Assembly: GCF_037042905.1 (NCBI RefSeq)
Contig: NC_087261.1
Coordinates: 18,414,001-18,478,000 of the forward strand
Reading direction: 5' to 3'
DNA length: 64,000 nt
From: Lytechinus pictus
Taxonomy: Eukaryota
Position 1 is the stretch's first letter; the number at the start of each line of letters is the position of its first letter. Both the position numbers and the translations under genes were made by a program. This document shows positions 1 to 64,000 of the stretch, piece after piece. Under the pieces are notes generated by a model. The model did no database searches. It saw nothing but the letters and a program-made list of their open reading frames with translations, and had not been told where the DNA came from.

Positions 1-10
1 TATATATCAG

Positions 11-250
11 CTTTGCAACGGAACAGACACTCTGCTGATATGCCCATCGCCAAAATTTCCTGACGATGTCGCCTCTACCGTGAGGAAAAGAGCACCTGAC
101 GTAATCACGTTTGTCGCAAATCTGACATTTGACTTCGATGGTTACATAATCAATGGCGGCTTGATAGAATACTACCCAGACCCAATTTATGAAAGCTTCG
201 GTGGACCAAACAGACTCTATGAAAGCAGTAACGGACGGCTCGAAATAACA
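11..250 (+). CDS. Plexin-like 1 exon, IPT/TIG domain
   Basis: cag|LCNGTDTLLICPSPKF...LTFDFDG...YYPDPIYESF...LEIT|gt; CPSP and YYPDP are typical plexin/Met IPT motifs. Confidence 0.88.
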
Positions 251-1272
251 GTAATTATATTCCCGTTTGCCTCACTCGTTCCGCTATCTTGTTTTATCTC
301 CTGGATAAGAATAAATGCATACAAAGAATAATTATCAAAAACCTTGTCCTTTTACCAGTTTTACATTTCAGTTTTCGATTTAAATGCATATGAGTACTTT
401 GTTAATTGTCATGAGTGAATGGTCTGTACCAGTGATACCTCAATAATTGAACCGAAAAACTAAAGAATAATTGAATTAAAAAGCATCTTTAACGTTCAGT
501 TTTAATTATTTATTCATTATATTTATCAAATTATTCATGCATTTATTTCTTATAACTTTTATTTGAAAAAAAAAATCATCTTTAATATGAAATGATGCTC
601 ATGACTGACAACTGAGCGAATAGTTCTCTCTCTGAAATTTCGAAACCCGTTTATTGTTTTGTACATCATCCTTTCCATGACATGCCTTGATAAGACCATG
701 GACTACTCTGAGTAGTAGGTCCATAATGAGATTAACTTCTTCTTCTTCTTATGTTGGTTTGAGTGGCGATTAGTCATATTTGACTATTGTCGCCATTGAC
801 TATATTAATACAAAATCTCACTTCTCACATAATGATATTATTACCAATATGATGTATACATATATGAAATATTTTTCTTGTGTATCCTTTTAATATGAAA
901 AAGGATAATTATGGTATGTACAAAAGTTTGCCGTAACTCTTGTCAAAATGGCATATAAACAAATCTTCACCAAAAACAAACCGCTATCTTCAGCTTAGTT
1001 CCAACTAGTTGCGCTTGCCCTGCCCTTTCAAAGATGCAATCATACCGGTCAGCACGGTACGTTGTGCCGATTTTTCGGCATTAAATGCCTAGGTCACCCA
1101 TGCATAGGCGAGGGGGCGCTAGTGTACCTGTGCTTATAGATGGGTTAAACATTAAAATAATTTGTTTCTTTTTTTTAAACAACAACAACAACAACAAGGC
1201 GAAAACACTTGTGGGCCTTGTTAGTTATATGTGCAGAACATATCATATTGTATATATTATATTATACATTAG

Positions 1273-1314
<42 letters not shown>

Positions 1315-4300
1315 TATTTCTTTTCACATTAGACTTGTACAAGCATATCCTTTCATATTTCTTATAGACAATACAATATAAAAATAGTACATCACTCCTT
1401 ACTAAAACGTTTCGTTCTTGAAACGAAACGTAAAAATGCTTTCTGTATCCCTGGGTCATCTTTTTTTAAATACTCCATTATTTGTCCTGGCTGTGATTCA
1501 TTCAATTCTACAAGGAGCATTGATCTTTCAATTATATATTTTGGACAATGTAAAAGATAATGTCTGACAGTTTCTACCTCAGGACATCTATCACAAAACC
1601 CTGTTGGATGGATCCCTAATCTTAGTAGATCTTGGTTAAGACCAGCGACTCCAAAACGGAGACGATGGAGCACAGTTTCCTGTCTCCCTAGATTACATTT
1701 ATATGTGGATAACACTGATGGTTGCAATTCTTTCAGTGCTGAGTTAGTTTTATTCCATCTTTCTTGCCAAACTATCTTACAACTTTTTGAAATAAGTTGC
1801 ATAATTTCTGATAATGTTATTTGATTATGAATTTCTATTTTGTTTGATAAAACTTTTTTTGCGCAGGAGTCTGCTATTTCATTTCCTTTTATTCCACAGT
1901 GTCCAGGGATCCACTCTAGGTATATATCTAAACCTTTATATTTGAGTCTTGTAGTAATAGTCAGAATTTATGTGATAATAGGATCGTCTTTCCGATTCTG
2001 TAAAGATAAAAGTGCACTTAATGAGTCACTGAAAAAAACAACACCTGTATATATATCTAAATATTCTATCCATTCCAGTGCAAGAATAATCGCAATTAAT
2101 TCCGCCCTATAGGAGGAGGTAAAACTAGATAACCTTTTGCCTTGGTAAAAAGAAAAATAAGGTACATAGAAAGCGGCTAACTTCTTCTTCTTCTTATGTT
2201 GGTTTGAGTGGCGATTAGTCATATTTGACTATTGTCGCCATTGACTCTATTATTACAAAATCTCACTTCTCACATAATGATATTATTACCAATATGATGT
2301 ATACATATATGAAATATTATTCTTGTGTATCCTTCTAATATGAAAAAGGATAATTATGGTATGTACAAAAGTTTGCCGTAACTCTTGTCAAAATGGCATA
2401 TAAACAAATCTTCACCAAAAACAAACCGCTATCTTCAGCTCAGTTCCAACTAGTTGCGCTTGCCCTGCCCTTTCAAAGATGCAATCATGCCGGTCAGCAC
2501 GGTACATTGTGCCGATCTGAATACAACTGAATGTATTTTTACAGCTACTAAAAAAAGGAATCAAAATTTTTATCATAATTGCATGAATATTTACGAATAT
2601 GCATTTTTTTCTCTTTATCCAGGGATTTAATTTAGATCTGGGAAGTAGAAAAGATGATATTCAGATTCTACTTGGACCAAGCAGTGTATGTGATGTGGAT
2701 TACCTTAAAACCGATGTTGTTGGATGCCAGCTACCCGAAGAGAGACCCCTCGCAGGTGATGAGAATGGAACACGCAGTGAAGGAACCACGAGGAACTTAC
2801 CAGCAGTGACGGTAATTCAAGTCTTAACATTTGTTTGTTTGGGGACAGTGCTCTACACAAAACGAGCACATGGTGGATCTTCATCCATTTGTGACCAGTC
2901 ACTCCCAAACCAACAATAATTCACCAAGGAGAGATTTCTGGGTAAATAACCAAAATACTAATTTTCCCTTTTTTAGCTACAAAAATATCTTTATCAGAAA
3001 GAATAATTGATCTTCCTTCAGACTGTCATCATTCTATATAAGTTGTAAAGTTGAATGAAAAAAAAAAGGTTTCATTTGACACCAGTCTTTGCAGACTGCT
3101 CGATTTTTTTTACTAAATTGCACAGTAAGCAAATCTCATGCTTGAGTGATTACAAACTTCAGACCTTGTTTTCTCTTATATTTTTTTCAACTCGTTATTG
3201 TGATGGTTATTCCTAATAAAGTTTGACAAGTTATGCACCATGTTCGAGCTTGGATCTACTACCTTTTCAAGATAAAAAACCATTTGTACATCACTTCAGG
3301 CGACTTCATGGTCTAGGGGTGGCTGATTACATGTATATGCATTTAGATTTCAATTTCTTTAGTCACAATGTGAACGAAACCATCCCGAATGTTATATTAA
3401 CATCTGAGTGTCTCGATTGTTATGTACAAGGGTGTGTACGGTGTATTACGCGCACGAGAAAGTGTAAAGGCTATAGGGGTAAAGGTGAAAATTAGAATGC
3501 GTGAGCTTACGCGCATCAGCAATAGGGTGTAGGTGTGAGTGTTTGTGTGTTGTTTGGGCTGGGTATACGTGTGAGTAATATGGTTTTGCGTGTGTTTGTG
3601 GCTGTGGGTGTTATGTGTGCTGATGTGTCGTTGCGTTTGTAGGTGTGTGCTAGTGGGCAAAACACCGTCAGAGTACTTACTCTGGATAGACAAAGTTTGG
3701 AAGCTTTGAATCGGTTTTATCGCACGAAACTTGTGGCTTACTTGGCATGGTCAAATATTTCAATTATGTTCTAAAGGTGTTACACGGAAACCTAAAGTTC
3801 TATCCGGGATTTGTTTCAGCGTGGCCTACGGAAGGAAACCCGTTGATAGCTACCGTAATACCCACTGTTATTGTATTGCTCATCTTCATCACCATACCTA
3901 CAATTATTCTAGCCTGTTGGTATAGGAAGAAACGGCTTGAAGTGAAACGTGCCAAGGAAGAAGTAGCCATGGTTCGAATGAACATCCTGAAAAGAGTTCG
4001 CGAAGGTATTTAGGGCGTTTTTACTTTCAGTCAATATGTTGCATTTTCCCGTTTGACTAGTCCACGGAGGGAACAATGTATTGCATATGAATTTAAAACA
4101 AAAATAAGTACCTGATGCATGGGATGTAAGAAAAATAGGGGAGGTAAATTCATTTTATTCTGATATTCATTGATATACATTATTATCTCTCTTGAAGTAT
4201 TTCGATCCATCAAGTTTATATAATACTTTACTTTTTGACCAATATAAAATTTATTTAGAACAACAATTCGAATGGAATACGCTTATTTCATTTATAGAAT

Positions 4301-7300
4301 AGGGCGTGTCTTACAGTTCAAATTGACAGCAATATAATGAGACTCGCTTGAAATATATGTTCACCTTCGATCGACTAATTCCTTTGTCTTATGATCAGTC
4401 TCTAGTACAAGTTTAGATATGACGGATGCTGATAACAGAGTTCAGTCTCAAGGAGTTCGTTTTGTGGGGAATGTCCAGTATGTGACACTGATGATGTTTG
4501 CCGGGCTAGGTGTTCACCCAGAAACATCAGATCCAGAGGTATCAATCTATTATTTTCTTTAAATTCTTATCTCTCTTTTTTGTTTTGTTTGTTTAAAGGG
4601 ATTCAAAGTAATAGTACAACAATAATAATATCATTAATAATAATAAAAATAATAATAACAATTATAAATCAAACAATTCATCCAATATAATACAGTGTAA
4701 ACCGTATTGCCCATTCATCGAATACAAGTACATGATCTTGCGGCATACTCCATAGCAAAAAAATATAATTTATGTGAAATATGTTTATTCAAATATGAAA
4801 TCACCGATGTAGGTCTCATTGCCAATGATAGGATTGTAATAGCTTCAGTGATCTGGATATCCAAATGCTCCTGACTTTAACTCATTATTATTCACTCATT
4901 CTTCCTCCAATCATTGGTCTAGTTTTTAAAACATTTTTTTCTTTCTTTCGTATGAAACCAACTGGTTTAAAATCCCTTTGAATCCTACAAAAATTGATAT
5001 ATTCAATATGCTCACTTTATGTTCCCAGTACATGGAAGACTTTATGGAGCATTCAGTTATCGTACTCTACCGAATGCTAAAAAAGAAGGAGAAAATGATA
5101 GAGTTCGTCAGGCAATTGGAAACGAAGAAAACGGGACAAGGTCGAGAAAGGTACGACGGAGTTTTTTTTTTTCTGAAAGTACGTTATGAAAATTAATAAC
5201 CATAAATAATGAATTGACAGCAGTATGATGTCCCGTTGAATTAAGAAGTTGTTTATCATGTTTATGTTTTTCAGTAATTTGTTATGAAAAAATAAGAAGA
5301 AAAAAAGAAGAGAAAACAAAAGCAACTCGGTAGTCAGACCCCATTCGTGAACTCCGTGATTATAACGTTTACTTTTAAATTAATAATAATAGTAATAATG
5401 TAGGTCTATAGCGCATTTCAGACCTGCAGGACTTTACATAAATAATATCATACAATATAAGACATTGCTTAAAATTACACTTAAACTGAACGTCAACATT
5501 AATCAAATACATATGGCACAAGTATAAGGAATTATCTAATTGAATGCTTCATTGAAGAGAAATGTTTTAAGTTGGGATTTGAAAAGTCCGAGATTATTTT
5601 GTGATCGGAGATTACTGGGTAGGGAATTCCAAAGGGCGCTATAGGAGAAAGACCTTTCACCTTGCGTCTTATTTCTTAGTCTAGGTACTTGAAGGAGCTG
5701 TAGGGTGGATGATCTTAGTGTCCTTGAGGGCGTGTATGGAGAAATGAGTTCAGAGATATTTCGAGGCAAGACCGTGGACAGCATTAAATGTTATTACAAG
5801 GACTTTGAAGCGAATTCGTGATTTAATGGGTAGCCAGTGAAGTTCTTTGAGTATTGGTATGATGTGGTTGTGTTTTTTTGATCTGGTGACACGTCTTGCG
5901 GTTGAATATTGAATTCTTTGGAGCTTTGCTATATCTTTGTCCGGGATTCTAGACAAGAGACTTTCACGGTTATCGAGAAGGGAAGACACGAAGGCATGAA
6001 TGAGGGTCTCAGTCACATTCTTACTAAGGTATGACCGAATAATTCCAATACGTCTCAGAGCAACTGAGACCTTGCGACAAAACCATGTTGACGTGTTGGC
6101 GCATGTTTATATTCTTGTAAAAAATGACACTAGATCACATACTGAAGGTAATGGCAGAACCTGGCCATTGACATCAAAGTCAGAGCCTCCTGAACTCGTC
6201 TGAAAGAAGATGAGACATAAAGCACCTCCATTTGGTGTCATTAAGTTTCAGATGATTGCTTACCATCCAGTTCCGTACTTCCTGGAGGCAGATTCCAAGA
6301 CTCCCTATACAACATTCTCCCTTCCTGAAGACTTTAAGGAGAGGCTAAGCCTTGTGTAGAGAAAGCAAGTGCTCGAATAATGTCCTGAACTGGCGTAGTT
6401 TAGCAAATAAAGAGAATCGGACCGATTACTGATCCTTGAGGCACGCCCCAGTCACCCCAGTTCTATACTTTAGTCTAGAAACCAGAATGTCTCGGATAAT
6501 TATTAAGGAAAGCATGCATGTTCTGTTTTCCGGAGTGTGCGTTTGTNNNNNNNNNNNNNNNNNNNNNNNNNNNNNNNNNNNNNNNNNNNNNNNNNNNNNN
6601 NNNNNNNNNNNNNNNNNNNNNNNNNNNNNNNNNNNNNNNNNNNNNNNNNNNNNNNNNNNNNNNNNNNNNNNNNNNNNNNNNNNNACGTTTTTCTGTCACT
6701 ACCTACACTGTAGTTTCCGGATGTGCAAATTTTTACTTGTATGAAAGATTATTTTAAAAAACTCAATAAAAAGTACTGCATGCTCAAGAAATGTTCACCA
6801 TTAATCGGGTACAATGCGCAACAATTACTAACATTAAGACCTACGTTTTTTTTTTACTTTCTTTTTGTAGGGAATTAATTGCATCCCTGTTAGCAATCAC
6901 GTTCGTCAGTGAATGGAATTCAATTGTCTTTACAGAGTAAGTTCATTTTTTCTCACATTTCTTTACATTTAAGCATGTACTATATAATTTTCTTCCGTGG
7001 TTGCACTGTTACAGACTACAGTGCCACAACATATTTTTCCCTCGTTCTATATCCCATGGTCATTTGAATCATCCTAGTTATAGATAAAGGAACAATTAGT
7101 GTTGTCAAAGTTTTACATAAATTTCGACTCGGGCTATGTACACTATTTAACAAGATGTGTCCCTCGTTAGATAAGTGGTGAGACAAATATTAAACAAAAA
7201 TACCACATAAAATTTAAATGTTACGGAAATACCAGAAAAAAAAATTAAGCAAGCTGCATTTGAAAAACGCCCCTAAAAGGTCATTTTGTAAAGAATTACA

Positions 7301-10300
7301 GAGTTATATAAAGTGTATTCTAAATCGAAAGTAATTAACAAATCAAAATAATTCATATACGTTTATAACCATTCCGTTGTGTCCACATCTATGTACAGTC
7401 ATTGATGAAGATCTGTAATCTCCAGAAACAAAAGGAAACTGACAAACCAAATTCAGCAATACAACCAAAATTTCAAATATTCTTGTGCAGCACATTTTAA
7501 AGAAAAGGAAATCTATAAAAATGGCACGCTTGCGTCGAAGAAGAAAACTGGAAGAATATGATCAATGAAATTTTGAGAAAAGTTGGACGAACAATAAGAA
7601 AGCTGAAAGTATTTGACTGTCCACTGCGAAGAAAATTTGATATGACCCCCAAATATTGTACAACACCCCTTTTTTCCTACCCATTCGACACTGAAATCCA
7701 ACAAAACATCTCTTTTGAGGTCTCATAGGACAAATATCTTATCTATGATATAATCATGACAATATTTGAAAACCTGTATTATATGTGCTGATATTGAAAG
7801 AGCACCTGACATTGCGATGGACTAGATGAACGAGAAAAAATAAGTTAAATACATACAGTACTGGGGAAGTTGTACAGATGTGACAACACACAGCTTGGTT
7901 GCATTGCCAGTGTGATGATCTAGAAGCGCGATAGCTCAGTCGGTAGAGCGGGGGATTCGTATTCCGGTGACCCGGGTTCGATTCCCACTTGGTGCGCAAG
8001 TGCCCTTTGGTAAGGCATTAATCCTCATTACCAGGTCCTTCGGAGAGGACCTTAAGCCGTCGGTCATCTGGTTGTTTGCTTACAAGCATTCATGCTTTCT
8101 TAGCAATCAGGTAGAAAATCCCCACCAATCACCAATCTAGAAGCGTGGGCTAGGGCTCTTGGCATAATTAACTTAATGTCTATTGATTCTTATCTTCATG
8201 TTTCATTTATCCCCTTTATTCAATTTTCAGAGTGATGACCGCTCTTGTTGAAGATGAAATCATGGGGGCATCTGAATCCAGAAGGCCTCTGGACAAACTA
8301 TTCACAAAGTAATAAATCAATCCTTGGGTTGGGTTGGGGTTATCATTGTCATGCATGAACGTAATGTACAGTGATTATTAATTTACGTTTAGAGAAAACA
8401 ATAAATCGAACGTCATTATGTCAGAATCATAAAGTCTTATATTAAGCTTTAGGAAGAGACGTCAACTTCGGATACTAAACCAATTCCATTAGTAAAGTCT
8501 AGCATATCGTTGTTATGCAATTATCTTGGACATACATCTAAACTCTGCATCATTACGATTGTATATCCTCTCATTTAAGAACTGAATCGGTCACCGAGAA
8601 ACTGATCAGCAATTGGTTTTCAATCTGCATGTTCGAGTACCTAAAGGTGAGGCCTGTTATTCCCAACTCAAAAAGAAAAAAAATATATATAAAGGTATAT
8701 ACCCAACTTCTTCAGTATCAAATTGTAGTATTAACTTTCAGTTTAACTGAAAATCATAGTTAATGGAGAAAACCAGATTTTTGTAGTTACCAATTTAGCA
8801 TACAACTTGTATATGCTCCTGCACCCAAAATGCACTAGTTTTAGTATTAAATGATCATGGATTAGATTTTTTTTTCCATTTAGGTAAACATGCTCTACGT
8901 ACATAGGTCACTTTCGAAATTTGATCGTGGTATATTGAATGTAGCATTGCGTAATGTTTGGGTTTTTTTTTTTTCCTTTAAGAGAACTTAAAACCAAAAA
9001 TACCTATGAAAAATATGTGTCATGGCTATAAAATAGAATTAATCAATAGCGTAGAACGTAATTAGAAGGTAGTGTATATTGTACACCATTACATTTTTAA
9101 TGTTGAACTCACTCGCGCACAGTTCTTTCTATTTACTTTCTCGTTTCATGTACTGCTTCAGGTATATGGACTCTATTCATTATTCATGCTGTACCAAGCA
9201 ATAAAGACCCAAGCTGAGAAAGGTCCTATAGATGCTGTGACAGGGGTTGCGTACTACACGCTGGAGGCTGATAAACTCATAGATGAAGAGATCGACTTTC
9301 ATTCTCTTGTACGTTCACGGAAATTATGATACTTGAGATTATACTGGTAGCAAAATTCCCGATAGAACAAAAACAATTTTAGTCATATAATATACTTCGG
9401 ACCGTATTTGTATATCATGAGGGGTGTCCTTTTATACTATGGACTTTTTTTAAATGGAGGTCCTCGTCTGAAAAAAAAAAAAATCTTTGATCTCATTGTA
9501 GGTTTAAAAAGTCTCTACGTACATGTAATTAACAATAAAAGCATAAACTCTATGAGCGAACAGTCATATCGTATGTGTTTTTTGGGGTGTGTTTCTTTCT
9601 AGAAAGTCAACAAGAGAAGTACTTTACTGATACCTCAGGTTATACATTTGCAATGAAAATACAGAACTCTAAAAACATATCTTATACTTTCGTTTACATT
9701 GCTATTGATGTAGAACATCGATGTTGTTGATGAAGACGGCCATACCTATGTTCGAGTAAACGTTTTGAATGTTGATACCGTGAAGCAAGCCAAACAGAAG
9801 ATCCTAGATTGCCTTTGGATGAAGGGTTTCTGCCTGCTACCGAGGGATGTTGATGCAGTTGACCTTGGTGAGAATAATAATAATACAGGGCAATCAGAAT
9901 AGGTGTTGAATTTAAGCTGACATAAATTATTTAAAGACGTCTTCTGATACTAACGTAAATTCTGACGCTTATGTAAATTATTTCATGATGCCGAAAATGA
10001 ATATGTATGTACCATTTACAGAAGAGAAGAAAACCCACAATGGTAAAGCACGATAGCTTGAAAGATCAACAAAGTATGTGGTGGAGCCTAGCGTTAGAAG
10101 ACTGAATTGATCAATTCGGAAAAAAGGCGCAATAAACGGACTACCAGAACAAAGGACAGGCGTAGATTAAGCAATAGAGTACCAAGGTGCGACGTCAGTT
10201 GCCATGGTGTCATGACAGGCTGGTTCTAAACAGAGTCGCAGCTGACGATCGTCTGTACATGACTTTGGCTCGTCTGAAAAAAAAAATGCTAGTAGTGATT

Positions 10301-13300
10301 AAATTCCTATAGCAGCCATTTTCTCTTATGGGAAACACACGCTTTCAATCGGCGGGTTCATATGTTTAGACCCAGGCCGCCATGACACCATGGTAACTGA
10401 CGTCATCGCTTCGGTACTCTATTCTGTGTTTAATGAGGAAGGTGTTGATTCTCATGACACAAATTTCGTGGTACCTGTAGGGCCGTAATATTAATCAAAT
10501 TAACTTGAATAGGGATGTTAGGCATTTCGTGTAGGCGTTCTGACTGCCAGTATTTAAATGAAACAGCAGTATAATAAATTCAACTGAAATGCCCGATACA
10601 CAACAACATGGATCATCATTCTGCCGATAAGATCAATACTTCACGTTTCATATTTAGTTATCCAAAGTGAATTTTCGCTCGTATACATTTTTTTAAAGTT
10701 TGGATCGAATCTCCTGAAAGCTATACTTTGCTTCAGGATGTTGACGACATGTCTGAGACACAGAGCAAGGTCATGTTCAATACAATGAAGAGCTACGGGG
10801 TTCGTAATGGTTTCTTCTACCTTATTTTGCGATAACTATTATAAATCCGGATGTTTTATTTACTCACATCATAAGAAAGATGCTCACTCATTTAAGCAAT
10901 TACAAACCTGTAATCATTGTAAGACGGCAGTAAAGTAAGTATGGAGTAAGAATGAGTAAGTAAACTTCAATAATGAGGCATTCTGACGGAATAATTGGAT
11001 TATCCATATCTACCGACGCACGGGTGTTAAAATCACCCACACACAAAAGCGTTCTGTACATGTAAATATATTGACATGGTGCATGGTTGTCAATTTGAAA
11101 TGATTTACTTGAGTTTGATAAGGATCCGCTAATTAATTTCCAAAGCAAATAGGGGCAACAGTTTGTTGATTTGTTTTTGAAGCCAGATCTCCTCACGACG
11201 TGTACTCGTTTGCCAACATGTACCATTTTGTTAATCCTAAAGTTACTGGTCTTGTTTTTTTTTTTACTTTACCCATTACTGTTTTTTGCTGTATCCCTGC
11301 AATATAACTTTAGCGTTCCGAGGAAGATGCGTAATATTGCTTTCAGTTTGTATGCATTGGATTGATATCTTTAGGGAGTACCGATCTACTGAGAGAGAGA
11401 GAGGTTGAATATTGGTACATCGATTTTCAACTGTATTTCATTTATTAGATTAGGAACGGATCTCGTGTTGCACTGGTAGGTAAGAACCAGCTACCGAAAG
11501 CACCTGTCAATGGCTACCAAGCTCTTGATGTCAAAGAATTATCTTCGAACACATGTAAGTAAATACATCTGAATATTTTAAAATGTACCCATCATGACTT
11601 GTGCTAAAAAAAAGGAAATGCCTTCCTTAATCACCTGTGAATCTTCCCAGAGTGAAAAAAACAGACCTTTAAATTTCTAGTCTCGAATGATTTCCATATC
11701 AATATATAGAGAAAATCGTCAAACGTGACATATTACAGCACTCATTGTCGGTAAATGATGAACTCGGTATGAATACTCTCAAGTACAGAGAATTCGACTT
11801 TTTTTAGCCTTGGCTTGTATGTTATCGTCATCTGTTGAAAAAAACCTTTGAATTCATATAAATTTTAATAAATGTTTCCTTCCCCTCCCTCAGATGAATC
11901 CTTGATACCTGTATCAGATGAGACGAATCTTACATCAGGACCATCTCAACTGACTTTGAATGCTGTCCATTTAAAGGTTTTTAGCTAGAATTGTGACATT
12001 TGTATGGTTTTGCGTTGTTTTATCGTGTAGTTGAGAAAATTCGTCTTTTTTTTAATAATAATATTCCGCATTTATATAGCGCTTAACACATCGGAACGAC
12101 GTCTCTAAGCGCTTTACATATATATTATAACCCCGGTCATCGGATCCTTGCATGCCCGCATACAATGTATGTACCTTCTCCACTCCCTGGGGAGCATTCC
12201 AACAAGAGTTCCAAGACTCAATTGCTAGACATACTACATAGGCTTTCGCATTATACCGGGTACCCATTTAACACCTGGGTGGAGAGTGGAAAATTGTGGA
12301 TTGACCCCTTGCCAAAGGACGCTAGGCCATGGTGGGATTCGAACACGCGACCCTCTGATTACAAGGCGAGAGTCAGAACCGCTACACCACAGCGCTTCCA
12401 CACCTCGTACTTATATCAAGAATTATACCATGTTTAATCGCTGGAGCCAAATCCACGTTTGGCATGGGAGGGTGGGCAAAAGTAAATCAGAAATGTCAAA
12501 AATTACAACATTTTACGGATGAAGCTTGCCACAAACATGAAAAGTTTGATAGAAGGAATAGTTTTTTCCAAGTTTAGTTGCCTTATCATGCTTTCCAATA
12601 ATTTCAAGGCTATAATGTATTATGCATTGCTTATTATGATTTTCAAGTTGTAAAAAATATTGGGGAAGGGCAAATCGACATTCCCCGCCCCGGCACAGGA
12701 TCAACTCTGCTTTACTCTTTCTTGACCATATGTATAATTATGAAAATGTAGGCTGTGGTCAATTGAATGCGTAAAGTATGTTTTCGATTAACTGTTTAAA
12801 TCGCCCAGATTGATGCTGAATGGCCAACAAGGAAAGCAGTCAACCTGCCTGATAACATCAAAAGAAAGAGAGCAGAGCTTGATCGGAATCTTGCTATCCC
12901 ACACATGCTTAAAATGAAAGTAAGTTATTGTATCTCCGATGTAATGGTAGTGGAGTCAGCATCGCTTGCTGGAAAGAACACGGTTTATGCCAGAGTGTAT
13001 TCACAGTGTGGAACACAATGTGAAATCACCTTCACACTGCTAAACTTGAATACTGCAACAGCGGGAATCACATACGCACATATAGTCGACCAAGTGAACA
13101 CGCTACACTGTAAAAACTGTGGTATTAAAAATGACACCAATTGGTGTTAATAGAGGAACACACACTGAGGTGTTAAAATTACACCCTAGAGATTAAACAT
13201 AACACCAAAGAGTGTAAATGTATCAACAAAATGTGTTGTAATAACACCTATAGGTGTAAAACGAACACCACCAATTTAACACCGGTGTAAAATAACTGGT

Positions 13301-16289
13301 GTGGTCCTCTATGTACACCGGTTGACACCACAGTTTTTGCTATGTATGAACAGTCATACTGTCAAAGTGTTCACAGTTTGAAAATACATGTATATTCACA
13401 CTGTTGAATCTGGGTGTTTTAAACAGTGGGAATAATAATTCACATCGTCCACTTTGTGACCTTACTGTGATATGCACGACACTGTGTTCTTTCCAGCATG
13501 ACTGTGAGGACACGCAGGGGGATAATCATGATAATGATATGATTGACCGTTGCAATTATATACTTAATTTTTCAATTTTCCATTTCGAAGAAGCGACTGT
13601 TCAGTATGTCGAGATTATGTGTGATAATTACATTTTTTTTTTATACTAGTATTCCCACAGTCTTTGGTGACATTAACTTTTGACGTGAGTACCGATCCAA
13701 AGAAGCCGTTATGACTCGGACCTAATTATTACCATCATTTATCATCAATATATTTATGACCATAAGGCCCTACTATGGTTGTATTTGTTAGCGTCGGAGC
13801 ATTACTCGCATAATCATGATCATCACAATCGCTACCACCACCAACACCTTCATCATTATCACTATAACTATGATAGTTACTCTCTTATCATCATAAAATC
13901 GCATCATTAAATTTGGATGTTGTAATGTCTGTTCAATATCGTTGATTTGTAGGCATCAATAGGTCCATACGTAGATGGAGTCTTTGAGGTTATGTTCAAG
14001 AAACCATCCCGGATCCCTTTACCTGTAAAGCATCTCTTTGACACGTTTGATGACCTTGCCGTCAAATACACCGATGGGAAATCGTCCAAGGAATGCGCGC
14101 AAAATTGGAAGATGAATTGGTGAGCCAAGTTCGATATAGTATTATTATTTTTGTATTACGTTAGATATAATTTTGAAATAAAGCACAACATCAAAATGCA
14201 TCAGTATCAGGGATTTCAGACACACTTATCACACCACCCTATGCTTGAAGTTAAGTGTTTTAAATCTAACCACGAAATTGTGGTTTAAACGCACTTGTAA
14301 TGCAGGCCCATCCGTAATTAAAATGACTCATTGTGCACTAGAGTTGGACTTGATGAGGTTAAATGGCATTTGTTTTGTCTTGTTTGGTCCATCAAGTCCA
14401 AGTCTTTTGTTGGTTGTCCATCCAGGATTTGCGTCATTAACAATTATTTGTATTCATTTACATCCTTTACATCAGATTTTTAAGAGTTTTTTTTTCTCCT
14501 CCTGATCGTTTTTCCATCGTTGGAGCAAAATATAAAAGTAAACCTCAACGCGAAAACTCTGTCAAAAGATAACATAATGTACCTTTTGTTATACGGAGGT
14601 AGCTCTTTCCTGGAAGTGCCAGAATATAATATGTTTTGTTTTATATCTTGTCGTTTGCCCTAATTCACTCTCTTACGTAGCTTGTCTCGCTTCTGGTGTC
14701 AAATACTTACCAACCTACCATCTTTGTTTGACATGCCAAGATCAGAAACGGCTGATCGATGTGTCATCGCTGTTGCTGAAGCCATTACAGATGCAGCTAG
14801 AACCACCACGCTGTCACAGGTAAATATACCCATCACACTATTAATCTTCCAGAAAGTATGTTTGATACCAAGTTGTCTATTCGTTTCGTTTTCTCCTTTA
14901 TTCAATCGATCTACAGAAAAAAAAATCAATATCTTCACCCTCAGTTAATTCCCAGTGTTCTGCATAATTGTCATGTAAAAATAAGCAAATCTTTATGTTG
15001 TTTCATCTATTTTTACTCGCCACCCGCTTTTGACGAAACGTTCAGCGTTGTACTTGTGTTACCTCTGTGTACTATCAAAATTCAACTTGCTCTTGCGTTG
15101 GGATTTCTCCTTGATGAATATTCAGGTGGGGCTATCAAAGATGTGATCACTGGAACGATCGAATAAACACCTCAAATGTGAGCAAAGGGGACCTCATGGA
15201 TAAACAGTGGTATTGTATTAATACCGCTGAAATGGGCCACCCTCCATATGATATGTACGTTATGTCAAATTGAGCATGTATATATTTTATTTTTTATATG
15301 GAAATAAATACAAACAAACAAATACAAACAATTGGAAAATGTCTGCACTCAAACCAATTTATTATACGTTCATTATTTTTTTATGTATGGTCGGCTATTA
15401 TCATTAGAGTGAATCATACCATCTACCCTACTACAAAGAACATCCACTACAGCGACAGATGATGTCTGACTACTGCTCCCTGATATCAAGCCAAGCAAAG
15501 GTCAAGTCAAGACTCAAGTTAACAAGAGCCTGTTCCTCAATCACAAAGGTAAGTTAATTAAAGAATACTTCCCTTTTTATTATTTGTTCTCCGATTGTTT
15601 TAACATGCCAGCCAGAAGGGGAGGAGGTGTGGGTGGGGTCTCAGCAAAAAAATTTCACACAGTCACGTGCTAGTCAGGTTTTTAGACAACTGTTCAAAAT
15701 TACAGTCTAGATTCAAATAATTTTGTCCGTTCCTCCATCCGTCCTTTTTATATGACCTCTTTATTGACAACACAGTGCATCTCAGGTAAAACATTTCTAT
15801 ACATTGGGCCCTTATCTCAGAGCAATTGCTTGGTCAGCCCTTGCTTATACCGCACATGCATGAGTGACATTTCCAACCTTATTTATTATAAATGAATAAT
15901 TCAACATAAGGTAAACATTGTTCAGGTAAAAGTTGTTAAGGTTGCCGAAAATGGTAAGAGAATTCAACAATTTCAATGGATCATTCGGTACATTACCCTT
16001 TTGATAAAGTTTATCCAAAAAAAACCGATCGATTTATTCCTAGTTCTTTAAGAAGGATGAATATTGAAGAAGTAGGATTGAATGAATCGTTACTGGCATT
16101 ACATGTGTGGATTAAGATTCCTGTCGTGTCTGGAGTTAGCCCTTGATTTAACACAATGTTCCTATTTCATTTTTTTCTTTCATTTAATCATGTTCCCTTT
16201 AGGAGTTCAAAGGTCATTTTAGTCACCTTTCGAATTTGCTGCACCTTTACAACCTAACCAAGGATGACGTAGAGGGCCTCTTGAAATAA
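11..16289 (+). CDS. Plexin-like gene 1, 3' part (IPT-IPT-TM-GAP/RBD); 18 exons, 5' end outside the window
   Basis: Exons 11-250, 2623-2811, 3777-4005, 4399-4538, 5029-5150, 6871-6936, 8231-8308, 8580-8646, 9162-9308, 9714-9867, 10699-10799, 11449-11554, 11894-11976, 12809-12919, 13953-14119, 14681-14819, 15408-15548, 16203-16289. All introns are GT-AG, phases match and there are no internal stops. Plexin motifs are collinear: [54 protein letters not shown]. Confidence 0.93.
733..2516 (-). mobile_element. 5'-truncated I/Nimb-type non-LTR retrotransposon (RNase H, C-terminal CCHC) with a duplicated 339-bp 3' end
   Basis: Minus-strand SSYRAELIAI, FSDSLSAL, WIPGHCGIKGNEIAD and C..C...ETVRHYLLHC; frameshifted; (GAA)n tail; direct repeats 733-1071 and 2178-2516. 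Confidence 0.85.
1277..1316. repeat. (AT)n microsatellite in the LINE 3' UTR
   Basis: Direct reading. Confidence 0.95.
2623..2811 (+). CDS. Plexin-like 1 exon, last IPT domain
   Basis: GFNLDLGSRKDDIQILLGPSSVCDVDYLKTDVVGCQLPEE...LPAVT; phase 0/0. Confidence 0.88.
3777..4005 (+). CDS. Plexin-like 1 exon, transmembrane helix and juxtamembrane segment
   Basis: VLHGNLKFYPG...LIATVIPTVIVLLIFITIPTIILACW-YRKKR: hydrophobic run followed by a basic stop-transfer sequence. Confidence 0.9.
4399..4538 (+). CDS. Plexin-like 1 exon, start of GAP C1
   Basis: LDMTDADNRVQSQGVRFVGNVQYVTLMMFAGLGVHP aligns with plexin DMTDL...GIPFLDY..Y...LFPG..HP. Confidence 0.85.
5029..5150 (+). CDS. Plexin-like 1 exon, GAP C1
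   Basis: YMEDFMEHSVIVLYRMLKKKEKMIEFVRQLETKKTGQGRER resembles plexin F..FIRTLE.Q..FS.RDR. Confidence 0.83.
5378..6420 (-). mobile_element. Degenerate L2/CR1-group LINE, RT C-terminus and 3' tail
   Basis: ETLIHAFVSS.LD...LQRIQ..ARR.T...HI.PILKELHWLPI; frameshifts; TAA-rich tail. Confidence 0.85.
6547..6684. other. Assembly gap (N run)
   Basis: Run of n characters. Confidence 0.99.
6871..6936 (+). CDS. Plexin-like 1 exon, GAP C1
   Basis: RELIASLLAITFVSEWNSIVFTE resembles RGNVASLIM; polypyrimidine tract + ag, gtaagt donor. Confidence 0.83.
7925..8134 (+). mobile_element. tRNA-derived SINE
   Basis: A box TAGCTCAGTCGG, B box GGTTCGATTCCC, non-tRNA body, direct repeat ATCTAGAAGCG at 7918 and 8135. 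Confidence 0.85.
8231..8308 (+). CDS. Plexin-like 1 exon ending at the arginine-finger position
   Basis: VMTALVEDEIMGASESRRPLDKLFT(K); phase 2/2. Confidence 0.8.
8580..8646 (+). CDS. Plexin-like 1 exon, GAP C1
   Basis: [23 protein letters not shown] resembles RTESVAEKMLTNW. Confidence 0.9.
9162..9308 (+). CDS. Plexin-like 1 exon, GAP-RBD linker
   Basis: [34 protein letters not shown], a plexin hallmark. Confidence 0.93.
9714..9867 (+). CDS. Plexin-like 1 exon, Rho-GTPase binding domain
   Basis: [26 protein letters not shown]...DAVDL resembles VKVLNCDTITQVKEKILD. Confidence 0.9.
10173..10423. mobile_element. MITE with ~55-bp imperfect TIRs
   Basis: aatagagtacc...gacgtcagttgccatggtgtcatg mirrored by catgacaccatggtaactgacgtc...ggtactctatt. 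Confidence 0.75.
10699..10799 (+). CDS. Plexin-like 1 exon, RBD
   Basis: VWIESPESYTLLQDVDD...FNTMKSYG resembles EW....LQDED...LNTLAHY. Confidence 0.85.
11449..11554 (+). CDS. Plexin-like 1 exon, RBD end and variable loop
   Basis: IRNGSRVALVGKNQLPKAPVNGYQALDVKELSSNT; donor gtaagt at 11555, with an in-phase alternative donor after 11479. Confidence 0.8.
11894..11976 (+). CDS. Plexin-like 1 exon, variable loop
   Basis: (Y)ESLIPVSDETNLTSGPSQLTLNAVHLK; VHLK corresponds to plexin WHLVK. Confidence 0.75.
12052..12402 (-). mobile_element. tRNA-headed SINE with Deu-domain-like core and L2-like tail
   Basis: Minus strand: TGGTGTAGCGG ... GTTCGAATCCC head, CCACCCAGGTGTTAAATGGGTACC core, AAGCGCTATATAAAT tail ending in (TAT)n. 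Confidence 0.8.
12809..12919 (+). CDS. Plexin-like 1 exon
   Basis: IDAEWPTRKAVNLPDNIKRKRAELDRNLAIPHMLKMK resembles EIYLTRLL.MK; cag/gtaagt. Confidence 0.78.
12967..13498. mobile_element. MITE containing a nested MITE (~13104-13346)
   Basis: Outer TIR tgctggaaagaacac / gtgttctttccagca; inner tacactgtaaaaactgtgg / ccacagtttttgctatgta with ACACC subrepeats. Confidence 0.7.
13953..14119 (+). CDS. Plexin-like 1 exon, GAP C2
   Basis: YVDGVFEVMF...IPLPVKHLFDTFDDLA...NWKMNC resembles FVDDLF...LPLAIKYMFDFLD.QA...WKSNC. Confidence 0.9.
14681..14819 (+). CDS. Plexin-like 1 exon, GAP C2
   Basis: LSRFWCQILTNLPSLFDMPRSETADRCVIAVAEAITDA resembles LPLRFWVN..KNPQFVFD....DACL.VVAQ.FMD. Confidence 0.9.
15408..15548 (+). 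CDS. Plexin-like 1 exon
   Basis: SESYHLPYYKEHPLQRQMMSDYCSLISSQAKV resembles LLYAKDIP.YK..V..YY.DI. Confidence 0.78.
16203..16289 (+). CDS. Plexin-like 1 terminal coding exon
   Basis: EFKGHFSHLSNLLHLYNLTKDDVEGLLK* resembles F...AL.ELY.Y..KY..EI. Confidence 0.75.
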   Translation, partial: EFKGHFSHLSNLLHLYNLTKDDVEGLLK

Positions 16290-17890
16290 AGTGCGTGGAA
16301 AAATCTTAATGCCACGCTTGAAGTAATATCATTTCATAAAAGGCGCCAATTAAAGTTAACATCCGTGATCGGCGCCAGAATGTGGATGTTGGTAATGGGA
16401 GGATCTTAATAATGTCTCCGTTGCGAAATAGGTGTATTATAACTAGGACGACCCAATCATACCTTTTATATTTTCCATGTTCAAGCTTTCCGTGGTCTTA
16501 GTTACCAAAATTTTAATTCACTACTTGACAAATGAAATAACCCTAATAGACTAAACGCTTTAGACCAATACATACCGTAGCAACAAGTGTGTATATCTCC
16601 AGTGTTTGCCTCGGCATTAATATTATAAATTCATTTTTACTTTCTACTAATATCATCAAACATCTTAGTATTGGGAAATTTTCAATGGCATGACATTAGT
16701 TGGGAATAGGGGGTAGCTTAAAGGATTACAAGAAAATAGATTCGCTTGTTGAATTATTGTTAAATAACTAGTACCAATCAAGACATTTCAAATATATATT
16801 CATGCCATTTGTTGTTTGACCAGTGTAAAATGTGATTGTAGATTCTCATAAAATCTGCAAAATGTCCACCTGCACAAACAGTTACTTAGTCAAGAGTATA
16901 GTAAATACGATATATCAGTTTCCATACCAATGGAAATGAAGGAAGTGTGCTATGACATCGTGATCTTGCACAATACATATATGCAAAACGGATATTCCAT
17001 CACTCATGTATCTAACATCCGATTTTTTTATATGTATTTTTTTAGAATCTGTATATGGTTTCGTTTATGTAACTTGATTCTGTCGATTAATCAAACTTGA
17101 TCCCAAGATCGATAACACCTTAAGTAGAGTGCATTTATACTTTACTTACGATTCGTAAATCTTATTAGGAATAAATTCCTCAAATTAGGTTTTTCGTACC
17201 AATTAACATTATAATCGATTGTATCATTAACTATATATTTTACGGTGAAAAACTTGATGCATGTTATTTTATTAATATGATATTTGTAGTATATATTGGT
17301 TTAACTGATCATGTAGCGTTCTCTCTTTCTTACATATAAAAATATGAAGATAAGTAGTAATATAAGTTTGTTTATGCTTTTGTTTGTAGTATATAAACGC
17401 AGAATAACTACATGGTAAGTATAAGTTTATACTATAATAATCCAGATTTTAAGATTTGTATATTTATATTATAAATATCCTTAATGATGTATGTTCGATT
17501 CAATGAGTCATATTATGCAGGTCTTGGAATAAATGTTTCTTAAGGGAACGTATTCATGTTTGCTGAGTTTTTTACCCCATATTGGGCAAAAATGCACGTT
17601 TTAAGGGTAAATTTCAACGTAGCATTGCGTAAAATTTACAAGATATTTGGTATCTTTTTACCCAACCAACATGCATGTTCCCATTTTACCCAATATAGGG
17701 TAAACCATTTTTAGAGTGTTAGATTATCTTAAACACATTAACAAAAAAGTAGATGTTATAAACAGATAAGAGTGTACTATGGCCAATGAAACAGGCTTTT
17801 TATGACTTCATAATTAGTATATGTATATATTGTACGGGAACTTACCTAACCATGGCAGATAAAGAAAAAACAGTTTCCCAGAAACAATCA

Positions 17891-18853
17891 TTTTTGTCTC
17901 ACCTGCATAGCAGAGTGAGACTATAGGCGCCGCTTTTCCGACGGCGGCGGCGACGGCGGCGGCGGCGTCAACACCAAATCTTAACCTGAGGTTAAGTTTT
18001 TGAAATGACAGCATAACTTAGAAAGTATATGGACCTAGTTGATGAAACTTGGCCATAAGGTTAATCAAGTATTACTAAATATCCTGCCTGAGTTTCATGT
18101 CACATGACCAAGGTCAAAGGTCATTTAGGGTCAATGAACTTAGACCATGTTGGGGGAATCAACATCAAAATCTTAACCTAAGGTTAAGTTTTTGAAATGT
18201 CACCATAAATTAGAAAATATATGGACCTAGTTCATGAAACTTATACATAAGGTTAATCAAGTATCACTGAACATCCTGCATGAGTTTCACGACACATGAC
18301 CAAGGTCAAAGGTCATTTAGGGTCAATGAACTTTGGCCGAATTGGGGGTATCTGTTGAATTACCATCATAACTTTGAAAGTTTATGGATCTGATTCATGA
18401 AACTTGGACATAATAGTAATCAAGTATTACTGAACATCCTGTGCAAGTTTCAGGTCACATGATCAAGGTCAAAGGTCATTTAGGGTCAATGAACTTTGGC
18501 CAAATTGGGGTATTTGTTAAATTACAGCCATAAATTTGAAAGTGTGTTGGTCTAGTTCATAAAACTTGGACATAAGAGTAATCAAGTATCACTGAACATC
18601 CTGTGCGAGTTTCAGGTCACATGATCAAGGTCAAGGTCATGTAAGGTCAAAGAACTTTGGCCACGTTGGGGGTATTTGTTGAATTGCCATCATATCTCTA
18701 TAAGTGTATTGGTCTAATTCATAAAACGTGGAAATACGAGTAACCAAGTATCACTGAACATCTTGTGCGAGTTATAGTAGTTTTCAAAATCAGCACTGCT
18801 GCTATATTGAATCGCGTGATGCAGGTGAGACGGCCAGAGGCATTCCACTTGTT
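17891..18853 (+). mobile_element. Non-autonomous Helentron-like (HINE/DINE-1-type) element with an internal tandem array
   Basis: Subterminal IR gtctcacctgcat / atgcaggtgagac, (GGC)n microsatellite, ~5 tandem units of 160-190 bp, T-rich ends. Confidence 0.75.
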
Positions 18854-19257
18854 TATCTTAAGAGACATACTTTTACCATTTTAATTTTGTGGACAATTAT
18901 TTTGAGTACCCTCGTTCTCGACGTGGTGATCATTAAAAAGGCAATGATTTGAATATGATTTTTTTATGGTAATGATGCTGATTTATCAATTTGTATTTTT
19001 ATCATTAATAAAACATAAACAAAGAGATAGCTTGAATTATGTGTGAATATTTAATTGAAAAAATTAATCAAAAAGGGTATAACACGTGTATTGGAGGGTG
19101 TGTGAGGCTGCGGGTAAATGTGTGTGGTGATGGGTGTGTGAGTACGTAGAAAACAAGAACACTCTTGTGAATTCCACAATTGAAACGAGGACGCACAGAG
19201 CATCGAGGATCGTACATGTACGTCCCCTGCACGCGATTCCATTTGTAGAATAGCAGA

Positions 19258-20468
19258 GTTGCTTCTTTTTTTCCATTAATGCATTGATCTTTTCAGAAAT
19301 TTCGCCCTTTTATTTTTTCCCTCTCAATCTAAAGCTCTCATAAAACATATCTATGACTGGTTCCAATTTAATTATATGCATATTTTGTTGATGTGAATAG
19401 TATTACCCCGTTTCTCATAAAAATTTGGTCAATTATTAGTCTGGAAAAATAACTCCGAAATACCTTTGCTAAAAAGATTACAATTAAATAGGTATATTGC
19501 CCCGGGGTAGGTGATGTGAGGGTAAGCCAACCGTTCAGGTAGAATATGATTAATCCTTTTACTACTGGAAACCAGTGGACTAAGTGCAAAACAAATACAT
19601 CTCTATTTAATTAAGTAGTCAACAAGTTAAATGTTTGTTTAATCTAAAACTGATTCACTCTCATATCTCGCTGTCGTTACCCCGTACCCTCTCTACAACG
19701 GCATTTTCTCAAGGATTTCCCCATTCGTGCTTTTACTACTTGATGGCTCTCTGCTTTCTCTGTCTGTACACACTAAGATATAAGAGTTAAAATTTGAACC
19801 AGAGAGGTTTTCTACCAGCAAACAAAGGGGTGCTAATGACTGCAATTAAGGTCAATTGTTCATATTTAAGGGTGGGGTTAGTATCTATATTAAGCACCCT
19901 ATGATGCAGAGTTAAATTTTGTAATAAGTGTGCAAGTTTGAACCTTTTTTCACGTCAAGTATTATTCACCTAAATGTGAAAAAAATTGACCTTTAAAGGG
20001 TTGCATACGAGCATTTATTGGTTCAAATAAAAACAAGAAGCTTAATTTTCACCCATTTTCATTTAAGGTGCAAGGTCATACCCCAGAAAGGTTGGTAAAT
20101 GTGTAAATTGTCATTAAAATTCTTTTCTAAAAGTGTGTATCGCTTTCTCCCCCATTTCCTTTATCTCCCCCTGATTTGTTTCTCTTTCTGAACGGTTGGC
20201 TTACCCTCACATCACCTACCCCGGGGCAATATACCTATTTAATTGTAATCTTTTTAGCAAAGGTATTTCGGAGTTATTTTTCCAGACTAATAATTGACCA
20301 AATTTTTATGAGAAACGGGGTAATACTATTCCCATCAACAAAATATGCATATAATTAAATTGGAACCAGTCATAGATATGTTTTATGAGAGCTTTAGATT
20401 GAGAGGGAAAAAATAAAAGGGCGAAATTTCTGAAAAAATCAATGCATTAATGGAAAAAAAGAAGCAAC
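19258..20468. repeat. 281-bp near-perfect inverted repeat (19258-19538 / 20188-20468) with a MITE-like insert in the spacer
   Basis: Arms are reverse complements; the ORF track shows the same peptide on both strands. Confidence 0.9.
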
Positions 20469-21098
20469 CTCAATGATATAACGGAAATTTCTAATTTTTG
20501 ATTTGGTGAGGAATACCTCGATATGTACATTAAAAAACAAAACAAAAAAGAATAATATATGCACAAACGCACACGTGCCGAAACCCACCCACCGCACAAA
20601 TACACATGTCCAGGTTGGGCAACTATGACATAACTCGTAATTTAAGAGATAAGAAAACACGAGCTATAGCTTTAGTCAAACTATCAAGGATTTTTGTTTA
20701 CAGTACACTTTAAACCGATAGTTCCCAGTACCATCACCGTCATATTACCAGGTAAGCTTCCTACACCTTTAGTTTTCAAGCTGAATGAAAGGTATGTCAC
20801 GATATTTATATTTCCCTACTGCGATAAAAATTAACATAACATTTGATTAACTTAACTGTGGCAAGGCATTTGTATGCCTTTGTTCATCTTTTCGTTTGAT
20901 TTACTGAACTGAAACCTCTGTAATATTTGGATAACAATGGAGTGATCTGACGTATAGCCTATCATTCAGCGAAGGCCATTATTAAACAAAATTCTTATAG
21001 GCGTCAATACAGTCATTTTAATGGCGTAATATATGCTGTGCAACATTATCTGTGAAATATCATGTGATGAAATCTCAGTACGAACAACTCGTAATATA

Positions 21099-24000
21099 GT
21101 CCAGGAAAAATAAGGTTTGACCGCAAACAAATTGCAATATAATTTTTTTCAACGCAATGCATTTCCATGAAGTTCCCAAAATGACATACTAAAAGTCCAG
21201 AAAAATGAATTTTGTGGAAAGATGTCTAATTTGCATAAATCCAAAATGGCGGCTACCGTAAGAATTTTTGATGATTATTGATAATAATTCAAACATTGTT
21301 CTGATCATAGCACTTTCAAAAATTATGATTAAAGCATGAAACTTTCACCAGTGTTATATCTTACCTTAGGCTTCATTCTAAAATCAAGATGCATGTCAAA
21401 TTTGACCCCCGCTGACCTCTAGAGGTCACTGAACTTAAGGTAAATGACCTCTAAATATCAGAAAATTGATGTTTTGCATCATTAGTACATAAAAAAATAT
21501 GGTTATAATGAAAACAAAATGATTAAATATTGACTTTCAAGGTATCTTGATATCTTAGAAAGAATTTGGTGGGTTATAAAGTCTTGACCTTTGACCCTGG
21601 AGAGCTGGAAAAGGTCAATGACCTTAACATTTTAAAATGTTGACACATAGCATCTCTGATTTATGAACAGGCTTCTAGTGTAAAAATTGCAATACAATTA
21701 ATTTGAGCACGATGCATTTCCATGAAGTCACCAAAATGACATACTAAAAGTCCAGAAAAAACCATTTTGTGGAAAGATGTCTAATTTGCATAAATCCAAA
21801 ATGGCGGCTACCGTAAGAATTTTTGAAGATTTTTGATAGTAATACAAACATTGTTCTGATCATAGCACTTTCAAAAATTATGATAAAAGCATGAAACTTT
21901 CACCAGTATTATATCTTACCATAGGCTTCATTTTGAAATCAGAATGCAAGTCAAATTTGATTTCCGCTGACCTCTACAGGTCAATGACCTTATGGTCAAT
22001 GACCTCTAAATATCAGAAAATTGATGTTTTGCATCATTAGTACATAAAAAATATGGTTACAATGAAAACAAAATGATTAAATATTGACTTTCAAGGTATC
22101 TTGATATTTTAGAAATTTGGTGGGTTATAAGTCTTGACCTTTGACCCTGGAGAGCTGGAAAAGGTCAATGACCTTAATATTTATATTATTGACACGTAGC
22201 ATCTCTAATTTATGAAAAGTAGTCTAGTGTAAATATTGCAATACAATTAATTTGATCACGATGCATTTCCATGAACACTGATGAAGTCACCAAAATGACA
22301 TACTAAAAGCCCCAAAAAATCCATATAGTGGAAAGACGTCTAATTTGCATAAATCCAAAATGGCGACCATCATGAAAACTTTTCATGATTATTAGTACAA
22401 TCACTGGTCTGATCAAAGCACTTTTAAAAATATTATTGAAGCATTGAACTTTCATCATTGTTATATCTTTCCATAATATTATGCTTCATTTCAAAATTAG
22501 GATGCAAGTCCGATTAGATCTGTAGAGGTCAAATACATTAAGGTCAATGACCTCAAAATATAAAAAAAAGTGATGTTTTGCATCATTAGCTGATGATAAA
22601 AATAGTAATAATGAAGACAAAATTATTTGATATTGACTTCCGAAGTGTCCTGATATTATAAAAAGAATTTGGTGGGTTATAAACTTTCGGACTTTTGAAC
22701 ACTGGAGAGCTAAAAAGTGTCAATGACCTTAACATTTTGGAATATTGACGCTAAGCATCACTGTTTTATGATAGACAGGCCTTAAGGTGTAAAAATTGTA
22801 ATACTATTCATTTCAACACAGGGCATCTCCATGAAGTCTCCAAAATGACATACCAAAAGTCCAGAAAAATCCAAGTGGTGGAAAAGCGTCTAATTTGCAT
22901 AAAGAATTATCCAAAATGATTAATCGTAGTAGTAAAAACACTGGTCTCAGTGATCATAACACTAAGAATGTGATTAAAGCATTAAACTTTCATCACTGTC
23001 ATGACTGTTATATTCTATCATAAAAAATTATGTTTTGCATTATGATAAATCGTTTTACACATTGTTAGATTGTGAGAATAGTTACTAGTAATTTTAACTT
23101 GTAAGGTCCCTTGATACATGAGAAAATTGGCGAGTATTAAAAGTTGTGACCTTTAACCCTAAAACTTTCAAACGTCATTGTACTTAGAATATTAAACATA
23201 ACTAGTTTACTATCCAGCGTCTGCTGAATAGAACAACCCAGTACAAGCTACACCAAAGTAGATATCTTCCAAGTGACCAGTCCAATGGAGATTTCACCTG
23301 GATATTGAAATTGAAGGAACAAAGAAGGAAAAGACAGCACGCATCGGTGACACCCCTCTGAGTAAATGAAACATTTTGATCTGCCGCCAGATGTTCATTT
23401 CATCAGCTCGTCATGTCTACATCTCTTATGGAAAAGGATAAGATGACAATATCTTAGATCTCGTCATGTCTACATCCTGTGTGAGAGATGATCAGATGGC
23501 AAGACATTGGATCTTGCCATTTTTTACATTGTGTGGGAGAGATGATCAGATCTTAGAAATTGTCATCTTATCCTTTTCCCTCAGATGATCATCTCTCTTA
23601 CAGGATGCAGAAATGACGCGATCTGAGATTTTGCCATCTGATAATCTCTTCTAAAAGATGTACACATGACGAGATCACAATATTTTTAAGTCATTGCCCT
23701 GAAGGTCATTGTCCTCAAGAGGTCAGGAGAGGTCAAATCTAAATTGCATTGGAATTTTTAAATGAAGCCTACGGTAAGATATAACACTTGTGAAAGTAAA
23801 ATGCTGTTATCTTAATTTTTTTTAAGTGCTATGATCAGACCAGTGTTTTTACTATTATTTGTAAAAATGAAAAATTCTCACGATGGCCTCCATTTTTTAT
23901 TTATGCAAACTTGATATCTTTTCACTACATGGATTTTTCTGGACTTTTAGTATGTCATTTTGGAGACTTCATGGAAATGCATTGTGCTGAAATAAATTGT

Positions 24001-24592
24001 ATTGCATTTTTTCACGAGAGGCCTGTTTATAAGTATCATTATTGTGATATGTTAAGTTTACTGACCTTTGCCAGTGCTCCAGGGTCAAAGGTCAACATTT
24101 ATGATACACAAATTCTTTCTAGAATATCAGGTTACCTTGAAAGTCAATATTTGATAATAATTTTGTTTGCATTATTACTATATTTATCATGAGCTAATGA
24201 TGCAAAACATCAATTTTCTGATATTTGAGGTCGTAGACCTTTAATAAGGTCATTGACCTCTAGAGGTCAGCAGAGGTCAAATCTGACTTGCATCCTTAAT
24301 TCTGATACGAAGCCTATGGTAAGATATAACACTGGTGAAAGGTAAATGCTTTAATCATATTTGTTAAGTGCGATGATCAGACAAGTGTTTGTACTATTAT
24401 AAGTAATCATTACTGAAAATTCTTATGATGGCCGCCATTTTGGATTTATGCAAATAGGACGTCTTTCCACTACATGGATTTTAGTAACACTTTTAGTATG
24501 ATATTTTGGGGACTTCAAGGAAATGCATTGTGGTAAAAAAATGTTTAATTTGTTTGTGGTTGACCCCCTAAATCAGTAATTTTTCCTGGACT
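21099..24592. mobile_element. Foldback-type element with arms built from ~555-bp tandem units
   Basis: Termini agtccaggaaaaa / tttttcctggact; unit marker atgcatttccatgaa at ~21157, 21712, 22261 (degenerate ~22823), inverted at ~23970 and ~24515. Confidence 0.8.
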
Positions 24593-24735
24593 TTAAAGCC
24601 AACAAATTTTTCACAAATTGGAAATGAAATGTGGTTGCGTTAATTTTGATACACACTGTACAACATGATATAGCCAGAGGGCGTGACTTTGACAGCCCCC
24701 TGAGAGGGGTAGGCGTCAATGTGCCAGCCCTTTTT

Positions 24736-26135
24736 ATGGATAATGTTATGGATAATATTGTTGGTTTGGATAATAGGTATTACACCCCAAACGATTTTTC
24801 GAACTTAATGAATAATTACAATACTAAAGATACTTTAACAATGCTTCATTTTAACTGTCGAAGCTTGAGACGTAATTTTAGCAGGTTCTCAGAATGTATT
24901 AATTGCTTTAAGAATTATATTACAGTATTTGGTATATCTGAAACATGGCTTAGAGATAATGAAGAACAATATTATAATATACCAGACTTTTCTTTTATTA
25001 CTAGTAACCGTGATAACAAGCGTGGAGGTGAAGTTGGAATGTATGTAAATAAAAATCTTAAATTTAAAAAGAAACCGGATTTAGACATTTTCCAAAATTG
25101 TATAGAGAGTTTATTTATTGAAATCCACATAAGATCAATATGTTTCATAGTTTCAGTCATCTATAGACCGCCTAGCCAATCATTAAAAGATTTTTTAGAA
25201 ACAGTTCAAATACCTTTAAGCAAAATCTCAAGTGAGAAAAAACAATGTATTATCATGGGGGATTTTAATGTTAATTTGATGGACCTAGATTTAATGTCAT
25301 GTAATCATGATTTTGTTAATATTTTTTCTACCTTTTCATATTTTCCATTAATTAATAAACCCACAAGGATAACAAGTAATTTGGCAACAATATCAGATAA
25401 TGTATTTTATAACCAACCTGAAAGTGTCGTAGAAGCTGGTATCATTACAACATATGTCAGTGATCACCTAACCCCTTTCGTCATAATTGAAGGTCCTTTA
25501 ATCTCTAATAATTCAAAGACCCATTACCCTATAAGAGACTTCTGTGAAAAAAATATGATTACATTTTGTAGAAAATTACAGTGTGTTGATTGGACATGTT
25601 TAAACAATACATAAAACGTTGATGAAGTTTATGATATATTTTTAGACATTTACAAAAAACTATATAATGAAAGTTTTCCAATAACAAATGTTAAAATAAA
25701 AAAGACATCTACAGAAATGTCATGGTTTAATACGGATATCAAGAAAATGTGCAAACGAAAATACTTTTTATATAAGAAATTTTTAAAGAACCCAACTTCC
25801 CATAGAGAGAATGTATATAAAAGTTACAGAAACATGGTCCATAGCTTCATTCGTAAAAAGAAGCGTGAATTCTATCATCATAAATTTGAAAATGTAAAAC
25901 ACAATTCTAGAGCGACATGGAAAATAATAAATAACATTTTAACAAAAAATAAGAATAGAGATGTTGATTACAGTATTGAAAATAATGGAGAAGTGACCGA
26001 TAATCAGCAAGAAATTGTAAGTGTATTTAATGATTTTTTTTTTTGGAGTATTGGTTCTAAAATACATGAGAGTACTAGAAATCTATCTCAAGAAAATAAC
26101 TTTAAAAGGTTTATGAAACACAGTATTTGTCATTC
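24736..26135 (+). mobile_element. CR1/L2-group LINE ORF2 fragment (APE endonuclease and linker)
   Basis: HFNCRSL, GISETWL, RGGEVG.YV, IYRPP, IIMGDFN, KPTRIT, SDH; in-frame stop at 25612; truncated before RT. Confidence 0.92.
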
Positions 26136-26544
26136 TACAGTGCCGGCCGCAGGAAACGTCACGCCCGAGCACGCAAACACCCTAGGGGGCTTTTGCGTCT
26201 AACCGAGGGTATTCAAGGGGAGCCCCCTAGGGTGTTTAGCCGCGCCCGCAGTTTCCTGCGTGCTATATAATATTGTCTAAGAAAGCTTAAACAACAAGAT
26301 AGAGTGTGACAAAGTATTAAACGCTTTTGATCAATCCATCGAAATAAGAATTGCATGTTTATTTTCATTAATATAATTTAAGATTAAACCAATTAGTTCA
26401 ATTAATGCAAACTAATTAAAACAGTCTTTCATAAAACCATATTAATATATACAGGCATAATATTTGCTAACTTCATTTTATCAAGAAAATAAATAAATTA
26501 CATATGCAAGTCAGTGGTTGAGTAATGCAATACACAGCAGGTTG

Positions 26545-27075
26545 AATCATATACATTGACAAAGTATCATATCCAGGGCTCTTTCCATGATATTCTTCAT
26601 GATATTAGCAACTTCATGTTCAGTAACGGGTTTAAAAAAGAAAGATTTGTTAAAATATGTTAGGCATGAAATCAGAGAATATTGAATTAGAATTCGGTGA
26701 AGACCGAGTAAGGTTTCCCCCCTATGGTAAGACAAAAGTCATTTCACGAATACATTCGCCACATCAAACGGATTTTCTATCTTAGCTTACATGATGGTGT
26801 ATAATTCCATTGATTGTATACGGTTTGTTTCTACCTAAAATTTCATTTAAGAACGTCCTTGTTTTCTTCAGATTACCTTTCTTTCTTCAAAATTTGTTAT
26901 AAAAATATGTTATTTTTGCAGAACGTATAAGTGTGTTTAATTCATTACGATATTTCTTATATTCTTATCATTCACATGTGTTGGCTTTGAATGAAATCGT
27001 TTATAAAGAATATGTTTTTCTCCTGATGGAATTAAAAAGAGCTCGTGTGATCCAGAGTTGACTAACATTTGCTCC
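26545..27075 (-). mobile_element. Second, degenerate CR1/L2-group LINE fragment (APE-RT linker)
   Basis: Minus-strand WIT...SIRRK..LYK...YKKYRNELNTLIRSAK...SFFFKPVT..EV...SPGYD, with frameshifts. Confidence 0.7.
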
Positions 27076-29764
27076 CCTAAAACACGTAAATGCCTACACT
27101 AAATGGACTGATGACTGAGAAAAAATGGCGACTGTCGTCTAATTTACAAACTAGTAGGCCTTTTAATTTGTGAATTACTACATGTATGAGTAATGCAATG
27201 ACCAGGAGTGTACATAAAAAGCTTCCAAAGCACTTTCTTTGCCAGTGTAAATAATCTTTTCTCCGAAAGTCTAAACCCAATTTTAGTTCATACATTTTAG
27301 CTATATATTTCTTTATCTCCATTGTTTGTAGCGATGTGTACGAAAAGTTGGCATACGTATAATGTTGTAAAGTGTGACTTTTCAATTCTGACCAGAAAGG
27401 AAACCTGCACCCAATCAATTTTAAAATAAATAGGCATTTATGAAGTGGAAATCTCCTGCGGGATCTAGCTCCCGACGGGATCAAATTCATCACCTGAAAC
27501 AATATGATATATTTTATTCTTCCACCTGTGGGCTAAGGACGTTTAGTAGTTGCCCTTCCTATGATCAGTGTTAGATGGCTAATCATAATCCTACAATTTT
27601 CTCAATCAGCTTTATCAATTTAAACCTAAAAAATTGGGAATGGGTTGGATGGAATAAATACCGTTTGCCTTCATATTGCACTAAGCCTCGTGACACCTTT
27701 GAGCGCCCTCAGTGAGGACAAGAAATATCATATTTAGATACCATATGCATGTCGATAAAAGCGTTGCACTTTATTGTTCAAATTGTTTATTTTGTGTTGC
27801 TTGAACAATGGTTCACTCCATTATTCTGGGGGATATTTTAGTACATTTACCCGAAATGTAGGTAATTCATATACCAAGAGTGCACCCATGGGGGTCTTTT
27901 ATGTGTACTACTTAAAAGCAAATCAAAGATTTTGATAAAGATAGCTCATAGTTCGCTAAAGGTACTTTTAGAAAGCTTCAAATTACCATTTTAATATTTG
28001 AAATTATCCTTTTTAAAAATATGGTACATTCTAAAAGCGGAAGAAGTGTAAAAATCAATCGAAGTTCCAATTCTCACCAGACATTTTATACAGCATCGCC
28101 GTCCGACTAATGAGTCTCTGCAAAGTCAGCGCAATTATTTATCCTGCTAAATTTAACTTGAAAAGTAAGTATAGAATATATTCTGATAAATCAGTCTAGT
28201 TTATTTCATTTCTGTTAAGGAGAAAATCAGGCTATTAATTTAAGTGTCAAGTTAAGCTGACGTTATCCTGTGACCATGAACTCAAAGCGTAGTTGCTGAC
28301 AAATGACTTATGACTACATAAAATATCAATGTATTATAGTGGGACCTCATGTAGAAATGTACAAATAACCCTATTTACAAGAGGATAATTGAATATTAAA
28401 GAAATGAATAGCTTGGACGATAGATTTATGAGGTATTTCAGTCAGTACCTATTTGTTGATGTGTCAAAGTTCATGTTTCTAAATAAATGACTTGCATACA
28501 TTTTTGAGCATGCATATAGATGCATTAAAAAGTGTTATTAAATTTTGAACTTTTCCTTTTCCCCCTAGTTATAATAGGAACTTGATTAATGGTTGAACAT
28601 AAGTTTTGTTTTTTGTTAAAAAGAAAGAAAAATAGCACATGGTTTCTTTAACATATACACACATATCATTTCATTTTCATTATACATTATTGACCTCAAA
28701 TGGTTGAAGAATCTTGCTTCTAGGCTGACCGTTGTTATAAATTCAGACTATATCCCTAAATGAAACTTTCTCTTATTTGCTTTACACTGTGGTATACCTT
28801 ATTTGTGTTTTGGTCTTAAAATGGTGAATTAAACTATTTGTCCCCTTCTCTTTGCAATGATTTTCGTGTGACAACTGAGTTGTACTACTTACACAGAAAC
28901 CAATGGGTGGAACTTATGTATACAAACCGTGGGAAAGATCACACGTTTCCAACTTTAATGAACACATCATTATACTTTATGTACAATTATCATGATGACA
29001 TATTACAAAATCAAGCAAATTTTAGAAAATGCATACTTACAATACATCGGTGACGTTGGACAACGAATGAGCAGAAGAATTGTCATACATATTGTTACTT
29101 CATTCTATAAAAAAAAAAGTAAATAAAAATCATATGCATATGAGACTACCAGATGTTCGTGCTGCCCCCTACGATCTATTTGCAAATCATCCAACCAGGA
29201 AGTTCCATTTGAACATGTTCAAGGGATGCCACAAAAGTTTGTTCAGTCAATGGGAAGGGTTCACTGCAGAGGAACTTGATTTAAATATTTCAGGAAAAAT
29301 TGCAAGACCCACAAAGACCTATTATCAATCATATGGAGACTTTCTCAAACAAAAATCAAAGGGAATTAAACAGTAATTAATGCATACATTGGGAAATCTA
29401 AATAAGGTAAATCAATTGACATGTTAGCAGTGTTGTAAATGTAATAAGAGCGAGAGGGGTAATAATGTTGAGTTGGAATTATTATGATGGAAATGGAGAA
29501 GGTTTTTATTAAAATATTTCAGGAAAAAAGGCAGGCCTAACAGCTATCACTCACCATTTATTTAGCCACGTTTCAGCATAAAAGAGTAACCTGTCTTTGA
29601 GTTAATTCCATGCAGACATGTTTAACAAACTTTCCCTAAGATTAAGCTTTTCCGTGTTTGTGATTTTATCAAAAGAGCCGTCTGAAATGTCGTATTCTGA
29701 TATCCGTATTTTTACAGCTTTGATCTGCAAATACAAGCCTACTTCGTAGGAAGCATCCAAGATC

Positions 29765-30796
29765 ATGACTAACAGCGTATTGGGAGTACTTCTAATCCAG
29801 ATGATGATATCATGTCAGATCGGATCAATCCAATCAGCTCCTCTCTCCTCCTACTTGGTTTCTTCATTTACCTCTCCTGATACTGACTCCAAACTACCAT
29901 TCAACCACATCGCCATCAACAACATCACAGGAGATATTTACATAGGGGCACGAGAGAGGCTTTACCAACTCGACTCCGAGCTCACCCTCAAAGAAACTGT
30001 TGATACTGGAAGCTGTCCTTTACTCAATAATAACAGATTCGTTAATGATAACAAACTCATTGTTCCTGTGGTAATACCTCAGAACTATAAGCTTATCACT
30101 TGTGGAGGGTGTAAAAATGATTGTCAGGTGAGGAACTTGGCTAATATATCACTAGACCTTTTCAATTTAGGCAATACTGACGAGGTTGCGGCGAAAGGAG
30201 ACCAACCTTCTGTTGGTGTCGTTGCTCTTGATGCTGACTTTGATAGTCGGGGAGTTGGTAAAGCTGATGGATTGTTTTACCTATTCATTGCGAGAAGTGG
30301 TGGTGGTCCTGGTTCCGGATTCACATTCATTTCAAAGAACAGTCTCGTAGACATTAAATCACAACAAAATATACCAGCGAATATCCTTACTGACGATTCA
30401 ACAAGGTCCAAACATATTATTTCGTACAAAAATTTTATATACGTTTTTATATCAAGACACGAGAAAACTTATTTAGGACGTCTTTGTCGTAATTCACTAG
30501 ACGAAGACTTCGAATCGTACACTGAGATAGAGCTACAATGTACACGTGGTGGATCTCAGAATATTATTCAATCGGCTTACATTGGACCAGCAGGATCCCA
30601 GTTAGCTGAATCAATGAATATCAACACCACGGATGACTTATTGTACGCGGTATTCTCATCTTCACCTTCGTCTTCTCTTTGTGTGTATAAGATGATCGAT
30701 GTCCAGCAGAGCTTCGAAGATGCCATCTTAGGATGCATTCTAGGAACTGAAACTGGCATCGCAAATAGCTTCATGTCTGGAAGTAAATGTGAAGAG
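29765..30796 (+). CDS. Plexin-like 2 first coding exon: signal peptide and Sema domain
   Basis: Hydrophobic N-terminus; FNHIAIN..TGDIYIGARERLYQL; YLGRLC...FESYTEIELQC; DDLLYAVFS; SSLCVY; acceptor ending at 29717; donor gtaagt. Confidence 0.93.
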
Positions 30797-33700
30797 GTAA
30801 GTTGTTTTGATTTGATGACCATGGATGGTTTTTCTTTTTTTTTTAAAGTAAAATCGAAATTGCTTTACTACCTAAAGCAATGTGTGAATGTGTCATTAAT
30901 TGAAGGGAAAATATAAAAAAGAGAGTACACACCTCGTTACCAATATTGCTTATAACGTTTCCATGTATTTAAATGCAAGATAAAAGAGCAGTGTCGATTA
31001 AATGCCGTGCTCACAGTCCCTTGACCGGAAATCGAACCCCGCACTATCCATGCGTAGCCATGCGCCTTATGCCACTCGGCCACGGCACCTCCACAATACT
31101 AGCTTAGAAAGGGGGGGTGCCTTTTGTGGTGATGTCCAAAAATTCATTGTTACGATACTGCAAAAAAATAACAATAAATATTTAGTTTTGGATTTGATTT
31201 CCTTTTCTTTTATTACAGGAAATTGATTATAGATTAAACAAATCAGAAATAATAATAGTGTTACATCTCTTGAAGTGCTGATTATTATCCAAAGTTAATC
31301 CAAGTTGGTTGGCGAAGATTCCGTAAATTAAAGTTCACAAGGATGGCGATGATGAAATTGATGTTGAAGCGCGATTAATAACAAAAGTCACTGTAACGAG
31401 TTGAAATGTCCGTGAAGACGATGTTGATGATGATTAACAGTCAATTTCAGCAATCCATGGGTTGAAAAGTGTTCATTAAAACAGGTTGATGATCTCGATG
31501 AGAACTGAGAATTCCTCTGCAAACAGTTCATTGGTGGCGTGCAAATAATTTCACAGAAGATAAATATTCCAGGTGGAAATAAAGTCTGCTCTTCCATAAA
31601 GTCTGGCGTGAAACTCTAAGTTCTGATCTGTTATGATGTGATGATGCCCTTGAAGAAACTGCCAGCTTACATAAACTAAGTATTCACTATTCTGGAAGTA
31701 TCTAGTATTCACTATTCTCGAAGCTTCTGGTATTGTCTTTAAAACGAAGATTCTCCTTCTTTCAGGAGCAGCCAAATTCTAGAAGGCTCTTAAATGACCT
31801 CAGTGAAATTAACAACATAGCTAATCCTATTTTTCATTTCCACAACCACTTGGAATCTCTTGGTGTTGCAGTCTCTATTCAGAAATAACAACATTCCTCA
31901 GTCTTTAAATAAGTGTAGGCATTCTGGAATACTCCTAATCATTCTATGCTATGAATATTCTTAAAGAGGAAATAACTAAATAAATGAATGTAATTGCTTT
32001 TACAATTCTTCTTATATATAACATCATGAAAAATGTCAAATGAAGGCACGCAAATATTTTATTTCCGTGAATGAAGGTTGAAATTTTACTACAAAGTGCG
32101 TATCAATAAAAAGTTTGAAAAAGTCATGGGAATTAAAAAATATGCAACTTGGGATTTTTTTTCCACATAAGTTCTTTAGTTTGGGACTCATCTATCTAAA
32201 GAAAACAAAACTTACACTTGGGTGAGCACTGCCAATTTTGTAAAAAAAACACAAAAAACAGAAATATGTTTGCGCAGAAATGTTCATTTTCACGCTTTGT
32301 GAAGGAAAAGGGCGAAAACAAACTGATTTCGCAATATTGCGCATGCACTTTTTAATGTTGAACCATTTGAAATAAAAAAAGATACATTTAAACATTTTGT
32401 AACAACTTTTCCACCAAAATTAACATTTTAATTCTAAGTTAGCTAAGCACAACCTTTACCCCTTTTTGTCTCAGCTGGATCTGAGAACATAACTGAGAGT
32501 AAAATAGGAGTTCATCTCAGAAACCTCCAGCATTTTTTTCTCTAGGTTTGTATCATTCAAAGGAGGACATCCCGATAGTCCGCGGGTCCGTTAGTCCGGG
32601 GGTCCGATAGTCCGCGGAGTCTGCTTCAAATGATATGACCTTCTAGAATAATTGGTCCTAGACAATTGCCCCTGAAAACTACCCCCAAAGGGTCGTATGA
32701 TATAGTTCGTGGGGCCGATAGACGCATTGTCAGTTAACACACAACTGTAGTTCACGCACATATTCAATCCTCGCCCCTCCCCCAACTATAATACACGTAT
32801 GCTCGTTCCCTATTTCTCCGGGAAAGTGGTAAGCATACATGTAAGGTTTACACCTGTGTGAGGGTATGTGTGTGTGTGTGTGGGGGGGGGGTTCAATCAT
32901 ATCCTTAGCTCCACGCGTACACACGTACAGGCGCGGTTCTAGACTATTTTTTCTGGGGGGGAGGGGGGGGGGGGTTGGGGCTTCTGGAGGCTTGATAAAT
33001 TTTCGATGTTGGATTCTTTTTTTACAATGAAAATGGCCTATTGTTGGTAGCATTATACCGACCAAGCACAGGGGCGGATCCAGCTTTCGCCAATAGGGGG
33101 GGCCGAAAAATATTTTCATCAACATTTTTCTCGATTGGCCGCTATATAATCAGATTTTTTGTTGGTTTTTCAGGGGGTAGTCCTAACTAAAGACTGAAGT
33201 TTTAAGTATATGTTAGTTTTTATTGTTATAAACAAGTTAAGGTATCTCATGTGGTCTTAATATATAATGCGAGCGCGAAGCGCGAGCTCAAATTCTTTGA
33301 TATTTTATGTCCTTAGACCTGAAGATTCTGAGGAGATTTTATAATCATGAAAAAATATAAGTATCCAACTAAACAATGCGAACGCGAAGCGCGAGGCGAA
33401 ATATTATTATAGTAACGTGAAAAGAGGATTCAATTAGGACTGTTGTTTAGTGATAAATGAAGAGGATTACAAGTATCACCAATTAACTAATGAGAGTGCG
33501 AAGCGCGAGCTCAAAATTTTTGATATTCCGACCTGAAAACTGGACAGTCTAAGCGCGTTTTTATTTTAATAAAGAACAAAGCTGTGTGTCTCAAACAATT
33601 AAATGCGAGCGCGAAGCACGAGCTTAATTTTTTGATATACTGACATGATAAAGGAGCATTTTGACAAATTGTAAGAATTTCCTAAGAGGATAGGTAACTC

Positions 33701-36700
33701 ACAAATCAAACAATGCGAGCGCGCAGCGCGAGCTGAAAATTGTGATATGTACTAACAATTTGTGTAAATCAAACAAAATAATGAAAGCTTGATGTGCGAG
33801 CTAAGACATTGTGTGCAAATTGATTTCAGAACTGGATATATACGTGCCATTTAATCCTCTTGAATGGGATTCATTACACAGGCAATGCGAGCGCGAAGCG
33901 CGAGCGAAATTTTTTATATAAAGTCTATTTTCCAATTCTTCCCTCACCTTTTTCTTGTTTCCTTTCGGGGTCGGGCCGGCCGTTACGAGGTTGTAAATTA
34001 CACAACATGGGTATGCTACCTCTTTCTTACTTTTCTTTCTGTTTTTCATAATTTATATCAAGTTAAAGAGTACACTTTTTCTGCAGGTTGTCAAAAAAAT
34101 AGGGGGGCCGGGGCGCGAAATTATTTTTCCCACCGAGTTCTGGACCAACATATGAATATTCATGACTTGCGTCTTCGGATTGAGAGTACGCATGCGCGTG
34201 GCCTCGATCAGTACCAGTGCCGATCGTAAGCAAGCATACACGCAGAATGAATTAGCATCGTCAAATTACCGGTACCCTTACATAGTTACATAGGTCTTAT
34301 AGGCTTAGATCTATATATATATATATATATATATATATCCAATTCTTAAACACAACTAGCTGCCATTAATGGCAAGACATGCATGTGCTAGGGTAGGGCT
34401 AGCTAGCTTAGGCTAGCGCATTAACTTTACCTCAAATCTGGACCTGTCTAATTAATGCCTAGTACTAATCAGTGTTGCAGTGCTTTGATGCTCGGCCTTG
34501 GCCTTAAGGCGCCTTAATGCCTAGCTACTTTTTCAAAGCCTTGGCCTTGAGGATTTTGAGCCTTGAAATTTTAAGGCATTTTCAAGGCATTTTCAAGGCT
34601 TTTTCAAGGCATTTTGTACTTTCATTTGTTTTAAATAAGTAATTATAAATGTTTCAATTGTTTTTTTTTTTATATATACCGGTATTTAATAACACTAATG
34701 GTCAATACTACCAATCACCAGTAACAGTAGCAGCAGCAGTAGTAAGTGTACTAGCAGTGTCATCAATTGTAATTGTCACCATTATCAAGAAATTCAAACA
34801 AAGAATACATCAGTTATGAAAAATAGCATTATGTATATTGGTAATGTGTTGTAATCATATGATGATAATGACAGTAAATAATAATGGTCATGATCAAGGT
34901 AATAGTGCTTTGATGACAAGAATAATTTTTACATCTGACTGCAATTTTGACAACAATTTTCATACTTTAAACATAGCTAACCCTAAAGAACGATAACAAG
35001 GTTGATTTCTATCCCATTAGGATTTTCCTTGTATTATTTTCTTTGGCCAACAAGAATGTTTTAAGTTTTAATGATATTCTGAAAAGGTTTGGTAAACTTG
35101 AACACAGTCTCCAATTTTTTCATATCCAAATGGGTTATGTCAATGGCATGATGGGCCATAAACTTTGAGGGGCCAAGCATGGCATATATAGAGCAAAATT
35201 TCTGTCAAAAAAAAAGAAGAAAGCGATTGAAGCGAGCGAGTGAACAAAATTTGTCCCCCTCTTTCTATAAGAAAAGCTAATTTTGCAATAGATTGTTTAA
35301 AAAATAATATCACATTTACTCCATCTTTTCCTTTCCCTTCCCCCCCCCCCCTTGTCTAAGTTTATTCTTGGTGGTGGGACTTCTTCTTCTCTCTATCTCT
35401 CTTCTAAATTTTATATTTGTTTTGGGTCAGATTGACAAAACAAAGGGGAAAAAATGTTTACTTCTTTTTAATCATATATCGTTCAACATTGAATCTCATT
35501 TCTCTACAGTTTCAAGGAAATAAACAACGTATTTGTTTTTGTGTCAATATGGTTTCAAGAAATAATAATTAACAAAAAATAATTTAATAATTAATCATTA
35601 TTAATATTATCAATAAGTATTAATGATTAATTAACTGTTTAATAAAAGTGGTTGTAAGCAGAAAAAAATATGAAAACTGACAAGAGTCCTAAAAATGACT
35701 CATTTTCAGTTTAAGCATTTGAAAATTTTAGCTTCCGCTTTGTGCTCTCTTGCCCCCCCCCCCCCCCCAAAAAAAAAAAATCCCTGTAGGATTTTTTTTT
35801 TCAAATGAAATATGCCCTTTTTAAAAAAGAAATACCTTCTTTAATAATAAAACATAATACATTTTAGGTTCGAAAATCACAGATTTTGAATCGTGCTTGC
35901 ATCAATTATTAGTACTGCTAATGGTTGCAAAAATGTATAGAATGTTGCTTTATGGTTGAAATATCACAAATATTTGGCTCGCTTCCTGCACTCGCATCAA
36001 TTATTGTACTCGTTCTCTTCCCGTTCACAAAAAAATGCTTAGAATGTCCAGTTTTCAGGTTGGAATATCACAAACTTTTGAGCTCGCGCTTTGCGCTCGC
36101 ATTATTTTTTATCGGTGAGTTATGTATCTTATTTAAAATGCAGTAATTAACTGCTTCCTTTACTGGTCAGTATATAAAAAGAATTAGCGAGCGCAAAGTT
36201 ATTTTTTAGTTAGATACACATCTTTTTCATGATTACAAAACCAGCTCAGAATAAAATAATTTCCATGTCTTATTACACGACATGTCAAGAAGTTTGAGCT
36301 GGTGATTCGCGCTGGCAACATCGCGCAAGGAAATTTCAACAATGATTAGCCCCATAATTGACCATAAATCAAGTTTTACAACATCAGAATTGATTTTTTT
36401 TTCAAAACCGCTTGCTCGCTATGCTTTCTCGCTGAGAAGTAAAACCTAAAGCAAAATATCTATCTTGTAATTAAAAATCATTTTAGAAAGCCTTTGCTCA
36501 ACTTAATTTCTATAAAACACACAATTACTTCACGCAGTTCATAATCTCATTTTGAAAATACATGTATCTGTTTGCACAAAAAAAAACTCATTTTGATAAA
36601 TGGGTGCCTTTTTGGCGTTGACCCCCCCCCCCCCAATAATAATTTTCTGCTGCCCCTGTCCCAGGGAGTGGAGAAAAAAATACGTTGAGAATGCCAGGAT

Positions 36701-39700
36701 CAGAAGACCGTGGTAATAATTATTGCAATGTAAATCGCCTATAGAAAAATTATGGATTATGTGTACACAGGTAACTATATCATTTTTTTAATATGTCTCT
36801 ATCATGAAATTATTTTTGTTTTAAATGTACAGAGGTTAATTTTTTTTCTCGCTCAGTCCCCTCGCTCACATATATTTTACCATGTGTGATGTCTGCTGCC
36901 TAAGTATTGTTAGTTCATTGTTCTGTATTATATCGTAAGTTTGAAATGCCTTGGCTTTGAGGTTTTCAGGCATTTCAAACTTACGAAAAAATCCATAATT
37001 ATTATGGGGGGGGGGGGTCAACGCCAAAAAGGCACCCATTTATCAAAATGAGTTTTTTTTGTGCAAACAGATACATGTATTTTCAAAATGAGATTATGAA
37101 CTGCGTGAAGTAATTGTGTGTTTTATAGAAATTAAGTTGAGCAAATGCTTTCTAAAATGATTTTTAATTACAAGATAGATATTTTGCTTTAGGTTTTACT
37201 TCTCAGCGAGAAAGCATAGCGAGCAAGCGGTTTTGAAAAAAAAAATCAATTCTGATGTTGTAAAACTTGATTTATGGTCAATTATGGGGCTAATCATTGT
37301 TGAAATTTCCTTGCGCGATGTTGCCAGCGCGAATCACCAGCTCAAACTTCTTGACATGTCGTGTAATAAAACATGGAAATTATTTTATTCTGAGCTGGTT
37401 TTGTAATCATGAAAAAGATGTGTATCTAACTAAAAAATAACTTTGCGCTCGCTAATTCTTTTTATATACTGACCAGTAAAGGAAGCAGTTAATTACTGCA
37501 TTTTAAATAAGATACATAACTCACCAATAAAAAATAATGCGAGCGCAAAGCGCGAGCTCAAAAGTTTGTGATATTCCAACCTGAAAACTGGACATTCTAA
37601 GCATTTTTTTGTGAACGGGAAGAGAACGAGTACAATAATTGATGCGAGTGCAGGAAGCGAGCCAAATATTTGTGATATTTCAACCATAAAGCAACATTCT
37701 ATACATTTTTGCAACCATTAGCAATACTGTACTAAACAATAATTGATGCAAGCACGATTCAAAATCTGTGATTTTCGAACCTAAAATGTATTATGTTTTA
37801 TTATTAAAGAAGGTATTTCTTTTTTAAAAAGGGCATATTTCATTTGGGAAAAAAATCCTACAGGGATTTTTTTTTTTTTTGGGGGGGGGGCAAGAGAGCA
37901 CAAAGCGCAAGCTAAAATTTTCAAATGCTTAAACTGAAAATGAGTCATTTTTAGGACTCTTGTCAGTTTTCATATTTTGTTCTGCTTACAACCACTTTTA
38001 TTAAACAGTTAATTAATCATTAATACTTATTGATAATATTAATAATGATTAATTATTAAATTATTTTTTGTTAATTATTATTTCTTGAAACCATATTGAC
38101 ACAAAAACAAATACGTTGTTTATTTCCTTGAAACTGTAGAGAAATGAGATTCAATGTTGAACGATATATGATTAAAAAGAAGTAAACATTTTTCCCCCTT
38201 TGTTTTGTCAATCTGACCCAAAACAAATATAAAATTTAGAAGAGAGATAGAGAGAAGAAGAAGTCCCACCACCAAGAATAAACTTAGACAAGGGGGGGGG
38301 AAGGGAAAGGAAAAGATGGAGTAAATGTGATATTATTTTTTAAACAATCTATTGCAAAATTAGCTTTTCTTATAGAAAGAGGGGGACAAATTTTGTTCAC
38401 TCGCTCGCTTCAATCGCTTTCTTCTTTTTTTTTTGACAGAAATTTTGCTCTATATATGCCATGCTTGGCCCCTCAAAGTTTCTGGCCCATCATGCCATTG
38501 ACATAACCCATTTGGATATGAAAAAATTGGAGACTGTGTTCAAGTTTACCAAATCTTTTCAGAATATCATTAAAACTTAAAACATTCTTGTTGGCCAAAG
38601 AAAATAATACAAGGAAAATCCTAATGGGATAGAAATCAACCTTGTTATCGTTCTTTAGGGTTAGCTATGTTTAAAGTATGAAAATTGTTGTCAAAATTGC
38701 AGTCAGATGTAAAAATTATTCTTGTCATCAAAGCATTATTACCTTGATCATGACCATTATTATTTACTGTCATTATCATCATATGATTACAACACATTAC
38801 CAATATACATAATGCTATTTTTCATAACTGATGTATTCTTTGTTTGAATTTCTTGATAATGGTGACAATTACAATTGATGACACTGCTAGTACACTTACT
38901 ACTGCTGCTGCTACTGTTACTGGTGATTGGCAGTATTGACCATTAGTGTTATTAAATACCGGTATATATAAAAAAAAAAAAAACAATTGAAACATTTATA
39001 ATTACTTATTTAAAACAAATGAAAGTACAAAATGCCTTGAAAAAGCCTTGAAAATGCGTTGAAAATGCCTTAAAATTTCAAGGCTCAAAATCCTCAAGGC
39101 CAAGGCCTTCTCAAGGCCAAGGCTTTGAAAAAGTAGCTAGGCATTAAGGCGCCTTAAGGCAAGGCCGAGCATCAAAGCACTACAACACTGATTAGTACTA
39201 GGCATTAATTAGACAGGTCCAGATTTGAGGTAAAGTTAATGCGCTAGCCTAATAAGCTAGCCCTACCCTAGCACATGTCTTGCCATTAATGGCAGCTAGT
39301 TGTGTTTAAGAATTGGATATATATATATATATATATATAGATCTAAGCCTATAAGACCTATGTAACTATGTAAGGGTACCGGTAATTTGACGATGCTAAT
39401 TCATTCTGAGCAACGTGTATGCTTGCTTACGATCGGCACTGGTACTGATCGAGGCCAAGTCCACGCGCATGCGTACTCTCAATCCGAAGACGCAAGTCAT
39501 GAATATTCATATGTTGGTCCAGAACTCGGTGGGAAAAATAATTTTGCGGCCGGGGCCGGCTCGGCCCCCTCCTGGATCCGCGCCTGAAGCAGCTACCCCC
39601 CCCCCCCCCTCCCCGTATTAAAAAAACATATCTAATATCATGCGAGGGAGTTTAACGACCGAGTGAGAAAAAAAATCACATTTTAAAATGCTTGAACATT

Positions 39701-42700
39701 TTTCATCTATAGCGTGCTTCGGGACCTGATGGGTGTATGCAGATGAGGGCATGCGGGGGGGGGGGGGGGGTAGGACTGATTATCAGGAAATGGGTTTGTG
39801 TTGTTACTCTCTCCAGGCGTTCATTCTCTAAATTTGAGTTAACGTAAACGGTATAATAGAACATGGCAAGAGATAAGTGCCAACGACACCCCTTAAAGGA
39901 GAAATGTATTGATTATGAATGTGGTCTTATTATATATCAATGGAAAGGTAATGATGTGGGGATTATCAGTGGGTCATTCAAAAATAACGAAAATAATACA
40001 TAAGGTGGAAATCGCCGATTAAAAAATCGCTAAAATGCCTCTCCGAAATATGCCTCGCATCGGTCTCTGAATTGACTTGAATTTGATGACGTCACTTTCT
40101 GTACGAGAGGCGTGATTGGCTCTCCCACGTGAATTGCTCCACTTGCATGCAAAACATGTTGCGAGGATACGTTTTCTCCACACTGTCAATGAATACTTCG
40201 ATCACGAAATGAAAGAAAACCCAGAATTTTATCTAGATTTGGATTTTCAAATTGATGATTTTGAAGATGAAGATAATGATGAGGAAATGAACAACAAAGT
40301 GACGTAGTTGGAGGTAATTTGGGGGAATTATGCCGATGATGATGAGTCGGACAATTCAACTTGCAACACGATCACATGCCGATTCGCTACCAACTCATGC
40401 AGCTGCTAAGTGCTAGCTACACCGCGCGGGCCAAATTGAATTCATGAAAATGAATTACCACACTGTCCAGACAGACTCTCTTACCTCTGTGACTATGAAG
40501 AAGGAAAATAATGATAAAACTGTACTTACAAACAAGTGAATGTAATCCGAACCTGAAGGCAAATCAACTCAACGAATAGCAGCAGACGATATGCACCGAC
40601 GATAAACTTCATATGGCTGGGATAGATTGTCACTCGTTCTGTTAGATGTAATTTTTATCACATTAATTTGACAAAATTACGAAACTCGGGGAATTATTTA
40701 TCTATATAAAAATATAGTAACATCTCGTATTATTTTTTAAATTACGATAAAACCTTTTTTGAAGGAAAACGTTGAGGTAAATTAAAATTGGATGTAAAAG
40801 ATCATTTCGTGGACGTAATTCTGCGTGTTTGAAGCATTCAGAGAGAGAACTTTAAACTATCAATTAACTGAGTTCCATCGGTCTCCATGATAAATGATGT
40901 ACACCATCGTGTTCTCCTTATTTTCTCCTTTAATTTGATATATGATTCTCCATTTTTACGATTTTCAATATATTTCTACTTTGAAAATATTACGAGGGTA
41001 TATGTTGACAAAAGAGAAAATGTTTCAAGTAAAACCTTGAATGTGGAGCATCTACACATACAAATACCATTAAAGATATAAAATTGTTAATTTTTTGGTA
41101 TGCTTTTTGCGCGCAGAGCGCGCTGAAATTTGGGGTATTGTATGTACCTACCCTCGCCACCCAAAAACATGGAGAGACATTCCTGATTCTAAACTATATG
41201 CTTTATTAGTAACTCAATCGTGGAGTATATAGAGACAAAGCCATTTCCAATAGAATGGCAAAAAATCGGAGCGCTTTTGACAAAACACGGATATGTTTCG
41301 AGTTAAAACTTCAATTTTGAGGCATTAGTATTGCTATATTCGTGGTGGATAAATTATATAAGGAGGTTACTCTGAAGAAAATATGCAAAGCAGTCTACTA
41401 TGTTGGAAGAGATCATATACTTCTTATACTCGCACTTTAAGAGAACATTAATGAATTCGGCATTTAGATTTTCGATTTTTGAGAAGTAAAAACTTTGATT
41501 CAAGAGCATTGGACAACATGAATGGAATACTGCATTAATCAAGACATAATGTATGCATTTTTACTGTTTTATTTACAGGACCTAGTTGAAAAACAGTGCA
41601 TTTTATCTGAACATGTTATCCTGTATAAAGATGTTTATATAAATATATAAATAAATAAGTAAATAAATAAATACGCATATAGGACCTACATAATTCCTTT
41701 TTTTTCGTTGTGGTCGATTTATTATTATTTTTTTTTTGGGGGGGGGGATTCTTCAGCGATGTTTTGGAAGGCTTCATTCCCGAAAGCCCCCCCCCCCCCC
41801 TCTAAAGCCGCGCCTGACATACACACGTCTCGCAAGCCATTACCCCCACATCCCTTTGCTCCACAATCCGCCTACTTCATAATAAAGAATTATTTTAAAA
41901 TAGATAATGCCATAAGGCAAACTAACGCCAATAGTTCGACTGGGCACCGGCATGAACTTAAGGGACGCCAATTTTACGTTCGATCGGGGGCACAAATATG
42001 ACCTGTCATGAAAGGGGCACCAGACTTAACTTAAACCTTGTATTAGGGGCGCCAAATTGATGTTTGACCTAGGGGGCGCCGATTTGATGTTTAACAGTGG
42101 GCGCCAAATTCATGTTTTACATGGGGGGGGGGGGGAGTAGGGCGTCAAAATCATTTTTTTTTCACATGGAGGGCCGGAATGCGTATTTTATTTACACCAC
42201 TGCTCCGCCAAAATTCCCAGAAATACGAAAGAAACGACTCGCGGGTAAGTCTAATCGGTGCGCTCAAGCAAAGCTCTCGGAATTCCCGCGTGAGATTTGT
42301 ATGAAGTTGAATGAATATCAAAAACCACCTGAGGTCATCCCGTTACCACATTATTTTCTTAGGGTTATTGTTGATATTACGGAAAAGGGTTTAAAAACCA
42401 TTTAAGTTTGTAACAGAGCTGATACTTAATTTTGTATTGAAAATGAATATGTAAAAAATATTGTCTAGTGACGAATTGATGTTAAGCCAATAAAGTGTGA
42501 GGTCATTTTATAGTATTTTTCCTACAGTATAGGGCCTTCTAGTATTGACTTGTTTTGAGGTTTTTCCAACCTGAAATACTTTTCAAAATCACAGAGTATA
42601 CATTTGCAGCAATGCTTGGTAGTGCATTTGTTGGACAAAGTTCAGTAGTAGTTGTGATAAATGACTGAGAAAGATGAAAAGGGCCCGAAAAGACTGAGGG

Positions 42701-45700
42701 GAAGGGGGTGGGGAGTGCGACGGAATAAGGAGAAAGGGTGAGATGAGATACAAGGAGATTGATTTGGAAAAAATATATTGTGAGGAAAAAAATCAAAAGA
42801 AATGGGCCTTAAGCAAGAGGGGAGAATAAAAGAAGAGTCTACCCAAGCAGAAAATATCAGATGAACAGAACAAAAAAACGTTTGAGAAAAATTGGACAAC
42901 TAAAGGAAAGTTATAAAATTTTAATCATATGAAAAAAATGGGGAAATCACAAGACAAATTGTCGATTTTATGAAGTCATGGATGCACCACTAACTATTTA
43001 TTTTGTTTACAAATGTATTTATACTGCAAAAATTCATTATTTGACCCATCACACAATTTTTTTTCAGAACTCGAATCAAGTTAACATTTCCTTGTTATGT
43101 AGGCCTTCTTGAAATATCTAATGAACTCAAAATATTGAGCTTGACTATATTTGTATACCTTTAATCATTCAAGTATTATAAATATTGAATCATAAATTCA
43201 TATTTTCAAGGTTGTTAAAAAAAACCTATAAAGTCTGTAATAATAGAAACATGAAAAACATATTTATCATCTAGATATCCTGGAAAAAGTTTTGAGGAAA
43301 TCAAAATTTCGGAAAAAGTTAAATTTTGTAGTAATGAACTAGTAGATAAAAAAAATGGTTAGTCGTGCACATATGATGTCAGCAAGTCGGCAATTGCCTA
43401 GTGATATTAATTTCATTAAAAATTCATAACATTCTTATAGTTGTCCGATTTCCCTCAAACTTTTTAGTTCTGTCAATCTGATTTTTCTTGAACATTATTT
43501 GTTCATACATTCAAATGATCCTTGAAATGTCCCTTTTAAAGTTCATTAGAGACCAAAACTTTTCAGCTCGCGCTTTGCCCTCGCATCAATTCTTTTTATA
43601 TAGGGGTATTACATTATATTAATGGATATTTTTTCATGAACACTTCATTGAAAATAAGTGGTATTCAATTGCCTTTGGATCAGTGGCGTACCTGGCATAA
43701 TTCATCAGGGGGGGGGGGGCAAGCGACAAGGATGAGCAAGGTGGGGGTAGAAGGCATGGACGTATACGCACAATTTTTTAAAGGGGAGCTGATAATCATT
43801 GCCCTAATATCGTCTTCACAGTTTTTAATTTTCAAGCGAGCGAAAAAAAAATCAATTTTTATTAAGCCTTTTTACATGATGTGAAACGTGCAGAAATTAT
43901 ACATTCGGTCATAAAATTACCAATCCACGAGGATATTTGGGCATTTCGCAGTCTTCATTGCCCTGCATTTTCCAGCCCCCCCCCCCCATACACGTTTGGA
44001 AGTGTATAGGTCTGGAAGTGGCACTGAAGGAGGGAAATGTTATCCAGGGGTGCCCAATAAAACATTTTTTGAGGGAATTGCTGAGGGAATTAAAATTAGA
44101 GAAATATAGATAGGCGGATCGACGAAGGTATCGGGTAAATAGGATAGAAAGGGGGGACGGTAATAACCAGAAGAGTGTGTAAGCAGGGGCAAGGCTAGGC
44201 CCTTTCCAGTTGGGAGGGGGTGGAGGACCTTGATTACCGACAGATATCAGTACCGATTCCCGACGACCAATACTCATCTATATCCAACCCAAGGGCAGAT
44301 CCAGAATATCCAAGGAGAACATTTGGGTTTACAAAAAATTGACAAGCCCCACCTCCCCCCCCCCAAAAAAAAAAGTCTACACTTTTACTGGTACGTGCCT
44401 TACAATTTACACTGAAATAATATAATAATAATAATTGCGAGCGTGAAGCGTGAGCTGAATTTTTCTGAACATTTAGACCTAAAACGATACATTTGGTGCA
44501 CTTAATTTATAATAGGATGGGTATCTTTCCTAATAAATTATGTGAGCGCGAAGCGCGAGCTAAAAAATGCTGATATTCCTAACTGGACACTAAATATTCT
44601 AAGCAGTTTTACAGGATGGGTATATAAACAGTCGTGCGGGCGCGAAGAGCGAGCTAATACTTCTGATATTCCGACTTAAGAACTGGATATTCTAAGCACC
44701 TTTCGTAACCATGAACACATTGGTTTCTAATTGAATAATTGATGCGAAGAGCGAGCTGAAAATTTGAAATATTCCCCCCTAAAAAATTGACATTCTAAGC
44801 ACCTTTTTATTTTTTAAATATGAACAAGATGGTAGTCAAAAGCAATTGATTGGTGTGAGCGCGAAGCGCGAGCTGAAAATTTTTGATATTTCGACCTGAA
44901 AACTTTACATCCTAAGCACTTCATTTACTTATGAACGGGATGGAATTTTATGCGAGTGCGAAGCTCGAGCTGAAATGTTTTATATTCCAACCTAAGAATT
45001 TGATATTCTAAGCAATTTCTGTAACCGGGAACAAATTGATTTCTAATGATATGTTTTTGATATTTTTGATTTTTTATATTCCGACCTGAAAACTGGACAT
45101 TCTAAGCACTTCATTTACCTATGAACAGGATGGATATATCTTGCGCGAAGTGCGAGCTGAGTATTTTTATTAAAAAAAATGAAAACTAGACAGTGGCGTA
45201 CCATGGGTCACGTCTTTGGGGGGGCACTAGCAAAAAATTTGAGTCACTTAATGAGCGCGCGAAGCGCGCTCAGTTGCCAGGTATACTGACCTAATAGAGA
45301 CATCTTAAAGACAGTGCCATTAAACGGATATATATGTATCTCACTGATCAAATAATGCGAGCGCGAAGCGCGAGGTGAATTTTTTTTTATATTCAGACCT
45401 AGAAAGGGACCTTATAAGCATATTTTTATCATCATATTTCGTACCGGTCTCGCTAAACAAACAATACGAGTGCGAAGCGCAAGCTGGAATTTTTGTATAT
45501 TGACCCCAAACAGGGACATTTTAAGGACTATCTTTTAGGAATCCATTAAAAGTACATATTTCACCAAAGTCATCTAATGCGAGTGCTAAGCGCTTGCTGA
45601 TTTGGTTAGAATTACATATTAACACATGAATCACATTTTGTAGTCATTGTAATCATGATTACCAAACACATCTCACTAATCAAATTATTTTCCGTTCTCC

Positions 45701-48700
45701 CTCCTTTTCTCCTTTTCCCCGTTTTTTTTTTTTTTTTTTTTTTTTTTTTTGGGGGGGGGGGGCAGCCGATTGGGGGGCACGTGCCCCCCCCCGTAGTTAC
45801 GCCACTTAAACTAGACATTTATCTAAGGTATTCAACTAAAAATTGATGGGAGCGCGTAGCGCGAGGGAAATTCTATTGTTAAAATTATATTACCTAAAAG
45901 TTGTTCTCTACATTTTTCCTGTCCCTGGTCAGCCCAGTCCGTCCTCACTATCGGTACAGAGAGCTCTAAAGGTCTCATTGCGTAAAAATCACAATTTACC
46001 GATAAAAAGTGTACAGTTTAATTGACATTTACCGACAAAGATGGTGGAACTAAAACACCGAATCAGTTGGAACAGCCCCATGTGCCCGGCAGTTTATCAT
46101 TTTTTCCGACAGTCTGCAGTCCATTTTTTTCGTTTCCCTTTCTCTTAATCTCTTTCTTTCCCCCCTCCACCTCTTTCTCTCTTTCCTTTTTCCTCTTTCC
46201 TTTTTTCTTTCCCATTTTACTTCCTTTTTTTTTTGCTTGTGACTCGTCAGGGTGGGGGGCAGTCTGCCCCCTGCCCCCCCCCCCCCTAGGTACGCTAGTG
46301 CTTTGGATAATTTGATTATGAAATAATACAATTTAACATGCAATTATTAGGCACCTAGACTGTTGTTGATGAATATTTTCAGACAACATAAATATAACCA
46401 TCAAACTAACCTGTAGACAAATACAGCGAAAAAGAAGAGTTGTAAATTCAGGGAATTGGAATGAATTCAGGGAATTGGAATGAATTAATATTCTCTATTG
46501 CCTAACAAATTATGGTTACTTGAGTTTTGGTCTTGCCTTTTTAGAATACCTTACATTTCTTTCTTTTTAATCTGAGACCAATCTTATTCATTATTTTTTC
46601 TTGTTGTTTATCTGTACTCATTTGCATCTTGGTTTGGGTCGAAAAGTGCGATGTCGGCAGCAAAGTCGAGATCGAACAATTTGCTTTGTCCATAAGGTAT
46701 ACCTGTTACCAGTGGCGTAACTACGTGACCCAAGGTACGCCACTGCCTGTTGCCGTTTGTTCTACACGTCTCATTTCATAGTCGATTAAGAGGAGGAACA
46801 GGGAGGGTGACAGGATGTATCCTTGTTTGACTCATGTGGTTATTTCAGTTGGTACAGTGTTCCCCTTTTTATCTAGATGCAGCTTCTACTGTCTGAGTAA
46901 GAATCTTTCATGATCCCAATAACTTTGTCCGGAATTTCATCGAATTTAACAATTGACCACATTGCTCTTCTGTTCACGCTGTCGAAAGCTTGTTTGAAGT
47001 CAACAAACTTGATTTACAGTGAGTGTTGAAATCCCCTTGTCATCTCTATCACTCTCTAATATAGTATGTATTGCACCTGTACAAGATCGACCTCACAGAG
47101 CCAAAAACTGTGGCTCTCTGTGTAGTGGGTCCACTACCTTGTAGATTCCTCCCAGTACAATACTTTCCATGACTTTGCCTGTAGCAGCTAGAGGGTTCAC
47201 TCTCCTCCAATTTGCACAGTTCATTAGATCACCTTTTTTGCTAGCCTTACTATCAGTCCTGTTTGCCATTATTTCGGTATTATTTCGTGCTGCCCTATCA
47301 GGTTGCACAGGCAGCATAGCTCTGCAATTGCAGTCTCATTCAAATATTTAAGCATTTCTGGGTAAATTCTATCTCGTCCAGGTGCCTTGTTGTGTTTAAT
47401 TCTCTTCAGGGCACATTTGATCTCTTCTATAGTAACCCCATCAGTGTTGATATCCAGATTTTCTGTCTCTGTTGTATTTATATCGATTTCCTCTTCTGGA
47501 GATGGTTGATTGATAATTTATTTGAAGTGTCTCGCCCATCTTACTTCTACCTCTTCTGGTGTTTTAAGTGGATCACCATATTTCCCCTTTACTGGAAGAT
47601 GCGATTTTCTTTTAGTCCTTCCTGACATTTCTTTCACAATCTTGCTGACAGTTGCATTTTCGGCTTTTTGGGCTTTGGCTTCATACCATTTGCCCTTATC
47701 TCTCCCGCACTTCTTCTTCACTGTTGTATCCATTATTTTTGTATTTTTCTTCATCTTCTGCTTCCTAGAAGAGAAATACATTGTTCTATGTTCCTTCCTT
47801 TCATCGATGGACTTCCAGGTATCATCAGAGATCTACTGTTCTTTACGGGTCAATATTTTAAGTTCCACTGTTGATTTGGTTCATGGCATCCTTAACTACC
47901 TCTTGAAAATGATTAAACACACCGTCTAGATCCTCTTCTAGGTCGTCTCTTACTATCGCAAATATATTCTGCAGTTCGATTTAGATTTTTGAAGTATTTC
48001 TTTGTCTTTCATTGCCAGTTCAATTCAGTAGTTCATTCTTGTGGCCTCCGTAGCATTTTTTTTCGGGAGCAGGTTGCTGGTCCACTGCCCAACCTCCTAA
48101 ATTTATTGGTAAGGCTATAAAGGTCATTGCCTCTTTTGGGTACACCCTGATATGTTCGCTACCATTAGACATTCTAATATGCATCACAGTCCCCACCACA
48201 GGAATAAAGACCAGGACATTTTTACCCAGCTATCCTCAAGTAGTTCACCCCATCACGTATTTACACTGCCAAAGGAAAGGCATACAGATAAGCTACCAGG
48301 GTAGCTTGACTCACCAGCGATATTTTGTTAGTGAGTCGGTTTGAATTTGCCTCATGAAGGTATTTATACTGAGTCAGATTTAACGCACTTCATACCACAC
48401 TTGAGCCAGAATAAAGGTTACTCACGAAAAGTTTAGGTTTTTAAGTCATTTGACACAACATAAATTTTTTTGCGTAAAAATTCTAAGCATGCGAAATGAA
48501 AATTATTGATATTTAGACCTGCAGTCGAACAATTTCAGGGAGAAGTACTCCCACGATGCGTATATAGCAATTGGTGCAAGCAGGAGTTGTGAGCTGAAAT
48601 TTTTGATATACTTATACGTAGTTCCCACTGTCACGATTTGCGCCACGATCGAAATCGCGGTCTAAATCTTGGAGTAATCGTGGTGATCGTATCAGATCTC

Positions 48701-51700
48701 GCAAGTGGAGTTGCCGTGGCCGAGTGGTCTAAGGCGCCTGACTATACATGACAGGTCCGGGGTTCGATTCCCGGCCGCGCCACCTATGTGCAGAAATGTC
48801 CCAATACTCTATGCAGTATGTTCTTCAACAGGACTGAATCTTTCACAGAATCCTTTTCATTGTTTGCCTTTTGATTTGGAGTCCTGAGGGGACACCTGAA
48901 TCAGCTGGCAAGTATCCCGAAGCGAATATATTGTCAACTACTCTCCTCCCTCTGGAGATTCGATAATTCAAAATCTTCTCCTCTCTGGACAACCCTCATC
49001 TATGGCTTCCTGAGATGCAATGCGAAGGCTTCATCCCAACATGCCCAGGGTTTAAAGAAGGTTATGTTTTGGTGATCATCAGGACTTTTAGTAAGAATGC
49101 AGGGTGGAGAGAGTCCTGTCGGGTTTCCTCTTCGAAACCTGTGAACAGCTCAGAGTCGCCAAATATTTGAGCATCTGACATGAGTCCTTTCCACCAAGTT
49201 CAATCCACTTGAACTTACAATCCATGTCCACCATAGCCAGAAGTAATATAAAAAAATAAGTCCTTGTGCAGGCTGCAGGTGTGGGGTTGGTTCTTGGTTG
49301 CGATCCAGAGCTCTGACAACGTATGCGATATATCATTTCTGCTTAAACCAGAAGACATTGGCTGTCCAGACTTTACGCAACCCCAAATATATTTACGCTT
49401 GCACAATATTACATGTTACACTTCCGCAACCATCTTTGAGATGCTGGACATTCCATACCTAAAAAGCCTACGCAAAAAGACTAATAGAAATATGATATAT
49501 GTCTCCAGTGACCAAGTTCTCAGCGCAATTGGCAATTTTAGACCAGGTGCATGTGAAAGGGCCTGTCTAAAATGTTTTCCGTAATTAATGGGGCCACTCT
49601 CTGTAAGACCTCACCAAAGAGCTGTGGTCTTAAACTTGTGTAATTTTGGAATGCTTGCCGACCTTTAAGAGCCTGGATGACTGGCTAAAATGTTATCTTT
49701 GTGCCATGGAGAACCCAAAAACTTCCTGGCTGCAGATCTCCCGACTTTCTGTCGTTGGTGTCGGGGTTCGTCTTGCTGTCTTGCTAGTTTTCTTCTTTAA
49801 TGGAGACAATGTTTAGCATAGAGTCATCTGTAATCTTTCAATATATCCACTTGCCATTATAAATGGTTGTAGGTCATAGTATTCTTTATTTACCCCATGG
49901 TAAATACATAGTTAAAGGACAAGTCCACCCCAACAAAAGTTGATTCAAATAAAAAGAGAAAAATCCAACAGCATAACATTGAAAATTTCATCAAAATTGG
50001 ATGTAAAATAAGAAAGCTATGATATTTTAAAGTTTCCCTTGATTTCACAAAACAGTTATATTCACATTCTTGTCGGTATGCAAATGAGGAGACTGATGAC
50101 ATTACTCACTCACTATTTCTTTTGTATTTTATTAAGGGAAATATGAAATATTAAAAAAAAATTCCCTATTGTCGTGTGAAACAATGATTTATTACTCCCT
50201 GAACATGTGCAATTAACATTGTTTAATACTATATGGTTCAATCAAGTTGGTCCTTATTGTCAAATCAGTAAAAAATGAAATATTATATAATTCAAACAAT
50301 AAAAAACAAAAGGAATGGTGAGTGAGGGAAATCATCGACTGTCTCATTTGCATGTCACAGAGTTGTGCACATCACTGTTTTGTGAAAAATAAGCGAAAAT
50401 TTAAAATGTCATAACTTTCATTTTTTTAATGCGCGTGGATGGGATAGGGTCACGATTGGTCATTTTCAGGTGCCACGATCTTTTTTTTGTTTAAACAAGT
50501 GCACACCTAGTTACCAATAATGCATATAGCATTTCCATTTATTTGAAAGCAGGATAAAAGAGCATTGTACATTAAATGCCTTGCTCACGGGCATAAGTGC
50601 CGCGGCCAGGGATCGAACCCCGGACTTTCTATGTATAGCCAGGCCCCTTAGACCACTCGGCCACGGCATCTGGTATCCCGTTTAGATATGATCAAATACA
50701 TTCTGATGGGATTTTCCCGATTTGGTACGCTGTTAGGTAAAGATCTGATACGAACATCACGATCAGATACTTAATTTAGGACTACCTGGTACGTGCATGC
50801 ACGTTCGGATACGACCATTACGAAACGTTGTGGTTTGTTCCGAAATTAATGCGGACTGGGATCAAAAGTTTTCACGAATTGCGCTACAACAAGAGGCTGA
50901 CTAATATTAATAAAGTCCAAGTGGCCACACACTTCATTCTTTTCTTCACCTTACATAGAGTAAATGAATATTATGACCTACAACAATTCATAATGGCAGA
51001 AGTATAGATAGAGACAGATTTCTGTATGTTTCAAGTAGATTTTTTTCCATTTCCATCATTAACATTATAAACAAATTAATATCAAACATACCAAACATCC
51101 ATCATACAAGCAAATACAAATGAAATAGAATTACAAATGAACTACAGTGTATAGATGGATTACATAAACACTGCTTGTAGAGCTGTAGAGCGTGGATCAT
51201 TTAAGATTATACATTAAACATTGTCTCCGGTGGACAAGAAGACTAGGAACAGCAAGACAACCCAACACCAACCACAGAAAGTCAGGAGGTCAGCAGTCAG
51301 GCAGTTTTGGGATTGTCCATGGCAGAAAGAGAACATATTTTACAAGTCCTCCGGGCTCGTGAAGGTCGGGTATAGCATTCCAGAATTACACAAATTTAAC
51401 TTTACACCACAGCTCTCCGGTGAAGTCTTACAGAGGATGGCCCCATTAACTAGGAAAGAACATTTTAGACAGGCCCTTCCACCTGGTCTCAAATTGCCAG
51501 TTACTTTGAGACCTGGCCAATGGAGATATATAACGTGTATATTAGTCTTTTGCGTATGCTTTAAGTATGGAATGTCAAGAATCTCAAAGATGGTTCCGGA
51601 AGTGGAACATATTTTGGGTTCTTCTGGACAGCGAATCTCTACCGGTTCAAACAGAAATGATATATCCCTTTCGTTGTCGGAGCCCTAGATCGCAATCAAG

Positions 51701-54700
51701 AACCAACCCCACACCGATAGCCTGTATATGAACTTATTCTCAATATTACTTCTGGCTATGGTGGACATGGATTGTAAGTTCATATGGATTGATTTTGGTG
51801 GAAAGGACTCATGTCAGATGCTCAGATATTTGGTGACTCTAAGTTCCCAGGTCATTTCGAGGAGGAAACCTAATGTGACTATCTTGCTCCATGCTACCGA
51901 TGCACGTCGTGTCCGACCGCGGCCGGGTCCGGCCGCCTTGGGCCCATTGCATGCAGGCATGTCCGCATATGGGAATGATACGATGTAATATCGATGTGGC
52001 AGATATGGCAAGTTCCGAATCGGAGTCCTCGTATAAGACACAGTAGAAGTCCTGATCTATTCTAAGTTAGTTGAGCCACATGGCTGATTTGCTTGTTTGT
52101 TATGTTAAAACAGTAGTCGAGTAGGCCTACATCTTATTTAACTTTAAGGCACTTGCCGGTTTAAAACGAAACTCGAATTTCAATTTCATTTTATTTTTCC
52201 AGTACGTTTGTCCCATTGAAGACACCGTTAGAAAAAAATCGCACCGAAATAAAAAAAAAATCGCCAAAAATAAAAAACGCGTGTGATTAGCAACGCGACG
52301 CGAGTGATTACGAACGCGAGTGAATTTAATAAGCCTTTGTGCATGCAGAGGTGGTTGGTCAAATTTAGACGCCAATTCAGGATCATTCTGTAGTATGGTC
52401 CATTCATTCCGAATGAAGTGACGCGCCAGTTGAAGCGATTCTTGAGCAAACTTTTCATGGTCCGAAATAATTCGCCTGTAATGTAACATCTGACTGTATA
52501 CTATTGAGCCCTTCAAATGGTCCGGATGAAAACTATCGTATTGGAGATAGGAGAAACTGTCTGTAGGTTTATTGTACACTGTGGTAGAAAGCTTACCTTC
52601 CTCATTAATGATAGTGACATCGAGAAAGTTAATTCTTTCTTTAGATTTCTCGATAGTGAATTTGATACCAGAAAGTTCTTTATTGAAGCGACTAAAGAAA
52701 GAATCAAGTGCGAGCTCACTATGCGGCCAAATCATGAATATGTCATCAATGTATTTGATATACATAGTAGGTTTCTGTTGGAAAGAAATTGTTCTTCAAA
52801 CATGGCCATAAATATACAAGCGTATGAGGGCGCAAACTAATACTGTATATATAAATATGAAAGTCTCTTCTTAGCTTTACTCTTATAAAAGACCATAGAT
52901 ATATAAATAAATATTGCGAGAACGAAGCACGAGCATATTTTTTTTTTTTTTTTTTTTGGGGGGGGGGGATTTCATGTATTTTGATCTGAAAATCGAACAT
53001 TTTAAGCATGAATGTAATAATAGTCATTTATACAGCGTCATCCATCTAGAAATAATCTATTCTGAGGCGCATTGTTTCTTTTTATTACCGCGGCTTTAGA
53101 TCGAGCTGCCTTTCAGCAACTGGATATTCATTAGGTGAGCTGAAGATGTCACATCTCCACTTTTTTTTTGTATTTTATTATATGAAATTAGGTTTATTCA
53201 AGTTTTTCCTCCAAGAACTAGAAAAAATTGGATTGACAACTAATTAAGTGCATTAGATATTTATTGCTGCAACTTACTTCATTATAAGGGAGACATATTA
53301 TTCACACAAGTATGAATTAATGAAAAAAATATGATTTTATGTAATAACATAGGAAAACGGAAAGTGGAGATGTGACATCATCAGCCCACCTTATGAATAT
53401 TCATGACGACTGTTTTCACGAAATATTGCTAAACTTTAAACTTCAATAATTTTATTATTTGATATCCGATTTTGATGAAATTTTCGGCATTTTGCTCAGT
53501 GAATTCTACTTTACGTATTAAGATATTAATATTTTCAGTCCGGACCATCCCTTGAAATATATAAAATATTAAGATTTGTATTTTTCCTAAGATATCACGT
53601 GGTGATGATAACGATTTAATATATGACTTTGCATATCACTTATGATAAAGATACGTGAGATTGATACATTCATCTAAATTTCGCTGCATCACATTAATTC
53701 GCCTACACAACCAAGCCCAGGATTTGACCGCACCCGGCGCCTCGGTCAGTCGATGCGTAGGTAGGGTATACAGTTCACAGTTGGCTGGTATCTGCAATTC
53801 TGCATTCATGCTAACACAAATTTGTGTAAAATTATATAATGAAAATAATAACTGTGATATAGACCTTCGCCTCTTGATAGTTCGCAAGTCAAGACCCGTC
53901 AGAATATGCATGACTTGCTACAGGACCAGATAATTTCGGTCTAATGATACATGTAGGTCTAACGTTAGACTGATTTGGCTTCGCTAGTGTAGTGGCTCTC
54001 TGGCTAATGGATTGCAAATAGCTGGGTCGGATCTGTGGATATAACATATTGTATTTTTATTTTCAGACTCCAGGCTTGACTGAAAGTGAAAATTAAAATT
54101 ATATCATTGAACATTTATCGTTGCTCAACTGCCGTAGTGTCGCAACAATGTCAGACCAAGTATCTAGCTTGGTCGTGTAGAGATAATCCTGCCAGTGCAG
54201 TGCGGCCAGCAATAACACTCGCGCAGTACGCGCACTGATATGTGACCATGGAAGTTTCGGGGTGGCCAGGCCAGAAGGTCGATGTCTTCGCTCTGCTGTT
54301 TGGCTTGTGTAGATTGTGTAGGGGCAGCGAAATTTAGCAGGAGAACGGTAGCACAATGACATCAGTCTCTGCATTTATATTGATGTGCAAACTACAAGAA
54401 TCATGATTACTTTTTGTCTTACTTGTTTTTAATACATAATCATTCTGAAAACATTATTCAACATTCTTTCTTGGAGTCATTATCCATAGAAATAATAGAA
54501 TTGAACGAACGAAAAAATCAACTCTATAATCTATCAAAATTGTTCTCTGAGAGAAAAGTAGTTACAAAATCCGAGCGAAGTGGACCTTCCTAAAAGCAAT
54601 ACCGCAAAGTGTTGCTAACACTCTACGTTCCTTAGTTTAATAGTAAAAGTAATTATTTTAATTTTCAACCTACAGTATGCTAACGGTGTCCTGCCATCGG

Positions 54701-57700
54701 ACCCGTTCCGATGTACAGGTAGACTTCCAGATGACTACTTGTTGTATAGGTATGTCAGTGCAACGAATCCCCTCTCTGTCTCACCCATCGTCACCATCCC
54801 TGGTGCGATATCAACGTCGATTTTGACAACCGTAGAAAGACACCACACAGTAGCATTTGTAGGAGATACAGAGGGATATTTTCATAAGGTAGAGTACCTT
54901 GTCCCCCTCCACACACATGTGCTCACAGTCTCGACGTGCTAATACACTTGATTAGACTTTTAAAAAAAAGTTTCAGAAATGATTAGAGCATGAAAACTGG
55001 GATGGAATGTAATTCATGATTAACATGAGAATGCCAAGACAAAGTGGGGTTACTCACCTGGGTAAACAATTGATTATTTGGTAGAATACGGGTGTACATC
55101 GAACCTCCCGAAGTATATGTAAAGAGATGAAAATGTACCCGTTGTCTTCATCCATACCCAACGTGCTACTTTTTCGCCATTTAAATACACACCGCCAAAC
55201 ATATACGCACCCACACAGAGTTTGGTTGCAAAAGGGGTTAGGTCCACTTTGGATCATTCTGAGAAAACTCATATTTTTTTATTCTCACTTATTGCAATAT
55301 TCTTATGAGAAACTAAATTGTCATGATGTACTACCCTATCATTTGAGCATAAAATTGCGTATAAAAGAAATCTACCTGTCTTCATCTTTTTAATATTTTT
55401 TTCAAAAATTACCATTGCGGACCTTACCCCTTTAGCAAGCAAGCAAACTGAAATGAATCCAATCTCTTTTGAATAAAGGTGATTTTTCTTTGCCACTTTT
55501 TTCACACTTTAATATGAATTTCAAATTTTCTTTGGTATCATCAGAGCGACCAGAAATATTTAGGTTTTGAGGCAAAAAATAATATGAAAAATTGACCTAA
55601 CCCCTTTTGACAAATGAGCTCTTCAGAAGTGTTTGGGTGCAAAGGAATTAGGTCCACTCTAAGAACATACTTTTTAGTTATTCTCCCATATTGCAATATT
55701 CTTATGTGAAACAACATTTTCATGATACCTACCATGTGAACATAAAAATGGGTATAAAAGAAATCTACCTGTCTTCATATTTTTTGAAATATTATTTTTC
55801 CAAAAAAAATATTTGTGGACCTAACCCTTTTTGCAACCAAACTAAAATGGACATAACCCTTAAATAAAAAAAATTGTTTGCATTTTTTTCACTTTTTAAT
55901 GGGTTTATTTCCAATTCATCCAATTGCCAACTCGTCTACTATTAATTGGTCTACCATCAGTTCGTCCACTCACCACAAGGCCTACTTTCATTTAGTCTAA
56001 TGCCATTCCGTCTAATGACAAGTTGTCCAATAGCCATTTAGTTCATATACCATTTGGTCTGATTAAACTAAAGTGTTCATTGTGCAAAATGAAGGAAAAG
56101 GAAATGGATATTAGACCAACTGGTGATTAGACGAAGTGATGATTGGACCAACTGGTTATTGAACCAAATGGTTGTTAGACGAAATTTTGATGAACGGAAT
56201 GAAGGTAGACCATGTGGTGTGAGTGGACAAATTGGCAATTTACCGTGTTTACTAGGAGGAGGAGGAGGCTGGAATGGAATTTAATTTATCAGGAGAACAA
56301 TTTATTATGTGGACTTAAGATATATTTGTACTCGTTTCTTTATGGTTGAAACAGATTACGTATGTCAGGTTTACGGGATGAAAAATAAGCATTGTTCATG
56401 CATTTATTCGTCTGGAAAGCTTCAAATTCAGTGTTTGATATTAAATCAGCGCTGTGTCTTGTTAGATTCATTTCTAAAGAAGTTTTAACAAATCCGATTG
56501 ATATGTATCTTTATTGGGCTACTGTGTATAAAGAAGTTATGCTGCATTTTGAGCCTTTTGTCCAATTCAATATGTGATTTGAAGTGGTTTTATACCAAAA
56601 GTACTTACACGCCAAATGACGGGGGCCCTGTCTTTAGTAGAAGCTAGGATTTTTGCTAAAACAACCTTTGGTACACTCGTTAAATTTTTGCAGTAGATTT
56701 AAAAAAATGTCATCCTATGTTTATTTTCTTGTATTTCTAGAATTTTGTTTTGTAGTGCTATGTGTGTTGATTTTCTTTAATAATTTTTTACCGCTGTCTA
56801 AATTGTTACAAACAATAAAAAAGAACACCTTTTAAAAGGGGATTTCAATTGTTGTGTTTTACCAACATAGTTAAACATAGTAAACAGCTCATTCGGGTAC
56901 GTTTATGAAGATGTCTTCCTTGGAGGTGGATCTGTTCTACAAGAGATGTTTCTCGATGAATCAAAAGGGCGAATTACACTTGCTACAAGCTCAGACCGAA
57001 ACTCGACGCAGGTGAGAATTTTATTATACAAGCTTAATTTGAAATTAATCGAAATAAGAATTTAACTACTAAATAATACACATGTGAGGTGAGAGAAGTT
57101 AAATTTTGCATTATAGTGCATTTGGTAAGGATTTAACTAAATGAATGAGGAACAGCGAATGACATGATAAATTATAGCTTTGGTATTACATGAAAGTGGT
57201 AATCTCTGTTTCCTACAGCTTTGAGAAGAATTTTCTGTGATATGGAGACGGACACCGCGTGTTATCAACATGAAACAGACTTTTGTATACCATTATGAGT
57301 TGTGGAATAAGCCATTATTGTAATTCATTAAAAGAACCCCAGTACAATAATTGTTTCCCTTTTTTACAATAATGTGAAGAACCGGGTTATTACAATCAGT
57401 ATAGTCAACTGTGGACAGTACCAGACCTGTGAGGAGTGCATTGGTGAGGATGGTGGAAATGATGGAGATCCTTACTGTGGATGGTGTACTCTAGAGGCAA
57501 GGTAAGCTTGAAGTGTATTTACTTTCTTCCCCTCCCGATAATTGGCATAGGCCCAAATGATAATCATTGGACTTAGATAACTTTCATATCCCCTTTTCCC
57601 AATTATTATTCTATTATTTTTACTTTTTGAGTATCTCCCTTTTTTATGTTCTTATTTACATCGTGACTGTGCAATGAACCAAAGAACTGCATGTTATACA

Positions 57701-60700
57701 ATGAAATTTAACATTAAAAAAAAAAAACATTTTATAGGTATAAGAAGATAGAATATTAGATACATATTGAATAGTAAGCAATATTTTATTTCAATCTTCT
57801 TTTTGCATTTTTTTGCAAAACATGCACACTCTTTGCTCTCCATTTTATTTTTTATAAGAATATTTCAAATATTTCTTTAAAATTTGATTTCCGTTTTTTT
57901 GAGAAATTGAATGAGGAGCTAAATTACGCAATGCATTAAAAAGGATACGATACTGTGTCCATCACCACCGTGTCTACCAACAATAATGGCTTTTTATTCT
58001 TGTATCAACAATCTCAATGTTCAGATTAATGTTAACAAAAATATCACTGAATTTTACCCAAAAGAGTCTAGAATGATGACAATCTTAAAATAAGTGATAA
58101 CAATTACCAACAGATTTACACGTAAATCTAAGTGGAGATTTTGCTAATAAATCGTAACATATATCCATTTGACATCAATATCTATACAAAATTTAAAGTT
58201 TAATTCAGCTAAACAATTTTTTTCAATATAAGTAACTTTTTATTTCCAAATATTGTTAGAATTAAATTTTCTTTCAAATAAAGTGACCAATTATAAACTC
58301 TTAATCCAATAAATAATTGTTAAACGTTTTAGAAAGCTTACCAGATACATGTTTACTCGGTTTTACATGTAAAACAGGATCATGGTCCTTTAATCGAAAG
58401 TAGCCAACAGTTAAATAATTTGAGCAATGTTTATCTTAAACCAAATATTTTTTTTTCATTTTAAGGTATACAACTCCAGATTAATTTCGAATAAAATATA
58501 TATATTTTTTTTCTTTAACTTAGCATGAACACACAGTATAACTAATGATCTATCGTTATTTACAATATCTCCAATAACAAGACTGTCTGAGCATACCCAA
58601 TGCTTCCACAAAAAACACTTATTCATAGAATGTTTTTCATTACCCCATGACAACTGCTGCTTAATATCTTAACCTGTATTATCAAAATAAGATTTGTCAT
58701 TTCACAATTTCCAAGCCGTTATACTTTGACGAAAAAATAATGAAAGTTGATCAATTTCAGGCATTTGACATTTAATTTTCAAAAGACATCTTAAGAACAA
58801 GTGAATTCGGTCCAAAGTAATTGAGGTGTAGTTTAGGAAGGAATTTCCATCGAATATTATCATATATGATCCTTTTTTTTTGAGTTTTTTGAGTTTTTTT
58901 AGCCAAAGAATTTTAGAGCGTTACATTATAAAACAAATCAGGCATATTTATTCTTTCTTTTTCAGTTTCACCAAAGAGTGTTTTTCTTGTTTATATTATT
59001 TCTCCCTTTCCATGTTAAGTGGAATATAATTTGTTTAACTTTTTTTATTAACATGATCAAGCATGGGAAATACAGTCGTTAAATAGGTGATGTTTTAATT
59101 TAAAAGAATTAGCGGAAAAAGAAGGATTTTAATATGGTAACTTTTTCCGAAAAGTTTAAATATTGGAATTTTCACAATATTACTTGGTTTTCTTTTTTTT
59201 CACTTTTTCAATCCAATTTTTTCGTAAGCATTAAACATATTTCTACTGAAATACACCCCTAGCGTCTTTATAAATATACTTTCCAATTAAAGTTTTTCAA
59301 AGATTATTGATAAAAGTTCAAAAACTTAAACCTTATCTCTTCGAAATATTGAACGATGGTCCAGCAACATTACATAACATTTTGACTCATTCCAGCTACA
59401 AATACTGTGATGTCATTGGCGAATATCCTGCGTCTAATCTTGACCTTAACTGAATTATTAGCATTATCCTTCAAACTAATACCTTAAACGTTATCATACT
59501 TATTCAAATCAATTGATAATTTTTTTTTTTCAACTACTGATAATAACATGGCAGAGACAATCTTTTCTCACTCATCTAGTTAGAGGGAAATAAACTTACT
59601 GCCAATTTAAATTCATGTTACAACTCTGTGCATCTGCATATTAGCTTTTATATAATTAATGATTTTTTTTTTACCAAAATTGAAATTTGCAAGGGCTCTA
59701 TAAAGAAAATTGCTATGAACTTTTAATTATCAAAGGCCTTTTTAGGTCCAAAATAAAATAGTTTTGTTTTTATGTTTCTCAAATAATTGATATGCTTCCT
59801 AATCCACTTTCATATATATCCTTTCCTCCACAAGTTGTACCCGATACGAAGAATGTCCTTCTCCCGATGAATCTACTCGGTGGCTGTCTTACAATGCCAT
59901 CCAATGTGTATCCATCTCAGATGTCCAGCCTGATCATAGACTACCATATCAAATTACACAAGAGGTTTGTGGTGTTCTCAGACAAGAAGTTTTTGGAGTA
60001 GAATGCTTTTGGGTGATCTCAAGTTCGGCCATGGCCTTAAAGTTTCCTAGTGAGGGTTATGGCACTTTTTTAACAAAGAGTTTTTTGTATAATTTAATGG
60101 AAATTTACAGTAAAAAAAGAAAAAAAATCCAGCCAGATTTTACATCGAAAATAACGTAAAACGAAGGGTTCGATTAAACCGTGAAAATACTGTTGAATCA
60201 TTAAAATACTAAAATTAACCACAAACGTTAAGGTGGGGAAAACACACGGCATGTTACCAGGGCCCCGTTGTACAAAGAGTTACGATTGATCCGATCAAAC
60301 GTAACTCTATGGAAATCCATCAGTGTCATAATTTTTTCTACAGGAAATTTGCAAAATGGCCTTTGTAATCAAAGGAGAACACTCCAAATTGTCAAGAAAT
60401 CAATGAATTTATGGATATGGATTCATATCTACAATTTTTTTTTAACAAACATGCATTTCATATGTTGACTTTGCTGGCTTTCCATAGTTGCGATTGATTG
60501 GATCAATCGTAACTCTTTGTACAACGTGGCCCAGAAATCTTGGAAACTTGTTTAGAATCTGCAGTAGAAACGTAAGCTGTGGGTCTTCTAAGCTATCCAT
60601 TGGGAACGAACTCAGTGTGCTAAATACACCTTGTTCAACTAACTTGACTAACGTCTGGGCCTACTGATCACTGGCCTTATACGTGTGTTTAATAAAACAA

Positions 60701-61512
60701 AATAATAATGATTAATGTATTGTTTTCAGTAAAAATGAATATATTTTGTTTCAATTTAGGTGCATTATATAGTCATCTTGCATGTCTAGGTTTAAGTATG
60801 AAACATTGAAAAGTCCACTCTTAAAACACAATCGGAACATATTTTTATATCGTCATCAATAGGTAAACAAGAGGTCATTCAGTTATCTAAAACAATTTGT
60901 TTTCAAAGCTTATCTTTTTTCTTTACCATTTTTACCGACTCTAGATCATCATTACTGTACAGCAGCTTCCAATCCTGAAAGACAACCACCAATACAAGTG
61001 TGCCTTCGACTCTTCCGTGGTCAGTGCTGTTACAACTTCTGATACAGTAGTGTGTACAACTCCTCCTGTGGACGAATTGCCTACAATCCCTGAGGAAGGT
61101 GAGGCAAAAACTTTTAGTCTCATCGAGGCTCTTATGGCTTTACCATTATTACATGTAAAGCTATTTGATATATCTTTAAGAACTTGAAAACCCAGTTTAT
61201 TTCCCCGGATTAATGACTGGAACTTTCATTAAACATACGTATTTTAAGCATTTGAAAATCACCCATTCTTTTGCAACTTACGAATGAGGATCCATTGGCA
61301 ATATACTGGAAGCGATTTTTTTTTTCAATAACCATGTCGTTGACGTCCCTTGGAAGATAATGTTGATTAGTATCGTTTGTTGTTGTTTGTTTTATTTTGT
61401 TTCAACCACCAGATGACCATAAGAATTTGATTCTTTCCATTGTTTCAACGGAGACCACAGTTTACTTCATAAGCACGGATTTAATCATGTTTGACTGCAG
61501 CCATCATAAATC
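29765..61512 (+). CDS. Plexin-like gene 2, 5' part (signal peptide-Sema-PSI-IPT), continues beyond the window
   Basis: Exons 29765-30796, 54676-54888, 56871-57011, 57380-57501, 59835-59964, 60945-61098, 61413-61512; phases are consistent and the frame stays open. Confidence 0.9.
30925..31092 (-). mobile_element. tRNA-derived SINE (same family as 48708 and 50500)
   Basis: GCCGTGGCCGAGTGG...GGTTCGATTTCC head; body shared with 50500-50670. Confidence 0.75.
33069..39586. mobile_element. Non-autonomous DNA element with a GCGAAGC-motif array, split by the giant palindrome
   Basis: TIR caggggcggatccag / ctggatccgcgcctg; 5-bp TSD AAGCA on both sides. Confidence 0.78.
34115..39547. mobile_element. 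5.4-kb foldback / MULE-like palindromic element
   Basis: Arms ~34115-36644 and ~36997-39547 are near-identical reverse complements; 9-bp TSD GGCCGGGGC. Confidence 0.9.
39897..40929. mobile_element. Kolobok-like non-autonomous element
   Basis: ttaa|aggagaaa ... tttctcct|ttaa (TTAA TSD, AGG termini). Confidence 0.6.
43681..46300. mobile_element. hAT-type non-autonomous element
   Basis: TIR cagtggcgtacct / aggtacgctagtg; 8-bp TSD CTTTGGAT. Confidence 0.8.
45191..45807. mobile_element. Nested hAT-type MITE
   Basis: cagtggcgta ... tacgccactt; 8-bp TSD AAACTAGA. Confidence 0.8.
46480..48060 (-). mobile_element. Degenerate RTE-clade LINE RT fragment
   Basis: Minus-strand KKGDL.NC.NWR, FVDFKQAFDSV, GCILS, DLDFAADIAL (FADD decayed); many frameshifts. 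Confidence 0.8.
46710..46745. mobile_element. 36-bp TIR-only hAT derivative
   Basis: cagtggcgtaactacgtgacccaaggtacgccactg flanked by cctgttac / cctgttgc. Confidence 0.8.
48708..48790 (+). mobile_element. tRNA-like SINE head
   Basis: GCCGTGGCCGAGTGGTCTAAGG...GGTTCGATTCCC; no proper anticodon or acceptor arm. Confidence 0.7.
48940..49900 (-). mobile_element. PIF/Harbinger transposase relic
   Basis: FFILLLAMVDMDCKFKWIELGG, the HARBI1-like F.I.LLA.VD..YKF.W.D.G motif; disrupted. Confidence 0.75.
50500..50670 (-). mobile_element. tRNA-derived SINE
   Basis: A and B boxes plus the body shared with 30925-31092. Confidence 0.75.
50950..51870 (+). mobile_element. PIF/Harbinger transposase relic (inverted paralogue of 48940-49900)
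   Basis: FRQALPPGLKLPVTLR, FSILLLAMVDMDCKFIWIDFGG; disrupted. Confidence 0.78.
52350..52845 (-). mobile_element. Penelope-like element RT fragment
   Basis: APSYACIFM, YIDDIFMIW, IKFTIE, INFLDVTI, VYNKPTD..YL.Y.SFHP. Confidence 0.88.
54676..54888 (+). CDS. Plexin-like 2 exon, Sema domain
   Basis: ...HHTVAFVGDTEGYFHK matches the plexin/Met TVAF.GT..G.LKK motif. Confidence 0.88.
55219..55843. repeat. MITE-like element with TIRs and an internal direct duplication
   Basis: agtttggttgcaaaaggggttaggtccac / gtggacctaaccctttttgcaaccaaact; gtataaaagaaatctacctgtcttcat repeated ~390 bp apart. Confidence 0.65.
55900..56245. repeat. MITE-like repeat with ~15-bp subrepeats in opposite orientations
   Basis: Recurrent gtcta/gtcca units on the left, tagac/ggac units on the right. 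Confidence 0.55.
56871..57011 (+). CDS. Plexin-like 2 exon, last Sema blade
   Basis: LNIVNSSFGYVYEDVFLGGGSVLQEMFLDESKGRITLATSS; phase 0/0. Confidence 0.8.
57380..57501 (+). CDS. Plexin-like 2 exon, PSI domain 1
   Basis: NCGQYQTCEECIG...DPYCGWCTLEA; exact acceptor uncertain. Confidence 0.88.
59835..59964 (+). CDS. Plexin-like 2 exon, PSI1 end and IPT1 start
   Basis: SCTRYEECPSPDESTRWLSYNAIQCVSISDVQP. Confidence 0.87.
60261..60531. mobile_element. Harbinger-type MITE
   Basis: ~35-bp TIR ggccccgttgtacaaagagttacgattgatcc; 3-bp TSD CAG. Confidence 0.85.
60945..61098 (+). CDS. Plexin-like 2 exon, IPT1
   Basis: IIITVQQLPIL...YKCAF...VVCTTPP..ELPTIP, a typical plexin TIG. Confidence 0.88.
61413..61512 (+). 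CDS. Plexin-like 2 exon, IPT1 end and PSI2 start
   Basis: DHKNLILSIVSTETTVYFISTDLIMFDCSHHKS resembles L.....T...F.FYDCS...S. Confidence 0.85.
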
Positions 61513-62628
61513 GTAAGTAACAAATTTCACTGGTTATTTTAACACAGCGCTTTATGATATTGTATGAATGTAATAATTGCACATTTTATTTTCTATGTAT
61601 AATGTTGCTTTCCCTCTATGTGATAAATTTTGCCATGCCCCATTTGCCTAGAGAAATTTAAGGAGCATCTTGGAAATACGAACTTATACGTTCTGGCACC
61701 TATCGTGTATTTCCTTAAAGAATCTGACACTTCGTTACGACTAAGAACTTGCAAGTAATTCACTTAATATGCAGTAAAGAAAAGGATGTTACTCTGGCCT
61801 TGTGCTTTACATTTCTCTGAGTTCATTCTTGCTTATACTCATACGTAATAATAACACATTACACATGTTACATATTATGTTTGATTTATTAAAAGAAAAT
61901 TGTAATCGCGATTATATTTTAAGGAAGTTGTGCAGGTGAGGTTGTCAAGCAAGACACATTCACCATTGACTGTACAGGTAATCATGGTCCATAAGGTATT
62001 TTTTCGGAGGAATATTCAGCTGTTTAAGTCGTTCCCATATGACTCAACTTATCTAGAGACAAGTCTCTAGTATATACTTATACACACGTCTATTGATCAA
62101 ATTTGTTTTCATTGTTGACTTAAAATATAAACTGAAATGAGTTTCAGATCTCTCTAATGCCAAAGAAAATGTAACACGGTGCGGACTTTAACTTCAATTA
62201 ATGAACGAGTAAATGCTTCAGATCATAAATTGGTATCAGGCCCCTCAATGTTTTTCCAACGTTTATTGATGGTAATTATGTGAGACTCTTGCCAGTCCAA
62301 GCTTAGAAGAATATCTTAACTATTGAACGTAGACTTATTATAATATCCAGGCTTGATCATATCTAGCATAATGCTTCTAATGCTTAAACAGACACATCGG
62401 ACACCCACACGCACACCCACCCAGATCCTCACTATATCTATTAGTATTTCATTATTGCAATTACAATGGCTATCCTAATCACGTTATGATTGCTTTCGAC
62501 TAAAACTTGTCTTATCTGAAATTTATCGGCCAGTCATTGGTATTATTATTAAGTTTAAGGTATAATAATATTAAACCAAAGTTTATCTCTGAACATGTGT
62601 ATGAATTTGGGAATTTTCTAGATCTGAA

Positions 62629-64000
62629 TTGGCGCATCCAGGGGCCTAAGGCCCCCCCCCCCCCCCTCCGTTGGTGGAGCAAAAAAAGGGCGGAGAAAGA
62701 AAAAAAAGGGAAAGAGAGGAGGAAAAAAAGGAAAAGAAAAATAAGAGGAAGAAGACGAGTAAATGAAATAAGTTGACGGAAAGAATTAGAAAATATATAT
62801 TTTTTTAATCTTTCATGTAACTATACAATTTTCTCTCGCGCCTCGCGCTAGCATTGCATTTCTTGCTCAGTAGGCTGATATGGGGCTTTTTTAAATCAAG
62901 TTTTGAAGTCAGTATACACAATATATTTCAGTACAAAAATCGAACTTTCTTTTGTTTGATTTACAAATTAATTTTTTTTTAAGTGCTCGGTAAAATGTCC
63001 ATTTTATGGTCAGAATTTAAACATTTTCAACTTGCGCTGGAATTATTTTATTTGCCTAAATACTTACTGTCTTTATGCATTCCATAAATTTCGCAAAATA
63101 TCCCTTTTCAGGTATGATTGTAAAAACGTAGGCCTATCAGCAAGTGTTAAGCGCTCGCATAGTTCTATATTAATTCTATAACAAAACTACTTGAAATCGA
63201 CTTTTCATGAAAGTTATCAAAAATTCTGGCTCGCGATTTGCACTCGCATTAATTTTTAAAATATATTAACCAATGCATCCTATTCATAATTACAAAAATG
63301 CTTGAAATGTCCAGTTTCAAGCTTTAATATCAACAATTGTCACGCTCTCATTTGGCTTATTAGATTAATCACAATATCTTTTCATCAATCCATAATAACT
63401 CAATTATCCCCTTTTTCAGAATGGAATATCGACAAGTTTCATATCACGCCTAGGAAGAGGAATAGGAAGATGGTCATCATTTCCATATAATGACAAAATG
63501 CCTGTAGCATGTCCCAGTCCTAGGTCAAAATAATAATTTAAAAATATTACCTCGCGCTTCGCGTTCGCATACTTCATTAAGTGCATTACACATCCGCTCC
63601 ATAATTTTCCTACTCAGTGCTTAAAAAAATATTAAATTGACCCTTTTTCTGATTGGAACATCAAATACTTACAGCTCGCGCTCGCATTTTTAATTTTCAT
63701 GATAAAACTGAATTATTCAGAATGCCTAGAATCTAGGTCTAAATTTAAAATACGCGCAGGCATGTTTATTAAGATTCGTAGCTTGTAATTTATTCAAAAC
63801 GTGCTTAAATGATCCACTTTCAGATCAGAATATCATTTTTTCTGCTGGGGCTTCGCACTCGCATTATTAATGCAGGTAGATAACCATCCTTTTCATGATA
63901 TAAAAACATGAATAAAGTGTCCTTCTTTTTTTTTTCTGAAATCTCGGTATTTTTTTCGCTTGCACTTCGTGCTCGCATCAATTAGTTACATTCCCTTCAT
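62629..64000. mobile_element. GCGAAGC-array DNA element, runs off the window end
   Basis: ggcgcatccagggg terminus, purine-rich tract, repeated gcttcgcgctcgc-like motifs. Confidence 0.6.

What the first reader, a model, noticed from the sequence alone, without database searches (positions are those of the whole stretch)
8290..8610. Plexin GAP arginine finger lost: LLRRTES reads LFTKTES
Seen: the spliced sequence is PLDKLFT-K-TESVTEK (aca 8304-8306; aa|a across the intron). The second arginine motif survives only as a shortened NCL-SRFW (canonical NCLPLRFW). Known: the RR of PKLLLRRTES supplies the catalytic arginine for plexin Rap/Ras-GAP activity. All 18 exons remain open with intact splice sites, so this does not look like pseudogene decay. 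Inference: a GAP-dead pseudoenzyme plexin acting as a decoy, scaffold or alternatively wired receptor.
Basis: partly seen in the sequence, partly recalled or inferred. Interest (0 to 1): 0.75.

Follow-up and report, generated by a model that had tools for sequence, protein, structure and literature searches.

The report
Sea urchin plexin without GAP arginine
This sea urchin gene belongs to an old, conserved and transcribed family of plexin receptors whose intracellular enzyme site has lost its catalytic arginine and most substrate contacts, so the family must signal some other way, although this particular copy carries a frameshift further upstream.

Summary
Exon 8231-8308 joins exon 8580-8646 (GT..AG) and reads ...SESRRPLDKLFT-K-TESVTEK. 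Solved plexins have LRRTES there, with no gap in the alignment. A spliced RNA contig shows the junction. The second arginine motif reads NCL-SRFW.

The GAP-dead reading is well supported and goes beyond the finger. Seven of ten experimentally validated catalytic or Rap-contact residues are changed.

It is not a single-gene oddity.
- Nine near-identical "A-type" copies alternate with eight "B-type" plexin genes in a 1.4-Mb array.
- S. purpuratus (LFTNTES) and Diadema (LFGK/LFGR) orthologues also lack the arginine, and together they form a 100%-supported clade.
- dN/dS is 0.18 against S. purpuratus and 0.11-0.33 among the paralogues, so the family is under selection.
- The clade also carries a conserved YxxL-x9-YxxL motif, a candidate alternative output.

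Caveat: this copy has a 38-bp frameshifting deletion in its first Sema exon, 47 kb upstream of the window. It may be a young pseudogene of a functional family.

Decoy, scaffold or rewired function remains inferred. The scan had already noted a similar arginine-less plexin elsewhere in this genome (s1-317528). I found no published description of natural pseudo-GAP plexins.

The parts
2..250 (+). Exon (last-but-one IPT region of the ectodomain). It is the first exon of the gene that lies inside the window; the gene starts about 48 kb upstream.
   Evidence: tblastn of S. purpuratus XP_030839429.1 (P0003). Frame and donor GT.
2623..2811 (+). Exon, membrane-proximal ectodomain
   Evidence: AG..GT
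3777..4005 (+). Exon with the transmembrane helix and the juxtamembrane segment (..PLIATVIPTVIVLLIFITIPTIILACWYRKKRLEVKRAKEE..)
4399..4538 (+). Cytoplasmic exon (juxtamembrane)
5029..5150 (+). Cytoplasmic exon, start of the GAP-homology N-terminal segment
6871..6936 (+). Cytoplasmic exon (RELIASLLAITFVSEWNSIVFT). An RNA contig joins its end to 8231.
   Evidence: loose end at 8231, table 7
8231..8308 (+). Finger exon, 78 nt: ..VMTALVEDEIMGASESRRPLDKLFT + aa. ACA at 8304-8306 (Thr) stands where the catalytic arginine finger stands in active plexins.
   Evidence: The canonical plexins of the same genome end this exon in ..MRR, with the intron at the same spot.
8580..8646 (+). Exon: a completes AAA (Lys, in place of the second Arg), then TESVTEKLISNWFSICMFEYLK
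   Evidence: PDB plexins, E 2e-4; PF08337 27.4 bits; RNA joint 8308>8580
9162..9308 (+). Exon, most conserved GAP-N piece (..AEKGPIDAVTG..)
   Evidence: (PF08337 34.3 bits); RNA joints
9714..9867 (+). Exon, first half of the Rho-GTPase-binding (ubiquitin-like) domain
   Evidence: PF20170 31.9 bits; RNA joints 9308>9714 and 9867>10699
10699..10799 (+). Exon, second half of the RBD
11449..11554 (+). Exon carrying the first YxxL (YQAL) of the paired-tyrosine motif
11894..11976 (+). Exon carrying the second YxxL (YESL); together YQAL-x9-YESL
12809..12919 (+). Exon, linker into the GAP C-terminal segment
13953..14119 (+). Exon, GAP-C segment, ending ..AQNWKMN + tg
   Evidence: PF08337 25.6 bits; RNA joint 12919>13953
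14681..14819 (+). Exon with the second-arginine (FLR-type) motif C-LSRFWCQILTNL and helix 15 (AVAEAITD). Arg kept; Asn1005 equivalent is Gln; Gln1032 equivalent is Glu.
15408..15548 (+). Exon with the degenerate activation segment (SESYHLPYYKEHP in place of KDSPSNKLLYAKDIP)
16203..16289 (+). Last exon, with the stop codon at 16287-16289

Best explanation
The stretch is a real, spliced exon junction in the cytoplasmic RasGAP-fold domain of a sea urchin plexin. The gene belongs to an echinoid-specific plexin clade that I call A-type. In this clade the catalytic arginine finger has been replaced: Thr in this genome and in S. purpuratus, Gly in Diadema. Most residues that hold Rap's switch I and II in active plexins have changed as well.

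The domain keeps the plexin fold and its Rho-GTPase-binding insert, and it is kept by purifying selection. The family therefore most likely works as a non-catalytic (pseudo-GAP) receptor, much as IQGAP proteins use a RasGAP fold with Thr in place of the finger as a scaffold.

The most concrete candidate for its output is a clade-specific paired-tyrosine motif (YxxL-x9-YxxL/I) in the linker after the RBD. It may act together with the neighbouring B-type plexins, which keep the finger.

Shown: the sequence state, the splicing, the clade membership and the selection. Inferred: the loss of GAP activity and the alternative output.

The copy in this window carries a 38-bp frameshifting deletion in its first Sema exon upstream. 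It may itself be a recently disabled member.
For: Junction and reading; RNA joint.

Alignment to solved plexin A1, A3 and B1 over the whole domain (E 1e-66 to 1e-55), with T/N opposite RR.

Site table using the residues validated in PMC3787391. The window has R711T, R712K, N1005Q, Q1032E, P1050E, N1052Y and K1053H, and keeps R1001, N1009 and D1036.

The canonical plexins of the same genome keep RR with the same intron position, and so does the B-type neighbour.

All A-type copies share LFTKTES, NCLSRFW and AVAEAI.

The clade with Diadema and S. purpuratus members has 100/100 support, and none of its members has the finger Arg.

Selection: dN/dS is 0.18 against S. purpuratus (GAP segments 0.16 and 0.21), with identical intron positions, and 0.11-0.33 among seven other intact copies.

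Fold: PF08337 and PF20170 match, and Foldseek of the orthologue's model hits only plexin intracellular domains.

The YxxL-x9-YxxL motif is present in every clade member and absent outside the clade.

IQGAP precedent, Thr in place of the arginine finger: PMC12871552.
Against: No activity was measured, so loss of GAP function is inferred from mutational data on other plexins.

RNA evidence is family-level. The copies are up to 100% identical in exons, so transcripts cannot be assigned to this copy. The three raw RNA runs cover the exons only 0-2.5x, with no read on 8308>8580.

This copy has a 38-bp frameshifting deletion in its Sema exon. One other copy has a +1 insertion in exon 15, and another has its Sema exon split by about 9 kb. 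The array therefore shows birth-and-death turnover.

dS against S. purpuratus is about 1, close to saturation.

The structure model is only moderately confident (pLDDT 60.7) and its coordinates could not be inspected. A substitute arginine (for example ESRR, nine residues upstream) is argued against only by its lack of conservation in Diadema.
Confidence: 0.72

Rival explanations
1. The gene in this window is itself a young pseudogene. The arginine loss is inherited from a functional pseudo-GAP family, but this copy no longer makes a receptor because of the frameshift in its first Sema exon. Its clean 3' exons reflect recency or gene conversion from its neighbours.
For: There is a 38-bp deletion at C17:18,366,583, and the frame stops three codons later. 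Seven other copies have one open frame of 351-450 codons across that point. Mosaic blocks of 100% identity between copies suggest gene conversion. Other copies also show lesions.
Against: All 18 exons in the window, and the ectodomain exons found upstream, are open with intact splice sites. This rival concerns only this copy and does not touch the family-level reading.
Confidence: 0.45
2. The domain is still an active GAP, using a non-canonical catalytic residue (another Arg or Lys supplied in cis, or in trans by a B-type partner) or acting on a different GTPase than Rap.
For: The FLR-type Arg (SRFW), Asn1009 and Asp1036 equivalents are kept in this genome. Plexin catalysis on Rap is already non-canonical (PMC3787391). 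B-type plexins have been linked to Ran (title and abstract of PMC10645588). The neighbouring B-type genes keep RR.
Against: Seven validated residues are changed, including Q1032E and the N1052/K1053 positions, whose single mutations largely abolish activity, and N1005. The kept Arg is Asn or Gln in the orthologues. ESRR is not conserved in Diadema. IQGAPs, with the same Arg-to-Thr change, are inactive.
Confidence: 0.08
3. Artefact: a wrong splice choice, a missed alternative exon or an assembly error creates the apparent loss of arginine.
For: Old S. purpuratus gene models skip the 78-nt finger exon in frame (P0160, P0164, P0152), so the exon might be optional.
Against: The joint is seen in RNA. 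The same codons occur in nine copies, in an NCBI Lytechinus pictus model (P0168) and in S. purpuratus. No second finger-like exon lies between 4 and 17 kb. Skipping the exon would remove the finger region altogether, not restore it.
Confidence: 0.02

Closest known systems
Canonical plexins (vertebrate A-D, Drosophila PlexA/B, and the two canonical urchin plexins on contig C3 at 57.2 and 9.98 Mb)
   Same: Same architecture: Sema, PSI and IPT ectodomain, a single TM helix, and a split RasGAP-fold cytoplasmic domain with an inserted RBD. The intron sits at the same position after the finger codons. The orthologue aligns over its full length to solved plexin A1, A3 and B1 domains.
   Different: The finger Arg is Thr and its neighbour Arg is Lys. 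The Asn1005, Gln1032, Pro1050, Asn1052 and Lys1053 equivalents are changed. There is a one-residue deletion in the FLR-type motif and a three-residue deletion in the activation segment. An added YxxL-x9-YxxL motif is present.
Echinoderm plexin expansion (Junqueira Alves et al. 2019, PMC6374515; starfish Plexin-B1 to B8; S. purpuratus expansion cited there)
   Same: The gene belongs to this known lineage-specific expansion. Tandem duplication of plexin-type genes is noted there too.
   Different: That paper calls the Ras-GAP domain the best conserved part of plexins and does not mention arginine at all (0 occurrences). The loss of catalytic residues in an echinoid clade, and the alternating A/B array, are not described there.
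IQGAP GAP-related domain
   Same: A RasGAP fold in which a conserved Thr replaces the arginine finger and the FLR motif is altered. It is non-catalytic and used as a scaffold (PMC12871552).
   Different: Unrelated lineage within the RasGAP superfamily. It is cytosolic, not a receptor. The plexin FLR-type Arg is kept in this genome.
Engineered GAP-dead plexin mutants (Arg to Ala in either arginine motif)
   Same: The same positions are affected. These mutants abolish Rap GAP activity and cell-collapse signalling (cited in PMC3787391).
   Different: Those are laboratory mutants of otherwise intact sites. Here the change is natural, ancient and accompanied by many further substitutions.
Arginine-less plexin noted elsewhere in this genome by this scan (s1-317528)
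   Same: The same phenomenon in the same genome: a plexin lacking the GAP arginines that is transcribed and conserved.
   Different: It lies on another contig and, by that note, lacks all three arginines. I did not check whether it is the C3:13 Mb relative that I saw with ..DALF|..TET.

Membership tests
Plexin family (receptor with plexin cytoplasmic domain) | Plexin cytoplasmic RasGAP domain (Pfam PF08337) | tested here: met
   Exon-level hits above the 25-bit cut-off (27.4, 34.3 and 25.6 bits). Genome scan. The orthologue P0003 carries PF08337 and aligns to Plexin-A1 3ryt at E 1.4e-66.
Plexin family (receptor with plexin cytoplasmic domain) | Rho-GTPase-binding ubiquitin-like insert (PF20170) splitting the GAP fold | tested here: met
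   31.9 bits on exon 9714-9867. The RBD structures match the model with TM 0.8.
Plexin family (receptor with plexin cytoplasmic domain) | Sema, PSI and IPT ectodomain and a single TM helix | tested here: inconclusive
   The TM helix and IPT exons lie in the window. Sema and further ectodomain exons lie upstream, but the Sema exon of this copy has a 38-bp frameshift. The other copies are open there.
Catalytically active plexin RapGAP | Arginine finger (zebrafish PlexinC1 Arg711 = p120GAP Arg789) | tested here: not met
   Thr (ACA 8304-8306). The neighbouring Arg is Lys.
Catalytically active plexin RapGAP | Second conserved arginine (Arg1001, FLR-type motif) | tested here: met
   Arg in NCLSRFW in all eight intact copies examined (this one and seven others). 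It is Asn in S. purpuratus and Gln in Diadema, so it is not conserved in the clade.
Catalytically active plexin RapGAP | Switch II clamp, Asn1005 and Asn1009 | tested here: not met
   The Asn1005 equivalent is Gln; Asn1009 is kept (roles from PMC3787391).
Catalytically active plexin RapGAP | Switch I contacts Gln1032, Pro1050, Asn1052 and Lys1053 | tested here: not met
   Glu, Glu, Tyr and His respectively. The activation segment is three residues shorter (roles).
Catalytically active plexin RapGAP | Measured stimulation of Rap GTP hydrolysis | not testable with these tools
   Needs a biochemical assay.
Pseudoenzyme (maintained non-catalytic homologue) | Purifying selection on the dead domain | tested here: met
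   dN/dS is 0.16-0.21 on the GAP segments against S. purpuratus and 0.11-0.33 among paralogues. The clade is shared with Diadema.
Pseudoenzyme (maintained non-catalytic homologue) | Expressed as a correctly spliced mRNA | tested here: met
   Eight GT..AG joints in contigs of run X1, and single stranded reads on five joints in raw RNA runs. This is family-level evidence, not copy-specific.
Pseudoenzyme (maintained non-catalytic homologue) | This copy has a complete open reading frame | tested here: not met
   A 38-bp deletion in the first Sema exon upstream of the window. It was not verified in reads.

The most novel reading that the evidence does not exclude
Sea urchins run a two-gene plexin module, A next to B, repeated about eight times here and adjacent in S. 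purpuratus too. The partners have degenerated in complementary ways. A has lost the arginine finger, keeps the FLR-type Arg, and has gained an ITAM-like paired-tyrosine motif. B keeps the RR finger but has His at the FLR-type Arg. On this reading the pair works as a heteromeric receptor that has switched plexin signalling from Rap inactivation to tyrosine-based, immune-receptor-like signalling, in a fast-turning-over multigene array.
Probability: 0.1. Interest if true: 0.8.

Novelty: new variant of a known kind. Interest (0 to 1): 0.5.

Why it matters
All well-studied plexins are thought to signal through their Rap-GAP site, and GAP-independent signalling is known mainly from engineered mutants. 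A plexin clade that has lived without the arginine finger since before the Diadema-camarodont split, and is still under selection and amplified in tandem, is a natural experiment. It asks what a plexin cytoplasmic domain does apart from catalysis. It also gives a concrete, testable candidate output, the conserved paired YxxL motif.

The finding also refines the known echinoderm plexin expansion. Only the two canonical urchin plexins examined here keep every catalytic or Rap-contact position that I could read in them. Every expanded paralogue examined has lost at least one.

Tried and rejected
1. Alternative finger exon or alternative splice sites that restore Arg. tblastn with A-type, B-type and canonical finger peptides over 4-17 kb found only exon 8231-8308. 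A weak basic stretch at 7470-7544 (E 0.05) has no RNA support, because exon 6 joins directly to 8231.

2. RNA editing. No differing letters are listed at 8304-8308 or 8580. A-to-I editing of ACA cannot give Arg in any case. Coverage is thin.

3. Pseudogene decay of the family. Rejected by the dN/dS values and by the open frames in eight of the nine copies across exons 6-17.

4. A substitute Arg from ESRR. It is not conserved in Diadema.

5. Species. Earlier notes say Lytechinus pictus. The closest named protein is an L. pictus model (P0168), but it matches this assembly at only 77-95% per exon. I therefore say a camarodont sea urchin, probably Lytechinus.

6. The search for homologous proteins returned only 11 relatives because of its word and length filters. 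No L. variegatus or other urchin orthologues were obtained.

7. Rfam on the highly expressed intronic repeat found nothing.

9. The window's own spliced protein could not be handed to the fold or search tools because it has no reference. The S. purpuratus orthologue was used instead.

10. Complex prediction with Rap was not attempted. No Rap sequence was admissible, and a negative result would not be evidence.
Full report
**What is in the sequence.** The + strand of the window from base 2 to 16289 holds the last 18 exons of a plexin gene. All 18 have AG/GT borders and give one open frame of 791 codons ending in a stop at 16287-16289. Exon 8231-8308 ends ...GAC AAA CTA TTC ACA AA|gt. Exon 8580-8646 begins ag|A ACT GAA TCG.

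A spliced contig of the public run X1 carries the joint 8308>8580 (depth 160, GT..AG), and other spliced contigs of the same run carry seven further joints of the gene. A loose end at 8231 matches the end of exon 6, and one at 14119 continues into exon 16. Three stranded raw RNA runs cover the exons only 0-2.5-fold and add single reads on five joints, all in the orientation expected for a + strand RNA.

**Is the arginine really missing?** The S. purpuratus orthologue (XP_030839429.1 = P0003, 69% identical to the window's protein) aligns over its whole cytoplasmic region to solved Plexin-A1, -A3 and -B1 domains (E 1e-66 to 1e-55). There is no gap around the motif: LLLRRTES against DTLFTNTES. 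The window reads DKLFTKTES at the same columns.

Wang et al. 2013 (PMC3787391) define the first Arg (zebrafish PlexinC1 Arg711 = p120GAP Arg789) as the catalytic finger. They define Arg1001 as the second conserved arginine, and they show that Asn1005, Asn1009, Gln1032, Asn1052 and Lys1053 are needed for activity.

At these ten positions the window has T, K, R, Q, N, E, D, E, Y, H where a vertebrate plexin-A has R, R, R, N, N, Q, D, P, N, K. Seven of the ten are changed, including a natural Q1032E, the very substitution that largely abolished activity in that paper. The second motif is NCL-SRFW, one residue short, with its Arg kept. Loss of GAP activity is thus strongly indicated, but it is inferred and not measured.

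**Context in the genome.** A Pfam scan of the whole assembly (812 Mb) finds two canonical plexins on contig C3. These end the homologous exon in ..LLMRR and ..VFMRR, with the intron at the same spot. It also finds several divergent paralogues and a 1.4-Mb tandem array on C17 (17.12-18.52 Mb).

Pairing Sema first exons with cytoplasmic exons gives 17 genes in the array. Nine are A-type (this gene is the last) and they alternate with eight B-type genes.

- All A-type copies read LFTKTES, NCLSRFW, AVAEAI and YQAL-x9-YESL.
- Their exons are 91-100% identical to the window's, in mosaic blocks that suggest gene conversion.
- B-type genes keep the finger (KSLFRR|NETIVEK, AG|G at the same intron) but have His at the FLR-type arginine (SLPLHYW).
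- Other paralogues read LFK., LFKR or QQFR. at the finger.

Degeneration of the GAP site is therefore widespread in the urchin expansion, and the A-type is one of its most degenerate forms.

**Is it decay?** Across exons 6-17 (453 codons), eight of the nine A-type copies are open with every splice site intact. One copy has a +1 insertion in exon 15. Pairwise dN/dS among the intact copies is 0.11-0.33, with dS up to 0.11.

I rebuilt the S. purpuratus gene exactly from its genomic locus. Its intron positions are identical and its exon lengths nearly so. Window against S. purpuratus gives dN/dS of 0.18 overall, 0.16 and 0.21 for the two GAP-homology segments, 0.20 for the RBD and 0.30 for the linker. 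dS is about 1.

In a maximum-likelihood tree of cytoplasmic domains, the window groups with S. purpuratus and Diadema proteins in a clade with 100/100 support. No member of that clade has the finger Arg (T-K, T-N, G-K, G-R). Other urchin clades and the vertebrate plexin sit outside it. The arginine-less state is therefore old and maintained, so the family is not a decaying pseudogene.

The gene begins about 48 kb upstream of the window. Its first coding exon (signal peptide and most of the Sema domain) has a 38-bp deletion at C17:18,366,583 relative to its closest paralogue. The frame shifts and stops three codons later (..ENYFKHKR*). Seven other copies have a single open frame of 351-450 codons across that point.

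The remaining upstream exons that the search listed look normal. I could not check the deletion in reads, and I could not fetch more of the genome. This particular copy may therefore be a recently disabled member of a functional family. The RNA evidence cannot be assigned to it, because several copies are identical over the exons covered.

**How it probably works.** The domain keeps the plexin fold. PF08337 and PF20170 match. An AlphaFold model of the orthologue (pLDDT 60.7, moderate) hits only plexin intracellular domains, and its RBD matches solved RBDs at TM 0.8.

The closest mechanistic precedent is the IQGAP GAP-related domain, a RasGAP fold with a conserved Thr in place of the finger and an altered FLR motif. 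It is inactive and serves as a scaffold (PMC12871552).

In the A-type clade the loss coincides with a paired-tyrosine motif, YxxL-x9-YxxL/I, in the linker after the RBD. The motif is present in Lytechinus-type, S. purpuratus and Diadema members and absent from the other clades aligned.

My best reading (about 0.7) is a non-catalytic plexin receptor family. Its output may run through that motif or the RBD, possibly with a B-type partner. That last step is inference (perhaps 0.3-0.4) and needs experiments.

**Comparison with what is known.** The echinoderm plexin expansion is published (PMC6374515, which cites the S. purpuratus adhesome survey). That paper treats the Ras-GAP domain as the best conserved part of plexins and never mentions arginine. 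Full-text searches for pseudo-GAP plexins found nothing.

Within this scan, a similar arginine-less plexin on another contig of the same genome was already reported (s1-317528). The phenomenon is therefore not new to the scan. What this analysis adds is the A/B array, the clade-wide dating, the selection figures and the upstream frameshift.

**Verdict.** This is a new variant of a known kind, of moderate interest.

Noticed in passing
G000:C17:18,366,583 (about 47.4 kb upstream of window base 1); locus L062 position 884: A 38-bp deletion in the first Sema exon of the very gene whose 3' half is in the window. It shifts the frame and gives a stop three codons later. Seven other array copies are open there.
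   Followed up: partly
window 29849-30802 (+), and further exons from about 54.6 kb to 61.2 kb: The next gene (B-type plexin) starts with a large Sema exon at about 29.85 kb, not at 54.6 kb. Its cytoplasmic exons lie beyond the window. They keep the RR finger (KSLFRR|NETIVEK) but have His in place of the FLR-type Arg (SLPLHYW).
   Followed up: partly
G000:C17:17.12-18.52 Mb: An array of 17 plexin genes, nine A-type alternating with eight B-type. Exon blocks of 100% identity between non-adjacent copies suggest gene conversion. One A copy has a +1 insertion in exon 15, and another has its Sema exon split by about 9 kb.
   Followed up: partly
protein P0152 (S. purpuratus, 1719 aa), residues 1-190: An old gene model fuses the 3' end of a B-type plexin (..SLPLHYWMTTLTHP..) to an A-type gene. 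This implies the same B-then-A adjacency in S. purpuratus.
   Followed up: no
proteins P0160, P0164, P0152 against window 8231-8308: Some S. purpuratus models skip the 78-nt finger exon in frame (..SIHFT-N/D-TES..). This may be alternative splicing or a model artefact. In run X1, exon 6 joins exon 7.
   Followed up: no
window 11950-12550 (intron between exons 13 and 14): A repeat with very high RNA depth (up to about 1800x) in three RNA runs, with many molecules starting at 12066 and many fixed differences from the window. So it is transcribed from other copies elsewhere. It has no Rfam match.
   Followed up: partly
window 24628-26199 (+), 1395-1967 (-), 52130-52795 (-): Long open frames typical of retrotransposon proteins (endonuclease/reverse-transcriptase-like and RNase H-like) lie between or inside the plexin genes.
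   Followed up: no
window 6547-6684: A run of 138 N inside the intron between exons 5 and 6. No exon is expected there by homology.
   Followed up: no
protein P0168 (NCBI 'plexin-A1-like [Lytechinus pictus]'): The closest named protein shares DKLFTKTES but matches this assembly at only 77-95% per exon. It lacks exon 6 and ends in the intron after exon 9. It is either a copy absent from this assembly or a model from another individual or species.
   Followed up: partly

What the first reader, a model, noticed from the sequence alone, without database searches (positions are those of the whole stretch)
11449..11904. ITAM-like motif in a plexin tail that an in-phase alternative donor would remove
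Seen: splicing 11449-11554 to 11894 gives NG-YQAL-DVKELSSNT-YESL (YxxL-x9-YxxL) in the variable loop after the RBD; the second Tyr codon is split by the intron (t|at). A second consensus donor, AG|GTAAGA after 11479, is also phase 1. Using it deletes 75 nt including the first Tyr and turns the second into Asp (g|at), leaving the frame intact. Known: YxxL/I-x6-12-YxxL/I motifs recruit tandem-SH2 kinases of the Syk/ZAP70/Shark type, and ITAMs are not a standard feature of plexin tails. Inference: this may be a plexin repurposed as a tyrosine-signalling, possibly immune, receptor with plus/minus-ITAM isoforms.
Basis: partly seen in the sequence, partly recalled or inferred. Interest (0 to 1): 0.8.

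Follow-up and report, generated by a model that had tools for sequence, protein, structure and literature searches.

The report
Conserved ITAM-like motif in urchin plexins
Two ordinary coding exons of a sea urchin (Lytechinus pictus) plexin-like gene encode a paired-tyrosine motif, YxxL-x9-YxxL, that is kept unchanged across a whole urchin-specific plexin clade and so looks like a real signalling site, while the proposed splice switch that would remove it has no support.

Summary
Exon 11449-11554 joins 11894 through a GT..AG intron. The junction is seen in RNA, and the spliced reading is exactly RefSeq XP_063968530.1 of Lytechinus pictus. It encodes YQAL-DVKELSSNT-YESL just after the Rho-GTPase-binding domain, with the second Tyr codon split T|AT.

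One such match means little: 11% of shuffled tails contain one. Conservation is the real evidence. Both Tyr, both +3 Leu and the 9-residue spacer are invariant in eight sequences from Lytechinus, Strongylocentrotus and Diadema, while the spacer residues and loop length vary. This clade is monophyletic, urchin-only in my searches, and has lost the catalytic arginine pair of the plexin GAP domain. AlphaFold2 gives the loop very low confidence, consistent with disorder. In L. pictus the genes form a 17-gene tandem array with diverse Sema exons and near-identical tails.

The alternative donor after 11479 exists, but nothing supports its use. No junction read and no annotated isoform uses it. Its GT is GA in 3 of 9 paralogues, and two more distant homologues checked lack it.

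Best reading: a constitutive phosphotyrosine docking motif, most likely ITAM-like and read by a tandem-SH2 protein. Phosphorylation and Syk binding are untested. I know of no earlier description of the motif.

The parts
11449..11554 (+). Coding exon of 106 nt. It encodes the end of the RBD (IRNGSRVALVGK), the start of the loop, the first YQAL and the spacer DVKELSSNT. Its last base, T, is the first base of the second Tyr codon.
   Evidence: Sequence. RNA joints 10799>11449 and 11554>11894. Exact match to XP_063968530.1.
11515..11526 (+). First YxxL (TAC CAA GCT CTT = Y Q A L).
   Evidence: Tyr and +3 Leu are invariant in 8 clade sequences.
11480..11485 (+). In-frame cryptic donor GTAAGA inside the exon (codons GGT AAG = G K). 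No evidence that it is used.
   Evidence: No 11479>11894 joint. GT is GA in copies L035, L038 and L039. No short-form isoform is annotated.
11555..11893 (+). Phase-1 intron of 339 nt (GTAAGT...CAG) that splits the second Tyr codon.
   Evidence: joint 11554>11894. The same split codon occurs in the C3 paralogue (T|AT) and in Diadema setosum (T|AC).
11894..11976 (+). Coding exon of 83 nt. AT completes the Tyr codon, followed by ESLIPVSDETNLTSGPSQLTLNAVHLK. The second YxxL is 11554 plus 11894-11904.
   Evidence: Joints 11554>11894 and 11976>12809.
9162..10799 (+). Three upstream exons (9162-9308, 9714-9867, 10699-10799). They encode the end of the first GAP-like half and most of the RBD.
   Evidence: RNA joints, translation, Pfam Plexin_RBD on P0176 residues 730-838. 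The start at 9162 is inferred from the acceptor AG and the reading frame.
12809..16289 (+). Downstream exons of the second GAP-like half: 12809-12919, 13953-14119, about 14682-14819, about 15408-15548, and 16203-16289 including the stop codon.
   Evidence: The first two come from RNA joints. The rest come from tblastn of P0176 at 100% identity. Stop codon.
3777..4004 (+). Exon with the transmembrane helix (LIATVIPTVIVLLIFITIPTIILACW). It places the motif in the cytoplasm.
8232..8649 (+). Two exons (8232-8309, 8578-8649) spanning the site of the catalytic arginine pair. It reads LFTKTES where canonical plexins read LLRRTES.
   Evidence: P0176 residue 671. Clade comparison.

Best explanation
The stretch is two constitutive coding exons of a Lytechinus pictus plexin-like gene (RefSeq XP_063968530.1). 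It is one of nine near-identical 'type-1' genes in a 17-gene tandem array.

Shown:
- The exons are spliced 11554>11894 and encode YQAL-x9-YESL, starting 10 residues after the RBD's closing ...RVALVGK, in a loop that AlphaFold2 models with very low confidence.
- Both Tyr, both +3 Leu, a Ser at -3 of the second Tyr and the 9-residue spacing are invariant in a monophyletic plexin clade found only in sea urchins in my searches (Lytechinus, Strongylocentrotus, Diadema).
- That clade has lost the catalytic arginine pair.

Inferred: the two tyrosines are phosphorylated, probably by a Src-family kinase once the receptor is clustered. Together they then act as one two-pronged docking site of the ITAM type for a protein with tandem SH2 domains. 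The sea urchin Syk/ZAP70 homologue is the obvious candidate. This would give a GAP-impaired plexin a tyrosine-kinase output.

The in-frame donor after 11479 is a by-product of the codons GTA GGT AAG, not a regulated switch.
For: Splicing and identity.

Conservation:
- L. pictus type 1: YQAL-DVKELSSNT-YESL
- L. variegatus: YQAL-YVKELSSNT-YESL
- L. pictus C3 paralogue: YQTL-DLKEVSSDK-YESL
- S. purpuratus: YQTL-DLKEVSS[EK]T-YESL and YQAL-DLKEVASDK-YVSL
- Diadema setosum: YQEL-VPSTFLSNK-YESL and YFQL-VSSALLSKR-YENL

Only 5 of 23 aligned columns are invariant, and they are Y, L, S, Y, L. The chance that the four named positions all fall in that set is about 6e-4; the test was chosen after seeing the data.

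The loop tolerates indels: the segment before the motif is 5-10 residues long. The Tyr-Tyr spacer is always 9. A fixed spacing is what a two-site reader would require.

All 16 +3 residues are Leu, never V, I, M or F.

The older paralogues show purifying selection on these exons: 0.5-3.7% exon divergence against 9.9-13.1% in the intron.

AlphaFold2 gives pLDDT below 50 for residues 337-344 and 346-400 of the tail; the motif is residues 346-362.

The clade is monophyletic (100/100) on a long stem branch. Its arginine-pair site reads LFTKTES, LFTNTES/T, LFINTET or LFGRSKS.

Syk/ZAP70 homologues are annotated in S. purpuratus and L. variegatus (PMC13344425). Invertebrate ITAM receptors read by Syk-family kinases are established for Draper/Shark and Megf10/Syk (PMC8092387).
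Against: No phosphorylation, binding or cell-type data exist.

The spacer is 9 residues, one more than the canonical 6-8. It fits only the extended 6-12 definition.

Acidic residues before the first Tyr are missing in the L. pictus type-1 copies (PVNGY).

Class-A plexins have tyrosines in the same loop at non-ITAM spacing (x12), and one of them appears to be a Fyn site. The urchin motif could therefore be a tightened version of an ordinary plexin phosphosite.

Conservation of Y, L and spacing would also fit another bidentate or structural partner.

Low pLDDT suggests disorder but does not prove it.

The RNA evidence is thin (one contig, two reads) and is family-level. The X1 contig carries T at 11924, the variant of another copy.

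The window's own copy has an N-terminally truncated gene model and may not be functional.
Confidence: 0.45

Rival explanations
1. The two tyrosines are independent Src/Fyn-type phosphosites, as in vertebrate class-A plexins. Each recruits an ordinary single-SH2 or PTB protein or modulates the RBD/GAP conformation. There is no Syk-type two-pronged reader.
For: Turtle Plexin-A4 has YNAV-x12-YENM in the same loop. HMMER aligns the urchin YESL with the YESM of mouse Plexin-A1, 3RYT. Y1605 and Y1677 of Plexin-A2 are Fyn-dependent sites (PMC9852426, citing St Clair et al. 2018). The Tyr-Tyr distance of 72 in P0171 places Y1605 at TAYNAV in this loop.
Against: Independent sites would not need a fixed spacer, yet it is 9 in all eight sequences while the rest of the loop gains and loses residues. 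The di-Tyr clade is not orthologous to class-A plexins. Its nearest relatives (type-2 clade, Dset_A1l, Sp_A2_1909) lack the pattern, so homology with the class-A tyrosines is uncertain.
Confidence: 0.2
2. The YxxL pair are tyrosine-based sorting signals (YxxPhi) read unphosphorylated by AP-2 or other adaptor mu subunits. They would control endocytosis or trafficking of the receptor.
For: YxxL in an exposed cytoplasmic loop of a single-pass receptor fits the sorting consensus (established knowledge). The loop is modelled with low confidence.
Against: Sorting signals accept L, I, M, F or V at +3 and have no spacing rule. Here all 16 +3 residues are Leu and the spacing is fixed. Two signals 13 residues apart would be redundant.
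Confidence: 0.15
3. The conserved residues have a structural or intramolecular role. For example, the segment could pack against the GAP-like domain or the RBD, and tyrosine phosphorylation is irrelevant.
For: Aromatic and Leu residues at fixed spacing can mark an amphipathic element. AlphaFold2 draws a short helix at 351-354.
Against: That helix has pLDDT around 30 and the whole of 346-400 is below 50. The spacer residues between the anchors are not conserved between Diadema and the other urchins. That is unusual for a packed element.
Confidence: 0.1
4. One reading: the donor after 11479 is used in some cell types, giving isoforms with and without the motif.
For: TAG|GTAAGA matches the donor consensus as well as or better than several real donors of this gene, such as GTTCGT and GTTTTT. 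The product stays in frame. Read depth was too low to exclude a minor isoform.
Against: No joint 11479>11894 in four runs. No short form among the 16 RefSeq models that cover the loop. GT is GA in 3 of 9 paralogues, synonymous in the long frame. The donor is absent from the C3 paralogue and the Diadema homologue. Using it would leave a 31-nt exon, which is poorly recognised in general (established knowledge of exon definition).
Confidence: 0.05
5. A chance match with no function.
For: 11% of shuffled tails contain an ITAM-like match. Plexin tails contain a spurious match in a folded helix.
Against: The invariance of exactly the four defining residues and of the spacing across Lytechinus, Strongylocentrotus and Diadema.
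Confidence: 0.03

Closest known systems
Canonical ITAMs (FcR gamma, DAP12, CD3, Ig-alpha/beta) and invertebrate ITAM receptors Draper and Megf10, read by Syk/ZAP70/Shark
   Same: Two YxxL in a flexible cytoplasmic segment of a single-pass receptor, at a fixed short distance. The second half, T-Y-E-S-L, and the Diadema first half, G-Y-Q-E-L, look like FcR gamma and DAP12 halves (comparison from memory). The writer-reader scheme of a Src-family kinase followed by a tandem-SH2 kinase is documented for Draper and Megf10 (PMC8092387).
   Different: The spacer is 9, not 6-8. The motif sits inside a large folded plexin tail, between the RBD and the second GAP half, not in a short dedicated tail or adaptor chain. 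No phosphorylation or Syk binding has been shown.
Vertebrate class-A plexin loop tyrosines (Plexin-A2 Y1605, a Fyn site; the YENM/YESM element)
   Same: Same place in the protein: the loop between ...VALVxK and WHLVK. The YES[LM] element is aligned by HMMER. Tyrosine phosphorylation of this region is known to matter for signalling (PMC9852426).
   Different: The spacing is x12 in class-A plexins (counted in turtle Plexin-A4) and the +3 residues are V, S or M, so there is no ITAM pattern. Class-A plexins keep the catalytic arginines. The urchin clade is not their orthologue.
Plexin-A1-TREM2-DAP12 complex
   Same: A plexin coupled to ITAM signalling in immune and bone cells (PMC10701534, citing Takegahara et al. 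2006).
   Different: There the ITAM is supplied in trans by the adaptor DAP12. Here the ITAM-like motif is part of the plexin chain itself.
Echinoderm plexin expansion and Met-LP receptors (Junqueira Alves et al. 2019, PMC6374515)
   Same: Lineage-specific multiplication of plexin genes in echinoderms, and plexin ectodomains re-coupled to tyrosine-kinase signalling (Met-LP), have been described.
   Different: That work does not describe this urchin clade's arginine loss, its di-tyrosine motif or the 17-gene L. pictus array. I searched that paper for echinoderm, expansion and duplication terms only, not for tyrosine motifs.

Membership tests
ITAM | Two YxxL/I motifs in the cytoplasmic part of a membrane receptor or adaptor | tested here: met
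   YQAL and YESL lie downstream of the TM exon and are conserved in 8 clade sequences.
ITAM | Spacer of 6-8 residues (canonical); 6-12 in the extended definition | tested here: inconclusive
   The spacer is 9 in every sequence. That is outside the canonical range and inside the extended one. From memory, functional ITAMs with longer spacers exist (Fc gamma RIIA, x12).
ITAM | Flexible, accessible segment | tested here: met
   AlphaFold2 pLDDT below 50 for residues 337-344 and 346-400, motif at 346-362. This is a prediction only.
ITAM | Acidic residues just before the first Tyr | tested here: inconclusive
   D or E lies within 5 residues before the first Tyr in 6 of 8 sequences (DEY, GDGY, ADSSGY, ADSRGY). 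It is absent in the L. pictus and L. variegatus type-1 copies (PVNGY).
ITAM | Both tyrosines phosphorylated by a Src-family kinase | not testable with these tools
   Needs phosphoproteomics or an in vitro kinase assay.
ITAM | Doubly phosphorylated motif binds the tandem SH2 of Syk/ZAP70/Shark | not tested
   A Syk-family gene is annotated in sea urchins (PMC13344425). No urchin Syk sequence could be obtained, so no complex prediction was run.
Plexin | Sema-PSI-IPT ectodomain, one TM helix, Plexin_cytopl with an inserted RBD | tested here: met
   Pfam on the full-length paralogue P0179 finds Sema, PSI, TIG_plexin, TIG_2, TIG, Plexin_RBD and Plexin_cytopl. The window's own model, P0176, has TIG, RBD and Plexin_cytopl only. 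Exon-level match.
Plexin | Catalytic arginine pair of the GAP domain (LLRRTES) | tested here: not met
   It reads LFTKTES in the window's protein, and LFTNTES/T, LFINTET and LFGRSKS in the rest of the clade. The third arginine (RFW) is kept in L. pictus type 1.
Regulated alternative 5' splice site | Junction reads or annotated isoforms for both donors, and conservation of the alternative donor | tested here: not met
   Only 11554>11894 is seen. There is no short isoform. The donor GT is lost in 3 of 9 copies and absent in the more distant homologues. Read depth was low.

The most novel reading that the evidence does not exclude
Sea urchins have evolved a family of plexin-derived recognition receptors. 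The family is GAP-dead, tandemly multiplied and has highly diversified Sema ectodomains. It carries its own ITAM-like motif and signals through Syk. That would make it an invertebrate immune or self/non-self receptor system built on a plexin scaffold. A hemichordate plexin-ectodomain protein with a short tail of repeated YxxL-x8-YxxL units would be an independent second case.
Probability: 0.25. Interest if true: 0.85.

Novelty: new variant of a known kind. Interest (0 to 1): 0.6.

Why it matters
Plexins are thought to signal mainly through their own GAP domain. When they use ITAM signalling, it is through a separate adaptor (DAP12).

A plexin clade that has lost the catalytic arginines but has kept a precisely spaced YxxL pair since Diadema and Lytechinus lineages split would be the first plexin with a built-in ITAM-type output. 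From memory, that split is on the order of 200 million years old.

The genes also sit in a large tandem array with diverse ectodomains and homogenised tails. That points to a lineage-specific receptor family, possibly for immunity or cell recognition, in an animal known for expanded innate immune gene families.

The idea can be tested directly with peptides and recombinant Syk SH2 domains.

The splice-switch part of the idea does not hold on the present data.

Tried and rejected
- **More genomic DNA.** I used RefSeq proteins of the same genes instead.
- **Primary paper.** St Clair et al. 2018, the primary paper for Y1605/Y1677, is not held. The sites are cited through PMC9852426, and I placed them by residue distance only.
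- **Transcript fragments.** A search with P0179:1555-1700 for short-isoform or further-species fragments returned one irrelevant L. pictus fragment.
- **Relatives outside sea urchins.** The tail-region search found only sea urchin relatives. The word prefilter means that absence elsewhere is not shown.
- **Complex prediction.** No complex prediction with Syk tandem SH2 was run, because no urchin Syk sequence could be obtained.
- **ITIM reading rejected.** The residues at -2 of the tyrosines are N, D, S, R, E or K, not consistently I, V, L or S.
- **Paralogue identity alone rejected as evidence.** The 100% identity of the motif exon among seven of the nine L. pictus copies is not evidence of selection by itself, because the introns are 89-99% identical too.
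- **Transcribed repeat.** Rfam and tRNA scans of the heavily transcribed repeat at 11944-12495 found nothing.
Full report
**1. What is at the coordinates**

The window is G000:C17:18414001-18478000.
- An exon starts at 11449 and ends at 11554 before GTAAGT. The next exon starts at 11894.
- The frame gives ...IRNGSRVALVGKNQLPKAPVNG-YQAL-DVKELSSNT-Y(T|AT)ESL-IPVSDE...
- A second donor, TAG|GTAAGA, follows 11479 in the same phase. Using it would delete 25 codons and give RVALV-D-ESLIP in frame.

**2. RNA evidence**

My single read-laying run covered 9000-14500 with three raw RNA runs and one set of contigs.
- It shows GT..AG joints at 9308>9714, 9867>10699, 10799>11449, 11554>11894, 11976>12809 and 12919>13953.
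- The 11554>11894 joint is carried by one spliced X1 contig (depth 164) and by one raw read each in X16 and X17.
- No run shows 11479>11894.
- Depth in the raw runs is only about 0.3-2x, and contigs drop rare variants. A minor isoform is therefore not excluded.
- The X1 contig has T at 11924, the variant of another gene copy (L037). The RNA evidence is thus for the gene family, not specifically for this copy.

**3. Which gene**

The spliced translation of the RNA-defined exons (289 aa) is found exactly in XP_063968530.1, 'plexin-A1-like' of Lytechinus pictus (P0176, residues 697-985). The genome is therefore L. pictus or something indistinguishable from it.
- Pfam places the RBD at residues 730-838 and the motif begins at residue 853.
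- Sixteen of the RefSeq models checked cover this loop (L. pictus, L. variegatus, S. purpuratus). All carry the long form and none has ALV-D-ESL.

**4. Genomic context**

Plexin_cytopl matches and Sema-exon matches show 17 plexin-like genes in tandem on C17 between 17.12 and 18.52 Mb. Two tail types mostly alternate along the array.
- The motif exon occurs in nine copies. It is 100% identical in protein in seven of them, and the introns are 89-99% identical in DNA.
- The Sema first exons of the array genes are only 55-93% identical in protein apart from one 99% pair, with medians of 65-70%. They do not sort by tail type.
- The tails are therefore homogenised or recently copied, while the ectodomains are diverse.
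- A further cluster lies on C3 at 13.02-13.16 Mb. Canonical plexins lie elsewhere on C3.

**5. Is the motif more than chance?**

A single match is not.
- The loose pattern Y..[LI].{6,12}Y..[LI] appears in 11% of shuffles of this tail, and the exact x9/Leu form in 0.8%.
- Canonical plexins match the loose pattern inside a folded helix.

Comparison across genes and species is the test that matters. The sequences are:

| Source | Motif |
|---|---|
| L. pictus type 1 | YQAL-DVKELSSNT-YESL |
| L. variegatus | YQAL-YVKELSSNT-YESL |
| L. pictus C3 paralogue | YQTL-DLKEVSSDK-YESL |
| S. purpuratus (two variants) | YQTL-DLKEVSS[EK]T-YESL |
| S. purpuratus (third) | YQAL-DLKEVASDK-YVSL |
| Diadema setosum (first) | YQEL-VPSTFLSNK-YESL |
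| Diadema setosum (second) | YFQL-VSSALLSKR-YENL |

- The first Diadema case comes from exons that the public gene model skips. I found them in the genomic locus, and the Tyr codon is split in the same way (T|AC).
- In a 23-column ungapped alignment only five columns are invariant: Tyr, Leu, Ser, Tyr, Leu.
- The loop before the motif varies from 5 to 10 residues, but the spacer is always 9.
- Diadema belongs to the order Diadematoida. Lytechinus belongs to Echinacea. From memory, this split is roughly 200 million years old.
- Against the older paralogues, these exons differ by 0.5-3.7% while the intron differs by 9.9-13.1%.

**6. The clade**

A maximum-likelihood tree of 22 cytoplasmic domains gives these results.
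- The di-tyrosine sequences are monophyletic (100/100) on a long stem branch of 1.04 changes per site.
- They are sister to the 'type-2' clade.
- Both are apart from the class-A plexins of vertebrates, insects, molluscs and amphioxus.
- All members of the di-tyrosine clade have lost the catalytic arginine pair. The site reads LFTKTES, LFTNTES/T, LFINTET or LFGRSKS instead of LLRRTES. This confirms and extends another first-stage note.
- The sister clade keeps LFRRTET but has HYW for RFW. Its loop reads YxPV ... YxR[VI], 21-22 residues apart, which is not an ITAM pattern.

**7. Structure**

AlphaFold2 on the tail of the full-length paralogue P0179, with a 22-sequence alignment, gave mean pLDDT 73.7.
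- The GAP-like halves and the RBD are modelled with confidence.
- Residues 337-344 and 346-400 score below 50.
- The motif is residues 346-362.
- The segment is therefore predicted to be flexible and accessible.

**8. Relation to known plexin biology**

The same loop of class-A plexins carries tyrosines.
- Turtle Plexin-A4 has YNAV-x12-YENM.
- Mouse Plexin-A1 (3RYT) has AYNIS...RYESM, and HMMER aligns the urchin YESL with its YESM.
- Y1605 and Y1677 of Plexin-A2 are Fyn-dependent sites needed for some Plexin-A2 functions (PMC9852426, citing St Clair et al. 2018).
- The 72-residue distance between TAYNAV and SEIYLTRLL in P0171 places Y1605 in this loop. That is my inference.

So tyrosine phosphorylation of this loop has precedent, but the ITAM-like geometry does not. 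Other links to ITAM signalling:
- Plexin-A1 uses ITAM signalling only in trans, through TREM2-DAP12 (PMC10701534).
- Invertebrate ITAM receptors read by Syk-family kinases are established: Draper with Src42a and Shark, and Megf10 with Syk (PMC8092387).
- Sea urchin Syk/ZAP70 homologues are annotated (PMC13344425).
- The echinoderm plexin expansion has been noted before (PMC6374515).
- My literature searches found no description of this motif.

**9. The alternative donor**

By sequence it is a good donor, but the other evidence is against its use.
- It has no read support and no annotated isoform.
- Its GT is GA in copies L035, L038 and L039, a change that is synonymous (GGT to GGA) in the long reading.
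- The C3 paralogue and the Diadema homologue lack it.
- Using it would leave a 31-nt exon.
- I read it as a by-product of the codons for Val-Gly-Lys.

**10. Verdict**

The isoform switch is not supported.

The most likely mechanism is a constitutive, phosphorylation-dependent, two-site docking motif of the ITAM type in a GAP-impaired plexin (about 0.45). The rivals are independent Fyn-type sites (0.2), sorting signals (0.15) and a structural role (0.1).

The window's own copy may be defective at its 5' end. Its Sema exon, upstream of the window, reads in two frames, and the RefSeq model is N-terminally truncated.

Noticed in passing
G000:C17:17.12-18.52 Mb (window 1-64000 holds the 3' part of one gene and, from 29765, the 5' part of the next): There are 17 plexin-like genes in tandem, with two tail types mostly alternating. 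The Sema first exons are 55-93% identical in protein apart from one 99% pair (medians 65-70%) and do not sort by tail type. Type-1 tail exons are about 90-100% identical, with introns up to 99% identical. This suggests diversification of the ectodomains together with gene conversion or recent copying of the tails.
   Followed up: partly
window 11926-11960 (exon 11894-11976, distal part): Among near-identical copies, codon CTT (N-L-T) reads L, P, R or H, and SQLTL alternates with SLQTL and SQLAL. Against the two youngest copies the exons differ more (1.6-2.1%) than the intron (0.2%). All these changes lie after the motif. The numbers are small. The cause could be a gene-conversion patchwork or diversifying selection.
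   Followed up: partly
P0091 (XP_077988586.1, Glandiceps talaboti) and P0063 (XP_070557607.1, Ptychodera flava): P0091 is a hemichordate 'plexin-B-like' protein with a full plexin ectodomain (Sema, PSI, TIG) and no Plexin_cytopl domain. Its short tail carries YEEL-x8-YEQL, YEDI-x8-YEGL and repeated YEGL-x8-YEGL. The P. flava protein keeps a plexin tail and adds YQPL-x7-YKSL near its C-terminus. These may be independent cases of plexin ectodomains coupled to ITAM-like motifs.
   Followed up: partly
window 11944-12495: An interspersed repeat in the intron after the motif exons is covered up to about 1,900-fold on one strand in three RNA runs. Many differences from the window are fixed, so the reads come from other copies. 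Many reads start at 12066. There is no Rfam or tRNA match.
   Followed up: partly
G000:C17:18365972-18366977 (about 48 kb upstream of the window): The Sema first exon of the window's own gene matches in two pieces in different frames, separated by about 20 nt. The RefSeq model (1107 aa) lacks the Sema domain. This copy may be a pseudogene, or the assembly may have an indel error.
   Followed up: no
L084:18883-18987 and L084:19413-19521 (Diadema setosum, OZ188187.1): The public gene model P0161 skips two real exons (the second half of the RBD and the first YxxL) and joins ...ESLDV directly to D-ESL. The exons are present and intact in the genomic DNA.
   Followed up: yes
window 8232-8649: The site of the catalytic arginine pair reads LFTKTES, as another first-stage note says. 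The loss is shared by the whole di-tyrosine clade, including Diadema. The sister clade instead changes the third arginine (RFW to HYW).
   Followed up: yes
window 6547-6684: A run of 138 N in an intron.
   Followed up: no
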